Origin: a virus
Taxonomy: Duplodnaviria > Caudoviricetes
Direction: 5' to 3' (one strand)
Length of the DNA stretch: 58,539 bases
IMG/VR virus record: IMGVR_UViG_3300031857_000203
Span: 1 to 58,539 of that record
In this document: piece by piece, positions 1 through 58,539 of the stretch
Layout of the letters: each line of letters begins with the position of its first letter
How positions within the stretch are numbered: position 1 is the stretch's first letter
Made by a program: the position numbers and the translations under genes
The notes under the pieces: model-generated
What the model saw: only the letters and a program-made list of their open reading frames with translations
The model's database searches: none
Told to the model about the DNA's origin: nothing

Positions 1-7
1 CGCAGAC

Positions 8-202
8 ATGCCAACAGGAACTGAACTGGCGGTGTGTCAGGACATCGAATACCGGCAGAAGATGGGCATCAACAAGTACGGAACTACCGTAGCTGAGAAC
101 CCATTGGAGTTGCGGGAATGGCTGCAGCAGGCTTACGAAGAAGCCCTAGACATGGCGATCTACCTCAAGCGAACGATGGAGGAACTTGATGGAACCAGAT
201 GA
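8..202 (+). CDS. Conserved hypothetical phage protein (KYGTT..WLQ.AYEE.LD motif)
   Basis: ORF overlaps next gene; N-terminus identical in second copy (56024). Confidence 0.75.
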   Translation: MPTGTELAVCQDIEYRQKMGINKYGTTVAENPLELREWLQQAYEEALDMAIYLKRTMEELDGTR

Positions 203-518
203 CGCAATTGAGTACATCTTTAAGCACGGCAAAAAGTACGCAAAGGCCAAGGCTGAACGGATCTACCTCGAGGAGTTCCGCAAGAGCAAGAAGGCTGTGC
301 TGATGCAGTACGCACAGTCTGTAGGCCACCAAACATCCGCGGCGCAGGAGCGTGAGGCATACGCCGATCAGGAATACGTTGACCTGCTGCAGGGCCTTAA
401 AGCCGCTGTAGAGGCCGAAGAAGAGATCAGGTGGGGGTTGGTGGCAGCACAGGCACGCATCGATGTCTGGCGCAGCAGAGAGGCCAGCAGCAGGCAGGAG
501 ATCAAGGCAGTCCTATGA
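189..518 (+). CDS. Conserved hypothetical helical phage protein
   Basis: ATG at 189 with GGAGG upstream; protein identical in copy 2, only synonymous changes. Confidence 0.85.
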   Translation: MEPDDAIEYIFKHGKKYAKAKAERIYLEEFRKSKKAVLMQYAQSVGHQTSAAQEREAYADQEYVDLLQGLKAAVEAEEEIRWGLVAAQARIDVWRSREASSRQEIKAVL

Positions 519-805
519 CAACACTTGCAGAGAAGAAGCACATGAGCAAGGTGGCCGAGCTTGGCTGCTCTGTATGCAGGAGGATGGGCCACCCTGGTAC
601 GCCTGCAGAGCTACACCACCCTAGGCATGGGGCAGGCATGGGCAAGCGCAGTGGACACTTCAGCGTGATCCCTCTGTGCCCTGAGCACCACCGCGGCAAC
701 ACTGGAGTGCATGGGCTGGGGACTAAGGGCTTCCCAAAGCACTGGGGCTTCACTGAGGAAGACCTGCTGAAGGACACGCTGGAGTTGATTAACCCCACAA
801 AGTAG
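515..805 (+). CDS. Ref-like (RecA-dependent) HNH nuclease
   Basis: GCSVC..ELHH..VIPLCPEHH motifs; ATGA overlap with upstream stop. Confidence 0.75.
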   Translation: MTTLAEKKHMSKVAELGCSVCRRMGHPGTPAELHHPRHGAGMGKRSGHFSVIPLCPEHHRGNTGVHGLGTKGFPKHWGFTEEDLLKDTLELINPTK

Positions 806-816
806 TCGGGAACCTA

Positions 817-868
817 TTGATGCCAACTTAAACTGTCGCTTACACTAGCATCACTGCGATGTTGCAGT
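817..868 (+). promoter_or_regulatory. Sigma70-like promoter plus hairpin, cassette A
   Basis: TTGATG-N18-TACACT followed by ACTGC-N6-GCAGT; near-copy at 2076-2127. Confidence 0.7.
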
Positions 869-889
869 AGATCAGTGAAGGATAGCGAA

Positions 890-1216
890 ATGAATGCAGC
901 CCTGACCCCCGCACAAGCCAAGTTCTTTGCAGACGTTGAGCAGTGCGTTGCCATCGACACTCTTGGTTCTTTGATGGCTCAAATCGCAGAGTTGACCAAG
1001 CAAGCCGATGCCATCAAGGACGAACTCAAGGAGCGTGCTTCTATCTCTGGCGAGAAGTCCTTTGAGGGCGCTACCTACAAGGCTACCTACACCGAGTCAA
1101 ACCGCTCCACCGTGGACTGGAAGGCTATCGCCGCGGAACTCAGCATCCCTGCCGACATGATCGCCAAACACACCAAGTCCACCGCTGTGTACAGCATCAA
1201 GACCACCGCCATCTGA
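890..1216 (+). CDS. Hypothetical early protein
   Basis: AAGGA RBS, ATG 890; diverged homolog at 57489-57815. Confidence 0.8.
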   Translation: MNAALTPAQAKFFADVEQCVAIDTLGSLMAQIAELTKQADAIKDELKERASISGEKSFEGATYKATYTESNRSTVDWKAIAAELSIPADMIAKHTKSTAVYSIKTTAI

Positions 1217-1362
1217 TGTACACCAAGCCAGACGGGACCAGAGCACCAAACGCTCCTCCTGTCTGGCCTTTTGGAACGGTCAGGCCCTCAAAGACGCATG
1301 ACGTTCCACCCACAAGGCCAGACCCAATACCTCACAGCGAACTACCTGAAGGACTATTCTGA
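1216..1362 (+). CDS. 48-aa Pro-rich hypothetical protein (MYTKPDGTRAPNAPPVWPF...), absent from ORF track
   Basis: TGATG coupling at both ends; all differences from copy 2 are synonymous. Confidence 0.8.
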   Translation: MYTKPDGTRAPNAPPVWPFGTVRPSKTHDVPPTRPDPIPHSELPEGLF

Positions 1363-1559
1363 TGAACACGACACATCGCACCGGCAACGAATGGGTTGCA
1401 GGACTGGACAGAAAGCCGGGCTTCGGCGCTGACTTTGCAGCAGAAGACATCATTGACGCCCCGTGCTGGATCCCTACGGGCTCAATCAAGGCCTACGAGT
1501 CGTTTGTCTTCTCTCATGACTTCCGCCCAGGCATTTGGGGTAGCGGCAAATATGACTGA
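1362..1559 (+). CDS. Hypothetical protein
   Basis: TGATG coupling; homolog at 57961-58158. Confidence 0.75.
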   Translation: MNTTHRTGNEWVAGLDRKPGFGADFAAEDIIDAPCWIPTGSIKAYESFVFSHDFRPGIWGSGKYD

Positions 1560-1836
1560 CCTGCAGCAAAGGGTCATCGCGGCCTGTGAAGAAAAAGCCT
1601 GCAGTGCAGCAGAACTGGTGGATGCTTTTGGTGTGAGCCGGTGGTACGTCTACCAACTTGCCAAGCGGGGATTCTTAAAGAACATCAGCAACGATCACTC
1701 CGCAGCGCAATATGTAGCGGTTGCTAATCCCAAAAAAGAAACAAAACACACCCCCAGAGTGCAACGCAAGTGGAAACCTCAAGCAGCACTACAACAAGCT
1801 CCCAGCATCTGGCATTACGCAGAGAGGCTCAAGTGA
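1552..1836 (+). CDS. Putative HTH DNA-binding protein (copy 1 only)
   Basis: SAAELVDAFGVSRWYVYQL HTH-like segment; clean indel relative to copy 2. Confidence 0.65.
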   Translation: MTDLQQRVIAACEEKACSAAELVDAFGVSRWYVYQLAKRGFLKNISNDHSAAQYVAVANPKKETKHTPRVQRKWKPQAALQQAPSIWHYAERLK

Positions 1837-2066
1837 AAGGCGTAATTCTGAACTGGGGAGACAAGACTCCCTGCACAGTCATCGAGGATCGAAAGAGCAT
1901 CCTTGTAGTGACAGAAGACATCGCAGGCAAGCCATGCCCCGAAGGAACCAAGAGGTACTTCAAGCGCTACAAGGATCACTGGGCAGAGTGTGTCTTCAAG
2001 CCAACAACGAACCGATGGGCTGTTGCAGGAGAGGCGACTCTGGTGATTGACCCTACAAAAAAGTAG
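1833..2066 (+). CDS. Hypothetical protein
   Basis: GTG start overlapping upstream stop; homolog MTKGVILNWG at 58151-58387. Confidence 0.75.
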   Translation: MKGVILNWGDKTPCTVIEDRKSILVVTEDIAGKPCPEGTKRYFKRYKDHWAECVFKPTTNRWAVAGEATLVIDPTKK

Positions 2067-2127
2067 GGAAAGATGTTGACCTTCTCTTGAAGGATCGCTT
2101 ACACTGGCATCACTGCAATCAAGCAGT
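2051..2127 (+). promoter_or_regulatory. Sigma70-like promoter plus hairpin, cassette B, with upstream inverted repeat
   Basis: CCCTAC-A6-GTAGGG, then TTGACC-N18-TACACT, then ACTGC-N6-GCAGT. Confidence 0.7.
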
Positions 2128-2149
2128 TCAACAGAGAAGGAACAGAGAA

Positions 2150-2419
2150 ATGAACACCACCTACAAGCGCTACACGGTTCTCGGCATCAGCGACAAGACC
2201 GAGTGTGATGTTTGCGGCAAGACCAATCTGAAGATGACTATCGTGATTGAGTCTCAAGAGTCTGGCGAGATCCTGCACTACGGTTCTGACTGTGCATCAC
2301 GCACTCTGCGCCAAGACTACCGTGGCAAGCGTTACCCAGTAAGCCGCGAAGCCGCGATCAGCATGGGCCGTGCAGCAAAGCGCGGTGAGTACAAGACAAC
2401 CCTTGTAGGCCGCAACTAA
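2150..2419 (+). CDS. Hypothetical Zn-binding protein
   Basis: CDVCGK..HYGSDC; AAGGA RBS. Confidence 0.75.
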   Translation: MNTTYKRYTVLGISDKTECDVCGKTNLKMTIVIESQESGEILHYGSDCASRTLRQDYRGKRYPVSREAAISMGRAAKRGEYKTTLVGRN

Positions 2420-2423
2420 ACAG

Positions 2424-2439
2424 TGGGGCTTCGGCCCAT
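2424..2439 (+). terminator. GGGC-TTCG-GCCC hairpin
   Basis: UUCG tetraloop stem after a stop codon; no U tract. Confidence 0.35.
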
Positions 2440-2459
2440 ACAACTACAGAGAAGACATC

Positions 2460-2687
2460 ATGCTGTACGGATACATCTCCTCCTTCGACCCCGACAGGCC
2501 CGAAACCCCCGAAGAGCTTGAGTTCACTACCATCATCAACGGCACCACTCGCACAGTAGAGTACGACGAAGACGGTGCCTTTATCATCAAGATCAACGGT
2601 AAGACAGCAGAAGACGACATCACTGAAGAACAGTGGAGTAACATTGAACAAATGGTTAACTCCAGACTCAGCAATGACTACGACTAA
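2460..2687 (+). CDS. Hypothetical acidic protein
   Basis: ORF between hairpin and terS. Confidence 0.65.
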   Translation: MLYGYISSFDPDRPETPEELEFTTIINGTTRTVEYDEDGAFIIKINGKTAEDDITEEQWSNIEQMVNSRLSNDYD

Positions 2688-3165
2688 GAAAAAGATCGGC
2701 AGGCCTTCCAAGTACACGCCTGAGCTTGCAGCAGAGATCTGCCAGAGACTCAGCAATGGTGAGCCACTGCGTCAGATATGCAGAGACGATCACATGCCCT
2801 CTTGGGTTGCTGTGTATCAGTGGATGGATCGCGACCAAGAGCTTTCTTTAGCCATCGCACATGCGCGGGAAGCTGGTCAGGACGCTATGGCTGAGAGGGC
2901 CTACGCTGAGATGTACGACGAGCCTGAGCGCATGCTGACTGAGGGCGGCGGCCGCATTGATCCGGGCTATGTCCAGTTGGTAAAGGCTCGGGCGGAGATC
3001 ACGCTGAAGCTGCTAGCTAAATGGAACCCTAAACGCTACGGCGACAGGATCGCTGTTGCGGGTGATGCTGAGTCCCCGATCAAGGTTGAAGCTGAGATCA
3101 AAGCAGACAAGCTGCTGGAGGCTCTGGTGACCAACGCTGAACTGCGCAAGACTGTCGGTGAGTGA
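2674..3165 (+). CDS. terS: Terminase small subunit (Sf6 gp1-like)
   Basis: GRPSKYTPELAAEICQRLSNGEPLRQICRDDHMPS HTH N-terminus; directly upstream of terL. Confidence 0.9.
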   Translation: MTTTKKKIGRPSKYTPELAAEICQRLSNGEPLRQICRDDHMPSWVAVYQWMDRDQELSLAIAHAREAGQDAMAERAYAEMYDEPERMLTEGGGRIDPGYVQLVKARAEITLKLLAKWNPKRYGDRIAVAGDAESPIKVEAEIKADKLLEALVTNAELRKTVGE

Positions 3166-4576
3166 TCTAGCTGAAGCATTCCAGCAGCCTGATGTACTGC
3201 AGGCGCTCAAGACACTGCCGCCTGAGAAGCGCCTAGCCTATCTCTGGCGGGCCAACTGGATCGAGAAGGCCCACAGGCACCAGATGCCGCCTCCAGGCGA
3301 CTGGTGGACGATCTGGCTGCTTCTGGCGGGACGCGGTGCAGGCAAGACACGCACAGCAGCAGAGCAGGTAGGTTGGTGGGCCTGGACAGAACCAGGGACA
3401 CGCTGGCTTGTCGGGGCTCCAACTAGTGCTGACGTCAAGGCTACCTGCTTTGAGGGCGACTCGGGATTATTGAACGTTATCCCCGCTCCACTAATTGCTG
3501 ACTACAACAAGCAGCACCATGAGCTGAAGCTGACGAACGGATCCCTGATCAAGGGCATCCCTGCCAGTGAGCCTGAGCGCTTTCGGGGTCCGCAGTTCCA
3601 CGGGGCATGGCTTGATGAGCTTGCAGCCTGGGAGTACCTGCAAGAAGCCTGGGACCAGATCCAGTTCTCTGTCCGCTTGGGAACCAGAACCCGCATCGTT
3701 GCCACCACCACACCTAGACCCAAAGACCTGATCGTGGAACTGGTGGGCCGTGAGGGTGACGATGTAGCCCTGACGACTGCCAGCACCTACGCCAACCTTG
3801 CGAACCTAGCCCCGTCATTTCAGAAGCAGATCCTGCAGTACGAGGGGACGAAGCTAGGCAGGCAGGAGATCCACGCTGAGATCATCGATCCTGAAGAGGG
3901 CGGGATCGTCCAGCGCAGCATGTTCAAGCTGTGGCCTGATGGCAAGGCCTTCCCTAAGTTCGAGTACATCGTCCAGTCCTACGACTGCGCCACCTCAGAG
4001 AAGACTCAGAATGATCCTACTGCCTGTACGACCTGGGGAGTCTTTAAGCCACTTGACGGGCCTATGTCAGCGATGCTTATTGATTGCTGGCAGGAGAGGA
4101 TGCAGTATCCGGACCTGCGACCGAAGGTTATCGACGAGTACGAGACGATCTTCGGTGAAGGCAAAGAGAAGAAGCGCGTGGATCTCATACTCATCGAGGA
4201 CAAGTCCGCAGGCATTTCTCTGATCCAAGACCTGCAGAGGGCGCACCTTCCGGTGAGGGGATACAACCCAGGAAGAGCCGATAAGCTGCAGCGCCTGAAC
4301 ATCGTCTCCAACATCATCGCAAGGGGCAGGGTGTGGATCCCTGAGTCTTCCAATAGGAAGGGCTACGTGAGGGACTGGGCGGAAGGCTTTGTCAGCCAGA
4401 TCTGCTCGTTCCCTGAGACGACACATGATGATTTTGTGGACAGTGCCTCGATGGCCCTGCGGTTCTTGCGGGACGCTGGCTGGCTCGAGGTTGATCCGCC
4501 TCCGCGGGATGACTGGGATGAAGAAGACTATGCAGACTCTGGCAGACAAAGAAGAACCAACCCCTACGCCGTCTGA
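3158..4576 (+). CDS. terL: Terminase large subunit
   Basis: Walker A GRGAGKT, Walker B AWLDE, nuclease motifs SYD, IEDKSAG, HDDFVD. Confidence 0.97.
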   Translation: MSDLAEAFQQPDVLQALKTLPPEKRLAYLWRANWIEKAHRHQMPPPGDWWTIWLLLAGRGAGKTRTAAEQVGWWAWTEPGTRWLVGAPTSADVKATCFEGDSGLLNVIPAPLIADYNKQHHELKLTNGSLIKGIPASEPERFRGPQFHGAWLDELAAWEYLQEAWDQIQFSVRLGTRTRIVATTTPRPKDLIVELVGREGDDVALTTASTYANLANLAPSFQKQILQYEGTKLGRQEIHAEIIDPEEGGIVQRSMFKLWPDGKAFPKFEYIVQSYDCATSEKTQNDPTACTTWGVFKPLDGPMSAMLIDCWQERMQYPDLRPKVIDEYETIFGEGKEKKRVDLILIEDKSAGISLIQDLQRAHLPVRGYNPGRADKLQRLNIVSNIIARGRVWIPESSNRKGYVRDWAEGFVSQICSFPETTHDDFVDSASMALRFLRDAGWLEVDPPPRDDWDEEDYADSGRQRRTNPYAV

Positions 4577-4706
4577 GCCTGTAGTCAGGACGCACTATCT
4601 AGGAGAAGGGCATGTGATGACCCCTTTGTGCTGGTGCTTACCTAGGCTGGACTTCAAAGACCCCGAGACGGGCAATGAAGTGTGGGTACATCACCAACCC
4701 TGTTGA
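4530..4706 (+). CDS. Small hypothetical protein (H..CWC.P..VWVHH)
   Basis: Cys/His cluster; start uncertain. Confidence 0.45.
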   Translation: MQTLADKEEPTPTPSEPVVRTHYLGEGHVMTPLCWCLPRLDFKDPETGNEVWVHHQPC

Positions 4707-4727
4707 TAGACTTGCCGCCCCATCAAG

Positions 4728-4979
4728 TTGCCGGACCTTACCTTGAGCATAGTTACTCCGCTGTGTGTGTTCTTTGCAGTCAACCCTGAAGAAGAGCTAA
4801 CCAACCATGACATAGGGTTGAAGTGGGGGATGGATCCCTGCAGCGTTAGAAGGACGTTGCAGTCTGCGGAGGAGAAGGGCTGGGTAGTCAGAACCCGCAA
4901 GAGGCATTCTCAAACGAAGTCCTGGCGTTGGCATTACTCTGCTGGACCGCGTTTGCTTAAAGAGATAGGCAGGGGTTAA
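4728..4979 (+). CDS. Putative winged-HTH protein
   Basis: LTNHDIGLKWGMDPCSVRRTLQSAEEKGWV pattern; start uncertain. Confidence 0.55.
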   Translation: MPDLTLSIVTPLCVFFAVNPEEELTNHDIGLKWGMDPCSVRRTLQSAEEKGWVVRTRKRHSQTKSWRWHYSAGPRLLKEIGRG

Positions 4980-5005
4980 GATTCAGCCGCACGTTAGGAG
5001 CAGGC

Positions 5006-8000
5006 ATGGAATTACCCGAGCAGGACAGGCAGGCGCTTATTGAGGCTGCCCGCAGGCGCACTCAACCTCAAGAAGGTGGTGCTGCATTCAAGTACCCCTC
5101 TTCTGGTAAGCGCCCTGAGAAACTGAACGCCTCCCGTGATGTGAACATGCCTGCCCAGATGGCTCGAGGCTGGGTAGCTGGAACTCTGGGGTTGCCTGGG
5201 GACATCGAGGCACTTGGCCGGATGGGGATTAACTTCGCCTTTGGCCGGGGCGGTGTGAATGTTGATGAGACGCCAGTCCTGCCGACTACTGAGTTCTACC
5301 AAGAGTACCTACCTGGGGGCGATGAGAGACCTGCTGCCAAGTTCGCATCGGGCTTAGGAGCGCTTGGTGGGGGCATGGGTAGCACTACCCTAGCCAGAGG
5401 CGCCGTGAAGGGCTCTAAGGCTGTAGGAAGGGCTCTGGGGCCGAAGGCTGCTGAGATGGCAGAGGGCTACCTGCAGAGGAGTGGACTGGCTCCGCAGTTG
5501 ACTGTGTACCACGGTACTCCGCACAAGTTTGCACCCGAAGAGGGCGCTCCTCTGGGAAAATTTAGGTCAGAGAAGATCGGCACTGGCGAAGGTGCTCAGG
5601 CTTATGGGCAAGGGCTCTATACCGCAGAAGCAAAAGAAGTAGGCAGTAGCTATCAAAAATCATTGTCTGATTTTGACATGTTTGTTGACGGCAAGCCATT
5701 TGACAGTGGCAATCCTGCCCATCGTGCGGCGCTTGAGCTTAAGCAAAGCGGAGGCGAGCCTGGACGCCAAGAGTTGATCGAAAAATACAAGCGGCAAATC
5801 GTTGACTTAAAGTCGAGAGATAAAAAGTGGGCAACAGAACTGGCGGCTTCTAAAGAAGCAGAGCTACCTTTTTTGGAGAGTGGCGACCTTCCTGCTTATT
5901 CTGAACAGTCAAGAGGCTATCTTTACACGGCTGATCTGCCTGACGAGATGATCCCGAAGATGCTGGACTGGGATAAGCCGTTGAGCCAGCAGTCTCCAGA
6001 TGTGCAAGAGGCATTACAGAATAGTGGCCTGCTTGTAGATGTGTCAAAAGTTGGAGAAGTAGCTGCTGAAAAGATCCGAAGGCTTGCGGAGCAACCGCGA
6101 GTTGCTGATTGGGCCAAACGAGACTTGTTGCAAACAGCGGCTCAATTAGAAAAGTCGCCATCTCCAAAGCATGTTGCGGGTGTCCTGAAAGGAATGCAAC
6201 TGGAATACGGGATTAACGCAGATTCTGGGCCGTTTTCAGATGTTGCAAATGACTTTCTGTCCTTTGTCAAAGGAATGCAGGCTGTGCCAAACATGGACAC
6301 AGGCGGTGGTGCTGTGTCTTATTTGGAGGCGATGTATGGCCCAGCAAACGCCTCACAAAGACTGAAAGAGGCAGGAATCCCAGGTATTAAATACCTTGAC
6401 GAGCAATCTCGCGGTATGACTGGCACTGGGAAATGGAAGGTGGATTTCAAAGATGGCACTAGCCAAGAGTTCAATTTCAAGCCTAACGATGATGTGCTTG
6501 AGCAGATGGGGGCAACAGCCACTCCCATCGGAACCCGCAACTTCGTGATCTTTCCTGGGGAAGAGCAAAAGCTACGCATCTTGCAACGCAACGAAGAGAA
6601 GCTGCCTGATCCGGCTGGCATGATTAAATCGCTGGAGGAAGAAGCGAAAGCGATAGCGCAAGGAATGCGAAATCGAGCCAAGGCAGATCGAGCCGCAGGA
6701 CTTGATCAAATCAGCGACGAGACGCTGTTGAGGAATAGAGAGGACAGCGACCGCATCCATAAGTTGATGGTTCAAGTTGAAGAGTTGAAGCGTCCGCAAG
6801 TAAAGATTGCTGCAGAAAAGCCAGATCCATCTTGGATGGAGGGTTTGCCTGATGCGCAGCGCAAAACCGTCAAGTCGTTTGATGAGTGGCAAGGTGACCG
6901 TGGCTTTTCATTGCGAAAGCCAGGATCAAATCCAGAGGATGACCTCCATACATCTGCGCAATCAAATTTCACGGACTACGAAGTAGTTCCTAAAGTTAGG
7001 TCGATACCTTTAGACGCTCTTGGTGGGCTTGGTGGTTATGACTCCCCTAAAGAGTTGGCTAGGATTGAGAACTTGGCGCAACAGATTGAAGGCAATAAAG
7101 AAATTACGCCTATCTTTGTCGGAGTTGACGCGACTGGCATGCCGTATGTTATTGAAGGTCAGCATCGCGCAAGAGCCTTTAAGAACTTGGGAATGCAGTC
7201 AATCCCGGCCAAAGTCATCGTTGACATGACACCTGAAATTGGTCGGGCAGAAGGCGGTCTAGTCACAGACACAGACGCTATTGCTGCAAAGCTCAAAGCT
7301 ACAGGCATGGATGATGAGAAGGCATTCATGCAAGCCTTGCGTATGGCAGATGCTAGGCAAGAAGCTCACATGGCAGGCGGTGGTCTGCTGAAGGCGCTGA
7401 AGGGTGCAGCAAAGGCCGAGGATGTTGCGAAGGTCGCAAAGCCTGCCAAGGCTGCGGCAGAGGCTTCTAAGCCAGCAACAAAGGTGGTGTCTGAACCGCA
7501 GGCATTGCAAAAAGCCAAAAAGGCTGGCTATCCAATGGCCCCCAGAAACCGTTGGTATGGAGAGGGAACTTACGACAAATCTGGCGGAAGACTTGAGATG
7601 ATGTCGCCAGATGAGTTTCTGAACAAAGTAAGGCCACTAGAAATTGACGATGCCTCAAGGGATAACATTGATTATTTGAAGCAGCACATTCAATCTGGCG
7701 GTGAACTTGATCCTTTGCTGATCACAAAGAGCGGGAAAGAGGATGGTCGGCATAGGGCTTATGCGGCTAAAGAGCTAGGCATTTCGGAATTGCCTGTCAT
7801 CCGATACGATAAAGAGATCCCTGCTGCGCCACAAGCAGAAGCACTTGAGACTGCCCGCAAGAATGCTGTGAAGATGCTGGGGTTGCCCGAGAACAACACC
7901 GCGATGGATCGGGCAAAGGCGATGGGGTTTGATACGCAGGGCTACAGAGGATCAACGGCGGTTGAAACCACGCATGACAAACCTGTGTGGTGGTCAGAAG

Positions 8001-8464
8001 ACCCAGACTATGCAAACGCGTATGCGGCGCACACGGTCAGGCCGCCTAAAGGACAACCAGACCCATACGCAGGCAACGTAATGCCTTTGCTGGTTAAGGT
8101 TGGAAAGGACAAAACCTTTGAGAAATTCAGTCCTGGCGGCGTGCCGCTTGATCCTTTCTCTGGGTTCAATGAGGGCGTAGAAACCGGCTTGCGTAGATAC
8201 GCCCACAATCAATTTACGGGCGACATGGGCGGCAAGGTCTGGGAGGCTTTGACTGTTCCGAAGAATGTGCGCTCGAGGTTCGCGGCCTTTGACCCTGCCC
8301 GTTCTTCTGAAAATGACTTGCTAGGCGCTGCCGATCCAGCCTTACTTGCTGGTGTTGCAGTGGGTTCTGGGATAGGTATTGATGCTATTAGGCGTCTTAA
8401 AAAAGAAGAGCAGAAGCCTGAAGAGCAGAAAAAAGCCAGAGGTGGCTTAACAAGGCGTGTATGA
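5006..8464 (+). CDS. Large polyvalent protein with two ADP-ribosyltransferase-like and two ParB-like domains
   Basis: VYHGT..GTGEGAQAYGQGLY..GIPGIKY..NFVIF; IEGQHR; EDGRHRAYAAKELG; GYRGST..WWSEDPDYA..GNVMPL..RSRFAAFDP. Confidence 0.7.
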   Translation: MELPEQDRQALIEAARRRTQPQEGGAAFKYPSSGKRPEKLNASRDVNMPAQMARGWVAGTLGLPGDIEALGRMGINFAFGRGGVNVDETPVLPTTEFYQEYLPGGDERPAAKFASGLGALGGGMGSTTLARGAVKGSKAVGRALGPKAAEMAEGYLQRSGLAPQLTVYHGTPHKFAPEEGAPLGKFRSEKIGTGEGAQAYGQGLYTAEAKEVGSSYQKSLSDFDMFVDGKPFDSGNPAHRAALELKQSGGEPGRQELIEKYKRQIVDLKSRDKKWATELAASKEAELPFLESGDLPAYSEQSRGYLYTADLPDEMIPKMLDWDKPLSQQSPDVQEALQNSGLLVDVSKVGEVAAEKIRRLAEQPRVADWAKRDLLQTAAQLEKSPSPKHVAGVLKGMQLEYGINADSGPFSDVANDFLSFVKGMQAVPNMDTGGGAVSYLEAMYGPANASQRLKEAGIPGIKYLDEQSRGMTGTGKWKVDFKDGTSQEFNFKPNDDVLEQMGATATPIGTRNFVIFPGEEQKLRILQRNEEKLPDPAGMIKSLEEEAKAIAQGMRNRAKADRAAGLDQISDETLLRNREDSDRIHKLMVQVEELKRPQVKIAAEKPDPSWMEGLPDAQRKTVKSFDEWQGDRGFSLRKPGSNPEDDLHTSAQSNFTDYEVVPKVRSIPLDALGGLGGYDSPKELARIENLAQQIEGNKEITPIFVGVDATGMPYVIEGQHRARAFKNLGMQSIPAKVIVDMTPEIGRAEGGLVTDTDAIAAKLKATGMDDEKAFMQALRMADARQEAHMAGGGLLKALKGAAKAEDVAKVAKPAKAAAEASKPATKVVSEPQALQKAKKAGYPMAPRNRWYGEGTYDKSGGRLEMMSPDEFLNKVRPLEIDDASRDNIDYLKQHIQSGGELDPLLITKSGKEDGRHRAYAAKELGISELPVIRYDKEIPAAPQAEALETARKNAVKMLGLPENNTAMDRAKAMGFDTQGYRGSTAVETTHDKPVWWSEDPDYANAYAAHTVRPPKGQPDPYAGNVMPLLVKVGKDKTFEKFSPGGVPLDPFSGFNEGVETGLRRYAHNQFTGDMGGKVWEALTVPKNVRSRFAAFDPARSSENDLLGAADPALLAGVAVGSGIGIDAIRRLKKEEQKPEEQKKARGGLTRRV

Positions 8465-8492
8465 GTACCCTTAACAAGGCGATAATCTAATC

Positions 8493-11036
8493 ATGGCAAC
8501 CGAATTCCCGATTGATCCCGAGTTCAACCGCTTTGTTGGGGGCGAACAGGAAGAGACGCCGGATGAGCCTGTTGAGGTTGAACTAGACCTTGATGAATCC
8601 GAGATTGAAGAGCTTCCTGATGGCTCTGCAATCGTCCGGATGGAAGGCAAAGGTCCGATGGAAGATGAAGACTTCTATCAGAACCTAGCTGACGGCGATG
8701 TAATTGACCATCTTGACCTGAATACGATGGCCTTGCGGTACATCCAACTGGTTGAGAAGGACAAAGAGGCTCGAAAGAAACGGGACGAACAGTACGAAGA
8801 AGGTATCCGCCGTACTGGATTGGGTAATGACGCCCCTGGTGGTGCGCAATTCAACGGGGCTTCTAAGGTTGTCCACCCGGTTATGGCGGAATCCTGCGTG
8901 GATTTCGCTGCTCGGGCGTTCAAAGAACTGTTTCCGCCTGATGGCCCGACCCGTACTCAGATTTTGGGTGATGTGAATGAGGAGAAAGTTGCGATTGCCG
9001 AGCGCAAACGTGACTTTATGAACTGGCAGTTGACCGATCAGATTGAGGAATTTGCTGATGAGCAAGAGCAGATGCTCACTCAGTTGCCTCTTGGTGGCTC
9101 TCAGTACCTGAAACTCTGGTACGACGACAAGAAGAAGCGTCCTTGTGCTCAGTTCCTGCCGATTGACAATGTACTTGTGCCGTTTGCGGCGGGGAGTTTC
9201 CACAATGCCGAGCGTGTAACGGAAGTTGACAACGTCTCCGAATACGAATTCAAGCGTCGAATTGACTCTGGTCTGTACCGAGACGTCAGTTTCATCCGGG
9301 CAACGATGGACCCGGAGCCTACTGGCGCTCAGAAGGCCACCAACAAGATCGAAGGCAAGTCAGAGAACGACAACGAAGACGGTGTCCGCCGCGTGTATCA
9401 CATTTACACATGGCTGGAACTAGAAGACGATCCGATTACGAAGGGTGAGGCAGCCCCGTACATCCTGATGATTGATGACTTGGGCTCAGAGGTCATTGGT
9501 CTGTACCGGAATTGGGAAGAGGGCGACGACACGATGACTAAGCTCGACTGGATTGTCGAGTTCAAGTTCATTCCGTGGCGTGGAGCTTACGGTGTTGGTA
9601 TCCATCACCTCATTGGAAGCCTATCTGCGGCTGCTACAGGCTCTTTGCGGGCCTTGCTGGACTCTGCCCACATCAACAACGCTGCAACGCTCCTGAAGCT
9701 CAAGGGCGCAAAGGTGTCGGGCCAGTCTCAACAGGTTGAAGTGACGCAAGTTGCAGAGATTGAGGCGGCTCCAGGCGTGGATGATGTGCGTAAGCTGGCA
9801 ATGCCGATGCCCTTTAACCCGCCAAGCCCGGTTTTGTTCGAGCTTTTGGGCTGGTTGACGAGTGCTGCCAAGGGTGTGGTGACGACATCGGAAGAAAAGA
9901 TCGCCGATGTCAACGCAAATGCGCCTGTTGGTACGACTCAGGCCCTGATTGAGCAGGGTGCAGCGGTTTTCTCAAGCATTCACGCCCGTTTGCACAAGTC
10001 TCAGGGCCGAGTTCTCAAGATTTTGCAGCGTATCAACCGCTGGTATCTGGATGACATGCGCCGCGGCGAGGTTGTCGAGGATTTGGAGATCAAGAGGGAC
10101 GACTTTGCTCGTTCTACTGACGTTATTCCTGTTTCTGACCCGCATATCTTCTCTGAAACCCAGCGGATGGCTCAGACCCAAGCGGTCATGACCATCATGG
10201 AGAAGAATCCTGACCTGTTTAACCGCAAAGCGGTGGTCATGCGGTTCTTGAAGCAGATCAAGGTGCCCCAGATCAATGAGTTGATGCCTGATACGCCTTC
10301 TCCTGAGAAGCAAGACGCCGCAAACGAGAACGTGGCGATGACTATTGGTCAGACTGCCTATGCGTACCCGGAACAGGACCACCTGGGGCATATCCAGGCG
10401 CACTTGGACTACGCCAAAGATCCGGTGTTTGGTGGGAGCCCGTTGATTGCTCCGAACTACATTCCAAAGGCGATGGAGCACATCAAGCAGCACTTGGCCT
10501 TGTGGTATTTGAACCGCATGAACGGCTACGTGCAGAAGTCTCTGGGTGAGAAGCCCGAAGAGTACGCACTGCTGGCTGATCCGAAGCCTATCGACAAGAT
10601 CATCGGTGTTGCAGCGCAGCATGTGGTGATGGATACGGAGCAGACGCTTGCGGGCATCATGCCGGTTATCCAGCAGATGATGAAGACGATGGAGCAGTTC
10701 AAGCCGAAGCCTGAGATGACTCCGGACGGACAGGTGCTGCTGCAGACCTCTATGGCTGAGACGGAGCGCCGTAAGGCCCGCGATCAGGCAGAGATGCAAC
10801 TGAAGGGACAAGAGTTGGAGTCTGACATCCAGATGCAGATGAAGAAGCTGCAGGACGAGCAGGCTCTGGCTATGGAGGAACTCCAACTGAAGCTGGCCAT
10901 CGCTCAAGGTGATCAGGAGATGAAGGAGCGCATCGAGACGGCCCGTTTGACGCGGGATGCGGCTAGGTTGAGACACGACCAAGACAAGACCGTCATGGAC
11001 TTTTCAACGAAAGGAAACCAGTATGGCTACCAGTGA
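8493..11036 (+). CDS. Portal protein (P22-like) with C-terminal coiled coil
   Basis: 847 aa after terL; VHPVMAESCVDF, YGVGIHHLI, APVGTTQALIEQG motifs. Confidence 0.9.
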   Translation: MATEFPIDPEFNRFVGGEQEETPDEPVEVELDLDESEIEELPDGSAIVRMEGKGPMEDEDFYQNLADGDVIDHLDLNTMALRYIQLVEKDKEARKKRDEQYEEGIRRTGLGNDAPGGAQFNGASKVVHPVMAESCVDFAARAFKELFPPDGPTRTQILGDVNEEKVAIAERKRDFMNWQLTDQIEEFADEQEQMLTQLPLGGSQYLKLWYDDKKKRPCAQFLPIDNVLVPFAAGSFHNAERVTEVDNVSEYEFKRRIDSGLYRDVSFIRATMDPEPTGAQKATNKIEGKSENDNEDGVRRVYHIYTWLELEDDPITKGEAAPYILMIDDLGSEVIGLYRNWEEGDDTMTKLDWIVEFKFIPWRGAYGVGIHHLIGSLSAAATGSLRALLDSAHINNAATLLKLKGAKVSGQSQQVEVTQVAEIEAAPGVDDVRKLAMPMPFNPPSPVLFELLGWLTSAAKGVVTTSEEKIADVNANAPVGTTQALIEQGAAVFSSIHARLHKSQGRVLKILQRINRWYLDDMRRGEVVEDLEIKRDDFARSTDVIPVSDPHIFSETQRMAQTQAVMTIMEKNPDLFNRKAVVMRFLKQIKVPQINELMPDTPSPEKQDAANENVAMTIGQTAYAYPEQDHLGHIQAHLDYAKDPVFGGSPLIAPNYIPKAMEHIKQHLALWYLNRMNGYVQKSLGEKPEEYALLADPKPIDKIIGVAAQHVVMDTEQTLAGIMPVIQQMMKTMEQFKPKPEMTPDGQVLLQTSMAETERRKARDQAEMQLKGQELESDIQMQMKKLQDEQALAMEELQLKLAIAQGDQEMKERIETARLTRDAARLRHDQDKTVMDFSTKGNQYGYQ

Positions 11037-11172
11037 TCAAGAGCAGAAGAGCGTTCTTGTGACCCAGCACAAGCGTATGGCCATGGGTGCCCCGATCAAC
11101 GGGCAATCCATGCAAGGTGGTAATGACAAGCCCAAGCAAGGAGCCCTGACGCAAGCAGCTAAAAAGAAGTAA
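11023..11172 (+). CDS. 49-aa hypothetical protein (MATSDQEQKSVLVTQHKRMAMG...), absent from ORF track
   Basis: AAGGA RBS; fills the gap after portal. Confidence 0.6.
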   Translation: MATSDQEQKSVLVTQHKRMAMGAPINGQSMQGGNDKPKQGALTQAAKKK

Positions 11173-11352
11173 GTGGCGACGATATCGGACCTGATCGGCG
11201 GGATAAGGGCACGGCAATCAGAGATTGCTGGATCTCTTGCGGTTGGCAATGCTGCTAACTGGGAGTCTTATCAACGCATGGTCGGGCACTACTCGGGGCT
11301 CAAAGAAGCCCTGGACATATTAGAAAACTTGATGAAGGAAGACGATGAGTAA
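11173..11352 (+). CDS. 59-aa head-module protein (..NWESYQRMVGHYSGLKEAL..), absent from ORF track
   Basis: GTG start directly after upstream stop; overlaps groES start. Confidence 0.7.
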   Translation: MATISDLIGGIRARQSEIAGSLAVGNAANWESYQRMVGHYSGLKEALDILENLMKEDDE

Positions 11353-11779
11353 TCAACCGGAAGCTGCTAACGCGGCTGAGATGGCTTGGGCATTTCCGAG
11401 CGTGGACCCCGGTGCAAAACCTCTAGGTGGGCGTATTCTTGTGCAGTTGCGCCGTACCAAAAAGAAGGCAACAAGTGCCGGGATTATCTTGGTGGAAGAA
11501 ACCAAGGAAACCGAGAAGTGGCAGAACATGGTGGCAAAGGTGATCGAGATCGGTCCCTTGGCATTCAAGCACCGCGACACGATGCTCGCGTGGCCTGAAG
11601 GTTCTTGGTGTGTCGCAGGCGACTACATCCGAGTTCCCAAGTGGGGCGGTGATCGCTGGGAAGTCAAAGTCCCCGGCGACGACGATTTTGAAGATCCCGC
11701 CCTGTTCATGGTGTTGAATGACCATGAAATCATCGCCAAACTCACTGGTAACCCCCTGGCAATGAAGGCTTTCCTATGA
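11345..11779 (+). CDS. groES: Co-chaperonin GroES (Cpn10)-like protein
   Basis: KPLGGRILV..TSAGIIL..VIEIGP..VLNDHEIIA pattern. Confidence 0.88.
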   Translation: MSNQPEAANAAEMAWAFPSVDPGAKPLGGRILVQLRRTKKKATSAGIILVEETKETEKWQNMVAKVIEIGPLAFKHRDTMLAWPEGSWCVAGDYIRVPKWGGDRWEVKVPGDDDFEDPALFMVLNDHEIIAKLTGNPLAMKAFL

Positions 11780-12696
11780 GCACAGATAAAGTTGAAGACA
11801 TCCCCGTTACTGAAGAAAAAGACGGGTCAGTAACGGTTGAGCTGCCTGATGAGCTTGTTTCTGAAGATTCTTCTGACGAGCCGATTCAAGCGCAAGATGA
11901 CGGAGATGCTGACCAGCCCGGTGATACCGATGCGGTGCGAGAAGCCCGCAGGAATCGCCGAAAGGCCAAGAAGGAATACATCAAACGCACCAACGAAGAG
12001 AAAGATCAGCGGTTGGTGTCGCTGCAACGCGAGAACGAAGAGTTCCGCAAGCGTCTAGCCGATGTTGAGAAGAAGAGCCAAGGGTTTGAACTGGCTCGAC
12101 TGGACAAGGCGATTGAAGACGAAGAGTTGCGCCTGAAGTATTTCGATGCCAAGCGCCGCGAAGCCATTAACAACTCAAATGGTGACGCATATACGCAGGC
12201 TAGTAACAACTATGACGAGGCGCGGCGCAAGTACGAGGCGATGAAAGCGCTGAAGAATCGTGCTGCTCAAGCCGAGTCTGAGCCCCAGACTGACCCTCGG
12301 ATGTTGCGGCATGCGAAGAGTTGGATGGAGTCCAATTCTTGGTACGACCCCAACGGTAGCGATGAAGACAGCGAGATTGCCAAGGTTATTGATGCCAAGC
12401 TCGCAAAAGAGGGCTTTGACCCGTCTTCTGCAGATTATTGGGACGAACTTGACGCACGCTTGCAGAAACGTCTTCCGCATCGTTATACTCAATCACAAGA
12501 CGAACCCAGAAGGAGGCCTAGGAGTTTTGTAACTGGATCTGGACGCGAGTCAACTGGTGGCCGACAAGGCAACACTTTGGTGCTTGAGCCTGAACAGGTA
12601 AGAGCAATCAAGGAGGCTGGATTCTGGGATGACCCAGCAATGCGAGCCAAGATGATCAAGCGTTACGCCGAACAAGCACGAAACAACCGAGGTTAA
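11776..12696 (+). CDS. Capsid scaffolding protein (putative)
   Basis: Acidic N-terminus, long coiled coil, position between portal and MCP. Confidence 0.7.
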   Translation: MSTDKVEDIPVTEEKDGSVTVELPDELVSEDSSDEPIQAQDDGDADQPGDTDAVREARRNRRKAKKEYIKRTNEEKDQRLVSLQRENEEFRKRLADVEKKSQGFELARLDKAIEDEELRLKYFDAKRREAINNSNGDAYTQASNNYDEARRKYEAMKALKNRAAQAESEPQTDPRMLRHAKSWMESNSWYDPNGSDEDSEIAKVIDAKLAKEGFDPSSADYWDELDARLQKRLPHRYTQSQDEPRRRPRSFVTGSGRESTGGRQGNTLVLEPEQVRAIKEAGFWDDPAMRAKMIKRYAEQARNNRG

Positions 12697-12700
12697 ACAA

Positions 12701-13243
12701 ATGGATTCACGTCTGAAAAAGTCTCTGTCTGCCGGTGGCCGCGAAACTCGCGCTAGTGAGGACGTATCCCGTCGAGCCCCAGAGGAAAAGTTCATGTCAG
12801 CGCAGGAACGTCGGAAGATGTGGAGCGATGAGTGGACACAAAGTGCGCTGCCAAAGGTTCCGGAAATGCCCGGATGGCACCTTTGCTGGCTCTCAACCAC
12901 TAATGCTTACGACAGCATTGATAAGCGGATGCGGCTTGGGTACGTTCCCGTGAAAGCGGATGAGTTCCCTGGGTTCGACAATTACCGCGTCAAGGCTGGC
13001 GAGGACATTGGTTTTATCGCATGCAACGAGATGCGCCTGTACAAGATCCCTATGGAGGTCTATCAGGACATCATGCTGCAGATGCACCATGAGATGCCCA
13101 ACGAGGAGGCGGACAAGATCCGTGTCCAAGTTGAGAATCTTCAGGGTGCGCGAGACAGTTCAGGCAAGAGCCTGGGCAAGGTTGAAGGCGAAGGCTTTGG
13201 CGATTTCGACCGAAACGTGCAAACCCCAATCTTTCATGGGTGA
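12701..13243 (+). CDS. Conserved head-module hypothetical protein
   Basis: PGWHLCWLS..RMRLGYVPV; synteny. Confidence 0.7.
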   Translation: MDSRLKKSLSAGGRETRASEDVSRRAPEEKFMSAQERRKMWSDEWTQSALPKVPEMPGWHLCWLSTTNAYDSIDKRMRLGYVPVKADEFPGFDNYRVKAGEDIGFIACNEMRLYKIPMEVYQDIMLQMHHEMPNEEADKIRVQVENLQGARDSSGKSLGKVEGEGFGDFDRNVQTPIFHG

Positions 13244-13260
13244 GCACAAAGGAGTAAATT

Positions 13261-13863
13261 ATGTCTTCGACTAATGCTCCGTTCGGCCTGCGTCCTGCGT
13301 TCCATCCCTCTGGTCTGGATCGCGCTCAGGCGCTGGCTAACGGTATTCAAGCTGTCTCTACGAGCGGCAACGTCTCTGCTGGCTATGCCACGACTATCCT
13401 GAAGGGTCAGCCCGTCAAGATGGACACTGGCGGCTACATCGTGGTTGCCGCTGCTGGCGATTCGTTCCTTGGCGCCTTTGCGGGTGTTGAGTGGACTGAC
13501 TCGACTGGTCGTCGGCGTGTGTCTAACTACTGGCCTGCCAACGAGTCGTTCCAAGTCGGCTCTGTCGTTGCCTATTTCTACAGCGATCCCAACATCGTGT
13601 ACGAAATCCAGGCCGACGGCACTCTGGCGCAAACCTCGCTTGGCGCTGAAGCTGACCTGAGCAACACGACTGCTGGTTCTACGACCACTGGCCTGTCTCA
13701 GTGCACGCTGTCCACCAGTGTTGTGGCTTCGCCCAATACTGCGCAAATGCGTATCGTGGATATCGCCCCGTACCCCGACAATGCTTGGGGAGATGACTAT
13801 GTAATCGTCCGTGCAACCATCGCTGAATTCCAATTCGCGGGTGTTGCTGGTACGGCTGTTTAA
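13261..13863 (+). CDS. Capsid decoration/minor head protein (putative)
   Basis: APFGLRP N-terminus, strong AAGGAG RBS, immediately upstream of MCP. Confidence 0.65.
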   Translation: MSSTNAPFGLRPAFHPSGLDRAQALANGIQAVSTSGNVSAGYATTILKGQPVKMDTGGYIVVAAAGDSFLGAFAGVEWTDSTGRRRVSNYWPANESFQVGSVVAYFYSDPNIVYEIQADGTLAQTSLGAEADLSNTTAGSTTTGLSQCTLSTSVVASPNTAQMRIVDIAPYPDNAWGDDYVIVRATIAEFQFAGVAGTAV

Positions 13864-13878
13864 TAAGGAGGGCAGATC

Positions 13879-14793
13879 ATGGCAGCCCCGATGCGCAGTA
13901 CCGACTTTCGTTCAATCGTTGAGCCTATCCTCAACGAATGCTTCGATGGCGTGTATGACCAACGTACCGATGAATGGTCGCGTGTTTTCCGCGAGCAACA
14001 AGGTATTCCCCGTAACTACCACGAAGAGCCGGTTCTGTACGGCTTTGGCGCGGCTCCGCAGTTGCCGGACGGCACCCCGGTTTCGTACCAGCAGGGTGGT
14101 GTTCTGTTCCTGAAGCGCTATGTCTACAATGTGTACGGTCTGGCCTTTGCGCTGACCAAGGTGCTCGTTGAAGACGGCGATCACATCCGTATTGGTCAGG
14201 TGTACGCCCGTCACCTTGCCCAGTCGCTGATTGAGACGAAGGAAACGCTGTCGGCCAACGTGCTGAACCGCGCTTTCAATAGCTCGTATCCTGGCGGCGA
14301 CGGTGTGCAGTTGAACAGCGCTTCTCACCCCATCGTGAGCGGCACGTTCTCCAACCTGCTGACGACTGCAGCTAACCTGTCCCAGACCTCTCTGGAGCAG
14401 ATGCTGATTCAGATCCGTCAGGCTGTGGACAACAACGGCAAGAAGATCCGTCTGGTTCCCCGCCAACTGGTGGTGGCTCCTGGCAACGTCTTCCAAGCTG
14501 AAGTGCTGCTGAAGAGCGTTCTGCGTGCTGGTAACGCGAACAACGACATCAACCCGATCAAGTCTATTGGCTTGCTCGACGAGGGTGCCGCTGTTCTGTC
14601 GCGTCTGACCAATGCTTCGGCATGGTGGGTTCAGACCGATGCTCCGGAAGGCATGAAGCTGCTGATGCGCCGCAAGCTGGAGAAGACGATGGAAGGTGAC
14701 TTCGAAACTGACTCGATGCGCTACAAGGCCACCGAGCGTTTCGATGTCGGCTTCACCGATCCTCGGGCCATGTACGGCACTCCTGGCGTCTAA
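13879..14793 (+). CDS. Major capsid protein
   Basis: GGDGVQLNSASHP, PRQLVVAP, RYKATERFDVGFTDPRAMYG; AAGGAGG RBS; downstream hairpin. Confidence 0.9.
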   Translation: MAAPMRSTDFRSIVEPILNECFDGVYDQRTDEWSRVFREQQGIPRNYHEEPVLYGFGAAPQLPDGTPVSYQQGGVLFLKRYVYNVYGLAFALTKVLVEDGDHIRIGQVYARHLAQSLIETKETLSANVLNRAFNSSYPGGDGVQLNSASHPIVSGTFSNLLTTAANLSQTSLEQMLIQIRQAVDNNGKKIRLVPRQLVVAPGNVFQAEVLLKSVLRAGNANNDINPIKSIGLLDEGAAVLSRLTNASAWWVQTDAPEGMKLLMRRKLEKTMEGDFETDSMRYKATERFDVGFTDPRAMYGTPGV

Positions 14794-14798
14794 GTAAA

Positions 14799-14820
14799 AG
14801 TGGGGGCCTCGGCTCCCACT
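14799..14820 (+). terminator. Stem-loop after MCP
   Basis: AGTGGGGGC-CTCG-GCTCCCACT. Confidence 0.6.
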
Positions 14821-14839
14821 CCTCTAAGGAGTAAAGACA

Positions 14840-15289
14840 ATGGCACAGACCTATATTGGGTCCACGCTACGCACTGGCTCTGGTACGTTGACTGACACCA
14901 CCGACGGCGGATTCGTTGTCGTAAGTCAGACCACGACGGTTACCACGGTTGCTGCGGGTACGGCGTCTAGCGCCACTATCACTCTGCCTGCAAGTTCACA
15001 GATCATCAGCTTCTTTGTTGATACTGTGCAAGACGAGGTGGTTGGCGGTGGTTCTGCTACTGCGATTGCGATGACTATTGGTACGGCTGCTGCGGGGACG
15101 CAATATGTGTCTTCGACTGACGTTATCGGTGGCGGTCGGATTGCTCTTACGTTCACCGCTGCTCAATTGGCTGCGATGGCTAACGTTGGTACTTCTACCG
15201 GCGTTGTCATTACTGTCGATCCGAACGGCACCATTTCCACCACTCAGGGCATCTACCGTTTGACGGTGGTCTATGCCCAGAAGGTTTAA
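14840..15289 (+). CDS. Virion structural protein (beta-rich)
   Basis: Thr/Gly/Val-rich; AAGGAG RBS; follows MCP. Confidence 0.7.
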   Translation: MAQTYIGSTLRTGSGTLTDTTDGGFVVVSQTTTVTTVAAGTASSATITLPASSQIISFFVDTVQDEVVGGGSATAIAMTIGTAAAGTQYVSSTDVIGGGRIALTFTAAQLAAMANVGTSTGVVITVDPNGTISTTQGIYRLTVVYAQKV

Positions 15290-15300
15290 GGAGGTTCGAT

Positions 15301-16275
15301 ATGGGCCAATTTAAGCCGATGGTGAAAATGGTCACCACCGAGCCTTCAGTCGAACTGAAGCTCAAGAGTGGCGGCGCGGTGGAGAAGAAGATGCAGATGG
15401 GCGGTGCGCTTGCCGCTGCGCCTGCTGCTGGTCCTGCTATGCGTGCTCCGGCTCGCGGTGGGATGATGCCCGCGGGCGCCCCTGGGAAGCCTTCTATGGC
15501 TGCTCGGCGCCGTGCGATGATGGCCGGTCCTACTGGTGCTGCTCCGGCAGGCCCAGCGGGCATGGCTGGTCGCATGATGAAAGATGGTGGCGAGGCTACT
15601 AGCCTGAAGGCTCACGCCGGCATGCCTGCGTCCAAGGCCCACAAGGGCTTGAAGACGGGTGGTGTGGTGGATGGGCAAGGCGGCTACAAGTCTGGCGGCA
15701 TCATCAAGTCCAAGGTCGGCAAAACCACCAAGATGGACACTGCAAAGCCTGATCACTCACCAGCCAAGACTGGTGATGTGAAGATGGGCAACGCTGGTGG
15801 TTACGCTACTGGTGGCGTGGCGAAGGCAAATGCTGGCGGCTACAAGAAAGGTGGCGCAGCAAAAAAAGCCTACGCCACGGGGGGTCTTGTTGATTCAGGA
15901 CGTCCCGTGGCGATGCCTCAAGGAGCGAAGAAGCCTTCGAAGCCTGTAAGCATCAATCAACTGTCAGGCACCTTCAAAAAGGGTGGGGCGGTGATGATGA
16001 AAGAGGGCGGCAAGGCTGATGTTCCTCCCAAGGGTGTTGAGGATACGATTCAGACTGCACGAAACGAACGGGACTACAGGGCCTGGGAGAAGAGTCAGGT
16101 TGAAGAGAACAAGGCCGCGGCACAAAGCGCTGGCAGCATGTTCTCGTCAATTCCTCGTAAGCTGAAGGAAATCTTCTCGCCAGCTAAGGCGGCTAGTGCG
16201 CCTGGGGCAGTGACAAAGACTGAAAAGTCTGTAACAGTCACTCCAAAGAAGCGCGGCGGGGCCGTTACCTGCTGA
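15301..16275 (+). CDS. Basic low-complexity protein with ~11 [hydrophobic]-K/A-x-GG motifs; probable -1 frameshift isoform
   Basis: LKSGG, MKDGG, YKSGG, YATGG, YKKGG, FKKGG, MKEGG etc.; ends KKRGGAVTC. Confidence 0.85.
   Translation: MGQFKPMVKMVTTEPSVELKLKSGGAVEKKMQMGGALAAAPAAGPAMRAPARGGMMPAGAPGKPSMAARRRAMMAGPTGAAPAGPAGMAGRMMKDGGEATSLKAHAGMPASKAHKGLKTGGVVDGQGGYKSGGIIKSKVGKTTKMDTAKPDHSPAKTGDVKMGNAGGYATGGVAKANAGGYKKGGAAKKAYATGGLVDSGRPVAMPQGAKKPSKPVSINQLSGTFKKGGAVMMKEGGKADVPPKGVEDTIQTARNERDYRAWEKSQVEENKAAAQSAGSMFSSIPRKLKEIFSPAKAASAPGAVTKTEKSVTVTPKKRGGAVTC
15861..15912 (+). promoter_or_regulatory. Programmed -1 ribosomal frameshift signal
   Basis: In-frame A AAA AAA (15861-67), 5-nt spacer, CGCCACGGG (15873-81) pairing with CCCGTGGCG (15904-12); -1 frame reads SLRHGGSC then TGA at 15891-93. 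Confidence 0.75.
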
Positions 16276-16278
16276 ACC

Positions 16279-16302
16279 AAGCGGGGGCTTCGGCCCCCGC
16301 TT
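16279..16302 (+). terminator. Rho-independent terminator-like hairpin
   Basis: AAGCGGGGGC-TTCG-GCCCCCGCTT followed by pyrimidines. Confidence 0.75.
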
Positions 16303-16318
16303 CTCCTTTGAGGCTGCT

Positions 16319-16621
16319 ATGAAGCTGCAAACTGTTTCCAAAACTGGCGTTGGCTCCAGTTCCTCTTTGGTCATGAACACCAACATTTCCCCGTTCAACG
16401 TGGGATTTGGGGTGATCGTGACTGGCACGGTCAACTACACCGTGCAACATACGTTTGACGATCCTGCCGCGGGATTCACAACGTGGTTCTCTCACCCGAC
16501 GATTGCCTCGCTTGCGGCAAATGCTGATGGCAACTATGCGTTCCCAGTGACTGGCATCAAGTTGCTGGTCAATTCTGGGGCTGGTACTGCCACGCTGAAG
16601 CTGATCCAAGCTGGTATCTGA
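16319..16621 (+). CDS. Virion structural protein (putative)
   Basis: Beta-rich 100 aa; GAGG RBS. Confidence 0.7.
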   Translation: MKLQTVSKTGVGSSSSLVMNTNISPFNVGFGVIVTGTVNYTVQHTFDDPAAGFTTWFSHPTIASLAANADGNYAFPVTGIKLLVNSGAGTATLKLIQAGI

Positions 16622-16623
16622 TC

Positions 16624-16860
16624 ATGGCTTACGTTGGGTATACCGACGTTGCAAATCAGGCGAATACGTCTGATGGATTTGCTGCCAATGTCAATGCTGT
16701 CAACGTAGTTGGCGGCGGTGTTGGTGCTGAAGTTGGTGATACGGGCGTAGTTGATCTCTACGGAACTACTCCCGTGGAGACCTTCTACATTGCTGATGAG
16801 ACATCTCCTGGGTATGTACTGCAGGAAGACGACTCAAAGATCATTAGAGAGGCATCGTAA
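16624..16860 (+). CDS. Hypothetical structural protein
   Basis: Tight packing; YVLQEDDSKII C-terminal motif. Confidence 0.65.
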   Translation: MAYVGYTDVANQANTSDGFAANVNAVNVVGGGVGAEVGDTGVVDLYGTTPVETFYIADETSPGYVLQEDDSKIIREAS

Positions 16861-17441
16861 TGGCCGACCAGAAGATTTCAGCGATGCCCTCTGCGGCAAC
16901 GCTAACGGGTGCAGAACTCATTCCGTTGGTGCAGTCTGGCGCAAACGTTCAGGCGACACTCAATACGGTCACTGACTTCGTTCGTGACTCGTATGCCGCG
17001 TTCTCTGACTTTACTGATCAGCCTGCAACGCTTGCCAACACGGCATACGCGATGACGTTCAACACCACTGACTACTCCAGTGGTATCACGTTGGTGTTGA
17101 ACTCTCGGATCACCGCCTCTCAGACTGGTGTGTACAACTTCCAGTGGAGTGGTCAGTTTGAGAACACGCAGTCGCAAGATCATGATGTGCGTGTTTGGAT
17201 CAAGATCAACGGCAACAACGTAACTGGTTCCACCGGATACATCTCTGTGCCGTCATCTCACGGTGGCGTGAATGGTCACATCGTGGTGGGGTGGAACTAC
17301 TACATCACGCTGAATGCTGGAGACTACGTTCAACTGTTCTGGGAAGCAGACAACACCAATGTCTCCCTGCAGACGTATGCCTCTGGAGCGAATTACCCGT
17401 CAACGGCTTCTGTAATTGCAACCATCAACAGGGTGCATTGA
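16860..17441 (+). CDS. Head/tail fibre-like protein with C-terminal C1q/BclA-like domain
   Basis: MADQKISAMP..LVQSG N-terminus; GVYNF..LNAGDYVQLF. Confidence 0.6.
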   Translation: MADQKISAMPSAATLTGAELIPLVQSGANVQATLNTVTDFVRDSYAAFSDFTDQPATLANTAYAMTFNTTDYSSGITLVLNSRITASQTGVYNFQWSGQFENTQSQDHDVRVWIKINGNNVTGSTGYISVPSSHGGVNGHIVVGWNYYITLNAGDYVQLFWEADNTNVSLQTYASGANYPSTASVIATINRVH

Positions 17442-17623
17442 TGCCAGCAAGAAGCAAAGCGCAGTTTCGCCTCATGAAGGCGGCTGAAAACAGCCCTGCA
17501 TTTGCCAAAAAGATGGGCATTAGCCCAATGGCGGCGGGTGAGTTTACTGAAGGCAACATCAAAGGCAAGAAATACGCTAAGTTGCCCGAGAAGAAGCTCA
17601 AACGAGGCGGCTGTTGCTGGTGA
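17441..17623 (+). CDS. Small basic protein (MPARSKAQFRLM..KLKRGGCCW)
   Basis: TGATG coupling; carries the GG motif. Confidence 0.75.
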   Translation: MPARSKAQFRLMKAAENSPAFAKKMGISPMAAGEFTEGNIKGKKYAKLPEKKLKRGGCCW

Positions 17624-17626
17624 CTT

Positions 17627-17875
17627 ATGACAAAAAATGTCAATTTAGCAGTTGGCAGGGGCGAAAAACTGTCAGTTGACCGCGGTGCTGGTCTGACTCA
17701 GAAGGGTCGAGAGAAGTACAACCGCGAGACAGGCAGTAACCTCAAGGCTCCGCAGCCTCAAGGGGGTTTTCGTAGAGACTCGTTCTGCGCGAGAATGGGG
17801 TCTATCGCTGAAAAGAGCGAGAAGGGAAGCCGATCAAGGGCTTCAATGAAGCGTTGGAACTGTCCGGGGTGGTGA
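17627..17875 (+). CDS. Small basic conserved phage protein (DUF6321-like)
   Basis: GLTQKGREKYNRETGSNLKAP..RRDSFCARM..RWNC. Confidence 0.7.
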   Translation: MTKNVNLAVGRGEKLSVDRGAGLTQKGREKYNRETGSNLKAPQPQGGFRRDSFCARMGSIAEKSEKGSRSRASMKRWNCPGW

Positions 17876-18051
17876 TGAAGCAAGAATTGTCAGATTCCAC
17901 CAAGCATGTAGTCGATGCGCTGTCTGTCGCTACTGTTTTGGGGACGCTTGTGGAGTTTCTTCCGGCCATTGCTGCGTTGTTTACCATTATTTGGACTGGA
18001 ATCCGTATTTGGGAGACAGATACGGTCAAACGTCTCTTGGGAAGAGAGTAA
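17875..18051 (+). CDS. Small membrane protein, possible holin
   Basis: Hydrophobic segment FLPAIAALFTIIWTGIRIWET; TGATG coupling. Confidence 0.6.
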   Translation: MKQELSDSTKHVVDALSVATVLGTLVEFLPAIAALFTIIWTGIRIWETDTVKRLLGRE

Positions 18052-18054
18052 ACG

Positions 18055-19116
18055 ATGGCTTACTCGGGAACTGTTGGTCAGACGGTCATTTCTGTCCAGA
18101 CTCTGATTGATCACGGTGCCCGTAGGTGCGGGAAGCTGGCGGAAGAACTGACTTCTGAGCAGGTTCTGTCGGCCAAAGAGTCATTGTTTTTTCTGATGTC
18201 TAACTTGATCAACATCGGAATTCAGTATTGGGCGATTGACAAGACAGTGATTGGTCTGCAGGCTAACAAGTACATCTATGAGCTTCCTGTGGGGGCTAAT
18301 GATGCGCTGAATGCTCTGTATAGGCGTATGAATCGCCCCTCTGGGAGCTACACAAGCAGTGCTGGTGGCACGGTGGCGAATGCCTTTGACAGCAACATAG
18401 ACACCATCTTTACGCAGACGTCTCCCAACGGGAATGTGTTGATCAACTATGGATCAACTGACCCTGTGTACATTGGCTCAATTGGTGTCATGCCTGCCGC
18501 AACGGGCACGACCAATGTTGTCTTTGAGTATTCAAACGACAACACAACGTGGAGTACTCTGTACAACCCTGGTGCTGCTGACTGGGTAGATGGTCAGTGG
18601 CTTTGGTATGACGTTGATCCTGGGCAAAGTGTTCCGTATTACAGAATGCGTGCCACTGGCGGCAGCACGATCAGTGTGCGTGAGTTGTACCTGGGTAATA
18701 ACTCTACCGAGATCACGATGGCACGGTTGAATCGTGATGATTACACCAACTTGCCCAACAAGAACTTCACGGCCAATCAGCCGTTCCAGTTCTGGGTAGA
18801 TCGCACGATCCCTCAAGCCAATCTGTATCTGTGGCCGGTTCCGTCAGATCCATTTGTACAGATGACTGTATGGTACTCAAGGCAGATCATGGATGTGGGT
18901 GATCTTTCTGGAGAGCTTGAGATTCCCCAGAGGTGGTTCTTGGCAGTCCAGAGCATGTTGGCTCACCAGATGAGCCAAGAGCTTCCTGGGGTTGATGTTG
19001 CAAGGATTCAGTACCTTGAAGGGCAAGCTGAAAAGTACCTGAATCAAGCCGAGCAGGAAGAACGCGACAAGTCGCCCATATACTTCGCGCCTAACATATC
19101 TGTATATACGAGGTAG
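18055..19116 (+). CDS. Head-tail adaptor-like protein with inserted beta-sandwich domain
   Basis: DYTNLPNK..P.QFWVDR..LYLWPVP, IPQRWF; central AFDSN..EYSND..YYRM insert. Confidence 0.65.
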   Translation: MAYSGTVGQTVISVQTLIDHGARRCGKLAEELTSEQVLSAKESLFFLMSNLINIGIQYWAIDKTVIGLQANKYIYELPVGANDALNALYRRMNRPSGSYTSSAGGTVANAFDSNIDTIFTQTSPNGNVLINYGSTDPVYIGSIGVMPAATGTTNVVFEYSNDNTTWSTLYNPGAADWVDGQWLWYDVDPGQSVPYYRMRATGGSTISVRELYLGNNSTEITMARLNRDDYTNLPNKNFTANQPFQFWVDRTIPQANLYLWPVPSDPFVQMTVWYSRQIMDVGDLSGELEIPQRWFLAVQSMLAHQMSQELPGVDVARIQYLEGQAEKYLNQAEQEERDKSPIYFAPNISVYTR

Positions 19117-19118
19117 TC

Positions 19119-19400
19119 ATGCCAAGGTTCTTGGACACCCTCGGAAACTCAGACTTATCGATTGCAGTCTGTGACCGCTGCAAGATGAAGCGGGCTCATT
19201 CTGTGATGAGATCGGACCCCAACTTTCCTGGGTTGCAGGTCTGCAATGAGGGATGTGCGGATGAGTTTGATCCGTATCGTCTGCCTGCAAGAAAGACCGA
19301 AAAGATCACAATTCGGTTCCCGCGTCCAGACGTCAATTTGAATGATCTAGAAGGAGCAGAAATCCCGTATGGGGGCGTTGTTCTGACTGATCAGAGTTAG
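19119..19400 (+). CDS. Small Cys-containing conserved protein
   Basis: CDRCKMK..GLQVCNEGCADEFDP..RFPRPD. Confidence 0.7.
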   Translation: MPRFLDTLGNSDLSIAVCDRCKMKRAHSVMRSDPNFPGLQVCNEGCADEFDPYRLPARKTEKITIRFPRPDVNLNDLEGAEIPYGGVVLTDQS

Positions 19401-19425
19401 TGAGTGACAAGTAAAGGAATTTGTA

Positions 19426-20193
19426 ATGGCTCAGTCTGGATACACCCCGATTCAACTGTACAACTCTTCTACAGCAAGTGCGGCTCCTACGGCTGGGAAT
19501 CTTTCGGCTGGAGAGTTGGCGATCAATACGGCTGACGGCAAGCTGTACTACAAAGACAGCGGCGGTATTGTTCAAGTCATCGCCAGCAAGGCGGGTGCCA
19601 ACGGTGATGTGGTTGGGCCTGCGTCTGCTACTGACAGCAACCTAGCAGCGTTTGATGGGGTTACTGGGAAGCTCATCAAGCAAGCGGCAACTGTTACTGC
19701 AGTTCAAGGCGGCACGGGTGTAGCTAATAACGCCGCGAACACAATCACGTTCTCTGGTGCATTTGGCATCACGATGACGCTGACCAGCACAACTGCAATA
19801 ACGTTCCCAACGTCTGGAACTTTGGCTACGCTGGCAGGCACAGAGACGTTCACAAACAAGCGGATTACGCAGCGTGTCACATCGATTGCTGATGCCGCCA
19901 CAATCACTCCTACGGGCGATTCTTCAGATCAGTACAACGTCACCGCACTGGCCCAGCCTGCGACCGTTGCAGCGCCTTCTGGAACCCCTACAAGCGGGCA
20001 GAAGCTGATCCTGCGCATCAAAGACAACGGCACTGCCAGAGCCCTGACTTGGACGACAACGTCTGGTGGGTATCGAGTTGTTGGCGTGACCTTGCCCACG
20101 ACTACAACGGCAAATAAGACTTCCTACATCGGGTGCATCTACAACACAGACGCCACGTTTTGGGATGTTGTGGCGGTTGCTACGGAGGCATGA
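19426..20193 (+). CDS. Tail fibre-type protein
   Basis: GELAINTADGKLYYKD N-terminal motif; GDVVGPASATD. Confidence 0.7.
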   Translation: MAQSGYTPIQLYNSSTASAAPTAGNLSAGELAINTADGKLYYKDSGGIVQVIASKAGANGDVVGPASATDSNLAAFDGVTGKLIKQAATVTAVQGGTGVANNAANTITFSGAFGITMTLTSTTAITFPTSGTLATLAGTETFTNKRITQRVTSIADAATITPTGDSSDQYNVTALAQPATVAAPSGTPTSGQKLILRIKDNGTARALTWTTTSGGYRVVGVTLPTTTTANKTSYIGCIYNTDATFWDVVAVATEA

Positions 20194-20405
20194 TGATCAA
20201 GATTGACTTTGAAAGACAGACCCGGCACGGCATGTACCGTGATGCCATCACGCTGCCGGATGATCATCAGTTCACCCAAGCTCAAATTGACGCAATGATG
20301 GATGAGCGCGTCAACAACTGGGTGGCCTACATGGATAACCCGCCTCAACCGGAACCTGAGCCAGAAACCGTTGAAATTGACGGTGTGAAGTACCAGAAGG
20401 TCTGA
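20190..20405 (+). CDS. Hypothetical protein (possible fibre chaperone)
   Basis: ATGA overlap, GGAGG RBS, lies between fibre genes. Confidence 0.65.
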   Translation: MMIKIDFERQTRHGMYRDAITLPDDHQFTQAQIDAMMDERVNNWVAYMDNPPQPEPEPETVEIDGVKYQKV

Positions 20406-20406
20406 T

Positions 20407-23400
20407 ATGGCGACACTTTACTGGGGCGGTGGCACGGGAACGTGGGATGGATTCGCCACGACCAATTGGTACACAGACCTCGCCAGAACCGTTTTGTCTA
20501 CCCGTGCTCCGAGCGCTGAAGACGATGTTGTGTTTGATTCGACTTCAAACGCGACGGGGTACACGGTCACGATCTCAAACAACGCATCTGTTTGCCGTGA
20601 CCTCACGATCAGTGGGCCTGCCTCAGGAAACGTTACGGTTGCGGGCAATGGTAACTTGTATATCTATGGCAGTTTGTCTTTGTCTGCGGCAGGGATTACC
20701 AGAACTTTCACGGGTGAGACTTTTTATTATGGCTCTGGAAGTCGTACTATCACAACAAATGGAGTGACACTTGGTTCAAATATCTACTTTAATGGATCAG
20801 GAACATATACTCTTCAAGATGCATTAAATATTGGAGCGGGAGCTGTCAGTATTAACAGCGGAACATTTGATACTGATGGCAAAAATCTTACTTGTGGTGG
20901 CATAACTGCTACTGCAGGGGCAACTGCTGGTATTTTAACTCTTGGTGCATCAACGGTAAGCGCCACGAGTTTTACTCCCAACGCGCCTGTAATTGTAAAT
21001 GCCGGAACCTCAAACATAACTCTATCTGGCACTACGCCAAATATTGGCGGCGGCACCAATTACACAGGCAACACATTCTATAATGTAACATTTAGTTCTA
21101 GCTCACCCACAAGCGGCAATTTTCGAGGCACAAACACATTTAACAACCTTACATTCACTACTCCTACAAATAGTACACTTGTTCCAATTACATTGTTTGG
21201 GAATCAAACTGTAAATGGCACATTGACTGTAGCTGGATCGGGAGCAATCAACAGATACATGTTCTTGTCTGACCCTATTGGGACGACAAGAACACTTACT
21301 GTTGCCACAGTCGGAACTCTGACTGACGTTGATTTCCGAGACATCACGGTAGCTGGGGCATCTTCCCCGTGGTCAGGAACCCGTCTTGGAAATGCTGGTG
21401 GCAACACCAACATCACGTTTGGCGCTGGTGCAACCAAGTATTGGAACCTTGCTGCAGGTGGAGCTTGGACTGCTGCAGCTTGGGCCACAACAAGTGGTGG
21501 CGCGGCAAGTGTCACTAATTTTCCCTTGGCTCAAGACACCGCAATCATTGAGAACACAGGGTTGAATACCAGCGCCTCAATCACGGGCTTTAGCGGATAT
21601 AACCTCAAAACCTTGGATTGCAGCACGCGGTCTAATGCTGCAACTTTATCTGGAATTGAGCCAAGAATAAATGATGATGTGACATTGAGCACATCAATGA
21701 CAGTTTCTAGCTTATCAATTTTGTTTGAGGGCAGAACAACTCAGACTATTACCTCTGCGGGAAGAACATTAGGTGCTATAGCAGTAAATAACTCTGGAAG
21801 CACTGTAACACTTGCGGACGCATATAACGGCAATTTCATTAGTGTTATATCCGGAACATTTGACACCAATAATCAAAACGTAACTGTGTCTGGTCCCTTG
21901 GTTGTAACTGCAAACTCGTTATCAAAAACAATTACGCTTGGCTCAAGCACGGTTTCTTGCACAACGTTCGGCGCTACCGCAACCGGAATAACGAATTTTA
22001 CATTAAATGCAGGCACATCATCAATTACAGCTTCGAGTACTTATGTTGGAGTTGCGGGGGTTTCTTCTACGTTTTACAATGTTACGTCAACATCAACTGG
22101 TGCCGTAACATTAAATGGCACCAACACCTTTAATAACTTGACTTGTACATCTCCTACCGCTACAGGAGTGACTGCAATTACACTAAGTGGAAACCAGACC
22201 ATCAGTGGAACGCTTGCGTTGGCCGGTGGTACATCTGTCACCCAAAGAAGGCAAATAGTAAGTAGTGTGATTGGTATAACGCGCACCATTACTGCTGCAA
22301 CAGTCACCGGCCTGACAGATATTGACTTCCGCGATATCCAAGGTGCTGGCGCAGCTAACTGGACAACAGGCACCAGACTAGGAGATTGTGGGGGCAACAG
22401 CGGCATCACGTTCCCTGCTGCCAAGACAGTTTATTGGAACCTTGCGGGAACACAAAACTGGTCTGCTACAGCATGGGCCACAAGTAGCGGCGGGTCGCCA
22501 GCAGCAAACAACTTCCCTCTGGCACAAGATACGGCCGTTTTTGATGATACGGGTTCTGCTGGAACAATAACGATCAATGCCGCATGGAACATTGGCACTA
22601 TTAGTTCTGGTGGAAGAACTATTGCATGGACTCTTGCTGGGACTTCTTCCCCATCAATTTATGGTGATATTACATATGGTTCAGGAATAACGTCCTCGGC
22701 TACTGGCAGTTTCACATTTAGTGGCGCATCAACACAGACGTTGACTACTGCTGGTAAATCGCTGTCAAGTACCGTAGCAGTTACAAAACCTGCTGGAGTA
22801 GCGCTTAATTTGGGGGACGCTTTATCTTGCTCAGCCGTAAATGTAACTAGCGGGACATTAAATTCACAAAATTACAATATATCAGCTCTTAGTTTTAATT
22901 CCAATAACTCAAACACTAGGTCAATTACGCTAGGGACAAGCACAATTACATTAAATGGTTCTGGTGCCAATACTTGGCAATTGTCAAACACAACAGGACT
23001 CACATTTAGTGGCGCCTCGTCCACGATTAACTTGTCTTCTGCAGCCGCAAAAACATTTGCAGGCGGCGGACAGACATTTGGCACGTTATCTTCTACAGGC
23101 GGAACCACAAGTCCCCTGACAATAAGCGGCAGCAACACGTTTACGACGTTCACAAACACCGCACGGACGTATCTGATCTTTACATCAGGGACAACGCAGA
23201 CGGTTACTAACTTCACTTACTCAGGTGCATCTGGTAGTGTGGTTCGTTGGTACACCAGCATTCCCGGCCAAAGAGCTACGTTAGCTACGACAACCAGTGC
23301 AGTTGGCGCTAACAGCGTAGACGGCGGTAACAACAGTGGATTGACATTCACTGGATCATCGCCTGACTACTTTTATGTGAAAGACATTGCATATGCTGCC

Positions 23401-23442
23401 CTTGCAGGCGGTGCGGCAGGCAAGTTCTTCCTGATGTTTTGA
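20407..23442 (+). CDS. Large beta-solenoid tail fibre/adhesin-like protein, three internal repeats
   Basis: YW..W..P.A.D.(V/A) unit three times; Thr/Gly/Ser/Asn-rich. Confidence 0.75.
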   Translation: MATLYWGGGTGTWDGFATTNWYTDLARTVLSTRAPSAEDDVVFDSTSNATGYTVTISNNASVCRDLTISGPASGNVTVAGNGNLYIYGSLSLSAAGITRTFTGETFYYGSGSRTITTNGVTLGSNIYFNGSGTYTLQDALNIGAGAVSINSGTFDTDGKNLTCGGITATAGATAGILTLGASTVSATSFTPNAPVIVNAGTSNITLSGTTPNIGGGTNYTGNTFYNVTFSSSSPTSGNFRGTNTFNNLTFTTPTNSTLVPITLFGNQTVNGTLTVAGSGAINRYMFLSDPIGTTRTLTVATVGTLTDVDFRDITVAGASSPWSGTRLGNAGGNTNITFGAGATKYWNLAAGGAWTAAAWATTSGGAASVTNFPLAQDTAIIENTGLNTSASITGFSGYNLKTLDCSTRSNAATLSGIEPRINDDVTLSTSMTVSSLSILFEGRTTQTITSAGRTLGAIAVNNSGSTVTLADAYNGNFISVISGTFDTNNQNVTVSGPLVVTANSLSKTITLGSSTVSCTTFGATATGITNFTLNAGTSSITASSTYVGVAGVSSTFYNVTSTSTGAVTLNGTNTFNNLTCTSPTATGVTAITLSGNQTISGTLALAGGTSVTQRRQIVSSVIGITRTITAATVTGLTDIDFRDIQGAGAANWTTGTRLGDCGGNSGITFPAAKTVYWNLAGTQNWSATAWATSSGGSPAANNFPLAQDTAVFDDTGSAGTITINAAWNIGTISSGGRTIAWTLAGTSSPSIYGDITYGSGITSSATGSFTFSGASTQTLTTAGKSLSSTVAVTKPAGVALNLGDALSCSAVNVTSGTLNSQNYNISALSFNSNNSNTRSITLGTSTITLNGSGANTWQLSNTTGLTFSGASSTINLSSAAAKTFAGGGQTFGTLSSTGGTTSPLTISGSNTFTTFTNTARTYLIFTSGTTQTVTNFTYSGASGSVVRWYTSIPGQRATLATTTSAVGANSVDGGNNSGLTFTGSSPDYFYVKDIAYAALAGGAAGKFFLMF

Positions 23443-23447
23443 AAATC

Positions 23448-23918
23448 ATGGAAATCCCTAAGCTCACTCCGGTTGTCCAGTTATGCACCGCTGCGTTTGC
23501 GCTGGCGGTTGGCGGGTTTACCGCTGGGGATAAGTTTGGGTGGTGGTCAACGGAGCGTCCTATTTTGGAGTGGTCGCCTGAGCATTTCAAGATTCAGCCT
23601 GCCAAAATTGGTTCTCCCATAACGGTTCAGGTAGCTCGGATCAAACGGCGTGACGACTGCGCTGTTGAAGGGTTTGTGCCTACGGTGCGTGATGCCTCAG
23701 GGATGATCCATGAAGCAACGCCGAGCATGTCCAAATTTACCGGCCCTGCAAGCCCTGAGGTTGACACATTCACATATCAACTTACCTTGTCGGCCAAAGA
23801 CAAATTTGCGCCTGGGACGGCCACTTTGCTGGCAACGATCACCTACAAGTGCCCCGAGGGGCAGCGAACTGTGACGTACCCGAAGCATAAGAACCTGACC
23901 TTCCTGCTGGAGAAGTAA
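23448..23918 (+). CDS. Membrane-anchored hypothetical protein (lysis cassette)
   Basis: N-terminal hydrophobic helix; adjacent to holin. Confidence 0.6.
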   Translation: MEIPKLTPVVQLCTAAFALAVGGFTAGDKFGWWSTERPILEWSPEHFKIQPAKIGSPITVQVARIKRRDDCAVEGFVPTVRDASGMIHEATPSMSKFTGPASPEVDTFTYQLTLSAKDKFAPGTATLLATITYKCPEGQRTVTYPKHKNLTFLLEK

Positions 23919-24422
23919 ATGCTGTCTCTTCTATCTACCCTCGGTGGTCTGTTGATCTCAGGACTTCCTAAGCTGCTGGACTATTTCCAGAACAAGGCTG
24001 ACCAGAAGCACGAACTGGCTCTTGCCCGTGTTCAAACAGAGCGAGAGTTGCAACTCGCGGCTCAAGGCTTTGCTGCCCAAGCTCGGATGGAAGAGATCCG
24101 CACTGACCAAGTGGCGATGCAGACCGAGGCCCAGATGACTGAGGCGGCGCTCAAGCATGACGAGAAGGTGCTGGAGAAGGCCAGCAGGTGGGTTGCCAAC
24201 TATGTTGGTACGGTCCGCCCCACGGTGACCTACATTTTCATCCTTGAGCTTGTCGCCATCAACGCGGCTATCGCTTGGTATGCGTTTAATCAGCCTGGGC
24301 TGATTAAAGATGTAGACAGCCTAATCCGCGTGACCGCTGTAATTTTCTCTGAAGACGAGATGGCGATGTTGGGTGGAATTATTGGGTTTTGGTTCGGCAC
24401 TCGTAGCTGGAGCAAGAAGTGA
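23919..24422 (+). CDS. Holin (3TM/GTA-holin-like)
   Basis: VRPTVTY..TM helices..IIGFWFGTRS; precedes lysozyme. Confidence 0.75.
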   Translation: MLSLLSTLGGLLISGLPKLLDYFQNKADQKHELALARVQTERELQLAAQGFAAQARMEEIRTDQVAMQTEAQMTEAALKHDEKVLEKASRWVANYVGTVRPTVTYIFILELVAINAAIAWYAFNQPGLIKDVDSLIRVTAVIFSEDEMAMLGGIIGFWFGTRSWSKK

Positions 24423-24922
24423 AACTGAGCGCAAAGGGCGCGGACTTGATGCACCGATACGAAGGGTATCGGACGAGGCCGTACCTTTGCCCAGCGCACA
24501 TCTGGACTATTGGCTATGGCCACGTTCTGTACCAAGAGCAGATCAGATTGCCTGTAGTCCGTGTTGGTGACTACCAAGGGATGATCCGCAAAGAGTTCCC
24601 GCTAAAGCCCGAGGACAATCGAGTCTGGAGCAAGGATGAGATTGAGAAGCTCTTCAGCGAAGATGTCGCATCGTTTGAGCGTGGTGCTCTTCGACTGTCT
24701 CCTAATCTGGTTGATCGTCAAGGCGCATTTGACGCTGTGGTCTCTTTTGCGTTCAACGCTGGGCTAGGCAACTACCAGCGCAGCACCATCCGCACGAAGA
24801 ACAACCGAGAGGACTTTGAGGGCGCTGCAGACGCATTTATGATGTGGACAAAGGGCGGCGGAAAAGAGTTGCCTGGATTGGTGCGTAGACGTAAAGACGA
24901 GCGCTTGCTCTTTTTGGGGTAG
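24419..24922 (+). CDS. Endolysin, GH24 lysozyme
   Basis: EG..PYLCPAHIWTIGYGH, FDAVVSFAFNAG, LPGLVRRR. Confidence 0.95.
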   Translation: MKLSAKGADLMHRYEGYRTRPYLCPAHIWTIGYGHVLYQEQIRLPVVRVGDYQGMIRKEFPLKPEDNRVWSKDEIEKLFSEDVASFERGALRLSPNLVDRQGAFDAVVSFAFNAGLGNYQRSTIRTKNNREDFEGAADAFMMWTKGGGKELPGLVRRRKDERLLFLG

Positions 24923-24924
24923 AT

Positions 24925-25560
24925 ATGCCTGTTGCAGCAGTAATGACGTATAACAGCTTGGCGGCTGATATTGAGACATATCTGGAGCGTACAGACCAAG
25001 CCACGATTGACAAGATCCCAACCTTCATCATGCTTGCCGAGCAAGTCTTGGCGGCAGACCTGAAGTTCTTGGGGAACCTGACGGTTGCCACCTCAAACAT
25101 GGTGCAGGGTCAAGCAACCATTGATAAGCCTGCACGGTGGAGAAAGACAGTCTCCATGAACGTCACCGTGAGTGGACAGAGGCAACCTGTGCTTCTTCGC
25201 AAGTACGAGTACCTGCGTGAGTATTGGCCCAATCCCGCCTTAGAGGATACGCCTAAGTATTACTGTGACTACGACTACACGCACTGGTTGATAGCACCAA
25301 CGCCAGATGATGACTATTCCTACGAGGTGCTGTACTACGAGCGGTTGGCGCCTCTAGACTCATCTAACCAGTCAAACTGGTTCACTCAGTACGCTCCCCA
25401 GGCGTTGCTGTATGGGTCTCTTTTGCAGGCCATGCCTTTCCTAAAGAATGACGAAAGAATGCAGATGTGGCAGGCGCAATATGATCAAATCGTCAATGTC
25501 CTGAAGACGGAAGACACGCTCAGGATTGGTGACAGGCAAGCGGTTGCGAAGGATTCCTGA
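24925..25560 (+). CDS. Tail tubular protein A/adaptor-like protein
   Basis: MTYNSLAADIETYLER..IPTFIMLAE..APTPD..LLYGSL. Confidence 0.7.
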   Translation: MPVAAVMTYNSLAADIETYLERTDQATIDKIPTFIMLAEQVLAADLKFLGNLTVATSNMVQGQATIDKPARWRKTVSMNVTVSGQRQPVLLRKYEYLREYWPNPALEDTPKYYCDYDYTHWLIAPTPDDDYSYEVLYYERLAPLDSSNQSNWFTQYAPQALLYGSLLQAMPFLKNDERMQMWQAQYDQIVNVLKTEDTLRIGDRQAVAKDS

Positions 25561-26801
25561 TGAGCTTCAACAGTCCATTCACTGGGAACGTCATCCAGCC
25601 TACGGATGTCTCGTATCGCAGCATTACTCTAACGGCCAACACGATTCTTTCGTGGCCGATCAATGGGAATGCGACGGATGACTATGCTGCCCGCATCATG
25701 GATGTCACGGCATCCTCTGCGGGGCTTGACTTGTCAATGCCTCCTGCAAATCAGGCGTCTGTTGGACAAGATGCTCTGATCAGAAACATCGGCGCAAACT
25801 CGTTTGATGTTTTGGACTACGCTGGCGGTGCGATTGTTACCATTGCTGCTGGAGAAGCCAAGTACATCTACATCAAGACAAACGCAACCACCGCGGGAAC
25901 GTGGGGCATCATTGCGTTTGGCGTTGGAACTTCAAACGCTGATGCGGCAACCCTTGCTGGGTATGGCCTCAAGGCAATCAGCAACACGCTGAATGCGGCA
26001 TCTCCTGTTAATACGTTCTCCTCTGACTACACAGCAGTAGCGGCAGATCGTGCCAGCACTTATGTGTGGACCGCAGGCGCAGGAACGTTGTCTCTTACTT
26101 CGGCTGTTACGCTAGGGGATGATTGGTTCTTCTTTATAAGAAATGGCGGCACAGGAACTTTAGCGGTTACACCGACTGGTGGACAGATCATCAATGGGTC
26201 TTCATCTTTGGATCTGCAGCCATCGGACTCATGTTTGATCGCTTGTTCTGGCTCTGCTTTCTATACGGTTGGTCTTGGCAAGAGCACTCTGTTCAACTTC
26301 TCACAATTGACGAAAGCCGTTACTAGCGGGTCTTATTCTTTGACTGCGTTAGAGGCGGCTAATTCGATTCAAAAGTACACCGGCACTTTGTCGGGCAATG
26401 TGACAATCACGGTGCCTCAGACTATTCAGGTGTACTACGTCACGAATCAGACTGACGGAACGGGTGCTGGTTACACCATCACGTTTACAACTGGAGTCTC
26501 TGGTGGAGGTACAGCAATTGTTCCCGCAGGTCAGCAGGTAATTTTGCTATGCGATTCAGTCAATCTGTTGAATGCTTCAACTGTCGCTGCTGGGGCAACT
26601 AATCTCTCATTGAGTGACGGATTGGTTGGCTCTCCGTCATTGAACTTTGCTAGTGAGACTTCAACGGGCGTCTACCGCCCAGGATCTGGCGAGTTTGGAA
26701 TTTCTATACTTGGCGTCAAACGTTCTGGGCTAACGGCTACAGGATTGTCAATTACAGGAACTGGAGTGTTTAGCGGCGGCGTTCAAGGTGGTACGTTCTA
26801 A
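25560..26801 (+). CDS. Tail structural protein
   Basis: Beta-rich; DGLVGSPSLNFASETSTGVYRPG C-terminal motif. Confidence 0.65.
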   Translation: MSFNSPFTGNVIQPTDVSYRSITLTANTILSWPINGNATDDYAARIMDVTASSAGLDLSMPPANQASVGQDALIRNIGANSFDVLDYAGGAIVTIAAGEAKYIYIKTNATTAGTWGIIAFGVGTSNADAATLAGYGLKAISNTLNAASPVNTFSSDYTAVAADRASTYVWTAGAGTLSLTSAVTLGDDWFFFIRNGGTGTLAVTPTGGQIINGSSSLDLQPSDSCLIACSGSAFYTVGLGKSTLFNFSQLTKAVTSGSYSLTALEAANSIQKYTGTLSGNVTITVPQTIQVYYVTNQTDGTGAGYTITFTTGVSGGGTAIVPAGQQVILLCDSVNLLNASTVAAGATNLSLSDGLVGSPSLNFASETSTGVYRPGSGEFGISILGVKRSGLTATGLSITGTGVFSGGVQGGTF

Positions 26802-29009
26802 ATGACTGCTAAAGTCTTCGCCCTAGACACCAAGGCTGGCATCCAGCGGGATGGGACTATTTTTGACAAGCAGTTCTATAGTGATGGGCGTTGGGTAAGG
26901 TTCCAGCGCGGCAGGCCCCGCAAGATTTCGGGTTATAGGGTCATATCTAGCCAACTGACAGGCCCATCTCGAGGCATTTGGGTCAACGCTCAAGACAGTT
27001 TCAACTACATCTTTAGTGGTTACAGCGATGGATTGCAGCAACTTGTCATTGATGACAACGGTGTGGGTGCAGGGGTTACTGAATTTACTTTGAGCAACTT
27101 CACAGCAAGTGCTTTGAACTTGTGGCAGTTTGACGGGTTCTTTGATGTAGACGGATCTGGCAATGCCTCTTTATTGGCTCACCCAGGATTAAATCTGGCG
27201 TCAACGGATGCCACATCAAATACTCCTGTGCTGATTGGCGACATCAACGGCACAACAATGTCTCAGATTGGTGTTTTCACGGACACTGCGACCACCTCCA
27301 GTGGACTTCCAACAGTCACGTTGGCTGCTACGAATCTTTTGATTGGGGCTGGGCAAGCAGTTACGGGGACGGGAATACCCGCAAACACAACAGTTGTATC
27401 TGTCTCTACAACTACGGTAACTTTGTCAAACAACGCTAGTGCTTCAGGCACTGTTACGCTGACGTTTAACAATAACGTTGAGGTATCTGGCGGTGTTGTT
27501 ACCTTGCATCCGTATGTGTTTGTCTACGGGAACAGTGGGCTAATCAGGAACTGCTCTGCGGGCAACGCTCAAGACTGGGTGTCCGCGGATGCCAATGAAG
27601 TAAACGTAGCTACAGGCAAGATCGTTCAAGGTCTTCCTGTTCGTGGTGGATCTAACTCTCCGAGTGGTCTTTTCTGGAGCTTGGACAGCCTTGTCAAAGT
27701 TAGCTTCATAGGTGGTCAAGGAACACCGGCGCAGTATTGGAGGTATGACATTGTTTCAAGTCAGTCTTCAATTCTGTCTAGCCAGTCTGCCATTGAGTAC
27801 GACGGTGTGTACTACTGGTGTGGTGTAGACCGATTCCTTCTGTACAACGGTGTTGTGAAGGAAATACCCAACGACATGAACCAGAACTACTTCTTTGACA
27901 ACCTGAACTACTCTCAGCGTCAAAAGGTATGGGTGACAAAGGTTCCTCGTTTTGGCGAGATTTGGTGGTTCTACCCTCGAGGTGACTCTGATGAGTGCAA
28001 TGATGCAATCATCTACAACATTCGAGAGAACACGTGGTATGACGCTGGTCAGGCTCTTGGTACGAGAAGGTCTGCAGGATACTTCTCACAGGTGTTCGCC
28101 TTCCCTGTCGCTGCGGGATGGGACGCGACTGAAGAAGTTGAAATCACAACTGCCACGGTAAATGCGACAAGCGGCAAAGACATGCTCTTGTTGGACACCT
28201 ACAACGTGGATGTTGTTGTGGGGCAGATGATTGATGGCACAAACATAGCATCTGGTGCTACGGTAGTTTCAATCACCTCCAGCAACATCAAGACGCTGGG
28301 CGCGATTACAGGTGGTTCTGGATATCCGAACAGCACTTACACAAATGTTCCTCTGACTGGAGGCAATGGTGCGGGAGCGCAAGCCACGGTCACGGTCAGT
28401 GGTGGAGCGGTTACTGCTGTCACAATTACGCAGGTTGGCGCTGGGTACGAGATAGGCGATTCTCTAAGCGCGAGCAACACGAATCTTGGCGGCTCGGGGT
28501 CTGGCTTTTCTGTTCCTGTAAGCGCAATCTATCTGCAAGGCATTGAGATGTCCTTGGTGGCGACGGGAACTGGATCGTCAACGGCAACGTTTAGTACAGA
28601 GCCTGGGTTGATCAGTGTCTATCAGCATGAGTTCGGAGTGAACGCAATTGATGGCACTACCGTAACTGCTATTGAGAGCTACTTTGAGACGAATGATCTT
28701 GGATGGGTTTCTGGTGGCCCTACGCAACCTGCAATGGAAGGCGCGAACAGGTGGTTGAGGCTTGAGCGTGTTGAGCCAGACTTCATCCAAGAGGGTGATA
28801 TGTCTCTGATCGTTACGGGAAGGCCTTACGCTCAATCAGAAGATGTTGAGTCAGACCCCTATACGTTTGCCCCGAATACGAACAAAATTGACATGAAGGA
28901 ACAACGCCGTGAGTTGCGGTTGAAGTTCGTGTCAAATGTGGCTGATGGCGACTATCAGCTAGGCCGAGTCATCTTGAGTGCTGACATCGGTGATGTCCGA
29001 GGTTATTGA
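26802..29009 (+). CDS. Tail tubular protein B / P22 gp10-like stabilisation protein with inserted domains
   Basis: GIQRDGT..WVRFQRGRPRKI; FGEIWWFYP..YNIRENTWY. Confidence 0.75.
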   Translation: MTAKVFALDTKAGIQRDGTIFDKQFYSDGRWVRFQRGRPRKISGYRVISSQLTGPSRGIWVNAQDSFNYIFSGYSDGLQQLVIDDNGVGAGVTEFTLSNFTASALNLWQFDGFFDVDGSGNASLLAHPGLNLASTDATSNTPVLIGDINGTTMSQIGVFTDTATTSSGLPTVTLAATNLLIGAGQAVTGTGIPANTTVVSVSTTTVTLSNNASASGTVTLTFNNNVEVSGGVVTLHPYVFVYGNSGLIRNCSAGNAQDWVSADANEVNVATGKIVQGLPVRGGSNSPSGLFWSLDSLVKVSFIGGQGTPAQYWRYDIVSSQSSILSSQSAIEYDGVYYWCGVDRFLLYNGVVKEIPNDMNQNYFFDNLNYSQRQKVWVTKVPRFGEIWWFYPRGDSDECNDAIIYNIRENTWYDAGQALGTRRSAGYFSQVFAFPVAAGWDATEEVEITTATVNATSGKDMLLLDTYNVDVVVGQMIDGTNIASGATVVSITSSNIKTLGAITGGSGYPNSTYTNVPLTGGNGAGAQATVTVSGGAVTAVTITQVGAGYEIGDSLSASNTNLGGSGSGFSVPVSAIYLQGIEMSLVATGTGSSTATFSTEPGLISVYQHEFGVNAIDGTTVTAIESYFETNDLGWVSGGPTQPAMEGANRWLRLERVEPDFIQEGDMSLIVTGRPYAQSEDVESDPYTFAPNTNKIDMKEQRRELRLKFVSNVADGDYQLGRVILSADIGDVRGY

Positions 29010-29028
29010 TCCCCTGAAGGAGTAAATC

Positions 29029-29433
29029 ATGGCAAACGCCATTTATCCGAAGTACAAGGAAGTCATCCTTGGCGCGGCCACCAACACTAACCTGCTTACC
29101 GGCACGGTCAAGGTTGCGCTGGTTGATACTGGAACGTACACCTACAACGCAGCGGACCAGTTCCTGACTTCGTTGACGGGTGTTGTGGGAACGGCCCAAA
29201 CGATTGGCGCTACCAAGTCTGTGACCAACGGCGTGTTTGATGGGGCCGATGTGACCTACACCTCTGTAACGGGTGCAAGTGTTGAGGCATTGGTGATCTA
29301 TGTGGACACCGGTTCTGCTGCTACTTCTCCGCTGGTGGCGTACATCGATACTGGTGTGACGGGTCTTCCTGTGACCCCGAACGGCGGCAACATCACGGTT
29401 ACTTGGAACGCCAGCGGCATCTTTGCGCTGTAA
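29029..29433 (+). CDS. Virion structural protein
   Basis: LVAYID..LPVTPNGGNITVTWNASGIF; AAGGAG RBS. Confidence 0.7.
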   Translation: MANAIYPKYKEVILGAATNTNLLTGTVKVALVDTGTYTYNAADQFLTSLTGVVGTAQTIGATKSVTNGVFDGADVTYTSVTGASVEALVIYVDTGSAATSPLVAYIDTGVTGLPVTPNGGNITVTWNASGIFAL

Positions 29434-29436
29434 GCC

Positions 29437-31500
29437 ATGACGGCTCTGTACCACGCTTATTCCCAGACGGTTGCGGATGGGACAGCGACATCTGTCGTTC
29501 GTCCTAGCGACTGGAATTCCGCCCACGTTCAAGGCCAGACAATCTCTGGTAATACGGCGGGGTTTTCGTCTTTTACGGGGACGAACATCGTCCTCCAGGG
29601 TGGCAATAACGTCACGCTGAGTGCGGCGACTGCGGCGGGTGCAGCAACAATCATCATCAGCGGGGCGAACACTGTCGCGCAGACGGTACAGACCCAAGCG
29701 TCAGGTGCGATAGCCGGGACCGGGTTTACCTCCACGACGACAGCGGGAACCGCTGTTACGGCAACGATGGGGACAAACGGCCTGTCAATGGCCGTCCCTG
29801 CGTTCATCACGACCTTTGCAAATGACCTAACTTCAGGTCGAGCAGGGACCGGCTTTACGAGCACTACGACGGCTGGTACAGCGATTGTTGCCACCCAAGG
29901 GACCAACGGCCTTTCAATGGCTGTTCCGGCCTACATCACCACCTTCGTCAATGATTTGACCTCTGGACGGGCTGGGACGGGATTCACTTCGACAACAACA
30001 GCAGGAACAGCAATTACTGCTGCGCTGGGCACCAATGGCCTTTCCATGGCCGTCCCTGCGTTTATAACAACCTACGTTGGGCAAACAACCCAGACTCAGC
30101 CAGCAGGCAACATCGCTGGGGCGGGGTACACCAGCACCACACAAGCCGGGTCTACGGTAGGCATCACGCAGAACAGCAACGGGCTGTCTGCTGCTTGGCC
30201 TGCGTTTATCACCACAGCTACGCAGTCCGTTCAAACGCAAGCCTCTGGCGCGATAGCTGGTACTGGCTTCACCTCGACCACCACGGCTGGTACGGCGATC
30301 ACTGCTGCGCTAGGGACTAACGGACTGTCAATGGCAGTCCCGCAGTACATAACGACCTTCGTTAACGACCTGACGTCAGGCCGAGCCGGGACAGGCTTCA
30401 CCAGCACAACCACGGCGGGTACGGCCATCGTCGCCACGCAAGACACAAATGGCCTCTCAATGGCGGTGCCTGCGTACATCACGACTTACGTTAACGACCT
30501 GACCTCGGGTCGGGCGGGTACGGGAACCACGTTAGCAACAACCAACATCAACGCTACATTGAGCGCGAACACCAACGGGGTGGCGCTGTCTATGAGTGTT
30601 CCAGATGTGGACTTTAATGCGTGGAACCTGCTGGGCAATACCTCCGGAACCACTGCTACCACGGTCACTACGCAAGGGGCGCTGTATTTTCACGGTGGCA
30701 ACAACATCACCTTGAGCGGGAACTCCAACACCATCGTCATTTCTGCTGGTGCAGGTGGTGGTACAACCAACCAGACGGGGCCAAACATCGCTGTTGTAGG
30801 CTCGACCATCACATCCGGCACGGTAGTCTTTAGCAACTCCAACGGCGTAAGTTTTGGCCTCAACGGCAGTACGTTGACGGCTTCAGTTCTGCCAAACCCT
30901 GTGCGTGACGGCTGGGCTCCGTATAGTGACCTTGAATTGGTCGCAGGCCAACAAGGGCAAGGAACCTTGTACTTTGAGCCTGAGCATAGCCCTAATTTTA
31001 TTCAAGACCGAGTTGGAATCCCAATTGCGTACACCAACGCCACAAACTCCACCGGGTCAGTAACGCTTAGTTACTATATAGGCTTATACACACAGAACGT
31101 CAGTACTCTTTCACTTGCAAGTAGCACTTCATTTAGCACTGGTTTTACGTTTTCTGGAACCGTTGCAAGCTACTCGTTGTTTTCGGGAATGCGGCTGCTT
31201 ACTATCCCGTGGTCATTGACGTTAGCCGATCAGGAAGTTTACATTGGTCAGCTTTCCAGAACCACAACAGGCGGCAACAACGCCTCTATTTCTCAGATGT
31301 TAGTTACCAACATCAATAGCAATTTTGTTGGTTTCTTCGGTCAATCTCACAACACCACGCAGCAGTTTACGCAAGGGCAAGGTGTGTACTCAACAACTAC
31401 AGCAGCACTGCCAAACAGTGTGGCGTTTAGTCAGATTCGTGGATCTGATTCTCTGGCGTTCCGCGCCCCTGCAATTAGGTTCATCAACAGCACGGTGTAA
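29437..31500 (+). CDS. Thr-rich fibre protein with ~43-aa tandem repeats
   Basis: AGTGFTSTTTAGTAI.A..GTNGLSMAVPA.ITT repeated about 7 times. Confidence 0.75.
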   Translation: MTALYHAYSQTVADGTATSVVRPSDWNSAHVQGQTISGNTAGFSSFTGTNIVLQGGNNVTLSAATAAGAATIIISGANTVAQTVQTQASGAIAGTGFTSTTTAGTAVTATMGTNGLSMAVPAFITTFANDLTSGRAGTGFTSTTTAGTAIVATQGTNGLSMAVPAYITTFVNDLTSGRAGTGFTSTTTAGTAITAALGTNGLSMAVPAFITTYVGQTTQTQPAGNIAGAGYTSTTQAGSTVGITQNSNGLSAAWPAFITTATQSVQTQASGAIAGTGFTSTTTAGTAITAALGTNGLSMAVPQYITTFVNDLTSGRAGTGFTSTTTAGTAIVATQDTNGLSMAVPAYITTYVNDLTSGRAGTGTTLATTNINATLSANTNGVALSMSVPDVDFNAWNLLGNTSGTTATTVTTQGALYFHGGNNITLSGNSNTIVISAGAGGGTTNQTGPNIAVVGSTITSGTVVFSNSNGVSFGLNGSTLTASVLPNPVRDGWAPYSDLELVAGQQGQGTLYFEPEHSPNFIQDRVGIPIAYTNATNSTGSVTLSYYIGLYTQNVSTLSLASSTSFSTGFTFSGTVASYSLFSGMRLLTIPWSLTLADQEVYIGQLSRTTTGGNNASISQMLVTNINSNFVGFFGQSHNTTQQFTQGQGVYSTTTAALPNSVAFSQIRGSDSLAFRAPAIRFINSTV

Positions 31501-31502
31501 GT

Positions 31503-31664
31503 ATGGACATCAACGACTTTGATAGTTGCCAAAGGATTACGGTTGACGATACTGTTTACATCGTGTTATCCATTCCCGTGCCAAACATTGCTCTGTGCGT
31601 CCGTGAATTTGATGTAACTGGCGGTGCCTCCTACGTGGCTACTGTGATTGTTGGGATGCCCTGA
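31503..31664 (+). CDS. 53-aa hypothetical protein, absent from ORF track
   Basis: Fills the gap; TGATG coupling to the glycosyltransferase gene. Confidence 0.55.
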   Translation: MDINDFDSCQRITVDDTVYIVLSIPVPNIALCVREFDVTGGASYVATVIVGMP

Positions 31665-32398
31665 TGCAGCCACAAATCATCTCCTCCTATGACGGCGGCG
31701 CACACAACGCTGATCTGGAAAAGACCGTATCTCGCCTGACTGCGGAGAAGTCTTACAAAGACCTGTCTTGCATCCAGATCGTGCCGTGCTTTGGGCAGAT
31801 CCCCACGCGGGCGGTGGCGTCATGGATGAACCTCTACGCCCCTCCTAATGCCAAATTTACACGCCTGTGGGCTGTAGGCATGGAGGTTGGCAAGGCGTTT
31901 AGCGCTGCCATTGAGAGCATCCTGGCTCACCCAGACCTGAGCAAGTGGAAGTACGTCATCACTCTTGAGCACGACAACATTCCGCCTCCTGATGGGATCG
32001 TGAAGCTCCTGATGCAGATGGAGAACCACCCGGAGTATGCGTGTATTGGCGGTCTGTACTTTACGCAAGGCCCAGGGGGATGTGCTCAGATCTGGGGTGA
32101 TCCCAAAGACCCTGTGACCAACTTCCGCCCCCAGCGTCCTGATCCTGCCGGTGGGTTGGTGGAGTGCTGTGGCACCGGCATGGGGTTCAACGTCTGGCGT
32201 CTTGATATGTTCAAGGACGAGCGCCTACGTAAACCTTGGTTTGTGACGCAGACAGATCAAGGCGTTGCTACTCAAGATTTGTACTTCTGGTCTGATGCTA
32301 GAAAGTACGGCTACCGCTGTGCTATTGATTGCTCAGTGAAGGTCGGACATTATGACCTCGAAGGCAAGCGCGGCGGAATTCCTGACTACGTGTGGTGA
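31664..32398 (+). CDS. Glycosyltransferase, GT-A/GT2-like
   Basis: YVITLEHDN (DxD-like), GGLY, GTGMGF, KPWF, QDLYF, VKVGH. Confidence 0.75.
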   Translation: MQPQIISSYDGGAHNADLEKTVSRLTAEKSYKDLSCIQIVPCFGQIPTRAVASWMNLYAPPNAKFTRLWAVGMEVGKAFSAAIESILAHPDLSKWKYVITLEHDNIPPPDGIVKLLMQMENHPEYACIGGLYFTQGPGGCAQIWGDPKDPVTNFRPQRPDPAGGLVECCGTGMGFNVWRLDMFKDERLRKPWFVTQTDQGVATQDLYFWSDARKYGYRCAIDCSVKVGHYDLEGKRGGIPDYVW

Positions 32399-32401
32399 TC
32401 A

Positions 32402-32944
32402 ATGAAACTTGACCTTGGTTGTGGCGGCAAGAAGAAAGAAGGATTCCTCGGCGTAGATCAGTACGCTATGGAAGGTGTTGATGTCGTCCTTAACATCGGT
32501 GTTGACCCTTGGCCTTGGGAAGACGGCACTGTGGAGGAGATCCACGCCAGCCATTTTCTTGAGCACCTGACTGCACCGCAGCGGGTTCACTTCATGAACG
32601 AAGCATTCCGGGTCATGAAGGAAGGGGCGAAAGCCACGGTGATCACGCCGCACTGGGCCTCGAACCGTGCCTATGGGGACTTCACGCACCAGTGGCCCCC
32701 TGTTTCGGAGATGTTCTACTACTATCTGAAGCAGGCGTGGCGGGACACAAATGCACCGCACACTGACAAAAAGTGGAATGCTGCAGGCTACTCCTGCAAC
32801 TTCGACGCCACCTGGGGTTACTCGTTCTCTCCAGAACTTGGCGCTAGACATCCTGAGCATGTCCAGTTCGCCCTGCAGAACTACAAAGAAGCAGCCCTTG
32901 ACACTCACGCTACCCTGATCAAACCAATCACCAAAGTGGATTAA
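32402..32944 (+). CDS. Class I SAM-dependent methyltransferase
   Basis: KLDLGCG motif I, ASHFLEHL, EAFRVMK.G. Confidence 0.85.
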   Translation: MKLDLGCGGKKKEGFLGVDQYAMEGVDVVLNIGVDPWPWEDGTVEEIHASHFLEHLTAPQRVHFMNEAFRVMKEGAKATVITPHWASNRAYGDFTHQWPPVSEMFYYYLKQAWRDTNAPHTDKKWNAAGYSCNFDATWGYSFSPELGARHPEHVQFALQNYKEAALDTHATLIKPITKVD

Positions 32945-32947
32945 GCA

Positions 32948-34402
32948 ATGGCCGCGGCATTTCAGAGTAATGCGTTTCAGAGTGACGCATTCCAAGCAGA
33001 TGCTGCGGTACAAAACCTATCGCCATCGCTGTTCACTAACAGCAATGATTTCTACACACCGACAGTAACCGCTGGAACAGTTGATCTCCAGCCTAGTCGG
33101 TACGACAACACAAACACCTTCTACGCGGCGACTGTTGCAGCCAGCAACACGCTTACGCCTGCGCTTTACACAAACACTAATACCTTCTACACGCCAGTAG
33201 TTGCGTCAAGTAATGAACTACTGCCTGCAAGGTTTGACAACGCCAATGCGTTCTATGCGCCTACTGTCTCGGTCAGCAATGATCTAGCTCCGGCTCTCTA
33301 CACCAATACACAGACCTTCTATTCGGCAACTGTTAGCGCCAGCAACGAACTGCTGCCATCGCTGTACACGAATAGTCAGACCTTCTACTCTCCTACAGTC
33401 TTCCAGTTTACTGAGCTATTGCCGTCGCTGTACGTCAATACGCAGACGTTCTATTCGCCCACAGTCACGTTCAGCAATACGCTGCTGCCTGGGCTATACA
33501 CAAACACAAACACCTTCTACTCAGCAACGGTTGCGAGTTCATATGCTCTTAGCCCGTCGCTGGTAACGAATACTCAGAATTTCTACAGCGCTACGGTACA
33601 GGCAGAAAATGAACTGCTGCCGAGCCTTGTAGTCAACTCGCAGACGTTCTACAGCGCGACTGTCAGCACAGACATCACGCTGCTGCCTTCGCTCTACACG
33701 AACACTCAGACGTTCTATTCGCCTGTCGTTGAGGCCTCGAATGAGCTTCTGCCTGCGCTGTTCACCAACAGCAATACGTTCTACACGCCTACGGTTGTTG
33801 GGACGTACAGCTTAGATCCAGCAAGGTACAACAACACCCAGACGTTCTACTTAGCGTCTGTCACTGCTCAGAGTTTCCTGAATCCGGGGCTCTACACGAA
33901 CCCCAACACGTTCTATTCGCCAACTGTTGACACAAGGTTAGTTCCTGCGCTGCTTGTAAACAGTCAGGTCTTCTATTCACCAACGGTTGCGCCTGGGCCA
34001 GTTAATCTGCTGCCGTCGCTGTACGTCAACACTAACCAGTTCTTCTCTGCTGCGGTAGAACTTGGGACGTACACGATCACCAGAGCCCAGGCCAGATTGC
34101 TGCAGCAGATATACAAGCTCAATGGGCTTGACTCGACACCGTTGACTGTGGGCACTAACTTCAGAGCGGTAGATGACATCGTTCAATCCATCGCAGAAGC
34201 TAGGAATGGGACGATAACTGTTGAAACAACTGCTGGTCTGACTTACACGACTGACAATCCTGGGGTGATGATTGAAGAGCTGGCGGCTCTGTATGCCCTG
34301 ACGGATACGTTGCAGGTGACTCGCAACGGCAGGTTTGTGGGTACGTTGTCTCAGTCCATTGAAACGAACGGGTTCACCACAGTGGTGACGAGGCTGACAT
34401 GA
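32948..34402 (+). CDS. Structural protein with ~22-aa tandem repeats
   Basis: LLPSLYTNTQTFYSPTV repeated about 16 times; N-terminal FQSNAFQSDAFQ. Confidence 0.75.
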   Translation: MAAAFQSNAFQSDAFQADAAVQNLSPSLFTNSNDFYTPTVTAGTVDLQPSRYDNTNTFYAATVAASNTLTPALYTNTNTFYTPVVASSNELLPARFDNANAFYAPTVSVSNDLAPALYTNTQTFYSATVSASNELLPSLYTNSQTFYSPTVFQFTELLPSLYVNTQTFYSPTVTFSNTLLPGLYTNTNTFYSATVASSYALSPSLVTNTQNFYSATVQAENELLPSLVVNSQTFYSATVSTDITLLPSLYTNTQTFYSPVVEASNELLPALFTNSNTFYTPTVVGTYSLDPARYNNTQTFYLASVTAQSFLNPGLYTNPNTFYSPTVDTRLVPALLVNSQVFYSPTVAPGPVNLLPSLYVNTNQFFSAAVELGTYTITRAQARLLQQIYKLNGLDSTPLTVGTNFRAVDDIVQSIAEARNGTITVETTAGLTYTTDNPGVMIEELAALYALTDTLQVTRNGRFVGTLSQSIETNGFTTVVTRLT

Positions 34403-34740
34403 CGCCACGTTCAGTAGCGTTATTTGGCATTGGGTTCTCGCCACTGCTGGTGGCTACATTTGGCCTTGCCCCGGAGTCGAATGGGGTGGCGGGAAGTTCT
34501 CCGCTTGTCTATGATCCGAGGTATCACACCTTTGACTCTTGGGCAAGCCTGATGGCAGAACAGTACGCTGTCAATCATCTCGAGATTCCAAGCCAGAACA
34601 CAGACTGGAAGCTCTGGGGCAATGGCTTGAAGGCGATTGACGTCTTCACCAACGAAGCAATCCCAGCAACAGACATCTACGACGACTGGCAAGAGTGGGC
34701 TCAGGCTCTGCTAGGCGCGATAAACCCTGCGGTAAATTGA
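34399..34740 (+). CDS. Conserved tail-module protein
   Basis: LVYDPRYHTFDSWASLM..DWQEWA; ATGA overlap. Confidence 0.65.
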   Translation: MTPRSVALFGIGFSPLLVATFGLAPESNGVAGSSPLVYDPRYHTFDSWASLMAEQYAVNHLEIPSQNTDWKLWGNGLKAIDVFTNEAIPATDIYDDWQEWAQALLGAINPAVN

Positions 34741-34741
34741 T

Positions 34742-37700
34742 ATGGCAAACCCAAGTATTCGTGATGTTGCGTCAATGCTGCCTAGTGATTGGGCGACAAA
34801 AAGCGGATCACAAAGGATTGCTTGGTTCAATGAGAACAGCGTCACGCCAGATGAGCTGGCAATTGCTGGTATTCCAGATTCCGATATTGATGCCTTTTAT
34901 GACATGGGGTTCAAGGGGGGAGCGACGCGTACTGCATCCGATGCGCAAGTAAATGTGCAGGAGGCTTTTGGCATTTCTGGAGTTGTGGATGTTAAGGCGC
35001 TAAACAGGGCGCTAATTCTTGGGGGCACTTTTTACTTCCCAGCAGGCACATACACTTTTAGCAGCGCTCTGAACATACCGTCTAATGTTACGCTTATAGG
35101 AGACGGTGCTGGGGAAACTGTTTTTTTGGCGGGGGAGAACTACTCTCCTGATATGCCACTTGCGCGAGTAATACACCAAAGTAGCTCTGTAAATATTAAC
35201 GGAGTTACGTTTGATGGCGGCAATAATCCAAGGGGGTCGCGGGCTCTTGTTGAAATCAGAAATGTGTCTGACGTCAATTTTGCAAACAGCGGCGTTCAAA
35301 ATACCCCGTATACCGGGGTTGACCTTGGTGGCTCTCAAAACGTAACCATCCAAAACTCTGTTTTTGCAAATACAGGGAACCCGCAATCTACCAAGATGGG
35401 TGGCCCCGCTATTTACGCTGGCGGTGAAGGCCAATATCAATCTAAGAACATAAACGTGGTAAATAACACGTTTAAGGACAACAACTGGTCAGCCGCCTAC
35501 TTTATGCCAGATGGCGGGCAGTTTTCCAACAACACCTGTGTAAATAACGGCGAATCTACGCTGTTCATGAATCACACTGGCAAGAACGTCACGATTGCAA
35601 ACAATGTGATCGACGGCTCTCGTAGGATGGATATCTCTGGCAGTGGTCTTGAGCTTGGTGGTCAGAACCTGCAGGTCTACGGCAACAAGATTTCCAACTG
35701 CGCTGCAGATGGCATTTCGCTGACGGACGTATCTAACTCCGTCATTAAAGACAACGCGATCTTTAACAACGGTCAGGAGTCGTCTTCTTATCTAGGCTTT
35801 GCGAATGCTTCTGGCATCGGCGTTCATACGACTTCAAACGTATCAAACAACGTAATCCAGGGCAATAGCATCTATGACGACCAGCAGACGCCTACGCAGC
35901 AATACGCGATTGGCGGCTGGGCTGAAAACAACTCTAGCTTTCAAAACAGCACGATCAGCGACAACTCTGTTTATGGGAACGCCAAGGGTGCGGTTCTTGA
36001 GTTGACGCCTATCTTTGGGAGCAGTGTTGCTGAAGCGCAGAAGACGCAACAGCAGGCCCCGCAACCCGTTGCGCAACAGGCGGCGCAACCTGTAGCAGAG
36101 CAGCCTGCCGCTGCGCCCTCGCCTGCGCCGTCTGCCGCGTCGGGTTCAAATCCGTTTGCCAATCTAAAGTTTGAGTCGAGGTATCAGCCTACTGGTGCTT
36201 CTGTTGAGTCAGGTAACCCAACAGAACAATACGCTGGAGAGTTCGCCACTCTTGATGGCGCAGAGGTACAGAAGACATACGATTTAGTTGGGCAAACAGA
36301 ACAGGACACAGGCCAGTCTGTTTTCAGTGGGTACTCAAAATCAGTCGCTGCACCTGAATATGGACAAGGTTTTTATAGAACGGATGTTTACGATACCAAC
36401 GGCAAATATGTAAGTTCCAACATTCACAACCCCGGCGAAGACAAGTATGGTCTTCGTGCTCTCTCGCAATTGGCCGTCATGGCTGTGACCATGAACCCCG
36501 CCATTGGAGCCGTTATTGGCGGGTCTATCACGACTGGTTTGGGTATTTCTGCATCTGCGGCCACTAACGCTTTCATCGGAAACACGGTAATTAACACTGT
36601 GTTGAATGGTGGAGACATTGAGTCCGCCGTTAAGTCCTCTGTTGCCTCTTGGGCTGGTGCTCAAGCAGGACAACTTGCTGGTGAGACCGCTAAGACCATG
36701 TTCAGCAATCCCGAGGGGATCAAGCTGATCAGCAATGTTGCCAATCAAGCTACAAGAGCAGTTGTTCTCGGGCAAGACGTTGAGACTGCAGCCCTAAACA
36801 CGCTGGTTGCTGGTGCTGTTGACTATGGCACTGCCAAGATTCCCGGCTTCGATAGTCTTCCGGACGCGGTAAAGAGCACAATCAAGCAGTCAATCAGTGC
36901 TGCGGTTCAAGGCCAAGACATTGATGCTGGTGCGATGCTGGCTAATGCCGCCAAGGAAGGCTTGCTGGCATATGGCCTAAATCAGATCCCTCAGTTCAAG
37001 GATGCTGATGCGCGTACACAGTCGTTCATTACGACGATGCTGCGCTCGGGTATTGATGGTGGTGATCTGTCTGAGTCCGCGGTCAAATGGGCAATTGGGC
37101 AGGCCCAGCAAGAACTGCAAAAGGTCTTCAAGGCTGGCCCTGCGCTGGACGAACTGAAGAAGGCCGGGATCATTAGCGATGCCAGCTATTACGGCTTGGA
37201 TGACCGTCAGAAGGAGCTTGTTGACCGTCTTTCCCAGCAGAAAGACCCGAAGGCTGCTGCTGCTCAGTACATCAACGAGCAGACGACTACCCCTGAAGAG
37301 ATCCGCCAGTTCTACAAGCAGATCACTGGTAAGGACGCAACGGATGCTGATGCGGAGCTTCTGTCCACCTTTACAGGTATGGATGAGGCTACAGCGAAGG
37401 TGGGCCTAGACAACCAGATCAGGGCCAACATTGCTGTTGATGAGATGCGGTTTGATGAGTTGAACAGGGTGTTCAACGATCCGCAGATGACGGATCAAGA
37501 TCTCATCAACGTGATGAAGGAGTACAACATTACTCCTGCGTTTGTTGAGAAGATCACGGGCCAGAAGTACGACGACATCGTTCGGCAGATGGACGCCCGC
37601 TTCATGTCTGAGGATGAAGTGGTTGATGCGTTTAAGAGCGCACGGGAAGCTGCAGGACTTGAGCCTAGAGATCCGACGCCTGATGAGATCAGGCGGTACA

Positions 37701-40700
37701 CGGGGCTCAACGCAGGGGCTGTTGCGCAGATTCAGGCGGATACAGATAGAGAAGCCACCACGTTTGATGGCAGCACCTTCGGCAGCATGAAGTCTGCTAT
37801 GGAGGCCGCTAAGGCTCAGGGCTACAACAACTTCATTGGGCCTGATGGCAAGACCCACATGGTGTCTTCGCCTGTTGTGGCGATCCAGGCTGGGGCTTTT
37901 GACGGGACTACGTTCGGTTCTGTAAAGGCGGCAAGTGATGCCGCTAGAGAGGCCGGGAAGACGACCTTTGTCGGGCCTGACGAGCAGCACTACATGGTTC
38001 TAGATCCTGCCCAAGAAGGCGCGATCAAAGACGAGATTAAGCAGACTAAGACGTTTGGGCAGGCGTTTGCTGATGCGCGGGCAAAACTTGGCCCAGGCAG
38101 AACGTTTGAGTGGACGAACCCTGAGACTGGACAGACGAAGACCTACAACACCTACACCGCTACGGAACTGTACGACGGCTCCCGTGCGGGATCTAAGACT
38201 GATGCTGCCATCCTTGCCCACCAGAACGGCAAGACGATGTTCCAGTACGACGGAAAGATTTACAACATCCCTGCTGGCTCACTGGATAACGTAGGCAATC
38301 AAAACCGTGCAGAAGCTAGGCGTTTGGTTGAGGCTAATGCAACGGCTATCAGCAACGAGCAAGCCGCGGCTCTTGAGAAGAAGCTGCAGACCAAGAAGCT
38401 GGGTGACTTGGATGGTGTTTCTGGGGCCGTAGCTAATCTGTTTGGCTTGTCCTTGCAAGGCTTGGGAGAACAAGTCCGCTACTTTGCGACTGCCGGCGCT
38501 GCTGCTACTGGCGGGAACATCAACAACTATTACGACCGAGTTGGCGCTGCAATGGTGCAACTTGGTGAGTCGTTGACGTCTAGGTCATTGGATCAACAAA
38601 AGTCCTCCGCTGAAGCGGGGATGCGTGATATTGCCAAGGCAGACTTCAAAGATCAACCTTTGATGTTTGCAAAACTTGCAAGAGACAATTTTGGTTGGTG
38701 GCTGTCAGAAAACGGCAAAGAGATTGTTCAGGAGTTTGCTCCGTATGCTACGGCTATTGGAGTCGGTACTATCGCTGCGACAGGTGGAGCATCTGCCCCA
38801 GTAGTTGCTACTCTGGCCGCAGGTTCATCCGCAATTGTTGATGGGCTTGAAGCATTTGGGTCAGGTGTAAAAGAAGCATACGAAACCCTCAGGAAGCAGG
38901 GCGTACCAGAAGAGTACGCAAGATCACAGGCCATAAAGAATGGTTTGATGCACGCGCTAGTTGTTACGCCAGTTGAGTTTCTTGCAGACAAACTGACTCT
39001 TGGCGCTTTGACCTCTAGCCTGACAGGCGGCATCAAAGCCTACATGGCGAAGAACCTGCAGGCCACAGTTGCGCAGACGGTAGGTGAATGGATAGAAACT
39101 GTTGGTCAAGGGCTTTCTACGAAGATCACCACCCTTGACCGGGCGATGACCGTAGATGACCTCAAGCAAATCAATGTTGAATCTATATTTGCAATGTCTC
39201 TTGGAGGCGGTACTACTGCGTCTATTCTTGCTGGTGGCGCTGTTGTTGATTCTGCGGTAGTCGCAAAGGACAAGCTGGGTCAGAACGTCACTCTGCAAGA
39301 ACTGTTGAGTGGTACGCGAGATGTTGATCTCAACACTCTGAACCCGAACGCCGTAATTGGACAAAACGCACAAGGCCAGAACGTTACTCTTGGGTCGCTG
39401 TCCGCTGTAGCGATTGATCAGGGCTTCACGCCTGCAACGCTAAACGAGTCGTTGCCTAGTTCGTTCACAACGGACAACAACATTGTTCTGAGCCGCGATG
39501 CGCTGGGTAATGACATCACTTTGGGAGATGTGTTCTCGGGTCAGACTCCTGCGGAGCAAGCCCGTACAGTCATTCAAGATTATGTTGGCCTGGGACTGAC
39601 TGCCAAGACTCCGACAAACCGTGTAGTTGCTGTCAATCCTGATGGGACCGTAACCGTTGCTGATCAAACAGGCAACTCAACAACTGTACGAGCTGAGACA
39701 GACCTAAAAGTAGGCGATTCAGTCAATGTTGATCCCAATCGTGGGACGGTGTCCCTTGCGACTTCTCAGGTTGTTTCTGTTGATAGCGCCAACAACACTG
39801 CGACTGTTAAGAGTGAAGATGGCGCCACCAGGGTGGTCTCAACAACTGGTGACGTCAAGGTTGGCGACACAGTAAACACCAACCAAGTCAGCAACACCGC
39901 AACGGTTGCTTCTACTGCAGGGGCAACGACAGGTACTGCTGGAGCTACTACTGGGTCTACTGTAGGTACGGTTGTTGACACTGCAGGCAGCGGAACTGTT
40001 GTTGACACTACAGGCGCCACTACGGGTGCTACTGCAGGTGCTACTACAGGTGCTACTGCTGGGGCCACCTCTGGTGCGGCAACTGACACTACAGGTGCTA
40101 CTGTAGGAACTGTTGTTGACGCGGTAGCTGACACTGCAGGTGCCACTAATGGCGCTACTACTGGCGCTACTGCTGACGCGGCAGGATCTGACACTACAAG
40201 TGGTGCGGACATAACGGCTGGCGTTACTGCTGATAGCGCAGCGTCCGACACAACGCAGAACACTGGGACAGTAATTGCTGTAACCGACAGTGGCGATAAG
40301 GCTGTTGTTGAGCTTTCAGATGGAACTACGGCTGTCGTTGGTACGCCTGGGGGCGTGAATCCGGGAGACTCTGTAACTGTTGACCAGACTACCAACACTG
40401 CCAGCATTACTGGAGGTGGCAATACTGCTGTTACAGACGCGGTGGTGCAGAGCGTCAACACAACTAACGGCACGGCCACGGTTGTGACGGCTGATGGCAC
40501 CAAGACTATCGTTGATACGGGTGGTACGAGTGTTGCGCCTGGGGCTATTGTTAACGTCAACACCAGCACGGCGACTGTTGTTCCTACTGCGGCCCCAGGG
40601 CCTATTGATTCACAAGCTGTAGCAGCACCCGGTCAATATGTAGCGCCTGCTGCTGCTCCGGCGCCTGTATACCCAGTCAATCCTAGAGTTACATCGCAAG

Positions 40701-43700
40701 CTGATCTGAATGCGTATGTTATCAATCGGTACAAGTCTGGCGATACTCCGTCAGATATCTTGATGGATCTCTATTCATTTGGATACACAAGAGACGGCAT
40801 TGGGCCTACTGGGGCTATGCAGGCGCTGACAAACTCAGTCGCCGTTGCTGAAGAGGTCGGTGTTCAGCCTGGAGTGACGAGTGTTGCTGATCTTGGAAGC
40901 TACGTTATTGGTCAACTGTCTGCGGGCAAGACGCTGGATCAGGTTAAGTCAGGCCTTACGTCTCTTGGGTACGCGGCTGATTCAACAGATGTGACTCGGG
41001 CGATTGATGTTGCCAAGGCTAAACGTCCAGACTTCTTCCCGCAGGCTCCAACGCAAAGTGTGGCCGCACCTCAAGTACCGACACAGCAATACAAGGTCTT
41101 GAGCATCTTCCCTGACGAAGGTTTCGCTGTTGCGATGAACTCAAGGGATCAGTCCAGTGTTGCCATGAGGTATGAGCCTGGAGTTCAGGCGGGTACGGTT
41201 GTGCAGTTGCGCCCGCAAGACATTGGTATTCGTGATCCTTTGACGGGTGAGTTGAAGTTTGGGGCTACAACTGGAAGCCTTGCGGTTGTTATCTCCCGCA
41301 ACGGAAACGGCACATATAACGTACAAGATTCCTCTGGGAAGATTTACGCAGTAGCCGCACCTGCGGGTACTGCAATAGATAGCATCATTGAGGTTGATCC
41401 TGTTGCCAAAACAGTTGTTACGGCTGCGGCACCAACTCCTGCGCCTGCTCCTGCTCCGACACCTGCTCCAGCACCTGCAACAATTGCTCTAGACCCGAAT
41501 AAGACGTCCATCGCTCAACTTAATCAGTACATTGATCAGGCCTTGGCTTCTGGAAAGTCATTCGATCAAGTGGCTAATGCAATGCAAGCTGCTGGATACA
41601 GCAGTGCCTACATTGACCAGAAGCGTCAAGATGCCAAGGACGGAACGGCCACGGACGAAACAGATTGGGCCTTGTTTTTTAAGCAGAGAGAAGATCAAGC
41701 AAGACGGGAGGAAGAACTAAGACTGAATCCGCCTGCAGCGCCTACTCAGATTTCTGGTTGGGTGCTTAGTGTTGATGCTGAAAACGCTGTAATTCAAGAC
41801 GGATTTGGGAATAGAACGCTTGTCACTGCATTCCCTGGGATGAAGGTCGGCGGTCAATATACGATTAACCTTCAGAATCAAACGATGACCAACCCGTATA
41901 CGGGGGAGGTTACGTCTCTGACAGGCCCAGCTCCAACTGGTCGGATTGAGGGAAAGATCGTAGATGTAGGCCAGTACGGAGACACCGCAACGGTTGCGTT
42001 AGCAAACGGCAGTGTCGTACAAGTAGCTGCAGGTAATCCTGGGGAAAGTTTCACTTTCGGAGAATCAGTTACGGTTGATACGCAGGCGGGAACCAGATTG
42101 GCGCCTGCGTATAAGGTCACTACCAACCAAGCCACCGTAGTCGCAACAAACGAAACTGGCACCAAGGCGATTGTGGAGTCCCAAGACGGGACCACTGCAA
42201 TTGTTGACGCGCCTTTTGGTGTCACGACTGGTGATACGGTAGCTGTAGACCCTGCGACCAATACTGCGGTCTTGACTACTGAGCCAACCCCTGTAGAGAC
42301 AATTACTGAGCCAGTTACCACGCCATCCGTTGAGCCAACTACTGAGCCGACTGTTGAGCCTTCAACTGTTGTTGCAGTCAATAACGACAACACTTTGGCG
42401 GTTGTTCAGTCTCCTACTGGAGAGACTTCGGTTGTTCAAACATCTCCTGACATCAATGTCGGAGACAGCGTAACTGTTGATCCTGTAACCAACACTGCCA
42501 CGAAGGCAGATGCTGTTGTCAATACAGTTGCCGATACAGCTATTGATTTGACTACAGACAATCAAGCAATCGTAGTCGCAACAAACGACACCGGCACAAA
42601 GGCGATTGTGGAGTCTCCAGATGGGACTACGGCAATTGTTGACACGCCTTCTGGTGTTACGACTGGAGACTCAGTAACTGTTGACTCAACAAACAACACA
42701 GCCACCACAGTTGAAGACACAACTGTGACTGATGCAGCTACACAAACAGATACCACTCAAACTGCAGTAGTTGTTGCTGTCAATGACGATGGCACAAAAG
42801 CTGTTGTTGAGACAAACGACGGCAATGTAAAAGTTGTTGAAACGGTTGACCCTGTTAATACAGGAGATACGGTTTCGGTTGATCCAACAACCAATACGGC
42901 GACCAAGACAGATGTTGCTGTTGATGGCAATCAGGTTGTTAACACCGACACTGGCGTTGCGGTAGACACTGCCACTGGTGTGGCTACAAATCCAAATACG
43001 GGCATTGAGGTAGACACGAACACTGGTGTAGTGGTCAATCCAGATGCGAACACTGCTGTTGATACCAGTGCGAACACCGCAACAACGGTTAATCCAGACA
43101 CAAACACTCAGACAAATGTTGACACCAGCACTGGCACGACGACTACCGTTGATGCCGCCACTGGCACAGAGACTGTGGTTGACCCGACAACAAACACTCA
43201 GACAACCGTTGATCCAAACGCAAATACTCAGACGGCAACTGACGTAACGACGGGGACAACCACAACGGTTGATGCGAACACTGGCACTCAAACGACTGTT
43301 GACCCAACAACCAATACGCAAACAACAACAGACCCGAATGCCAACACGCAGACGAGTGTTGACAACAACACTGGGGTGACTACGACTGTTGATGCAAATA
43401 CAGGCACACAGACCGCAGTTGATGCAGCGACAAACACTCAGACAACCGTTGACCCAAATGCGGGCGTACAAACGACGGTTGATCCAAATGCCAACACTCA
43501 GACCGTCACAGACACGGCTAGTGGCATAACAACAACAGTTGATGCAAACACAGGAACACAGACAACTGTTGATCCAACCAGCAATACACAGACAGCGGTT
43601 GACCTGACAACCAACACTCAAACATCGACTGATGCAGGCACAAAAACAAACATAGATGAGCCTGAAATTCCTCCTGCAGATCCTCGTATCGCCCAATTGC

Positions 43701-44536
43701 AAGAGCGAATTGATCAATTAGTCCAGGCGGGTCTTGATGAGACGGCAGCCACAAATGCTGCAATGTCTGAGTTGACTGGTCAGTTGGCTACTCTGACGCA
43801 AGCACAAACAGCACAAGAACTGGCTGCGGCAAAGGCGGCAGAAGAAGCTGCAAGAAAAAAACGGATGCAAAGTGGCTTGCAGATGTTGGCGCCTGCTGCT
43901 GGTAAGCCTGCTGATGTTTTGCCTACTGTGTCTCCATTACAAACATCGGGCGCCGCAAAGTTCATCAGCCCCCTTGCCGCGTTCTTGTCTCAAGTTGAGA
44001 GGAACGACTACACCCCAACTCCAAGGCAGCAACAACCTATGACTCCAAGCCAACCGATGGAACAACCCGACCGCTACGCATACGGCAAAGAGCAGAGCAT
44101 TGACGAACTGCTTGATCCGTATGGAGAGAGGAAGTCTGAAGAAGCTCCAGCATTCAAGGCGGGTGGTCTAGCTACTCCGCTGTTTGCGATGGGTACTCGA
44201 TATGGCCAGTATGCAAAGGGTGGTTTGAACGTAGTTCACCACTCCGGTAAGGCTCGAGTTGACTTCCGTCGAGGGGATGCTGTGACAGGGCCGGGAGACG
44301 GGCAGTCTGACGACATTCCTGCGATGCTGGCCGATGGTGAATTCGTCTTTCCCGCGGACGTAGTTGCTGCGCTAGGAAATGGCTCAACGAAGGCTGGATC
44401 AGATAAACTCTACGACATGATGCACTCCATCCGTGCTCACGCGAGGTCGTCTGGTCCGAAGGATCTCCCACCGCCTGCCAAGTCTCCTCTTGAGTATCTC
44501 AAGAAGACCAGCAAGCAAAAGTCAGCTAGGGGTTAA
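34742..44536 (+). CDS. Giant 3264-aa virion/ejection-associated protein: N-terminal pectin-lyase-like beta-helix, repeat arrays, C-terminal GPGDGQSDDIPAMLADGEFV domain
   Basis: YFPAGTY..NVTLIGDG with N/S ladders; uninterrupted ORF; located before ejection genes. Confidence 0.8.
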   Translation: MANPSIRDVASMLPSDWATKSGSQRIAWFNENSVTPDELAIAGIPDSDIDAFYDMGFKGGATRTASDAQVNVQEAFGISGVVDVKALNRALILGGTFYFPAGTYTFSSALNIPSNVTLIGDGAGETVFLAGENYSPDMPLARVIHQSSSVNINGVTFDGGNNPRGSRALVEIRNVSDVNFANSGVQNTPYTGVDLGGSQNVTIQNSVFANTGNPQSTKMGGPAIYAGGEGQYQSKNINVVNNTFKDNNWSAAYFMPDGGQFSNNTCVNNGESTLFMNHTGKNVTIANNVIDGSRRMDISGSGLELGGQNLQVYGNKISNCAADGISLTDVSNSVIKDNAIFNNGQESSSYLGFANASGIGVHTTSNVSNNVIQGNSIYDDQQTPTQQYAIGGWAENNSSFQNSTISDNSVYGNAKGAVLELTPIFGSSVAEAQKTQQQAPQPVAQQAAQPVAEQPAAAPSPAPSAASGSNPFANLKFESRYQPTGASVESGNPTEQYAGEFATLDGAEVQKTYDLVGQTEQDTGQSVFSGYSKSVAAPEYGQGFYRTDVYDTNGKYVSSNIHNPGEDKYGLRALSQLAVMAVTMNPAIGAVIGGSITTGLGISASAATNAFIGNTVINTVLNGGDIESAVKSSVASWAGAQAGQLAGETAKTMFSNPEGIKLISNVANQATRAVVLGQDVETAALNTLVAGAVDYGTAKIPGFDSLPDAVKSTIKQSISAAVQGQDIDAGAMLANAAKEGLLAYGLNQIPQFKDADARTQSFITTMLRSGIDGGDLSESAVKWAIGQAQQELQKVFKAGPALDELKKAGIISDASYYGLDDRQKELVDRLSQQKDPKAAAAQYINEQTTTPEEIRQFYKQITGKDATDADAELLSTFTGMDEATAKVGLDNQIRANIAVDEMRFDELNRVFNDPQMTDQDLINVMKEYNITPAFVEKITGQKYDDIVRQMDARFMSEDEVVDAFKSAREAAGLEPRDPTPDEIRRYTGLNAGAVAQIQADTDREATTFDGSTFGSMKSAMEAAKAQGYNNFIGPDGKTHMVSSPVVAIQAGAFDGTTFGSVKAASDAAREAGKTTFVGPDEQHYMVLDPAQEGAIKDEIKQTKTFGQAFADARAKLGPGRTFEWTNPETGQTKTYNTYTATELYDGSRAGSKTDAAILAHQNGKTMFQYDGKIYNIPAGSLDNVGNQNRAEARRLVEANATAISNEQAAALEKKLQTKKLGDLDGVSGAVANLFGLSLQGLGEQVRYFATAGAAATGGNINNYYDRVGAAMVQLGESLTSRSLDQQKSSAEAGMRDIAKADFKDQPLMFAKLARDNFGWWLSENGKEIVQEFAPYATAIGVGTIAATGGASAPVVATLAAGSSAIVDGLEAFGSGVKEAYETLRKQGVPEEYARSQAIKNGLMHALVVTPVEFLADKLTLGALTSSLTGGIKAYMAKNLQATVAQTVGEWIETVGQGLSTKITTLDRAMTVDDLKQINVESIFAMSLGGGTTASILAGGAVVDSAVVAKDKLGQNVTLQELLSGTRDVDLNTLNPNAVIGQNAQGQNVTLGSLSAVAIDQGFTPATLNESLPSSFTTDNNIVLSRDALGNDITLGDVFSGQTPAEQARTVIQDYVGLGLTAKTPTNRVVAVNPDGTVTVADQTGNSTTVRAETDLKVGDSVNVDPNRGTVSLATSQVVSVDSANNTATVKSEDGATRVVSTTGDVKVGDTVNTNQVSNTATVASTAGATTGTAGATTGSTVGTVVDTAGSGTVVDTTGATTGATAGATTGATAGATSGAATDTTGATVGTVVDAVADTAGATNGATTGATADAAGSDTTSGADITAGVTADSAASDTTQNTGTVIAVTDSGDKAVVELSDGTTAVVGTPGGVNPGDSVTVDQTTNTASITGGGNTAVTDAVVQSVNTTNGTATVVTADGTKTIVDTGGTSVAPGAIVNVNTSTATVVPTAAPGPIDSQAVAAPGQYVAPAAAPAPVYPVNPRVTSQADLNAYVINRYKSGDTPSDILMDLYSFGYTRDGIGPTGAMQALTNSVAVAEEVGVQPGVTSVADLGSYVIGQLSAGKTLDQVKSGLTSLGYAADSTDVTRAIDVAKAKRPDFFPQAPTQSVAAPQVPTQQYKVLSIFPDEGFAVAMNSRDQSSVAMRYEPGVQAGTVVQLRPQDIGIRDPLTGELKFGATTGSLAVVISRNGNGTYNVQDSSGKIYAVAAPAGTAIDSIIEVDPVAKTVVTAAAPTPAPAPAPTPAPAPATIALDPNKTSIAQLNQYIDQALASGKSFDQVANAMQAAGYSSAYIDQKRQDAKDGTATDETDWALFFKQREDQARREEELRLNPPAAPTQISGWVLSVDAENAVIQDGFGNRTLVTAFPGMKVGGQYTINLQNQTMTNPYTGEVTSLTGPAPTGRIEGKIVDVGQYGDTATVALANGSVVQVAAGNPGESFTFGESVTVDTQAGTRLAPAYKVTTNQATVVATNETGTKAIVESQDGTTAIVDAPFGVTTGDTVAVDPATNTAVLTTEPTPVETITEPVTTPSVEPTTEPTVEPSTVVAVNNDNTLAVVQSPTGETSVVQTSPDINVGDSVTVDPVTNTATKADAVVNTVADTAIDLTTDNQAIVVATNDTGTKAIVESPDGTTAIVDTPSGVTTGDSVTVDSTNNTATTVEDTTVTDAATQTDTTQTAVVVAVNDDGTKAVVETNDGNVKVVETVDPVNTGDTVSVDPTTNTATKTDVAVDGNQVVNTDTGVAVDTATGVATNPNTGIEVDTNTGVVVNPDANTAVDTSANTATTVNPDTNTQTNVDTSTGTTTTVDAATGTETVVDPTTNTQTTVDPNANTQTATDVTTGTTTTVDANTGTQTTVDPTTNTQTTTDPNANTQTSVDNNTGVTTTVDANTGTQTAVDAATNTQTTVDPNAGVQTTVDPNANTQTVTDTASGITTTVDANTGTQTTVDPTSNTQTAVDLTTNTQTSTDAGTKTNIDEPEIPPADPRIAQLQERIDQLVQAGLDETAATNAAMSELTGQLATLTQAQTAQELAAAKAAEEAARKKRMQSGLQMLAPAAGKPADVLPTVSPLQTSGAAKFISPLAAFLSQVERNDYTPTPRQQQPMTPSQPMEQPDRYAYGKEQSIDELLDPYGERKSEEAPAFKAGGLATPLFAMGTRYGQYAKGGLNVVHHSGKARVDFRRGDAVTGPGDGQSDDIPAMLADGEFVFPADVVAALGNGSTKAGSDKLYDMMHSIRAHARSSGPKDLPPPAKSPLEYLKKTSKQKSARG

Positions 44537-44538
44537 AC

Positions 44539-45501
44539 ATGAGTATCACCCAAGGCGCTCCGCTGCCGGATATCACCAAGACGACGACGACGACTCAGAC
44601 GGCGCCGGACTACTACACCAACTACCTGACGCAACTGTCCAACACGGGGCAGGATGCTCTAAAGAGAACTGCAGCAGAAGGCATTGCGGCGTATGACCCT
44701 CTGCAAACGCAGGGGTATGGCGCTCTTACTACCGCTGCTGACGCCTACAAGCCTGGGCTAACTGCTGCGGGTCAGACTGCTGCTGCCGCAGCAAGTGGCA
44801 TCACTCCTGACCGCATCAATGCTCTGATGAATCCGTACACCACGAACGTGGTGGATGAGATGGCGAGGTTGAGCCAGCAGAACCTGCAGCGCAATCTTCT
44901 TCCCTCTCTGAAGGCTGGATTTGTAGGTTCTGGTGGTCTTGGAAGCCAGCGCTACGCGGGGGCTCTAGGACAGTCTCTAGCAGACGTTCAATCTAATCTG
45001 ACGGGTCAGCAGTACGGTGCTCTGTCTAAGGGATATGAGGGCGCTCTGAAGGCCGCTATTGATGAGATGACGGGCCAGACTGCTGCATCAAGGGCGCAGG
45101 CTGAGATTGCTGGCAAGGAGCAAGAACTCGGATTGACGGGTGCTCAAGCTCTGACCAAGGCAGGTGCTGAACGTCAGAAGTACGAGCAAAGCAAACTTGA
45201 CTTCCCGCTGAATCAGGCGACCAACGTGTCTGGGTTGTTGCGTGGCTATCAAGTGCCCCTTACCAGCGAACAGAAGTTTGTTGGTCCGGAGGCTGGTGCA
45301 TATCAACAGTCTCCGCTTGCGACCGCTACTGGATTGCTTGGGGTCTTGGGGTCTGCTGCTGCAGGTACTGCTGGTGATCGACTGAAGTCGCTGTGGGAGA
45401 AAGTGTTTGCAGGTACTGCCACTCCGCAAGACACGGCTTCGCTGTACACGTTGTATCAAGTACCAACTCCTGCTGACGAAGATCGTGGGCCTGGGGATTA
45501 A
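44539..45501 (+). CDS. DNA ejection protein (P22 gp7-like, putative)
   Basis: MNPYTTNVV..GGLGSQR; Ala/Gln/Gly-rich; position. Confidence 0.6.
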   Translation: MSITQGAPLPDITKTTTTTQTAPDYYTNYLTQLSNTGQDALKRTAAEGIAAYDPLQTQGYGALTTAADAYKPGLTAAGQTAAAAASGITPDRINALMNPYTTNVVDEMARLSQQNLQRNLLPSLKAGFVGSGGLGSQRYAGALGQSLADVQSNLTGQQYGALSKGYEGALKAAIDEMTGQTAASRAQAEIAGKEQELGLTGAQALTKAGAERQKYEQSKLDFPLNQATNVSGLLRGYQVPLTSEQKFVGPEAGAYQQSPLATATGLLGVLGSAAAGTAGDRLKSLWEKVFAGTATPQDTASLYTLYQVPTPADEDRGPGD

Positions 45502-45513
45502 CAGGAGTCAAAC

Positions 45514-47136
45514 ATGGCTGTTGACACACTTGAAGAGTATCAGCGCAAGTACCAAGAGGCTCTTGATCGGGTAACTCAGTCTTTGGACGCAAGAAAGAAC
45601 AGGCTGTTTGATCCGGTTCTGCTTGCGATGGCAGAAGGCTTCTTGGCTCCTACCCGCACGGGTTCTTTTGGAGAGGCCCTAGGAAACGCTGCTGGAAAGC
45701 TGCGAGGCGCTGAAGAAGCAGAGTTCAAGCGAGAGCAGGAACTTGCCCAGGCTCAGTTAGGCGTAGCCCAGCAGGGCATGCAGCTTGAGCAACAGAGGGC
45801 TCGTCAGCGCTTCCTAATGGGTCAAATGGAGCCTGGGGCAGCGCCTCCGCAACCTGGGTCACAAACTCCGGGACAGCCACAACCTGCAGGGCAGCCTGGA
45901 GCACAACCGCCGACTCCTATGGCCGCACCGGCTGGGGCACCTCCTGCACAAGCGGCGGTAGCTCAACAGCCTCCGGGAACTGAAGGCATCAAGGGTGAGC
46001 CTTTCATGCCGCCCAACCCCAATGTCGCCAACAGTGTGAACCTCCTGCGGGCGGCAATGATGGACCCGAGTAAGGGCATTGTTGACATTACCGAGAAGCT
46101 GGGGGAGCTTCAACGCAAGCGGTATCAGGAGACTCCTGAAGGCATGGTGGACTTGGCTACTGGTTTGCTGTATCGAACCAAGAGACCAGACATTACGCCG
46201 GTAGCAATTCAACTGCGGACTATCAAAGGCCTTGAAGGTCAAACTCTCAATGTCCCTATGACTAGGGCAAGAGAACACGATGATGCCTTAAGGGAAGCCA
46301 TGAGCGGCAACCCCGCAAGGCTTAGAGAGATTGAGAAGTCTTTGGTCTCGTCCTTTGCAGAGCAGCCCGCGGCTCCTTCGCAGGGAGCACCAAGTGGCCC
46401 TGGCAGAGTCTTGACTGCTCAAGAACTTGAATCGTCTGCCGCAGAGGAAAAAGAAACTGCAGTAGGACGCGCTAGGACTGCTGTTGAGAGAGAAAAGCAG
46501 GTAACAACAAATACGGCTGCTGCACGATCAATGCTGTTTAACGCCAATCGAGTTCAACAGCTTGTGAGTGAGAGCCCGCAGGGCTTTGGCATGTTCTCTC
46601 GCCCAGGTATCGCCTCTGCGTTCGGCAACCTGATCAACGAAGGCATCAAGGCAGGCACAACCAGTGTAAATCTTGGCGGGTTTGAGAACAGTGTTCGGCA
46701 GCTTATGCCCAACATAAGCCAAAAAGACTTGGATAATGTTTCTAAGACTGCTGGCACGTTGGCTGAAATGGAGCTTGCCTACACGATCTTGTACATGCAG
46801 AAGCAAGGCGCGATTACTGAGGGCGAGAGAGCAATTGTTCGCAATATCGGAGGAAACATAAGTCAAAGCCCAGGCGTATTGATGCAAAAGGCAAAGCTGA
46901 TTGCGATGCGTGCGCAGCATGACATCAACATCGGTGAAGCATGGAGCCGATACCAAGAGCAGAACCCGAGAGCGAACTACAACCAGTTTGAGCGGTCGCC
47001 AACATACAAGAGCCTGATAAGCAACTACGACCAAGACCTTGCTAAGGCATTTTCTGTCAATCCTCCTGCACAACAGCCTGGGGCTACTCCATCCGGTAAG
47101 CCCAGATTCACTATTCGTCCAGTAGGGGGTCAATGA
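45514..47136 (+). CDS. DNA ejection protein (putative)
   Basis: LAMAEGFLAPTRTGSFGEALG, QGAITEGER; helical. Confidence 0.6.
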   Translation: MAVDTLEEYQRKYQEALDRVTQSLDARKNRLFDPVLLAMAEGFLAPTRTGSFGEALGNAAGKLRGAEEAEFKREQELAQAQLGVAQQGMQLEQQRARQRFLMGQMEPGAAPPQPGSQTPGQPQPAGQPGAQPPTPMAAPAGAPPAQAAVAQQPPGTEGIKGEPFMPPNPNVANSVNLLRAAMMDPSKGIVDITEKLGELQRKRYQETPEGMVDLATGLLYRTKRPDITPVAIQLRTIKGLEGQTLNVPMTRAREHDDALREAMSGNPARLREIEKSLVSSFAEQPAAPSQGAPSGPGRVLTAQELESSAAEEKETAVGRARTAVEREKQVTTNTAAARSMLFNANRVQQLVSESPQGFGMFSRPGIASAFGNLINEGIKAGTTSVNLGGFENSVRQLMPNISQKDLDNVSKTAGTLAEMELAYTILYMQKQGAITEGERAIVRNIGGNISQSPGVLMQKAKLIAMRAQHDINIGEAWSRYQEQNPRANYNQFERSPTYKSLISNYDQDLAKAFSVNPPAQQPGATPSGKPRFTIRPVGGQ

Positions 47137-48167
47137 TGGCTGAAATTCAGCAGTACGAGGCGGAAGCCACTGACGGCAGTGGGATGATCATCAGGTTCAC
47201 CGCCCCCAAGGATGCGACTCCAGAGCAACTAAACATAATTGCAGAGCGTCTATTTGAGATGGAGCGCAAGGCCAAGCAACCAGGGACTCCGCCTGCGCGA
47301 GAACCGGGTGCTGCTCCTCAAGCTGCGCCACCACAGACTGCTCCTATGGAGCCCCCTGAGATTCCAGCCCCGGTTAGTGGCATGCCGGACATGGGCGATT
47401 TAGAGGAAAGGATGAATCAAGCTCAGAAGGAGCAAGATGTCCGGATGGGTCAGATCATCGGTGGCGGTGCTGGCCTTGCTCTGGGAACGGGTAAGGCTGG
47501 CCTTGACGTAAGTCGCTCTGCTCTTCAAGGAATCGGGCGCAACATTGCACAAGGCGCAGCAACTGCTCAAGGCCCTCAAGGAGGGACCAGTGGAGAGAAG
47601 TGGGCTCGTAACTGGGCAGGGCAGGAACGCCCAGGCATAGGTGGTGTACCCCAAGCATCTGCTGCATATCAGCGATCCAAGGGGCAGGGCAAGGTCTCGG
47701 AACGTCTAAGCAAGATGTATGGGCCAGCAGGACCAAATGAGCCTAAAGCGTTGGTGGATCGCCTTATAGCGCGTGGTACTCCTCCATCGGGTCTTGAGAG
47801 GGTCAGCGCCATATTCCAATCAATGATCGGTCCTGCATCTTTGGGTGCGAGATATGCACTGCCTCCTCTGGCGCTTGCTGCTGCTGGTGGAGAAGGCATT
47901 CGTGCCAAGCAGATGTACGAAGAGGGCGACACGACTGGTGCGACTCTTGCTGGTCTTTCTGCTCTTGGTGCTGTCGGTTCGCTGACGCCGCTTGCACCTA
48001 TTGCGGCTCCTATTGGTATGGGTGCTGGGGCTATGCAGTACATGCGCAGCCGACTAGAGCCCGACCAGAAGGAACTGTCTTACGAAGAAATGGCGGAAGC
48101 ATCTCAGCCATCATTTGCTACCCCTGCAGGAAGGCAAGCAGTGATGCGCAGGATGCCCCGCCCGTAA
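47133..48167 (+). CDS. Internal virion/ejection protein (putative)
   Basis: Gly/Ala-rich hydrophobic helices; last gene of the structural operon. Confidence 0.55.
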   Translation: MMAEIQQYEAEATDGSGMIIRFTAPKDATPEQLNIIAERLFEMERKAKQPGTPPAREPGAAPQAAPPQTAPMEPPEIPAPVSGMPDMGDLEERMNQAQKEQDVRMGQIIGGGAGLALGTGKAGLDVSRSALQGIGRNIAQGAATAQGPQGGTSGEKWARNWAGQERPGIGGVPQASAAYQRSKGQGKVSERLSKMYGPAGPNEPKALVDRLIARGTPPSGLERVSAIFQSMIGPASLGARYALPPLALAAAGGEGIRAKQMYEEGDTTGATLAGLSALGAVGSLTPLAPIAAPIGMGAGAMQYMRSRLEPDQKELSYEEMAEASQPSFATPAGRQAVMRRMPRP

Positions 48168-48225
48168 AGAATTCAGGCAAGTCTCCCGCCTGGATTACCG
48201 CAGTTGCCAATTAAGCGGTATGTTC

Positions 48226-48257
48226 CCCCCACCCTTTAACCGGGGTGGGGGTTTTTT
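48226..48257 (+). terminator. Rho-independent terminator at the convergence point
   Basis: CCCCCACCC..GGGGTGGGGG followed by T6. Confidence 0.85.
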
Positions 48258-48474
48258 ATGGTCGCTGATTCGCCAGTGCTTTGGCGACTTCCTTATTCAT
48301 GTGAGACACGATCTCTACGCAACGAGCATGTTCCTCTTTTGCGTGTTCGATCTTGCAGACTGCCTCGATCTTGCGGGCGAAATCTAGGATGTCTACTTCT
48401 CCTACAGGACCCTTGGGGTTCAAAGAGTCTGTGTAGAAGTAGATTTGCTTGATCAGGTCGTCACTCAATGTCAT
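48256..48474 (-). CDS. Hypothetical protein
   Basis: MTLSDDLIKQIYFY..; overlaps neighbour. Confidence 0.65.
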   Translation of the reverse strand: MTLSDDLIKQIYFYTDSLNPKGPVGEVDILDFARKIEAVCKIEHAKEEHARCVEIVSHMNKEVAKALANQRP

Positions 48475-48676
48475 TGCGAATCTTCCAGAGTTCCCAGTTG
48501 AGGATGGTGTTTTTAACCATTGCCCGTTGAGAAATCGACCTGTAATGGTTGTTCTCGCTAGTGATGAACTCGTTGATGGACTCCTCTCGGGCCAACATGA
48601 ACTCATGCCTATGAGCTTGTTCGGCTGACTCAAATAGCTTGCCGTCTGCAGTCAGGTATGCGGATATTGCTTTCAC
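48461..48676 (-). CDS. Hypothetical protein
   Basis: AYLTADGKLFES motif; GTGA overlap. Confidence 0.7.
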   Translation of the reverse strand: MKAISAYLTADGKLFESAEQAHRHEFMLAREESINEFITSENNHYRSISQRAMVKNTILNWELWKIRNDIE

Positions 48677-49428
48677 TTGTAGTCACTCCTTAGTTGCCAG
48701 AATTCCAAGAGCTTGCAGAACATTGCAAAGCCCCTCGTCAAATCTTCCTGCGTCCAATGACGCATCGTTACCAAGCCTGGGACGGACCTAGACACAAAGA
48801 TGTTTGCACATCTTGCTTCAGGCATGCCAAGACCTACCCTGTATGCCGCCAGTTGCATCAGATGGTCATCGTAAGCATCCACCTTCGCAGGATCAGTGAA
48901 GTCTTTGGTCTTCACATCAACCACGATGTTGTCGGCATGAAGGTCAACTTTCCCGCCGTACCCAAGTTCGTGGGCAAAGGATCTCTCGGCAACCCACTCC
49001 TGGGGGCCGTAGAAGCCCTCTAGAGCCTCTTTACAGGCGATGACATGGGGTTCATGCCTGCCATATCCCTGACCCTCGTAGAAGCCCTGTATCGAGGCGT
49101 GGATGTCAGTGCCTGCATCTGCTGCAGCTTTGCCTTGGGCTTTGGAGTCCTCGAGGATTCGCTCGATGTAGTCGTCTTCTGACTCGTTGTCGATCTTCGG
49201 AAGCGTCAGCGCAGCAAGGAGAACCTGAGTCTGCAACCACTTCGTCAGAGCAGGCTTTGCGGCCACGTTCAGGATCGTAGTGACACTTGGGACGAGGTTG
49301 AACTCCCTAGCGTCTCTGAGCGTGGTGTTGCGGATCTTCCCGTTCTTCCCAAGGATTGTGTAGGTGGGTTCTCCGTTTCTGGAGTACCAGTGTCCTGCGT
49401 CTGATGGTCGTTCTTTAGCTGTCAGCAT
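48673..49428 (-). CDS. PD-(D/E)xK exonuclease (phage recombination nuclease)
   Basis: PSVTTIL, GTDIH, ERSF..GYGGKVDL..VDVKT, QLAAY. Confidence 0.85.
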   Translation of the reverse strand: MLTAKERPSDAGHWYSRNGEPTYTILGKNGKIRNTTLRDAREFNLVPSVTTILNVAAKPALTKWLQTQVLLAALTLPKIDNESEDDYIERILEDSKAQGKAAADAGTDIHASIQGFYEGQGYGRHEPHVIACKEALEGFYGPQEWVAERSFAHELGYGGKVDLHADNIVVDVKTKDFTDPAKVDAYDDHLMQLAAYRVGLGMPEARCANIFVSRSVPGLVTMRHWTQEDLTRGFAMFCKLLEFWQLRSDYK

Positions 49429-49621
49429 TCTTGATCTCCATGAAGTCTCCATTAGGGCAAGGCCCGTGACCTGTCCACGGTCCTATCCACGTTTGCCATC
49501 CCGGATGCGCAGGATTTATGTGCACGTTTCGTCCACATCTTTTGCACTGGTCGAGCAAAGGATTGCTCTCGCAGCGCGCAAAGTCTTGCGGCTTGTACTT
49601 GTAGATGTTGCTGCTGATCAT
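49415..49621 (-). CDS. Small Cys-rich hypothetical protein
   Basis: DFARC..CKRC..CP; overlap chain. Confidence 0.55.
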   Translation of the reverse strand: MISSNIYKYKPQDFARCESNPLLDQCKRCGRNVHINPAHPGWQTWIGPWTGHGPCPNGDFMEIKNADS

Positions 49622-49848
49622 GGTTGCCCTCTGATCGCCTCGTTAATCTCTCTGGCGTTGTTGTCACTGATGCACAAGCCAGTCACGATGCGGCAAGCAC
49701 GTTCGCGCTCGGCAGCGGCGACAAGGGCGGCGAAGCGTTCATCACTGACCGCGTGGAAGTCGGGGTGATATTCGCCCACGCATTGCAGATGGTCTTCTGC
49801 CCACTGATCGCACAATTCGCGTAGTCGGATGATGTCGTCGCGAGTCAT
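49618..49848 (-). CDS. Hypothetical protein (MTRDDIIR..AAERERAC type)
   Basis: ATGA overlap chain. Confidence 0.65.
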   Translation of the reverse strand: MTRDDIIRLRELCDQWAEDHLQCVGEYHPDFHAVSDERFAALVAAAERERACRIVTGLCISDNNAREINEAIRGQP

Positions 49849-50156
49849 GCGTTGCGCTCCTTCAGCGCGGCCTTGTCGCACCACGCCACCGGCTGCTCCG
49901 GCTGCTCCAGCGCGGCGCTGCGTGCTTCCTCATACTCCTGCCGCTGTTTGTCGCGCTCCGGCGTTTCCGTAACCAACTTGCGCTGTAAAACCCAGTTGGC
50001 CCTGCGCTCCTCAATCCACACCCGGTCTTTGTCGTACTGCTCCAGCGCGGCCTTGAGGGCGGCGATGGCTTTGCCGTGGACCGTAATCGCGGGTGTGCCA
50101 GCGTAGGCCAATTCCAACGCCTCCAGCGCCTGCTGGGCGGCTTCGCGTAGGCTCAT
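49845..50156 (-). CDS. Hypothetical protein (MSLREAAQQALEAL type)
   Basis: GGAGG RBS; overlap chain. Confidence 0.65.
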   Translation of the reverse strand: MSLREAAQQALEALELAYAGTPAITVHGKAIAALKAALEQYDKDRVWIEERRANWVLQRKLVTETPERDKQRQEYEEARSAALEQPEQPVAWCDKAALKERNA

Positions 50157-50356
50157 ACATCCTCCTTTAGCCCTCTCCAGGGCAGGTCTTGGAACCTTGA
50201 TGGGACTTTGCTGAGAAGTGCCCCGCCGATGGTGAGTGAACCAAAGCACCATTCAGCACCACTCCAGTAGGAGTAGCCAAAGTTTCCACAGTGGTCACGT
50301 TCGTAGACACCGATCCGCACGGGGTTCTCTCCCCCATCAAACCATGGGGTTTTCAA
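50153..50356 (-). CDS. Hypothetical protein
   Basis: TPWF..PVRIGVYER..YW.G..WRGL. Confidence 0.65.
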   Translation of the reverse strand: MKTPWFDGGENPVRIGVYERDHCGNFGYSYWSGAEWCFGSLTIGGALLSKVPSRFQDLPWRGLKEDV

Positions 50357-50523
50357 ACGAAGTACCCCACAAGAGCAGCAATCGCGCCGACCACGGCGAA
50401 GATCACCAAAAATCCGATGGCAAACTTGGCGGTCTCCTCCAACATCATTTCCAGGCTGTAGAAGTCTGGCTCTTCTTGCCCAATTTCTGTTGCCGCTTCC
50501 GCCGCTTCTGGATGGTCGTTCAT
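50353..50523 (-). CDS. 56-aa membrane protein, absent from ORF track
   Basis: C-terminal FAIGFLVIFAVVGAIAALVGYFV; 4-nt overlaps on both sides. Confidence 0.65.
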   Translation of the reverse strand: MNDHPEAAEAATEIGQEEPDFYSLEMMLEETAKFAIGFLVIFAVVGAIAALVGYFV

Positions 50524-50714
50524 GCTCCCTCCCCCGCCAGAGTGGCCTTCAGACGTTCAATTCTGGTCTGGTGGTACGTCACCATTGCCTCTGCGTATTC
50601 GCGTGCGCTATGAGCCTCTAGAAGCGCTCGGCGGGCATGGTCATATTCCTGAGCGGCCAGCACTTCCGCAGAGGGCGGCTGGAACAACACCTTGATCTTC
50701 TCCCAGGCGTTCAT
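50520..50714 (-). CDS. Hypothetical protein
   Basis: GGAGG RBS; overlap chain. Confidence 0.65.
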   Translation of the reverse strand: MNAWEKIKVLFQPPSAEVLAAQEYDHARRALLEAHSAREYAEAMVTYHQTRIERLKATLAGEGA

Positions 50715-51022
50715 TTGTCCTCCTTCACAAATACGCCGTTGGGCATCATGGTGCCCTTGCGGTCTTTGATCTCGTTGTAGGCCGATTCAAGGCAGTCAAC
50801 AAGATTCAGGTCTTGCAGAGCGCAGTAGTTAATGAGGCAAACCATTACGTCACCAACACCATCTGCAATCTTTTCCAGATCCTTCTTGAGGGTTGCGTCC
50901 GCAAGTTCCCCGAGTTCGGATACGGCCTTGAGGAGTTGTGCCTCCGGGGTGCTGTTAGGGATGATGCCTCTTTGCTCGGCCCATCGAACAATCTCAAGCT
51001 CAAGATAGTTAAAACTGCTCAT
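50711..51022 (-). CDS. MazG-like nucleotide pyrophosphohydrolase
   Basis: QLLKAVSELGELA..DGVGDVMV..AYNEIKDRKG..GVFVKE. Confidence 0.85.
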   Translation of the reverse strand: MSSFNYLELEIVRWAEQRGIIPNSTPEAQLLKAVSELGELADATLKKDLEKIADGVGDVMVCLINYCALQDLNLVDCLESAYNEIKDRKGTMMPNGVFVKEDK

Positions 51023-51654
51023 GCGGTTCTCCTGTTTATCGTTTGTTCGTAAAAGTCAATCTGCGATGCGCGTTGTAGTTTTCCGTCCCGCAGCCTATGT
51101 CGTATGCCGCTAATGCCGACATTAAGAATAGCTGTGGCCTGTGTGGCGGTGACTATTCCATCATCGGTATACACATACACAGTTGTTCTTTTGTTGTTTT
51201 GTTGAGTTTTCTGATCGGCCCATCTGCAATTGGCTTTTGAGTAGCCAATGTTGTTGTTGATTCGATCAAGAGAGCATCCATCGGGACGTTCTCCCATGTC
51301 GCGCAAAAAGATTTCAAAGTCATGCCATTCCTGGCATACGCCTATGTTTCTTTCGGGGTAAGACTCATGCCCACCCTTGCCCAAAGACCGTTGCAGCATG
51401 CTGTGCCAGCTACGATATGTGGGCGTTCCTGCGTAGCCGTGCTTGGTTATCTTTTCAACTCTTTTGGCAACAGCGTTGCACCCGCAAGAGGTGCTTGCGC
51501 CGCTAGACAAGCTGCGGAACAAGACTTCTTTTGTTACTCCACAATCGCAGGCGCAGTTCCAGTAAAAGACGCCATATTTTTGTTTCTTGGCAAGCGAAAT
51601 TACTGTCCATTTACCAAAGCGAAGGCCTGAACGGTCAATGAGTTTAGCTGGCAT
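51019..51654 (-). CDS. Free-standing HNH-type homing endonuclease
   Basis: GLRFGKWTV..WNCACDCG..SCGC; DMGERPDGCSLDRINNNIGYSKANCRWA. Confidence 0.8.
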   Translation of the reverse strand: MPAKLIDRSGLRFGKWTVISLAKKQKYGVFYWNCACDCGVTKEVLFRSLSSGASTSCGCNAVAKRVEKITKHGYAGTPTYRSWHSMLQRSLGKGGHESYPERNIGVCQEWHDFEIFLRDMGERPDGCSLDRINNNIGYSKANCRWADQKTQQNNKRTTVYVYTDDGIVTATQATAILNVGISGIRHRLRDGKLQRASQIDFYEQTINRRTA

Positions 51655-51685
51655 GAGTTATTACCTCAATCAAAGCTGTAGTAAC

Positions 51686-52336
51686 TCAGAAAGGGATTTC
51701 CGATTCCATGTCAGCCAAGAACTCAGCGTTCTGCTGTTTCTGGTATTGCTCTGCAGCAGACCCCTTAGCCTTCCACTCAGGACTGGCTTCGATCTTGGCT
51801 TTCAAGTTGTTGGAGAAGGTGTCAAACAAAGCCATGTCAGGGTTGTCAAGGTCAAAGGTAGTCAGAGGGTTGACGCCTTCAGGAAGACCTGCCTTACGCA
51901 GCGCGGAGGGCACAGGGTTAACGTTGGAGACATTGGCGTAGACCTTTCCATCGTTGCCCTCGGCGTGGATGACAGTCAACATGCACCACGCTCCCAGAAC
52001 GTTCTTCAACTGAAAGCCCCGCAGTTCGTCTGCGGTGAAGTCACGGCCACGCCAAGCCTTCAGATCCGCCCTCAGACGAGACATCTCACCCAAGCTCATC
52101 GTGTAGTTCTTAGAGATGCTCATCGGCTCGTTGCGGTCGGTGACCAGAGCCTTGCCTTGTTCGTCTTCCCCGTGAACTTCCCACAAGATCATGATCTTGT
52201 AAGACTTCTTTTGCTGGCCTTGCCACTCGGTGGATTGAGTTCCCAAGTCAATGATGCGGTAGCACCGGGCAAGGTGCATGCCCGCAGGTACGGGTGTGAA
52301 CTTAGATTCGCTCGAGGCTTTTGCTGTGAGTCCCAT
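51686..52336 (-). CDS. Single-stranded DNA-binding/annealing protein (putative)
   Basis: PAGMHLARCYRIIDLGTQ; acidic C-terminal tail ending EIPF. Confidence 0.65.
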   Translation of the reverse strand: MGLTAKASSESKFTPVPAGMHLARCYRIIDLGTQSTEWQGQQKKSYKIMILWEVHGEDEQGKALVTDRNEPMSISKNYTMSLGEMSRLRADLKAWRGRDFTADELRGFQLKNVLGAWCMLTVIHAEGNDGKVYANVSNVNPVPSALRKAGLPEGVNPLTTFDLDNPDMALFDTFSNNLKAKIEASPEWKAKGSAAEQYQKQQNAEFLADMESEIPF

Positions 52337-52345
52337 GATGTTTCC

Positions 52346-52480
52346 TTAAAGTCCAAGTTGTCTACGGATCAGCTTCCAGTCTTGCGCTGTAGCTTCACCA
52401 GCTTCTGCCCGATCAAGTGCTTCGGACAGTCTCTTCAGGAGGTCTTGAATCATTTCGCTGATTTCATCGTCTAACGTCAT
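52346..52480 (-). CDS. 44-aa hypothetical protein, absent from ORF track
   Basis: GGAG RBS; first gene after the leftward promoter. Confidence 0.55.
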   Translation of the reverse strand: MTLDDEISEMIQDLLKRLSEALDRAEAGEATAQDWKLIRRQLGL

Positions 52481-52505
52481 TGCTTCGCTCCATCAAAGTG
52501 ACGAG

Positions 52506-52534
52506 ATCATAGTGCGTTTAACGAAACAATACAA
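52506..52534 (-). promoter_or_regulatory. Leftward sigma70-like promoter
   Basis: TTGTAT-N17-TATGAT on the minus strand. Confidence 0.65.
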
Positions 52535-52539
52535 TACCC

Positions 52540-52568
52540 TTTACAACACTCAGACACTTGTGTAAGAT
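52540..52568 (+). promoter_or_regulatory. Rightward sigma70-like promoter
   Basis: TTTACA-N17-TAAGAT. Confidence 0.65.
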
Positions 52569-52590
52569 CACATCAAACTTTGGAGGATCT

Positions 52591-52797
52591 ATGCACCTGC
52601 GCGAATGGTTGAAGTCTCAAGGCCGAGGGTCTCAGCAGAAGCTGGCCCAGAAGATCGGCGTGAGTGAGACTTGGATGTCTTTGCTGGTGAACAACAGAGT
52701 GCCTTGTTCCCCGGCTCTGGCTACTGCGATCCATCAAGTCACTGAAGGTGCGGTGGACCGGATGGAGTTGCGTCCTGACATCTTTGGTGCCCCATGA
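52591..52797 (+). CDS. Cro/YdaS-like HTH regulator
   Basis: QQKLAQKIGVSETWMS..VTEGAV..ELRPDIF; GGAGG RBS. Confidence 0.85.
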   Translation: MHLREWLKSQGRGSQQKLAQKIGVSETWMSLLVNNRVPCSPALATAIHQVTEGAVDRMELRPDIFGAP

Positions 52798-53141
52798 ACT
52801 GGTACAAGTTTGATTTCAAGGCATACCAGTTGGAGACCTACGGTCTGCCCGATGCCGAAGACCTTGCCTACCGCAGGCTGATGGACCGGTACTACGAGCG
52901 AGAAGGGCCGATCCCCAACAACACAGATGATCTTTGCAGCTCAATCGGGCTTGATTGGGACTGCATCATCCCTGTCCTGATCAAGTTCTTCTTGCTGAAC
53001 GAGCACGATCAGTGGGTCCATGTTGAGTGGCAGTTCGACATTGAGAAGCGACACGAACGGTTGCTCAAGGCGGCAGCCGCAGGCAAGATGGGCGGCAGGG
53101 GCAACAAAAAAGGCTTGCGCCAGCCAGCAGAAGTCAGTTAA
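52794..53141 (+). CDS. Short DUF1376/YdaU-family protein
   Basis: MNWYKF..EDLAYRRLMDRYYEREGPIP. Confidence 0.75.
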   Translation: MNWYKFDFKAYQLETYGLPDAEDLAYRRLMDRYYEREGPIPNNTDDLCSSIGLDWDCIIPVLIKFFLLNEHDQWVHVEWQFDIEKRHERLLKAAAAGKMGGRGNKKGLRQPAEVS

Positions 53142-53149
53142 AGTGTTGC

Positions 53150-53242
53150 GAAACCCGGCTAGGTCTGGCTGATCCCCTGACCGAAAAGCGTCACACCTCC
53201 GCCTGCCGTTGGTTTCCTTCAGAGGTGTCGTTAGAGGTGTTC
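53150..53242 (+). ncRNA. Putative cis-regulatory structured RNA (three-way junction, anti-SD loop)
   Basis: GAAACC/GGTTTC, CGGC/GCCG, GGTC/GACC and GCG/CGC stems; loop ACACCTC complementary to two GAGGTGT copies. Confidence 0.6.
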
Positions 53243-54013
53243 ATGCATTACTACCAGTTCCATGTCGGGGACTACCTGTCCTCAACCAGCCATCTTTCCA
53301 ACGAGGAAGACTTGGCATATCGACGTCTGCTCGATATGTACTACACCTCTGAGAAGCCAATACCGCTCGATACCCAATGGGTTTCCAGACGGTTGCGAGT
53401 GGCAACCGAGACGGTTGAATCCGTACTGCGAGACTTCTTCGTTCGCACGGAAGAGGGCTACTCAAAGGACCGCTGCCAGCAAGAGATCGAGAGATTTCGT
53501 CAGTTAGCTGAAAGAAACAAGCGAAACGGCAGTCTGGGAGGCAGGCCAAAGAACCCAATGGGTTCCCAATCGGATACCAGTGGCATCCCAGAAGAACCCA
53601 GTCGTAACCCTAACCATGAACCAATAACCAAGAACCAAGAACCAATAGATATAGAACCTAAAGGTTCTTTGTCGGGAAGTGCCTTCCCTCCCTGCCCGCA
53701 AAGAGAGATTCTTTGGCTTTGGAAGGAGAAGCTCCCTCATCTTGCCCAGCCCAGAATCTGGGAGGGCTCCAGGGCTGCTGCCTTGAGGCAGCGCTGGGTG
53801 CAGGCTTCTAAGCCTTCCGCCTTCAACAAAGATGGCTATGCCACGCAAGACGCTGGCTTGGAGTGGTGGGGTTCGTTCTTTGACTACATCGCCAAAGACA
53901 CGAAGTTGTCGAACGGCTTTGAGAGTCAAGGCCGTGTCTGGAAGCCAGACTTGGAGTGGGTGGTGAACGCCACGAATTTTCAAAAGATCATTGATGGGAA
54001 GTACGACCAATGA
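53243..54013 (+). CDS. DUF1376/YdaU-family replication initiator (putative)
   Basis: MHYYQFHVGDY..EEDLAYRRLLDMYY; GGRPK; C-terminal WKPDLEWVV..FQKIIDGKY. Confidence 0.8.
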   Translation: MHYYQFHVGDYLSSTSHLSNEEDLAYRRLLDMYYTSEKPIPLDTQWVSRRLRVATETVESVLRDFFVRTEEGYSKDRCQQEIERFRQLAERNKRNGSLGGRPKNPMGSQSDTSGIPEEPSRNPNHEPITKNQEPIDIEPKGSLSGSAFPPCPQREILWLWKEKLPHLAQPRIWEGSRAAALRQRWVQASKPSAFNKDGYATQDAGLEWWGSFFDYIAKDTKLSNGFESQGRVWKPDLEWVVNATNFQKIIDGKYDQ

Positions 54014-54294
54014 GCTACGTCAAGCGTGAAACTGAAGGCACCTATACCGCCTACACCTGCAAGTTCTGCAACAACCCTGCCACGGCTGAAGCTCTCTCTA
54101 CCTTGGGTGCGAGATGCTCAAGGTGCTACGAGGTCTACTGCAAAGACATCTGGCCCGCGATGAAGTTTCCTGCAGGGCTTATTCCGCAGACTCACCTTGC
54201 CTGGGCGCACAAGCTGAAGCACCGCCACGATTGCGGTGAGAAGCTGACCGGCATCCAGATCGAGAAGTTTAAGATCGCGTTGAGGTTGGAATGA
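54010..54294 (+). CDS. Hypothetical Zn-binding protein
   Basis: CKFC..CSRC; ATGA overlap. Confidence 0.7.
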   Translation: MSYVKRETEGTYTAYTCKFCNNPATAEALSTLGARCSRCYEVYCKDIWPAMKFPAGLIPQTHLAWAHKLKHRHDCGEKLTGIQIEKFKIALRLE

Positions 54295-54533
54295 ACTGCA
54301 TGGGTGGCTGGTGCCTGAAGAGGCAGAACTGCGTGTACTACTGGCAGGAGAGCGAGATGACCATGGAGAGGCTTTGTGAGCCAGACAACACCGACGCCTA
54401 CCAACGAGTCACAGTTAACTTTCCAGCATCAGTGCCTCGTAAGGTGGCTTATTCAGTACCGATTAAGGGACAGGCAGGCATCTCACGATTGGCTGGAGCG
54501 ATTCAAGAAGCTGCATCCGACATCTACGCTTGA
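54291..54533 (+). CDS. Hypothetical Cys-rich protein
   Basis: CMGGWC..RQNC..RLCE; ATGA overlap. Confidence 0.5.
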   Translation: MNCMGGWCLKRQNCVYYWQESEMTMERLCEPDNTDAYQRVTVNFPASVPRKVAYSVPIKGQAGISRLAGAIQEAASDIYA

Positions 54534-54597
54534 GCGTGACACGAAGAAGCAGTGGTCATTAGGCAACAAAGGAAGAAAAGGAGAGTGGTATGAGTGA
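54376..54597 (+). CDS. Hypothetical protein
   Basis: HQCLVRWLI..QWSLGNKG..GEW; stop overlaps the next start. Confidence 0.55.
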   Translation: MSQTTPTPTNESQLTFQHQCLVRWLIQYRLRDRQASHDWLERFKKLHPTSTLERDTKKQWSLGNKGRKGEWYE

Positions 54598-55432
54598 TCC
54601 ATTCAAGATTGATGGTCCCACTTGCATTTCATTTTCTGGAGGCAGGACCAGCGCCTACATGCTGTGGCGTGTGCTTCAGAGTAACGATGGTTTGCCGGAA
54701 GAGGCTAAGGTCTGTTTTGCGAATACGGGGAAAGAAGATGAGGCAACGCTGAGGTTTGTAGACCGTTGCAGCAAAGAGTGGGGCGTTCCGATTACCTGGG
54801 TGGAGTACGTTGATGCGGAAGAAACCAAAGATCGCTTCCGTGTTGTCACGTTTGAAACCGCCAGCAGGGATGGTGAACCCTTTGAAGCAATCATCCGCAA
54901 GCGCAACTACCTACCTAACCCTGTCAGCCGCTTCTGCACGGTGGAGATGAAGGTCCGCGCAATCCACCGTTATCTGAAAAGCATCGGTTGGACTGAGTGG
55001 GATTTAATGCTTGGCATCCGGGCAGACGAACAGCGCCGACTGGCGAAGATTGGCAATCAAGATTACGGCAAGCATGAAGAGAAAGTTGCGCCTCTTGGTA
55101 AGGTTGGCATAACCAAAGAAATGGTTGGCGAGTTTTGGGCAGCGCAGTCTTTTGATCTTGAACTACCAAACATTAGCGGTGTCACTTATCACGGCAACTG
55201 TGATCTCTGTTACTTAAAAGGTGCAGCGCAGATACAAAGCCTGATAGCGGAGAAGCCTGAGCGTGCGGTGTGGTGGATCAAGATGGAGGCCCTGGCCCTG
55301 GCCTCTGCGCCTTCTGGCGCTAAGTTTTGGACTGACCGCCCTTCTTACGCAGCGATGCTGAAGTTCGCCCAAGAGCAGAGAGATATGTTTGATCAGGACG
55401 AAGAAGCCATTGCGTGCTTCTGTGGAGAGTAA
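54590..55432 (+). CDS. PAPS-reductase-family (PP-loop) protein
   Basis: ISFSGGRTSAYM, FANTGKE, RFCT..MK, GIRADE..R, NCDLCY. Confidence 0.88.
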   Translation: MSDPFKIDGPTCISFSGGRTSAYMLWRVLQSNDGLPEEAKVCFANTGKEDEATLRFVDRCSKEWGVPITWVEYVDAEETKDRFRVVTFETASRDGEPFEAIIRKRNYLPNPVSRFCTVEMKVRAIHRYLKSIGWTEWDLMLGIRADEQRRLAKIGNQDYGKHEEKVAPLGKVGITKEMVGEFWAAQSFDLELPNISGVTYHGNCDLCYLKGAAQIQSLIAEKPERAVWWIKMEALALASAPSGAKFWTDRPSYAAMLKFAQEQRDMFDQDEEAIACFCGE

Positions 55433-55891
55433 ATGAGACTCTTCATCGGGCTAGACCCCGGAGCAGTCTCTGGTGCATGGGGAGTAGTGAACCATCACGG
55501 TGACTACGTTGCCTGCGGGCCAATACCTAACGAGGGTGGCCGAATCAAGGCAATCCAGTTGCGTGACCAGCTTGGACAAGTAATCGGAAGCAATGACGCG
55601 ATATTCGTGGTCGAGGACGTTCATTCCATGCCGAAGCAGGGGGTAGCCTCAACCTTCACCTTTGCGCGTGCTGTAGGGGCCATAGAAGCCGTTACAGAGC
55701 TATTCCGAGACCCGTGGTACATCGTCCGACCGCAAAGGTGGAAGGCAGACATGGGCGTGACAGCAGAAAAATCCACCAGTTTGGAACTTGCGAGGCAACT
55801 ATGGACGACAGCACCCCTCACCCGCAAAAAAGACCACGGCGTAGCAGAAGCACTGCTGCTGGCGGAGTGGCTCCGCAGACAAGAGTTGTGA
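55433..55891 (+). CDS. RuvC-like Holliday junction resolvase
   Basis: IGLDPG, VEDVHSMPKQGVASTFTF, PQRWK, KDHGVAEALL. Confidence 0.85.
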   Translation: MRLFIGLDPGAVSGAWGVVNHHGDYVACGPIPNEGGRIKAIQLRDQLGQVIGSNDAIFVVEDVHSMPKQGVASTFTFARAVGAIEAVTELFRDPWYIVRPQRWKADMGVTAEKSTSLELARQLWTTAPLTRKKDHGVAEALLLAEWLRRQEL

Positions 55892-56040
55892 GAGAACCGA
55901 CTTTGCTGGATGTTTTTGCGGCTTTCATCCAACACGCGGTGATCGTTAGCGGCCAGCAGCATGTAACGGCGCAGGATGTCTACGACGCTGCTGAAGGGAT
56001 GTTGAGGGAATCGGAGCGCAGACATGCCAACAGGAACTGA
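55888..56040 (+). CDS. Small hypothetical protein
   Basis: GTGA overlap; LLDVFAAF..YDAAEGMLRE. Confidence 0.6.
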   Translation: MREPTLLDVFAAFIQHAVIVSGQQHVTAQDVYDAAEGMLRESERRHANRN

Positions 56041-56323
56041 ACTGGCGGTGTGTCAGGACATCGAATACCGGCAGAAGATGGGCATCAACAAGTACGGAAC
56101 TACCGTAGCTGAGAACCCATTGGAGTTGCGGGAATGGCTGCAGAACGCCTATGAAGAGGCCCTTGATCTCAGCGTATACTTGAGGAGGTCAATGGAGGAG
56201 CTTGATAAGCATGGGGTACAAACTTGTCGATCTAACAGGAAAGACGTTCAGCAGGCTGACGGTGGTTCAGATGATGCCATCGATCAAGTACGGGCTGACA
56301 TCCAAAAGAAGATGGAAATGTAG
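56024..56323 (+). CDS. Allele of 8-202 with a replaced and extended C-terminus
   Basis: Identical up to WLQ, then NAYEEALDLSVYLRRSMEELD. Confidence 0.7.
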   Translation: MPTGTELAVCQDIEYRQKMGINKYGTTVAENPLELREWLQNAYEEALDLSVYLRRSMEELDKHGVQTCRSNRKDVQQADGGSDDAIDQVRADIQKKMEM

Positions 56324-56801
56324 ATGTGAATGCGGAAAAGAAACTGAGGTTGATACTGGTGGGTTAACTTCAGGCAAAACAAAATCATGTGGGTGCCTGC
56401 ATTCCGAAACTTCTGCAGAAAATGGCATAAAGTCTAGGCATTTAGTGGCGAAGACACAGGCCGCATTTAATTCAATAAAGTCTATATACAAATCAAATGC
56501 AAAAAAACGCAATCTTGTCTGGGGTTTAAGCGATGAATATGCGCTGAGTCTTTTGAATGGAAACTGTTATTTTTGTGGAGATCCCCCGTCAAATTTGTAT
56601 AAGACCACATATTACAATCAAAAATACAATGGTATTGATAGATTGAATAATGATATGGGGTATGCAGAAGAAAACACGGTTTCTTGTTGCAAAGTTTGTA
56701 ATCATGCAAAGCACACGATGGATAAGGACACGTTTCTGAATTGGGTGAAAAAGGTTAATGATCATCAGCGAACGATGGAGGAACTTGATGGAACCAGATG
56801 A
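56211..56801 (+). mobile_element. Free-standing HNH homing endonuclease gene (insertion)
   Basis: LTGKTFSRLTV..WKCRCECG..SCGC; CYFCG..GIDRLNN..NTVSCCKVCNHAK; AT-rich; absent from copy 1. Confidence 0.85.
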
Positions 56802-57117
56802 CGCAATCGAGTACATCTTTAAGCACGGCAAAAAGTACGCAAAGGCCAAGGCTGAACGGATCTACCTCGAGGAGTTCCGCAAGAGCAAGAAGGCTGTGCT
56901 GATGCAGTACGCACAGTCTGTAGGCCACCAAACATCCGCGGCGCAGGAGCGTGAGGCATACGCCGATCAGGAATACGTTGACCTGCTGCAAGGCCTTAAA
57001 GCCGCTGTAGAGGCCGAAGAAGAGATCAGGTGGGGGTTGGTAGCAGCACAAGCACGCATCGATGTCTGGCGCTCAAGAGAGGCCAGCAGCAGGCAGGAGA
57101 TCAAGGCAGTCCTATGA
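56788..57117 (+). CDS. Copy 2 of 189-518
   Basis: Identical protein. Confidence 0.85.
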   Translation: MEPDDAIEYIFKHGKKYAKAKAERIYLEEFRKSKKAVLMQYAQSVGHQTSAAQEREAYADQEYVDLLQGLKAAVEAEEEIRWGLVAAQARIDVWRSREASSRQEIKAVL

Positions 57118-57404
57118 CAACACTTGCAGAGAAGAAGCACATGAGCAAGGTGGCCGAGCTTGGCTGCTCTGTATGCAGGAGGATGGGACATCCGGGTACG
57201 CCTGCAGAACTCCATCACCCTAGGCATGGTGCAGGCATGGGCAAGAGATCAGGACACTTCAGCGTGATCCCTCTGTGTCCTGAGCACCACCGCGGCAACA
57301 CTGGAGTGCATGGGCTAGGCACGAAGGGCTTCCCGAAGCATTGGGGGTTCACCGAGGAAGACCTGCTGAAGGACACGCTGGAGTTGATTAACCCCACAAA
57401 GTAG
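57114..57404 (+). CDS. Copy 2 of the Ref-like nuclease
   Basis: Identical protein, many synonymous changes. Confidence 0.75.
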   Translation: MTTLAEKKHMSKVAELGCSVCRRMGHPGTPAELHHPRHGAGMGKRSGHFSVIPLCPEHHRGNTGVHGLGTKGFPKHWGFTEEDLLKDTLELINPTK

Positions 57405-57415
57405 TCGGGAACCTA

Positions 57416-57467
57416 TTGATGCCAACTTAAACTATCGCTTACACTAGCATCACTGCGATGTTGCAGT
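57416..57467 (+). promoter_or_regulatory. Promoter-hairpin cassette A, copy 2
   Basis: TTGATG-N18-TACACT plus ACTGC/GCAGT. Confidence 0.7.
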
Positions 57468-57488
57468 AGATCAGTGAAGGAAAGCGAA

Positions 57489-57815
57489 ATGAATGCAGCT
57501 CTGACCCCAGCACAAGTTCAGTTCTTCGACGCAGTTGAGCAGTGCGTCAAGATCGACACACTCGGCGCTCTCAACGCCAAGATCGCAGAACTCACCAAGC
57601 AAGCCGATGCCATCAAGGACGAACTCAAGGATGTGGCCTCAATGTCTGGTCAGAAGGTGTTGGTCGGTGCTTCGTATGTTGCCGCTTACACCGAGTCCAA
57701 TCGCTCTACCGTCGATTGGAAGGCTATTGCCAAGGAACTCAACATTCCCGTTGACCTGATCGCTAAGCACACCAAGTCCACCGCGGTGTACAGCATCAAG
57801 ACCACCGCAATCTGA
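57489..57815 (+). CDS. Diverged allele of 890-1216
   Basis: Same length, multiple amino-acid substitutions. Confidence 0.8.
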   Translation: MNAALTPAQVQFFDAVEQCVKIDTLGALNAKIAELTKQADAIKDELKDVASMSGQKVLVGASYVAAYTESNRSTVDWKAIAKELNIPVDLIAKHTKSTAVYSIKTTAI

Positions 57816-57961
57816 TGTACACCAAGCCAGACGGGACCAGAGCACCTAACGCTCCTCCTGTCTGGCCTTTCGGAACAGTCAGGCCCTCAAAGACGCATGA
57901 CGTTCCACCCACAAGGCCAGACCCCATCCCCCACAGCGAACTACCTGAAGGACTATTCTGA
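57815..57961 (+). CDS. Copy 2 of the 48-aa Pro-rich protein
   Basis: Synonymous changes only. Confidence 0.8.
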   Translation: MYTKPDGTRAPNAPPVWPFGTVRPSKTHDVPPTRPDPIPHSELPEGLF

Positions 57962-58158
57962 TGAACACGACACATCGCACCGGCAACGAATGGGTTGACG
58001 GCCTGGACAGGAAGTGGGGCTTCGGCATTGACTTCGCATGCGAAGACATCATCGACGCTCCTTCGTGGATTCCTACGGGCTCAACCAAGGGTTACGAGTC
58101 GCATGTCTTCTCGCATGACTTTCGTCCAGGGACTTGGGGAAGCGGCAAGTATGACTAA
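57961..58158 (+). CDS. Allele of 1362-1559
   Basis: Homologous protein. Confidence 0.75.
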   Translation: MNTTHRTGNEWVDGLDRKWGFGIDFACEDIIDAPSWIPTGSTKGYESHVFSHDFRPGTWGSGKYD

Positions 58159-58387
58159 GGGCGTCATCCTGAACTGGGGTAACAAGACCCCCTGCACCAT
58201 CATCGAGGATCGCAAGACCCTCTTGGTGGTGACGGAAGACATCGCAGGCAAGCCATGTCCTGAAGGAACCAAGAGGTACTTCAAGCGCTACAAGGATCAC
58301 TGGGCAGAGTGCGTCTTCAAGCCAACCACCAACAGGTGGGCTGTTGCAGGAGAGGCGACTCTGGTGATTGACCCTACAAAAAAGTAG
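58151..58387 (+). CDS. Allele of 1833-2066
   Basis: MTKGVILNWG..IDPTKK. Confidence 0.75.
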   Translation: MTKGVILNWGNKTPCTIIEDRKTLLVVTEDIAGKPCPEGTKRYFKRYKDHWAECVFKPTTNRWAVAGEATLVIDPTKK

Positions 58388-58396
58388 GAAAAGATG

Positions 58397-58448
58397 TTGA
58401 CCTTCTCTTGAAGGATCGCTTACACTAGCGTCACTGCAATCAAGCAGT
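58397..58448 (+). promoter_or_regulatory. Promoter-hairpin cassette B, copy 2
   Basis: TTGACC-N18-TACACT plus ACTGC/GCAGT. Confidence 0.7.
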
Positions 58449-58470
58449 TCAACAGAGAAGGAACAGAGAA

Positions 58471-58539
58471 ATGAACACCACCTACAAGCGCTACACGGTT
58501 CTCGGCATCAGCGACAAGACCGAGTGTGATGTTTGCGGC
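58471..58539 (+). CDS. Partial copy of 2150-2419 (truncated by the window end)
   Basis: MNTTYKRYTVLGISDKTECDVCG identical. Confidence 0.75.
   Translation, partial: MNTTYKRYTVLGISDKTECDVCG

Follow-up and report, generated by a model that had tools for sequence, protein, structure and literature searches.

We found that the gene at positions 15301-16275 in the genome of an uncultured freshwater phage very probably contains a conserved programmed -1 ribosomal frameshift cassette of the dnaX/csoS2 type, as judged by comparing its sequence with those of its relatives. The window, by which we mean the whole stretch of DNA that was analyzed, is a complete viral record of 58,539 bases (CheckV 100%). 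The cassette consists of an in-phase A heptamer, a short spacer and a stable hairpin, followed almost at once by a stop codon in the -1 frame, such that the gene would produce a short protein of 197 aa in addition to its full-length product of 324 aa. We infer actual slippage at this site, along with a rate of slippage and differing roles for the two isoforms.

Slippery site and downstream hairpin

The slippery heptamer A_AAA_AAA lies at 15861-15867 on the plus strand, in the codons GCA AAA AAA and in the X_XXY_YYZ phase [(15861-15301) mod 3 = 2]. As had been proposed, the gene mostly uses AAG for lysine (34 AAG vs. 8 AAA codons), as do the 21 other long ORFs of the window (335 AAG vs. 110 AAA). 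The 0 frame at the site reads KKAYATGGLV, and the -1 frame reads KK SLRHGGSC; the -1 tail (15867-15893, plus strand; AGC CUA CGC CAC GGG GGG UCU UGU UGA) encodes SLRHGGSC and ends with the TGA at 15891-15893, which gives a predicted shifted product of 189 + 8 = 197 aa. A run of six G residues (15879-15884, plus strand) encodes Gly-Gly in both frames and also contributes to the 5' arm of the stem described below. Gly194 is encoded by GGG in 66 of 71 distinct genes, GGG being otherwise a minor Gly codon in the gene, and the stem alone could account for these GGG codons.

A 5-nt spacer, GCCUA (15868-15872, plus strand), separates the heptamer from a putative stimulatory hairpin (15873-15912, plus strand), and the first pair conserved in every sequence begins 6 nt after the heptamer. 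The hairpin has an outer stem of 10 bp, a 1x1 mismatch, an inner stem of 6 bp and a 6-nt loop. In the outer stem, CGCCACGGG(G) at 15873-15882 pairs with (U)CCCGUGGCG at 15903-15912; in the inner stem, GUCUUG at 15884-15889 pairs with CAGGAC at 15896-15901, with one G-U pair. The predicted folding energy is -32.5 kcal/mol (z = -5.24), and none of 200 shuffled sequences was as stable; relatives with tails of 8 aa fold at -19.5 to -35.7 kcal/mol. A search of Rfam over 15301-16400 gave no relevant match at E ≤ 1. The heptamer, its phase, the spacer, both reading frames, the length of the shifted product and the C-terminal ends of the proteins are all as the original prediction described them.

That prediction also included an upstream stimulator resembling a Shine-Dalgarno (SD) sequence, and this part did not survive the comparison with relatives. 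The SD-like AAAGGTGG (15847-15854, plus strand) coincides with the K-G-G codons and is only 6 nt upstream of the heptamer; in dnaX, about 10 nt separate the SD-like element from the heptamer. Moreover, the wobble position of the Gly184 codon in this element is T or C and never A (GGT 48, GGC 23, GGA 0), and hence GGAGG is never formed. We consider that AAAGGTGG is probably not a stimulator, based on this pattern of codon use.

Conservation in close relatives

In a search for homologs of the protein, 8000 candidates were scored and 5021 of these matched at E ≤ 0.001, every match being unnamed or annotated as "hypothetical"; scans of viral contigs matched 587 encoding stretches with the 324-aa protein as query and 539 in a second scan. 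As a close set we used the window and the best 80 of the 587 viral stretches, which have 45-92% amino acid identity. In the codon alignment of these 81 genes, NNA AAA AAR occupies the aligned Lys-Lys in 81 of 81; thus the AAAAAA(A/G) heptamer, conservation of which had been proposed as a check on the prediction, is in phase in the window and in all 80 of its closest loci.

The codons of the cassette are unusually constant at synonymous sites, as measured on a tree that was built without the cassette columns. The 140 columns with a conserved residue have undergone a median of 12.5 synonymous changes on this tree, and only five columns have one change or none (E14, K144, A187 as GCA, K188 as AAA and V197 as GTT), three of which are in the cassette. 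All 81 genes have AAA at K188, with no change on the tree, whereas the other conserved Lys columns are mostly AAG and have 1-15 changes each. Codon 187 ends in A in all 81 genes despite nine residue changes (among A, P and T), while the second Lys codon, K189, is AAA in 67 genes and AAG in 14, having toggled between the two 10 times. Similarly, codon 196 ends in T in 75 of 81 genes despite 16 residue changes (V, L, S, R, A, C and T), and Val197 is GTT in 75 of 75, a choice that preserves UGU-UGA/UAA in the -1 frame. Thus, the fixed wobble bases of codons 187 and 196, together with the GTT codon, maintain the heptamer as well as this UGU-UGA/UAA of the -1 frame.

The -1 tail ends in Cys followed by a stop codon in 80 of the 81 close-set genes, in 74 of them after a tail of 8 aa (for instance SLRHGGSC or SLRYGGAC) and in six as VC; the single exception is SLCYGGRS (locus L071). 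In the 0 frame, too, the peptide GGxAKKAYATGGxV...PVAMP shows high conservation. The -1 ending GG-x-C-stop, also suggested at the outset as a feature to look for in homologs, is kept in the window's lineage by wobble bases that stay fixed while the 0-frame residue changes. We conclude from these codon patterns that the Cys-ended tail is under selection in the window's lineage, but that it is not universal.

Distant lineages and three stem arrangements

To the close set we added a second set of 81 loci, obtained with the homolog in MW202545 as query and consisting of MW202545 and the best 80 of the 539 stretches, and a third set of 11 loci on GTDB contigs, for a pooled total of 173 loci. MW202545, itself from an uncultured phage, is the only record in the phage collection with this gene, and none of the cultured phages in the collection searched has it. 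With the capsid protein encoded here, the Caulobacter phages RW, RLK, KcrB and GB2A have 76.6% in common; phage RW, the one of these four that we inspected, has other genes at this position.

The in-phase heptamer occurs at the same motif in 78 of the 81 second-set loci and in eight of the 11 GTDB loci. Homologous sites that lack it were found at three loci (L124, with GK; L152, with AAG AAG; and L169, with KM), which indicates that the shift is dispensable in some lineages; L153, which ends at a contig edge, and two GTDB loci were uninformative. The 173 loci contain 131 distinct slippery contexts, 84 with seven A residues and 47 with A6G. A -1 stop codon is reached within nine codons in all 131, after tails of 2 aa (seven contexts), 6 aa (29), 8 aa (90) or 9 aa (five). 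The claim that the short and long products have equivalent C-termini thus holds in part: the tail ends in Cys in 95 of the 131 contexts, but in 30 it ends in GG, GR or RG without Cys.

The downstream structure takes three forms. In type I, to which the window belongs, the 5' arm pairs with the nearby RPVAMP codons. In type II, the tail is 6 aa long and stops directly after GG by way of a fixed GGT-AAY, and the same 5' arm pairs with the distal CCCGUGGC, about 60 nt further on (-29 to -46 kcal/mol); this stem is absent from folds of 55 nt and becomes visible in windows of 93 nt. In type III, in which A_AAA_AAG is followed by UUU/UAU GCU and the tail is VC, six sequences are predicted to form a long-range helix with the PVS codons further along (-32 to -37 kcal/mol). 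RNAalifold, applied to a mixed alignment of 81 sequences, did not recover the stem and gave a poor consensus. Since that alignment combines the three arrangements, we scored the named structures type by type.

Base pairs in the type I and type II stems covary, which is the behavior that had been looked for in the stem. The type I set comprised 66 distinct sequences with Cys-ended tails of 8 aa, drawn from all three sets of loci, and each of them (66 of 66) forms all seven core pairs with standard bases. Where the third bases of the Ala192 and Val203 codons meet (positions 18-54), the pair is C-G in 24 sequences, U-A in 24, G-C in 17 and G-U in one, and is never unpaired. None of 500 shuffles reached the type I covariation score, and registers slid along the alignment pair in 41-49% of cells. 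Only one to three stem pairs have room to covary, since the encoded amino acids leave no freedom at the remaining positions. Every sequence folds some inner helix, but the register of the inner stem is not conserved. In the 25 aligned type II sequences, eight core pairs are formed in 25 of 25, and pair 21-84 is G-C in 17, A-U in five and G-U in three.

The gene, its protein and its neighbors

The 0-frame gene (15301-16275, plus strand) encodes a basic protein of 324 aa (32.6 kDa, pI 10.3) with 51 Gly, 53 Ala, 42 Lys, 24 Pro and 21 Met residues and about 15 GG motifs, counted by eye. Its sole Cys is its final residue. The C-terminal motif, KKRGGAVTC followed by a stop codon (16246-16275, plus strand), is part of a conserved 0-frame end, SVTKTEKSVTVTP...KKRGG-x-x-C; 67 of 69 distinct close homologs end in Cys, and 46 of the 69 have no second Cys. 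AlphaFold2, run with 63 sequences, predicts a disordered protein (mean pLDDT 46.9) with helices at residues 66-74 and 247-291 only. We found no PHROG match and no Pfam family at E ≤ 0.1 for the 324-aa protein, no match in the PDB at E ≤ 1 with a profile of 63 sequences, and no Pfam domain in 62 longer relatives; a search of the ESM Atlas with the 324-aa protein returned hypothetical viral clusters only.

Upstream of this gene are genes for the small and large terminase, an 847-aa ORF with a counterpart in MW202545 annotated as a head-to-tail connecting protein, a scaffold-like ORF and the major capsid gene (Phage_capsid_4, 44.7 bits). Downstream of the gene is a weak match to an adaptor (SU10_adaptor, 23.6 bits, which is below the Pfam cut-off). 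A role in the virion is plausible for the 324-aa protein, given this position, and the label of internal head protein that it received in the original prediction is to be taken as a candidate only. Two products of 180 aa and 200 aa encoded upstream of the capsid gene, viewed as candidate proteases acting at GG sites, matched PHROG families of unknown function only. Two small neighboring ORFs also encode a Cys near the C-terminus: p60 (17441-17623, plus strand), which ends in KLKRGGCCW, and p82 (17627-17875, plus strand), which ends in RWNCPGW. They share one frame, with TGA CTT between them, and may belong to the same functional set as the 324-aa protein. The window encodes no tRNA. Seven of the 11 MAG bins holding relatives (the GTDB contigs) are betaproteobacterial, which makes freshwater Burkholderiales a tentative candidate for the host.

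Proposed mechanism and alternative explanations

A programmed -1 frameshift would operate here as follows. Ribosomes on AAA AAA (15862-15867) would meet a stable hairpin that starts 5-6 nt downstream, and a fraction of them would slip both tRNA-Lys back onto A AAA AA, read SLRHGGSC and stop at the UGA. One mRNA would thereby give rise to both the 324-aa and the 197-aa protein. The latter would be without the C-terminal 135 residues, including the predicted helix 247-291 and the conserved end, but both products would retain the conserved N-terminus and the region of GG repeats, and in the window's lineage both would finish in a single terminal Cys after Gly-Gly. By analogy with CsoS2A and CsoS2B, one isoform might be anchored by its C-terminal part and the other not. 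A point against this mechanism is that, in Escherichia coli, A_AAA_AAA is far less prone to shifting than A_AAA_AAG (PMC5009743, available portion).

We considered that the hairpin and the A run might be kept for a role other than recoding, for instance by pausing translation to help the nascent disordered protein fold or assemble, as an RNase or mRNA-stability element, or as an operator bound by a protein, in which case the -1 stop codon would be incidental. Covarying stable structures in coding regions can do several jobs, and the structure here is conserved. Nevertheless, we find this explanation improbable, because it does not account for a codon before the Lys-Lys that ends in A through nine residue changes, for a K188 codon that is never AAG, or for two wobble bases that remain fixed for the -1 UGU-UGA/UAA under 16 residue changes, and because a structure placed 5-6 nt after an in-phase heptamer has the geometry of a frameshift site. 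Even less probable, in our view, is transcriptional slippage, in which RNA polymerase would add an A within the run and no ribosome would slip. Runs of A can support such slippage, and one extra A would lead to the same frame, but the run has only seven A residues in the window and a hairpin 5-6 nt downstream has no known role in that process. Productive sites of polymerase slippage in bacteria are usually longer than six to seven A residues, and the 47 of 131 contexts that have only six fit tRNA slippage better than polymerase slippage. Two contigs from RNA libraries (X19 and X20) span the site with no indel, although contigs hide minority variants and these may derive from DNA.

The remaining explanation, that a Lys-Lys motif next to a Gly-rich and GC-rich stretch mimics a cassette by chance or composition, seems to us barely credible. 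It is true that the 0-frame peptide is conserved in its own right, that the window has no excess of AAAAAAR (13 observed vs. 16.2 expected), and that ~33% of the codon positions of these genes have a -1 stop codon within nine codons. A single heptamer with a nearby -1 stop is therefore unremarkable alone, and the significance of the site comes from its conservation. Against chance, the freezing of synonymous sites is confined to the cassette, the wobble bases of the stem covary, and neither the other Lys-Lys repeats nor the one comparable heptamer in the window is conserved. Five other Lys-Lys contexts in the same proteins (from L079, L118, L119, L150 and L170) have no in-phase heptamer; four are AAG AAG and one is GCC AAA AAG. 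The only other in-phase A heptamer identified among the 13 AAAAAAR occurrences, at 43855 in a gene for a 3264-aa protein, has a -1 tail that ends in GACCW, and was rejected as a second case of frameshifting: none of 80 relatives examined has a comparable heptamer and tail, and 72 of the 80 have no in-phase A heptamer at all in the part covered. Thus, a conserved frameshift cassette remains by far the best explanation of the site.

Comparison with known frameshift systems

The original prediction did not recognize this arrangement as a described one. Truncating -1 frameshifts are already known in dnaX and csoS2, however, and the layout is therefore not unprecedented; copA, which yields CopA(Z), is another truncating frameshift in bacteria. 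In E. coli dnaX, which encodes tau and gamma, an A_AAA_AAG-type heptamer is followed within a few nucleotides by a stem-loop, and the shifted product is the shorter one (PMC5009743, available portion). The phage site is similar to dnaX in its heptamer with a close hairpin and in a shifted frame that stops almost at once to give a short product. Unlike dnaX, it lies in an unrelated gene and has no conserved upstream SD-like element; in addition, most members of this family have A_AAA_AAA, and the window's -1 tail is 8 aa long with a conserved final Cys.

The csoS2 gene encodes a disordered, repetitive protein of an icosahedral shell, that of alpha-carboxysomes, and its -1 shift has a 3' stem-loop but no 5' SD; the last three residues of the truncated isoform come from the -1 frame, and of 162 species that have csoS2, only 79 are predicted to use the shift (PMC5009743, available portion). 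Likewise, the 324-aa protein is predicted to be disordered, is basic and repetitive, and has a predicted truncated isoform. This is a resemblance in working and not in family, as no homology to CsoS2 was found with Pfam (E ≤ 0.1) or with the PDB profile (E ≤ 1). In contrast to csoS2, the gene described here is a phage gene rather than a cellular one, and its -1 tail repeats the GG-x-Cys ending of the full-length protein. By analogy, then, the system most resembles csoS2 in function, and its layout matches that of dnaX.

Well-known phage frameshifts, those of the lambda G/GT tail assembly chaperone and of capsid gene 10 in T7 and T3, occur near the 3' end of a gene and extend the protein (PMC5009743, available portion), and 2397 of 2476 annotated SEA-PHAGES frameshifts are in tail assembly chaperones (PMC10885494, available portion). 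Like the structural frameshifts of lambda, T7 and T3, in which a single mRNA supplies two proteins at a set ratio, the site described here is in a morphogenesis module. It differs from lambda G/GT and T7/T3 in being internal (codon 189 of 324) and truncating, with a stop after eight codons, and from a tail assembly chaperone in that the gene lies between the capsid gene and the weak adaptor match and the shift leads to no extension into an overlapping ORF upstream of a tape-measure gene.

A shared terminal motif

We also considered why the -1 tail in the window's lineage should end as the full-length protein does, and advance one reading tentatively, as a possibility that we regard as somewhat unlikely. 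We define an end-tag as a basic residue, Gly-Gly, one to three further residues and a terminal Cys. On this reading, the -1 tail would be a second, overlapping copy of the C-terminal end-tag, placed in the G6 run. Both isoforms, perhaps with p60 and p82, may be attached or cross-linked by a single terminal thiol after a flexible GG, or alternatively GG may be a site at which the chains are trimmed. Frameshifting would thereby determine the proportion of short to long tethers that a disordered, DNA-like-charge-neutralizing protein forms inside the particle. The core protein of hepatitis B virus has a basic tail ending in a terminal Cys. Our literature search, at the level of abstracts, yielded no account of this protein family or of a dual-coded terminal motif.

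Implications

Annotated frameshifts in phages nearly all lengthen tail chaperones, and the cassette described here would be a truncating frameshift, and a widespread one, in a morphogenesis gene of another kind. It also offers a first handle on an abundant and wholly unannotated family of disordered, basic phage proteins. Since gene callers would miss the predicted short product, the virion proteomes of such phages would be misread. With one heptamer and one 5' arm, three alternative 3' arms and wobble-base covariation, the family provides a natural series for the study of -1 stimulators. Finally, it raises the testable idea that the tail of a recoding product can be selected to copy the terminal motif of the full-length protein. 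We know of no earlier description of dual-frame coding for a terminal motif; if the end-tag reading is true, the truncated product of recoding would keep the address label of the full-length protein.

Genes surrounding the proposed frameshift gene

In the window, the capsid gene is followed on its 3' side by a 149-aa ORF and then by the Gly-rich frameshift gene (15301-16275), which encodes a 324-aa basic protein, predicted to be disordered, with a candidate truncating -1 frameshift. We inspected the region downstream of the capsid gene in the cultured Caulobacter phage RW, which is related through the capsid protein; this phage lacks a homolog of the frameshift gene. The place that holds the 149-aa ORF and the Gly-rich gene in the window is occupied in RW by a 502-aa Cys-rich ORF (L083 7088-8593), which looks like an inserted endonuclease-type gene.

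Reading the sequence directly 3' of the frameshift gene stop, we saw a GC-rich hairpin (AGCGGGGGC TTCG GCCCCCGCT) and, after it, a stretch rich in T (16280-16312); the two together look like a candidate intrinsic terminator. Near both ends of the record we also noted the same 20-nt hairpin-like motif (2048-2067 and 58369-58388), with the core CCCTAC AAAAAA GTAGG and a chance expectation of 0 matches; this motif may form a stem-loop with a regulatory or terminator role, or it may belong to a terminal repeat.

Downstream of the frameshift gene on the plus strand, a 60-aa ORF, p60 (17441-17623), ends in RGGCCW at a TGA stop (17621-23), and an 82-aa ORF, p82, begins at 17627, extends to the end of the 17441-17875 interval and ends in RWNCPGW. 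The two share one frame and are separated solely by TGA CTT. When the ORF beginning at the p60 match is followed in 52 relatives, it continues to a p82-type end in 36 and terminates at a GG..CW-type or other end in the remaining 16. The arrangement could reflect a gene that has been split, a fusion, or readthrough of the stop codon. At its N-terminus, p60 matches PHROG families in which the longer members carry virion structural protein annotations.

Two large ORFs lie elsewhere in the window: one of 1152 aa (5006-8464), with a weak match to the ParB N-terminal domain (25 bits, just below the cut-off), and one of 3264 aa (34742-44536), which contains a right-handed beta-helix region together with a proteasomal-ATPase OB-like stretch.

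Additional slippery heptamers

The 3264-aa ORF contains an in-phase A_AAA_AAA heptamer (43855-43861), from which a -1 shift would yield a 14-aa tail ending in GACCW*, similar to the end of p60. We considered this heptamer as a second frameshift site, found it unconserved among the 80 relatives examined, and therefore regard it as probably due to chance.

Many longer relatives have, at a GG-x-x-KK-F/Y motif further along, an in-phase A_AAA_AAG that forms a second site (L087, L089, L092, L093, L095, L097, L098, L100, L105, L106, L113, L120 and L082). In these loci the second site lies about 40-130 codons downstream of the first, and the -1 tail at the second site of longer relatives is V*, VC* or VF*. 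KK[FY] contexts are slippery in 20 of 28 distinct cases. These proteins may carry two truncating frameshift sites each.

Follow-up and report, generated by a model that had tools for sequence, protein, structure and literature searches.

RESULTS

Genes of the head region

We analyzed a 58,539-nucleotide stretch of a virus genome (Duplodnaviria, Caudoviricetes; IMG/VR record IMGVR_UViG_3300031857_000203), here called the window. The features that bear on this study are listed in Table 1. The major capsid protein is strongly conserved, with a mean column identity of 95% among 24 relatives. The 306-residue protein encoded upstream of it has an acidic N terminus and a charged middle part that looks helical by eye. 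In ESM Atlas, this protein fell into unnamed viral clusters with a weak lead to the family Phage-scaffold (PF09306; score of 0.88, 18% of members), and a search against PDB sequences gave only chance-level matches (E of 0.28 or worse). The protein looks like a scaffold, and the head module appears to be scaffold-driven.

Table 1. Features of the window that are discussed in the text
Feature	Coordinates	Strand	Remarks
Polyvalent protein, 1,152 aa	5006..8464	+	Between large terminase and portal
Linker module, aa 742 to 801	7229..7408	+	Directly after first ParB_N-like domain
Polyvalent C-terminal tail	8429..8461	+	KKARGGLTRRV
Scaffold-like protein, 306 aa	11776..12696	+	No motif copies
Major capsid protein	13879..14793	+	PF25209, E = 2.7e-11; no motif copies
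Multi-motif protein, 324 aa	15301..16275	+	11 h-[KA]-x-G-G copies; ends KKRGGAVTC
Small basic protein, 60 aa	17441..17623	+	N-terminal MPxxSKAQ-type domain; ends LKRGGCCW
DUF6321 protein, 82 aa	17627..17875	+	PF19846, E = 8.4e-15
FKAGG (aa 3138) and YAKGG (aa 3157) of the giant protein	44153..44224	+	Just ahead of C-terminal module
GPGDGQSDDIPAMLADGEFV.. module, aa 3183 to 3232 of the giant protein	44288..44437	+	Type known in tape measure proteins

A disordered protein with many copies of a short motif

The multi-motif protein is basic (pI 10.3; 54 K+R versus 21 D+E residues) and rich in alanine (16%), glycine (16%) and lysine (13%). Its copies of the motif are LKSGG (at residue 21), MQMGG (31), MKDGG (93), LKTGG (117) and YKSGG (129) in the first half and YATGG (168 and 191), YKKGG (181), FKKGG (225), MKEGG (233) and KKRGG (316) in the remainder; nine follow the strict pattern that we counted, [FYLM]-[KA]-x-G-G, and two are loose copies that deviate from it. 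All copies that an earlier reading, made from the sequence only, had named in this and other proteins are present.

AlphaFold2 modeled the protein (48 sequences) with a mean pLDDT of 52.5, with 187 of 324 residues below 50, helices only at 66 to 74 and 247 to 292, and every motif stretch unstructured. As the model is mostly disordered, the copies are to be regarded as short linear motifs, and a folded glycine repeat of the beta-roll type was ruled out on the same grounds. The earlier suggestion that this basic, low-complexity protein could be a multivalent hub agrees with the model.

There are at least 5,021 metagenomic homologues (471 clusters at 50% identity), with an invariant N terminus (MGQFKPMVKM) and up to 14 motif copies per protein. 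Most of the 148 family representatives that we compared (91) end in G-G, a few residues and a cysteine. The window protein matched neither a Pfam nor a PHROG family, its ESM Atlas clusters were all unnamed viral ones, and a cluster look-up for the family returned "hypothetical protein" as the only name. Profile or sequence searches against PDB sequences returned nothing for this family, for the giant 3,264-residue protein or for the 200-residue protein.

The motif is enriched, directional and confined to four proteins of the window

In full, the motif is [Y/F/L/M]-[K/A]-x-G-G-x-[V/L/A]-(K), and it frequently takes a doublet form, G-G-x-V-K-M-x-x-G-G, with two sites 7 residues apart. For statistical comparison, expected counts were taken from residue shuffles that keep the composition. 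The nine strict copies in the multi-motif protein compare with 0.26 expected, a number that none of 2,000 shuffles reached, and the 148 representatives hold 1,338 copies against 42.8 expected, so that the anticipated excess over shuffled controls is borne out. The reversed motif gave 121 copies against 43.7 expected in the same representatives, only a 2.8-fold excess, and other register controls, the K-K overlap register excepted, ranged from 0.7- to 1.7-fold. The preference extends beyond the glycines: in 1,077 of the 1,338 copies, the second position past G-G is hydrophobic or small (12.1 expected for this extended form), and a logo built from 890 sites shows a hydrophobic residue at −3 and K or A at −2, counted from the first G. 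The G-G pairs are invariant across an alignment of 18 multi-motif homologues, whereas their codons vary from copy to copy within the window, and selection therefore acts on the protein. Judged from their sequences, the relatives confirm selection on the motif. The G, A and K content of the multi-motif protein is what would make the motif a mere by-product of low-complexity composition, a reading that the shuffles refute and that the near-background controls and the invariant G-G positions leave with practically no probability.

Within the window, the giant protein has 4 copies against 0.50 expected (P of about 0.0015 by shuffling), and the remaining 72 open reading frames (ORFs) of a greedy call hold 8 between them against 3.2 expected. 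The A-type matches in 20407-23442 and 23439-23918 look like chance. As had been noticed from the sequence, the capsid protein and the 306-residue scaffold-like protein have no copies, nor do the portal and the tail genes of the window. The signal is confined to four window proteins, and the earlier description of it as genome-wide does not hold.

The doublet was counted in the relatives' loci, where ORFs came from a crude greedy caller and many pre-portal ORFs are cut by the locus end. Against 3.06 expected, 79 of the 148 multi-motif representatives hold 119 doublets; against 0.14 expected, 12 of the 26 pre-portal polyvalent proteins hold 15. The other proteins of these loci, 786 in number, have only 3, where 0.8 are expected. 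In these sets, the doublet is common almost only to the multi-motif family and the pre-portal polyvalent proteins.

The motif borders the domains of mosaic polyvalent proteins

The polyvalent protein of the window has two ParB_N-like domains (residues 662 to 744 and 884 to 943) and is acidic to neutral overall (pI 6.1). Proteins at the same position in relatives carry ART-PolyVal, PcfJ, ParB_N, DUF3990 and DUF7178 domains. Several unrelated effector or nucleic acid domains are thus combined in mosaic order, with the mosaicism seen by BLAST, as in the polyvalent proteins of Iyer et al. (2017; PMC5512222), which were proposed to be packaged and injected. Given this family membership and the gene position between terminase and portal, the polyvalent proteins studied here are probably packaged in the virion as well. 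The same authors proposed that polyvalent proteins are processed by zincin-like metallopeptidase domains (PMC5512222); unlike theirs, the proteins here have no such domain. The words "glycine" and "linker" are absent from the main text of that paper, and the junction motif is not described there. Among the papers listed by literature searches for the motif, by full-text motif strings and by ejection proteins plus capsid targeting, none described it either.

Of three copies attributed to the window protein at domain edges, MAGGG at residue 789 is a strict one, but RAEGG at 746 and KARGG at 1143 (5 residues before the C terminus) fit the loose form only. The first two belong to the linker module, in which RAEGGLV is followed after about 35 residues by HMAGGGLL. 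With the modules of two relatives (L006 and L007), it shares 85 to 89% of its amino acids and, for residues 749 to 800, 93% of its DNA (155 to 157 nucleotides); the domains flanking it in these relatives are unrelated to the window's. The motif also lies just outside recognized domains of other mosaic proteins: in L016, an ART-PolyVal domain (258 to 387) sits between G-G doublets at 209 to 217 and 400 to 408, and in L058, a ParB_N domain (424 to 484) is followed by G-G at 488 and 495. Among the 26 distinct pre-portal proteins of relatives, 19 have a basic residue and then G-G within the last 30 residues, with a typical tail of KKKGG-x-V..G-L-S-A-L-R-K (for example, ..KKKGGLAALRK and ..GGLSALRK). 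Where the locus has a multi-motif gene, 24 of 26 pre-portal proteins contain the motif. The placement of the motif at domain edges and C termini is supported.

Such conserved linkers might let cassettes be swapped by homologous recombination, while their flexibility would serve unfolding at ejection with no dedicated reader protein. The near-identical linker between unrelated domains suggests as much, as do the polyvalent and small modular proteins, which are strongly mosaic and show the motif at each junction observed. CdiA and Rhs proteins offer a precedent, with demarcating motifs (VENN in CdiA) ahead of variable toxin domains. However, the copies differ in their codons, the multi-motif protein, which lacks cassettes to exchange, keeps G-G unchanged at about 11 positions, and a plain hinge leaves the conserved hydrophobic residue, the K/A, the V, the Met of the doublet and the strong directionality unexplained. 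As the whole explanation, we consider a hinge and recombination junction improbable, although it can coexist with either docking or cleavage.

A small modular protein is split at the motif

The two genes that encode the small basic protein and the DUF6321 protein are halves of one protein that is fused in 33 relatives; fusion is the more common state among relatives. The downstream half matches DUF6321 at 55.6 bits, above the Pfam gathering cutoff of 28.5. The upstream half matches phrog_16759, phrog_25121 and phrog_22033, the last two of which are annotated "virion structural protein." That is a depositors' label, attached to phage 121Q gp51 and to PHROGs that share only the N-terminal domain; together with the gene position, it suggests that the small modular protein is in the virion. 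The name DUF3008 is not used here for the MPxxSKAQ-type domain, because Pfam gave no family for 17441-17623.

The split falls exactly at the motif. The downstream protein starts MTKNVNLAVGRGEK, where the fused relatives read ..KKMKSGGVSLAVGRGEK, and LKRGG plus 3 residues forms the new C terminus of the upstream protein in the window, in L006, which has the same split, and in the more distant L021. In relatives, the motif lies between all modules of the small protein. The two small partner proteins are basic (pI 10.2 and 10.7), and the stand-alone DUF6321 protein has no motif copy.

These findings support the earlier view that proteins with no other resemblance, probably located inside the virion, share one short linear motif. 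The motif is indeed common to the disordered basic protein and to several modular proteins that are probably inside the particle, and in the latter it marks module boundaries and C-terminal tails.

The motif accompanies a module of tape measure proteins

At the C terminus of the giant protein, downstream of FKAGG and YAKGG, GPGDGQSDDIPAML begins at residue 3183 and opens a module of the form GxGxGxSDxIxAxLSxGE(F/Y)V. Another 66 distinct relatives keep both motif copies and have a third G-G in between. The module matches tape measure PHROGs (E = 1.4e-5), gp16 of mycobacteriophage Douge, which is the tape measure protein of that phage (PDB 8zdo; E = 1.6e-5), and, by tblastn, tape measure proteins of Arthrobacter phages; the homologous protein of Caulobacter phage RLK is matched as well. 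As in the giant protein, h-A-x-G-G-type copies stand next to the GPGxGxSD module in Douge (YANGGFLSGAGTGRSD), Auxilium (KFATGG) and RLK (RYMDGGRV, which ends gp066). For the C-terminal 147 residues of the giant protein, AlphaFold2 (34 sequences) gave an uninformative model with a mean pLDDT of 53.4. According to an excerpt of the Douge structure paper (PMC13033339), only tape measure residues 1658 to 1699 were modeled, and the module is not among them. The GPGxGxSD module may be a unit of its own in which the same short motif simply happens to occur. A resemblance to G-x-S-D..D-G-E-x-V suggested that the module may be an S24-like (LexA/UmuD) autoprotease, and no family or PDB match supported this. 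The link of the module to tape measure proteins, the doublet and the gene split at the motif go beyond what the sequence-only reading had noted.

The Douge paper, in the same excerpt, cites earlier work in which tape measure proteins touch the DNA within the tail tube or the connector (PMC13033339), which would suit a DNA-binding element of the histone-tail kind (K-G-G-K type). Under this reading, the multi-motif protein would compact or accompany the packaged DNA, and cargo tethered to DNA through the linkers would leave with the genome. The multi-motif protein is indeed basic and disordered, and its small partners are basic, but a purely electrostatic binder would not be expected to conserve an aromatic or hydrophobic residue or the doublet Met, the polyvalent protein as a whole has a pI of only 6.1, and no DNA-binding family was matched. 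We regard this explanation as quite improbable.

Search for a protease

If a protease cut at or after G-G, the modules of the polyvalent and small proteins would be set free, and some twelve short basic peptides would arise from the 324-residue protein, much as the adenovirus protease acts on core precursors or as T4 internal proteins are processed. The presence of the motif at each boundary between modules, and of a naturally occurring gene split at one of them, is as compatible with a polyprotein cleavage site as with a binding site. The motif stands just outside the polyvalent domains in L016 and L058 and between all modules of the small protein, and the genes of the window and of L006 break 3 residues past G-G, so that the modules need not stay joined. 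Yet no peptidase family was recognized in the window ORFs scanned with Pfam and PHROGs, although remote homologues could escape such scans, or in 10 polyvalent proteins of relatives scanned with Pfam; the earlier statement that no protease gene could be recognized stands. The products of 12701-13243 and 13261-13863, two small proteins conserved in the head module, were considered as hidden proteases and rejected, as an alignment with five relatives showed no conserved Ser, Cys or His.

Adenovirus offers a parallel for cleavage. Excerpts of PMC4246237 give Met-Arg-Gly-Gly as a substrate of its protease and IVGL|G as a site, with G-G usually preceding the scissile bond, and describe the cofactor peptide pVIc (GVQSLKRRRCF) as a C-terminal fragment with a conserved Cys. 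Like the adenovirus core precursors, the phage proteins combine hydrophobic-x-G-G-type sites in basic internal proteins with a C-terminal Cys fragment, here in the 91 representatives that end in this way. The adenovirus consensus, (M/L/I)-x-G-G|x with a hydrophobic P4 and G at P2 and P1, is not reproduced: if the cut follows G-G, the hydrophobic residue is at P5, one position further away. Other differences are that the residues after G-G are conserved in the phage family, that no ORF scanned encodes a cognate cysteine protease of clan CE or any other peptidase that such scans can detect and that adenovirus infects eukaryotes and belongs to another capsid lineage. In addition, doublets 7 residues apart would be redundant for cleavage, C-terminal cuts would take off merely 2 to 11 residues, tape measure proteins that carry the motif are out of reach of a head protease, and the head module looks scaffold-driven. 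Cleavage at the motif is the main rival of docking and, in our estimate, rather unlikely. Were it to occur, a protease of unknown kind would await discovery.

DISCUSSION

Only in a few model phages is it understood how the proteins packaged along with DNA are chosen, and although polyvalent effector proteins are widespread, their loading and processing are an open question. Here, one sequence rule ties together a disordered family that is unannotated, the boundaries and tails of polyvalent proteins and a small protein that is found split or fused. We tentatively favor the view, while rating it somewhat below an even chance, that the motif is an incorporation, docking or retention signal for internal proteins, comparable to the targeting peptides of encapsulins. 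A short strand between flexible glycines would dock onto a component of the assembling head (the capsid interior, scaffold or portal). The carriers would be the polyvalent effector, small modular, giant ejection or tape-measure-like and 324-residue disordered basic proteins. Mosaic effector cassettes would be loaded regardless of the domains that they carry, with the multi-motif protein occupying the same docking site as a multivalent adaptor or filler.

Several observations point in this direction. Since residues before as well as after G-G are conserved, a bound peptide is a better match than a site recognized chiefly on the nonprime side, and two sites 7 residues apart, redundant for cleavage, are natural for a clip. 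The C-terminal tail is independent of the adjacent domain, which is how encapsulin targeting peptides sit; the motif is specific, directional and located in disordered sequence; no protease was recognized; and the multi-motif gene co-occurs with motif-bearing pre-portal proteins. We infer that the motif-bearing proteins are packaged, that the motif is bound rather than cut and which components might be its receptor; the capsid protein and the scaffold-like protein are candidate receptors only. A complex prediction for the capsid protein (alignment A3) with residues 160 to 240 of the multi-motif protein, run without controls, gave a score of 0.00 (mark, 0.32), which counts neither for nor against binding.

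Docking does not account for everything. The multi-motif protein would be all labels and no cargo, which needs an extra assumption, and the stand-alone DUF6321 protein would be unaddressed if the motif were the sole address label. Since the motif flanks a module in siphovirus tape measure proteins, which belong to the tail, docking to the capsid interior cannot be its sole role.

Among known loading signals, the capsid targeting sequence of T4 is short and transferable and brings unrelated proteins into the prohead. This N-terminal sequence of about 10 residues attaches to the scaffolding core, and the prohead protease gp21 cuts it off. The phage motif differs from it in being internal or C-terminal and repeated, with no N-terminal signal of this kind and no prohead protease recognized.

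Encapsulins provide another parallel. An excerpt of PMC8346489 gives the consensus of Family 1 targeting peptides as SDGSLGIGSLKRS and reports that Family 2B cargo carries GPTGLGTSAAR between domains and again at the C terminus. The phage motif is likewise a short, conserved, glycine-containing sequence at the C terminus or in disordered linkers of unrelated proteins. In encapsulins, the cargo goes into an HK97-fold shell; the phage head shares this fold and is filled with DNA. The phage motif differs from encapsulin peptides in sequence and in its up to 14 copies per protein, and binding to the capsid is a proposal here. The encapsulin pocket uses an N-terminal helix that, according to the same excerpt (PMC8346489), most phage capsid proteins lack.

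More speculatively, and with rather low odds, the motif may constitute a phage-specific code for cargo loading, in which a glycine-flanked strand, as a single or a doublet clip, is read by the HK97-fold head during assembly. An effector cassette between two clips would be packaged and injected, and a disordered protein with about 11 clips would be a hub that sets the amount of cargo. If true, encapsulin targeting peptides would have their first counterpart in phages, and a portable tag would be at hand for loading foreign proteins into phage heads. If the motif is a loading tag of any kind, it would help in the engineering of phage heads that carry proteins.

A literature search on the structural proteins of HTVC023P returned nothing useful. 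HTVC023P, CRP-901 and Caulobacter phage RLK have neither the multi-motif protein nor a pre-portal polyvalent protein, and the capsid protein of RLK is 77% identical to that of the window.

A recurrent G-G motif in the multi-motif protein family

Module boundaries and C-terminal tails are marked by h-[KA]-x-G-G (where h is hydrophobic), a short linear motif that lies in disordered sequence and is both directional and conserved. All copies named in the sequence-only reading were found. The 324-amino-acid (aa) multi-motif protein has nine copies of the strict pattern [FYLM][KA].GG, where shuffling of the protein's residues predicts 0.26, and none of 2000 shuffles attained nine; two extra copies, MQMGG and KKRGG, are loose. 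The 3264-aa giant protein has four (0.50 expected; P about 0.0015 by residue shuffles), and FKAGG (residue 3138) and YAKGG (residue 3157) lie a short way ahead of its C-terminal module. The idea of a genome-wide tag was not borne out, as the remaining 72 open reading frames (ORFs) of a greedy set, pooled, hold 8 copies versus 3.2 expected, and the motif is absent from the capsid protein, portal, and scaffold-like protein of the window. The 60-aa ORF at 17441-17623, displaced from the greedy set by a longer overlapping frame, was checked on its own.

The multi-motif protein matched no Pfam or PHROG family and no PDB entry, and the ESM Atlas gave nothing similar with a name. Its homologues nevertheless number at least 5021 proteins at E values up to 1e-3 (8000 candidates scored), and an exhaustive profile search gave 471 clusters at 50% identity, 181 of them with E values up to 1e-30. 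We confirmed 562 places in IMG/VR, 80 of which were used for locus comparisons; among deposited phage genomes, the family occurs only in the uncultured freshwater phage MW202545. Alignments (18 and 48 members) show little or no change in the G-G pairs and in the N-terminus MGQFKPMVKM, and variable sequence, with long insertions, between the pairs.

The enrichment over shuffled controls extends across relatives: 148 family representatives contain 1338 copies (42.8 expected), with 4 to 14 in each protein and a median of 9. Among the control patterns, the reversed motif gave 121 copies (43.7 expected), and the ratio to expectation was 0.7- to 1.7-fold for three registers shifted relative to the motif; a further register, h-x-[KA]-G-G, reached 15-fold only because K-K-G-G copies match both patterns. 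Chance is thus excluded as the source of the copies. Residues downstream of the pair are also constrained: two positions past G-G, 1077 of the 1338 copies (12.1 expected) have V, L, I, A, or M. In a sequence logo built from 57 distinct members (890 G-G sites), the residues are Y/M/L/F at −3 (68%), K/A at −2 (70%), V/A at +2, and K at +3. The G-G copies within the window do not use the same codons, and selection therefore acts on the protein.

An AlphaFold2 model of the 324-aa protein built with 48 sequences has a mean pLDDT of 52.5, with 187 of the 324 residues under 50 and helices only at residues 66 to 74 and 247 to 292. Because the model is mostly disordered, the copies are, as predicted, short linear motifs in a disordered chain and not a folded repeat. 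The protein is basic (pI 10.3), and the motif could in principle bind DNA in the manner of a histone tail, which we consider very unlikely.

Conserved Cys/Trp endings occur in three motif-linked families (15301-16275, 17441-17623, 17627-17875, and their relatives). In 91 of the 148 multi-motif representatives, the C-terminus consists of G-G, a few residues, and a last Cys (G-G-x-x-x-C); the other families end in ..GGCCW or ..GGGSCW and, for DUF6321, in ..RWNCPGW or ..RWKC. Disulfide formation and metal binding are guesses at their role.

Gene context and co-occurrence

The window (58,539 bp) spans the complete record of a podovirus-like phage akin to Caulobacter phages RW, RLK, and GB2A (77% capsid protein identity), with Pelagibacter phage HTVC023P, Roseobacter phage CRP-901, and Planktothrix phage Pag-Yong1 as farther relatives.

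Gene map of the head module and other features of the window
Feature	Position	Strand	Remark
Small terminase	2575-3165	+	
Large terminase	3158-4576	+	
1152-aa polyvalent protein	5006-8464	+	Two ParB_N-like domains
Portal	8493-11036	+	
GroES-like protein	11345-11779	+	Cpn10, E 3.5e-6
306-aa scaffold-like protein	11776-12696	+	
Two small conserved proteins	Between scaffold-like protein and major capsid protein	+	
Major capsid protein	13879-14793	+	
149-aa T/A/G/V-rich protein	Between major capsid protein and 324-aa protein	+	
324-aa multi-motif protein	15301-16275	+	
Small proteins	After 324-aa protein, as far as 17875	+	
Adaptor-like, tail, and lysis genes	Between small proteins and giant gene	+	
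3264-aa giant protein	34742-44536	+	

By gene position and family, the motif carriers are probably internal to the virion. The multi-motif protein and the polyvalent protein preceding the portal tend to occur together, on few independent comparisons, because relatives with the same head module (RLK, HTVC023P, and CRP-901) lack both. Pag-Yong1 has no polyvalent protein; it encodes a 308-aa protein whose two motif copies, YAKGGAV and YASGGMI, lie close to the C-terminal end, and an 83-aa protein that has a single copy.

The GroES-like co-chaperonin gene lies inside the head module, and one is annotated at the same position in HTVC023P, CRP-901, Pag-Yong1, and MW202545. The major capsid protein is unusually conserved (95% mean column identity across 24 relatives, loci L003 to L079); at the same loci, identity to the window is 41 to 90% for the scaffold-like protein and 46 to 92% for the multi-motif protein. 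Portals of several relatives (loci L044, L050, L062, L056, L010, and L012) end in ..SKQGGPYGYQ or ..TKLGGSGGYQQ, and that of the window in ..STKGNQYGYQ, without G-G.

The record ends (1-2135 and 56017-58456) are imperfect repeats of each other, in three blocks of 88%, 99%, and 92% identity spaced 56.0 to 56.6 kb apart, with paralogous small ORFs in both. Identical terminal repeats of 2.9 kb are annotated in RLK. In the window, two strain variants of a terminal repeat may have been assembled together, or the duplication may be real and diverged. A 687-aa protein without a family (29437-31500) contains five copies of a 129-nucleotide (43-aa) repeat at 29712-30512 (66 to 75% identity), and the early/replication region encodes a PAPS-reductase-like protein (54590-55432; E 1.4e-6) and a DUF1376 protein (53225-54013; E 2e-23).

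The motif at domain edges of polyvalent proteins

Outside the family itself, the 80 loci hold 140 copies versus 43.5 expected in 812 distinct proteins, and the excess falls into two classes, the long ORF preceding the portal and a small modular protein of 127 to 222 aa. The motif occurs in 24 of 26 distinct pre-portal ORFs of at least 400 aa (54 copies in total), many of which are incomplete at the locus end. These are genuine polyvalent proteins, with ART-PolyVal, PcfJ, ParB_N, DUF3990, and DUF7178 domains in 7 of 10 scanned, and no peptidase domain was found in the 10.

The G-G sites lie immediately outside recognized domains. In locus L016, ART-PolyVal (residues 258 to 387) is flanked by AKGGEVKMAGGG (from 209) and AHGGLAHMSGGG (from 400), and in L058, ParB_N (424 to 484) is followed by ASGGEVKMAGGG at 488; LKKGG 675 of L050, within the ART domain, is an exception. 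Three copies had been placed at domain edges of the window's polyvalent protein: all are present, but one alone is strict (MAGGG 789). Of the loose ones, RAEGG 746 lies six residues past the first ParB_N-like domain and KARGG 1143 five residues short of the C-terminal end.

The motif is more discriminating in its doublet form, G-G-x-[VILA]-x(0-3)-M-x(1-2)-G-G. Of the 148 family representatives, 79 carry this doublet (119 copies; 3.06 expected), as do 12 of the 26 pre-portal proteins (15 copies; 0.14 expected); the 786 other proteins have 3 copies (0.8 expected). The window's polyvalent protein has a stretched form, RAEGGLV and HMAGGGLL separated by about 35 residues. Its linker module is shared with L006 and L007 (85 to 89% protein identity; 93% DNA identity over 155 to 157 nucleotides), where the flanking domains are unrelated. 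A hinge and recombination junction, a role compatible with docking or cleavage, is on our estimate an unlikely reading of the motif. At the C-terminus, 19 of the 26 proteins have a basic residue, G-G, and a short hydrophobic tail (e.g., KKKGGLAALRK and KKKGGAVGGLSAVEKV), of which KKARGGLTRRV in the window is a short form.

Residues 1 to 660 of the polyvalent protein (5006-6990) matched no family above threshold and are 30% identical to a protein of L023 that has a weak DUF3990 match. They contain a ..VYHGT.. / ..GQGLYTAE.. pair, which may resemble ADP-ribosyltransferase motifs.

A split modular protein and the choice between docking and cleavage

The second enriched class, encoded downstream of the multi-motif gene, consists of small modules, each linked by M-K-x-G-G or similar: an N-terminal MPxKSxAQ domain, optional middle modules, and a C-terminal DUF6321. 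The MPxKSxAQ domain matches phrog_16759 and the N-termini of PHROGs annotated as virion structural proteins. Among 58 loci with a DUF6321 ORF (by pattern search), the end domains are fused in 33 and split in one (L021); the other 24 have a different N-terminal module, an MPxKSxAQ-type N-terminus missed by the pattern (e.g., L013 and L016), or DUF6321 alone. Both the window and L006 encode the protein as two genes. The upstream one (17441-17623) ends in ..LKRGGCCW and the downstream one (17627-17875) begins with MTKNVNLAVGRGEK, where fused forms have ..MKSGGVSLAVGRGEK. The break falls three residues past G-G, and the upstream half retains the motif at its new C-terminus not only in the window and L006 but also in L021, which is more distant.

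The main rival to docking, that the motif is a cleavage site, accounts equally well for the gene split and the polyprotein-like layout and is reminiscent of the adenovirus protease system as outlined in one account (PMC4246237). No peptidase family came up when most window ORFs from about 130 aa upward, together with several smaller ones, were scanned with Pfam or PHROGs, in line with the sequence-only reading, which had recognized no protease gene. The 306-aa protein is acidic at its N-terminus and charged in its middle part, which looks helical by eye, and gave a phage scaffold family as its sole lead (ESM Atlas); in the two small conserved head proteins, no Ser, Cys, or His is conserved. 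A remote or new protease, or a host enzyme, may act instead, and we regard cleavage as somewhat improbable.

Tentatively, we favor an incorporation or docking signal as the likeliest reading because residues on both sides of G-G are conserved and doublets are common, because the C-terminal tail is kept whatever domain precedes it, also after the gene split, and because no protease was recognized. Encapsulin targeting peptides would be its closest known analogue; Family 2B encapsulin cargo is described in one report as having a glycine-rich motif between domains and again at the C-terminus (PMC8346489). In our literature search, neither the motif nor the multi-motif family turned up. Judged from sequence, this would be a targeting or junction motif of packaged proteins that, as far as we found, has not been described before.

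The motif in tape measure proteins

Conservation of the giant protein's final 150 residues extends to 66 further distinct relatives, and this region has three G-G sites ahead of GPGDGQSDDIPAMLADGEFV. Its C-terminal GPGDG module, for which the predicted model is of low confidence, matches tape measure PHROGs, tape measure proteins of Arthrobacter phages, and that of mycobacteriophage Douge (PDB 8zdo; E 1.6e-5; two copies), for which an account of the structure gives the module as not resolved (PMC13033339). In the Douge protein, h-A-x-G-G adjoins the module (YANGGFLSGAGTGRSD). KFATGG follows it in phage Auxilium, MARGGYAV precedes it in RLK gp066, which has RYMDGGRV at its extreme end, and YAEGGAL lies beside it in Pag-Yong1. 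Because h-A-x-G-G adjoins the module in tape measure proteins of other phages, the motif appears to be older and wider than this phage group, and it is also present in proteins located in tails, not heads. Its presence in tape measure proteins speaks against docking to the capsid interior as a full explanation; what all motif carriers share may be passage through the tail channel.

The giant gene also contains tandem repeats at 39899-40199 and 43056-43641, with a 12-nucleotide period and 30-nucleotide multiples; those at 43056-43641 encode T/V/D/P/N-rich units such as TTVDPNAGVQ.

Follow-up and report, generated by a model that had tools for sequence, protein, structure and literature searches.

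What might a hairpin loop in a phage leader RNA do if it is complementary to two copies of one heptamer, the second of which lies at the Shine-Dalgarno of a replication gene? The question is raised by a locus in a 58,539-nucleotide stretch of viral DNA (Duplodnaviria; Caudoviricetes; IMG/VR record IMGVR_UViG_3300031857_000203), which is called the window below. An initial annotation, made from the letters alone, had marked a candidate promoter, three helices (P1-P3), the loop, both copies of GAGGTGT and an ATG, and all of them lie where it had placed them. The gene that it had taken for a replication gene is indeed one for a DUF1376/O-like replication initiator, as judged from Pfam (PF07120) and PHROGs. 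It is the second of two DUF1376 genes that flank the element:

52794-53141, + strand: upstream open reading frame of 115 aa, DUF1376 domain only (Pfam PF07120, E 1.3e-13)
53243-54013, + strand: gene for a 256-aa protein with an N-terminal DUF1376 (Pfam PF07120, E 1.9e-23) and an O-like replication-initiation C-terminus

The 256-aa protein matched 'primosomal protein' in PHROGs, followed over residues 79-255 by 'replication initiation protein' and 'O-like'. With blastn against deposited phages only short pieces were aligned, covering at most 10% of the query.

By sequence reading, positions 53150-53216 fold into a three-way junction, with its parts where the initial annotation had drawn them:

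53150-53159, + strand: P1, 5′ strand (GAAACCCGGC), from the Rfam alignment and pair counts in 42 sequences, the inner 4 pairs also in RNAalifold
53160-53161, + strand: junction letters UA, within the invariant CUAG (invariant in our alignment, where the search pattern fixes it, and upper-case in the Rfam consensus)
53162-53182, + strand: P2 hairpin of 6 pairs and a U.U mismatch, with the 7-nt loop CUGAUCC; 5 of 7 pairs vary on both sides
53183-53187, + strand: junction linker GAAAA, within the conserved CGAAAAGCG, upper-case in the Rfam consensus
53188-53202, + strand: P3, GCG/CGC with the 9-nt loop UCACACCUC, from the Rfam alignment and sequence reading
53203-53204, + strand: junction letters CU, within the conserved CGCCUG, from the Rfam alignment
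53205-53216, + strand: P1, 3′ strand (GCCG-UU-GGUUUC), from the Rfam alignment and pair counts
53217-53221, + strand: short pyrimidine-rich linker CUUCA after P1, where the family has a T-rich, G-poor tract (positions 8-15 after CGCCTG)

The two strands of P1 (53150-53159 and 53205-53216) pair around a UU bulge at 53209-53210; those of P2 (53162-53168 and 53176-53182) enclose a loop that contains the palindrome GAUC; and the stem of P3 pairs GCG at 53188-53190 with CGC at 53200-53202.

The novelty that the initial annotation had seen in this scaffold was lost on comparison with the Rfam covariance models, which returned the catalogued int-alpA motif (RF02996) near threshold, at 33.3 bits against a gathering cut-off of 35.8 (E 1.8e-4, and E 1e-6 over the whole record); a gathering-level Rfam scan of the whole window gave no match. 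The alignment covers model positions 1-71 of 71 and is thus full-length, and the junction letters CUAG (53159-53162), CGAAAAGCG (53182-53190) and CGCCUG (53200-53205) are all present. In the RF02996 consensus a P3 loop with CCuU complements a conserved tail with AgGG that follows P1, where the window has ACACCUC and GAGGUGU. Twelve of 16 tested loci from our pattern search (see below) reached the RF02996 cut-off and four window-like ones fell short; the loci that passed share the arrangement of one loop and two sites. The window RNA differs from int-alpA in its P2, which at 21 nt is about twice the short form, and in its P3 of 3 pairs instead of the 5 of the Rfam consensus. It also differs in gene context, with a DUF1376 gene on either side in an early operon of a phage, whereas int-alpA takes its name from a position between int and alpA: an integrase gene was upstream in 3 of 87 pattern matches, and AlpA is absent from the 25 downstream families listed for the matches. 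Judged by its sequence, then, the window RNA is a long-P2 variant of the int-alpA family, belonging to a subgroup that the Rfam cut-off misses. The int-alpA motif reportedly comes from the motif survey of Weinberg et al. 2017. The main text of that paper (PMC5737381) does not contain int-alpA, and its supplements may draw the motif and a pseudoknot. A literature search among the accessible papers found no functional study of int-alpA RNA.

To place the element in its family we used a main set of 109 non-identical phage loci, gathered with one exact pattern and leaning to some subfamilies; since the pattern is a single exact one, it dictates P3 and the junction letters at every locus. For 42 window-like sequences the covariation score was 0.311, as compared with 0.123 in shuffles, none of 500 of which reached 0.311; this signal comes from P1 and P2 only, because P3 is invariant under the search pattern. 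RNAalifold on the 42 related sequences predicted the inner part of P1, P2 and P3. The pair counts of the P2 stem in the family (19 GU/UG against 4 AC/CA) point to an RNA on the + strand. Folding of the single sequence lent the junction no support: z was 0.15 for the 119-nt leader and -1.62 for the 71-nt core, whose minimum-energy fold retains P1 only, and in the minimum-energy fold of the leader the loop is paired with site 2 while P1 and P3 are broken. The junction is supported by the full-length match to the Rfam int-alpA model and by covariation in 42 sequences, despite the single-sequence folding.

The loop and its complements are:

53193-53199, + strand: pairing segment ACACCUC of the P3 loop (L3), exact complement of both sites, with family-wide covariation
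53222-53228, + strand: site 1, GAGGUGU, candidate pseudoknot partner of L3 just past P1 (calculated duplex -10.5 kcal/mol)
53234-53240, + strand: site 2, GAGGUGU, at the Shine-Dalgarno of the DUF1376 gene, whose ATG is at 53243 (calculated duplex -10.5 kcal/mol)

ACACCUC occupies the 3′ side of the P3 loop, directly next to the 3′ strand of P3, which is the geometry of an H-type pseudoknot. Counting both strands, the 58.5-kb window contains the heptamer GAGGTGT five times, where 8.6 copies would be expected, and three of the five, two direct and one inverted, fall within 48 nt at the leader, a clustering that exceeds chance; the + strand of the window carries no copy beyond the two sites.

Covariation of loop and sites had been named beforehand as the test of the initial annotation, and it was found. 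MAFFT alignment including the tail lost the register of the sites, and we therefore chose an alignment-free test, in which an exact complement of the loop was sought within 70 nt downstream, with swapped loops and same-sense sequences as controls. A complement of at least 5 nt was present at least once at 103 of 109 loci and at least twice at 60, as against 34% and 6% with swapped loops. For at least 6 nt the counts were 74 and 23 (swapped loops, 9% and 0.7%; same-sense control, 11 and 1). The loops themselves are diverse, with 74 distinct ones among the 109 loci. Sites of at least 5 nt lay in the distal position at 84 loci, in the start-proximal position at 65 and in both at 49 (swapped loops, 12%, 15% and 3%), and the 44 loops that lack a 4-mer resembling an anti-Shine-Dalgarno behaved alike (distal 34, start-proximal 26, both 20; swapped loops, 12%, 11% and 5%). 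The result was repeated in bacterial genomes, where 120 pattern matches gave 119 instances. A filter on P1 and P2 kept 48 of these, 54 were taken as negatives, and 17 that fell in between were excluded; hits include ones in Stutzerimonas stutzeri, Pseudomonas peli and a Rhizobium. At least one site was present in 45 of the 48 and at least two in 34 (swapped loops, 43% and 13%), whereas among the 54 negatives, which lack P1, 19 had one or more sites and 7 had two. Upstream complements of the kind of P4 seqA (at least one at 32 of 109 loci for 5 nt and at 5 for 6 nt) showed no excess over the swapped-loop controls, which were downstream ones. At the level of sequence, the complementarity of the P3 loop to two sites thus holds across the family.

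Direct repeats of at least 6 nt were found in the tails of 40 of 108 loci (shuffled mean 8.8), and 55 of 64 tail repeats of at least 5 nt complement the loop over at least 4 nt. Their period has its mode at 12-14 nt, which includes the 12 nt of the window, and the second copy ends 0-12 nt ahead of the start codon (mode 6-7), where a Shine-Dalgarno is expected and where the initial annotation had put it. Relatives change both sites together (a GGGGTC pair in one, a GGGTCT pair in another), and site 1 is the longer of the two in many window-like members. The loop-site duplexes contain G.U and A.C combinations equally, 7 against 7. In one member, L030, a terminator-like hairpin comes after site 1 and the Shine-Dalgarno carries no site 2, so the core unit may be the junction and site 1 only.

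Replication initiators were the main downstream genes in the family (DUF1376 in 32 of 108, together with replication PHROGs), the other types being HNH endonucleases and regulators, and the same leader arrangement was found ahead of unrelated genes. A tRNA gene was directly upstream at only 1 of 109 loci (aragorn). Between the -10 hexamer and the ATG the leader of the closest relative (L002) hardly differs from that of the window, apart from P2, which is replaced wholesale, and the stretch separating the two sites; the coding DNA around the leader diverges more.

Transcription could start immediately before the junction. The candidate promoter sits in the 3′ end of the 115-aa upstream frame and comprises:

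53115-53120, + strand: -35-like hexamer TTGCGC, read directly, 18 nt from the -10-like hexamer
53139-53144, + strand: -10-like hexamer TAAAGT, overlapping the TAA stop of the upstream short DUF1376 frame

L002 retains the TTGC of the -35-like hexamer though the coding sequence around it differs. From the end of the -10-like hexamer to the C of CTAG is 14 nt, a spacing shared by 32 of 109 loci and the most frequent one in the family, so the place that the initial annotation had guessed for the promoter is a conserved one. TANNNT ending 7-17 nt before CTAG was present at 78 of 109 loci, as compared with 6-14 in windows shifted upstream; a consensus promoter scan did not call the window promoter, which agrees at 7 of 12 positions. 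A -10-like hexamer just upstream of P1 at 78 loci suggests that the RNA starts the transcript, and the P1 5′ strand at about 53150 is probably its 5′ end. None of the 22 sequencing runs listed for positions 50500-56500 was an RNA run.

We propose as the best reading of these data, and put at a little above an even chance, that the element is the leader of the initiator mRNA and controls translation by exchanging pseudoknot partners. Transcription from about 53150 would place P1 at the 5′ end of the mRNA for the DUF1376/O-like initiator, and the RNA would fold into the three-way junction with its conserved core of CUAG, CGAAAAGCG and CGCCUG. The 3′ part of the P3 loop would then pair with site 1 in an H-type pseudoknot stacked on P3, leaving the Shine-Dalgarno (site 2) free and translation on; pairing with site 2 instead would mask the Shine-Dalgarno and turn translation off. 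Because the loop has two alternative partners, the output would, on this proposal, be set by the partner held; the two sites are identical in sequence and equal in the calculated energy of their duplexes with the loop. We infer transcription from the candidate promoter, the formation of both pairings, an effect of partner exchange on translation and a trigger that shifts the balance. The sites might accordingly be called a 'decoy' and a 'true RBS' in a switch, as the initial annotation did, again by inference. The design shared by about 100 phage RNAs suggests a way in which the family could control protein synthesis. Covariation of one loop with two sites would provide int-alpA RNAs, catalogued in phages, prophages and satellites, with a concrete mechanism, one accessible to mutational tests, and would tie them to the control of phage replication initiators; the long-P2 subgroup outside the Rfam cut-off precedes DUF1376 replication genes.

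The loop could also act in trans. On a reading that we hold unlikely, the element is a self-targeting antisense RNA that controls dosage or gives a kind of immunity, comparable to P4 CI or P1/P7 C4: a junction RNA of about 70 nt, freed by processing or by termination in the U-rich tract after P1, would have its loop free in the absence of site 1 and would pair with site 2 or site 1 on full-length transcripts, made by the same phage or by an incoming relative, blocking translation of the initiator, with a specificity that comes from the variable loop and sites and perhaps from the palindromic P2 loop. Rfam gives int-alpA the type 'Gene; sRNA', and the tract after P1 is T-rich and G-poor (at least 5 T in 7 nt at 59 of 109 loci, and at 8 of 109 in a control stretch); at this leader, however, a terminator scan was negative and the CUUCA tract is short. 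The great diversity of loop and site sequences (those 74 loops at 109 loci) speaks for action in trans, as do two phages with two copies each, whose loop/site pairs differ, and the placement of site 2 in a hairpin loop, common for antisense targets, which was seen in 39 of 59 members of the short-P2 class and in 45 of 85 overall (shuffled mean 22). Palindromes in the P2 loop, enriched in the family, would let two copies kiss, and P4 CI, a processed leader RNA that pairs with two sites on its own transcript, is a precedent (described in PMC4825925, section 21). Yet the distance of site 1 from P1 is tightly constrained, which fits an intramolecular fold and would be needless for a trans target, scaffold and sites are linked at 103 of 109 loci, and the + strand of the window offers no further GAGGTGT. 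Less probable again is that int-alpA RNAs are a new and widespread class of RNA devices with which temperate phages and satellites recognise themselves or confer immunity. Freed from the leader or acting as part of a sister transcript, the junction would find copies by its kissing palindromic P2 loop, and the P3 loop would then shut off translation of the replication initiator (or endonuclease) in the copies found; two address codes, the loop/site pair and the hypervariable palindrome of P2, would define orthogonal incompatibility or immunity groups.

A sensor version of the cis switch has a slim chance of being right. In it the invariant junction would be a pocket for a small molecule or protein, the binding of which would stabilise the junction and the site-1 pseudoknot and tip a near-isoenergetic choice between sites 1 and 2. 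An invariant junction with variable helices is an aptamer-like pattern, and both window duplexes were calculated at the same energy; the invariance in the collected set is, however, there by construction, its one witness being the Rfam consensus, and the downstream genes (replication initiators, HNH endonucleases, regulators) suggest no metabolite. It is about as improbable that the junction and site-1 pseudoknot are a structural 5′ cap, for mRNA stabilisation or as a processing signal, and that the copy at the RBS has no regulatory role. Such a cap would agree with a site 1 that varies less than site 2 and usually exceeds it in length, with the RF02996 model terminating at site 1 and with the hairpin after site 1 in L030, but start-proximal complements are 4-6 times commoner than with swapped loops, including for loops unlike an anti-Shine-Dalgarno, and the two copies of the site change jointly between relatives. 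Very improbable, finally, is a feature of the DNA itself, one inverted and two direct copies ahead of the initiator gene that bind a phage protein as a set of operators or iterons. A 7-mer found three times in 48 bp beside a replication gene and the regular 12-14 bp spacing of the sites would suit it, whereas the copies lie in a conserved fold of RNA type with strand-specific G.U pairs and a covariance-model match, the inverted copy is always in a hairpin loop adjoining the P3 3′ strand, and the same layout precedes unrelated genes.

The proposed leader switch can be set beside known RNAs. The HIV-1 DIS is a kissing-loop dimerisation site, and the long-P2 class resembles it in loops of 8-10 nt with a 6-nt palindrome after one to three purines; the P2 loop of the window has a 4-nt palindrome only, and the likeness is confined to the P2 loop. 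A second copy of the P2 palindrome was found nearby in 1 of 45 cases. In the IncB and IncI-alpha plasmids the repZ pseudoknot, which activates translation, depends on a leader peptide being translated, and a separate antisense RNA blocks it. The window element would likewise use a hairpin loop in an initiator leader, pairing beside the Shine-Dalgarno, to set translation, and differs in that its loop has two equivalent partners. The analogy with these plasmids, drawn by the initial annotation, did not hold up where its hallmarks can be checked in the window: positions 53150-53243 show no evident leader ORF, and the window has no Rfam match to rep leader families of the IncB/IncI type. The name PK-repZ appears in a table of PMC12370729.

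Like a C4/CI RNA, the window element has a loop complementary to two targets in the very transcript that carries it; C4/CI (RF01695, clan CL00128) is likewise a three-way junction with an antisense sequence in the second hairpin loop, and both, on our reading of the window, control phage replication or anti-repressor genes. Membership of the C4 family is ruled out: the C4 model gave no match at E up to 10 in window positions 52000-54500, while phage P4 as a control scored 74.9 bits. The layout of the C4/CI junction is also unlike that of the window element. C4 and CI RNAs are cut out by RNase P, and the window differs from such processed RNAs in that its candidate promoter abuts P1. The sequence of P4 CI RNA lies in the leader of its target operon, and two sites of that same transcript are complementary to it (PMC4825925, section 21). 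The P4 targets flank the RNA and act via transcription termination, whereas those of the window both lie downstream and one is the Shine-Dalgarno. An int-alpA device for self-recognition would resemble P4 CI and P1 C4 in function, with an unrelated fold and a translational target, and action in trans, if true, would make these RNAs the second family of RNA immunity factors, with no structural relation to the first.

Direct reading of the window around the start of the replication gene recovered every leader element listed in the initial annotation, given here together with the flanking ORFs:

53115-53120 and 53139-53144: promoter candidate, TTGCGC and TAAAGT separated by an 18-nt gap
53150-53159 with 53205-53216: helix P1, carrying a UU bulge
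53162-53182: helix P2, loop CUGAUCC
between P2 and P3: linker GAAAA
53193-53199: pairing segment ACACCUC of helix P3, in which GCG/CGC closes the 9-nt loop UCACACCUC
53222-53228 and 53234-53240: site 1 and site 2, both GAGGTGT, followed by the ATG at 53243
52794-53141 (+): upstream ORF of 115 aa, DUF1376 domain alone
53243-54013 (+): downstream ORF, N-terminal DUF1376 (E 1.9e-23)

The window is an entire IMG/VR virus record of 58.5 kb. On its two strands together GAGGTGT occurs five times, where 8.6 copies would be expected; three of these are clustered in one 48-nt stretch at the leader. ACACCTC, in the sense of the loop, is found again at 53343-53349 (+), 100 nt into the DUF1376 coding region, as the sole other copy near the leader. 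A GTG at 53237-53239, within site 2, is in frame with the ATG at 53243 and lies 9-11 nt past site 1, so that site 1 could act as the Shine-Dalgarno for a protein form two residues longer.

The scaffold itself is already known. At a permissive threshold the one meaningful Rfam match in 52000-54500 was the catalogued int-alpA RNA (RF02996), aligned over the full model at 53152-53225 (33.3 bits, E 1.8e-4); this lies under the RF02996 gathering score of 35.8, and at gathering level Rfam gave no match over the window. The conserved letters CUAG, CGAAAAGCG and CGCCUG are all present. The model structure is the annotated three-way junction, with which comparative covariation also agrees. Since single-sequence folding did not favour the junction in the whole leader (z = 0.15) and gave the core a different interior (z = -1.62), support for the junction is comparative. 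A search of IMG/VR with the conserved letters, leaving the spacers open, yielded at least 119 stretches. Among the matches listed, 12 of 16 tested loci passed the RF02996 cut-off, at 39-59.8 bits; the four phage loci that missed it (L015, L016, L025 and L029) were, like the window, all of the type whose P2 measures about 20 nt, and the window is therefore a member of a long-P2 subgroup missed by the curated threshold. Given 42 members of the subgroup, RNAalifold unaided predicted inner P1, P2 and P3; 89.4% of cells were paired, and the covariation score was 0.311 versus 0.123 for shuffled sequences (0/500), falling far lower when partners were slid. The signal came from P2 and P1, the invariance of P3 and of the junction letters being a construct of the search pattern, which fixes them.

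We take int-alpA to originate from the 2017 survey of Weinberg et al. The main text of the 2017 motif survey does not discuss it, and the pseudoknot may already be drawn in the supplements. No functional study of int-alpA was found in the literature searched, which also appears to contain no description of the long-P2 subgroup, of its location ahead of replication genes or of the two-site design with its covariation.

We examined loop-to-site pairing by an alignment-free test in 109 non-identical loci (from 118 instances with enough flank, among the matches listed), scoring exact complements of the P3 loop region up to 70 nt downstream against 200 permutations in which the loop of one locus met the tails of others (swapped loops). 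At 5 nt or more, 103 of the 109 loci had one or more sites and 60 had two or more (swapped loops, 34% and 6%); at 6 nt or more, the numbers were 74 and 23 (9% and 0.7%). The same-sense control at 5 nt gave 11 loci with one site and 1 with two, and loop complements were not enriched in the 105 nt upstream (32/109 at 5 nt, 5/109 at 6 nt). The loci carry 74 distinct P3 loop sequences, and the sites change along with them, as can be read in GACCCC/GGGGTC, TCGTCA/TGACGA and TGCCTTG/CAAGGCA. The same was seen in bacterial genomes, where 48 of 119 pattern instances passed the P1/P2 filter, 54 had no P1 and 17 intermediates were excluded: among the 48, one site was found in 45 and two in 34 (swapped loops, 43% and 13%), compared with 19 and 7 among the 54. 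The covariation of loop and Shine-Dalgarno expected from the initial annotation is thus borne out, and this part of its interpretation stands across the family; its novelty does not, the scaffold being int-alpA.

Across all 109 loci a distal site was present in 84, a site ending 0-14 nt before the start in 65, and both in 49 (swapped loops, 12%, 15% and 3%). The excess persisted in the 44 loops lacking an anti-Shine-Dalgarno-like 4-mer (34, 26 and 20; swapped loops, 12%, 11% and 5%), so the second site is not merely a by-product of such loops. Independently of the loop, the tail held a direct repeat of at least 6 nt in 40/108 loci (shuffled mean 8.8), and 55 of 64 tail repeats of at least 5 nt showed complementarity to the loop across 4 nt or more. 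Most periods fall at 12-14 nt, with the second copy ending 0-12 nt ahead of the start codon; the window, with a period of 12, is a typical case. The loop's pairing segment lies at its 3' end, adjoining the P3 3' strand, and the predicted arrangement has H-type pseudoknot geometry. Judged from these complementarities, loop-to-site pairing is a property of the family.

In 78/109 loci a TANNNT ended 7-17 nt ahead of the C of CTAG, whereas control windows moved 30-70 nt upstream gave 6-14 loci; the distances show a sharp mode at 14 nt (32 loci). This is the window's own spacing, in keeping with the promoter position annotated initially, and the transcript seems to start with the RNA. Support for the -35 is weaker (at least 3/6 matches in 62/78 loci, a raw count), and a consensus promoter scan does not call the window's promoter. 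In L002, the phage contig most closely related among the matches listed (85% protein identity in the segment that matches best), the stretch from -10 to ATG is almost identical to the window's and the flanking coding DNA diverges more; the exceptions within the leader are P2 and the spacer between the two sites. P2 is swapped wholesale (window 53162-53182, L002 3357-3379), stem and palindrome both differing.

Of 70 distinct P2 sequences, 41 contained a palindrome of at least 6 nt (mean 5.0 and maximum 12 in 500 shuffles of the loops), compared with just 2 of 74 P3 loop regions. The 16 types, including TAGCTA, TCATGA, TAATTA, TGATCA and GATC, differ by symmetric double changes; the window's P2 loop (53169-53175) has GAUC only. 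A second copy of the palindrome lay nearby in 1/45. The palindromes may serve kissing-loop dimerisation.

The C-terminal part of the downstream ORF matches PHROG 'replication initiation protein' and 'O-like' families, and a YdaS/Cro-like HTH gene precedes the upstream DUF1376 ORF. The tandem DUF1376 genes, domain-only first and O-like C-terminal fusion second, recur as a pair in L002. Among the matches listed, DUF1376 lay downstream in 32/108 loci, PHROG 'primosomal' or 'replication initiation' families in about 36/108, and scattered others included Rha, Mom, Dam, portal and terminase; upstream were YdaS or P22-Cro-type HTH genes (19/87), integrase (3/87) and DUF1376 (3/87). From these counts the usual order is cro-like gene, leader, replication initiator. 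HNH or other homing-type endonuclease genes follow about 9/108 copies, a hint that the promoter-leader unit moves together with mobile genes. A tRNA was directly upstream in 1/109 loci (aragorn); tRNA genes end about 20 nt ahead of the motif in a few phages (contigs L013, 2364-2514, and L253, about 1470-1500). The phage contig L012 carries, besides its int-alpA copy, a GP20-b RNA (RF03003, 50.6 bits) at 4621-4676.

We consider a cis-acting translational leader somewhat the more probable function. The junction would display the P3 loop; pairing with site 1 would close the pseudoknot and leave the Shine-Dalgarno free, and pairing with site 2 would mask it. The two duplexes are identical at a calculated -10.5 kcal/mol each, so a small bias could flip the leader between these states. 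The elements are present and covary; that the transcript exists, that both pairings form in RNA and that they affect translation we infer. Counting against the cis-acting leader are the weaker or absent site 2 in many members, the bias of the locus collection by the search pattern, and the phage locus L030, where a terminator-like GC hairpin and T run directly follow site 1, ahead of the next gene. L030 would yield a discrete small RNA consisting of junction and site 1.

An RNA acting in trans, like C4 or CI, is a less likely function, although Rfam types int-alpA as sRNA and 59/109 loci have a T-rich, G-poor tract after P1, compared with 8/109 for a control stretch. At least two phages carry two copies with differing loop/site pairs, each copy having its own loop and matching site pair: divergent in L038 (1660-1727(-) and 3843-3914(+)), and tandem, 340 nt apart, in L253 (1501-1568 and 1842-1909). 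Site 2 also lies in a hairpin loop in 45/85 loci (shuffled mean 22); in the short-P2 class (such as L023, L037, L087 and L012) it does so together with the Shine-Dalgarno, just before the start, in 39/59, and seldom (6/26) in the long-P2 class of the window. What speaks against action in trans is that site 1 keeps a fixed position and that the window offers no further targets. We regard as improbable a switch tipped by a ligand or protein, and likewise doubt that the structure is a cap with a non-regulatory second copy. Binding sites at the DNA level are very improbable: P2 stems show 19 GU/UG against 4 AC/CA, which speaks for an RNA on this strand.

In IncB/IncI rep leaders a loop pairs beside the initiator's Shine-Dalgarno. 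The cis-acting leader proposed here would resemble them in pairing its loop next to the Shine-Dalgarno of an initiator, but no leader peptide is evident in the window element. P4 CI is encoded in a leader and is complementary to two sites of the transcript that carries it (PMC4825925). The element is not a member of the C4 family, whose model scores 74.9 bits on P4 and finds nothing in 52000-54500, yet it shares one trait with the P4 CI and P1 C4 RNAs: a junction encoded in the leader, whose loop is the complement of two sites in the same transcript.
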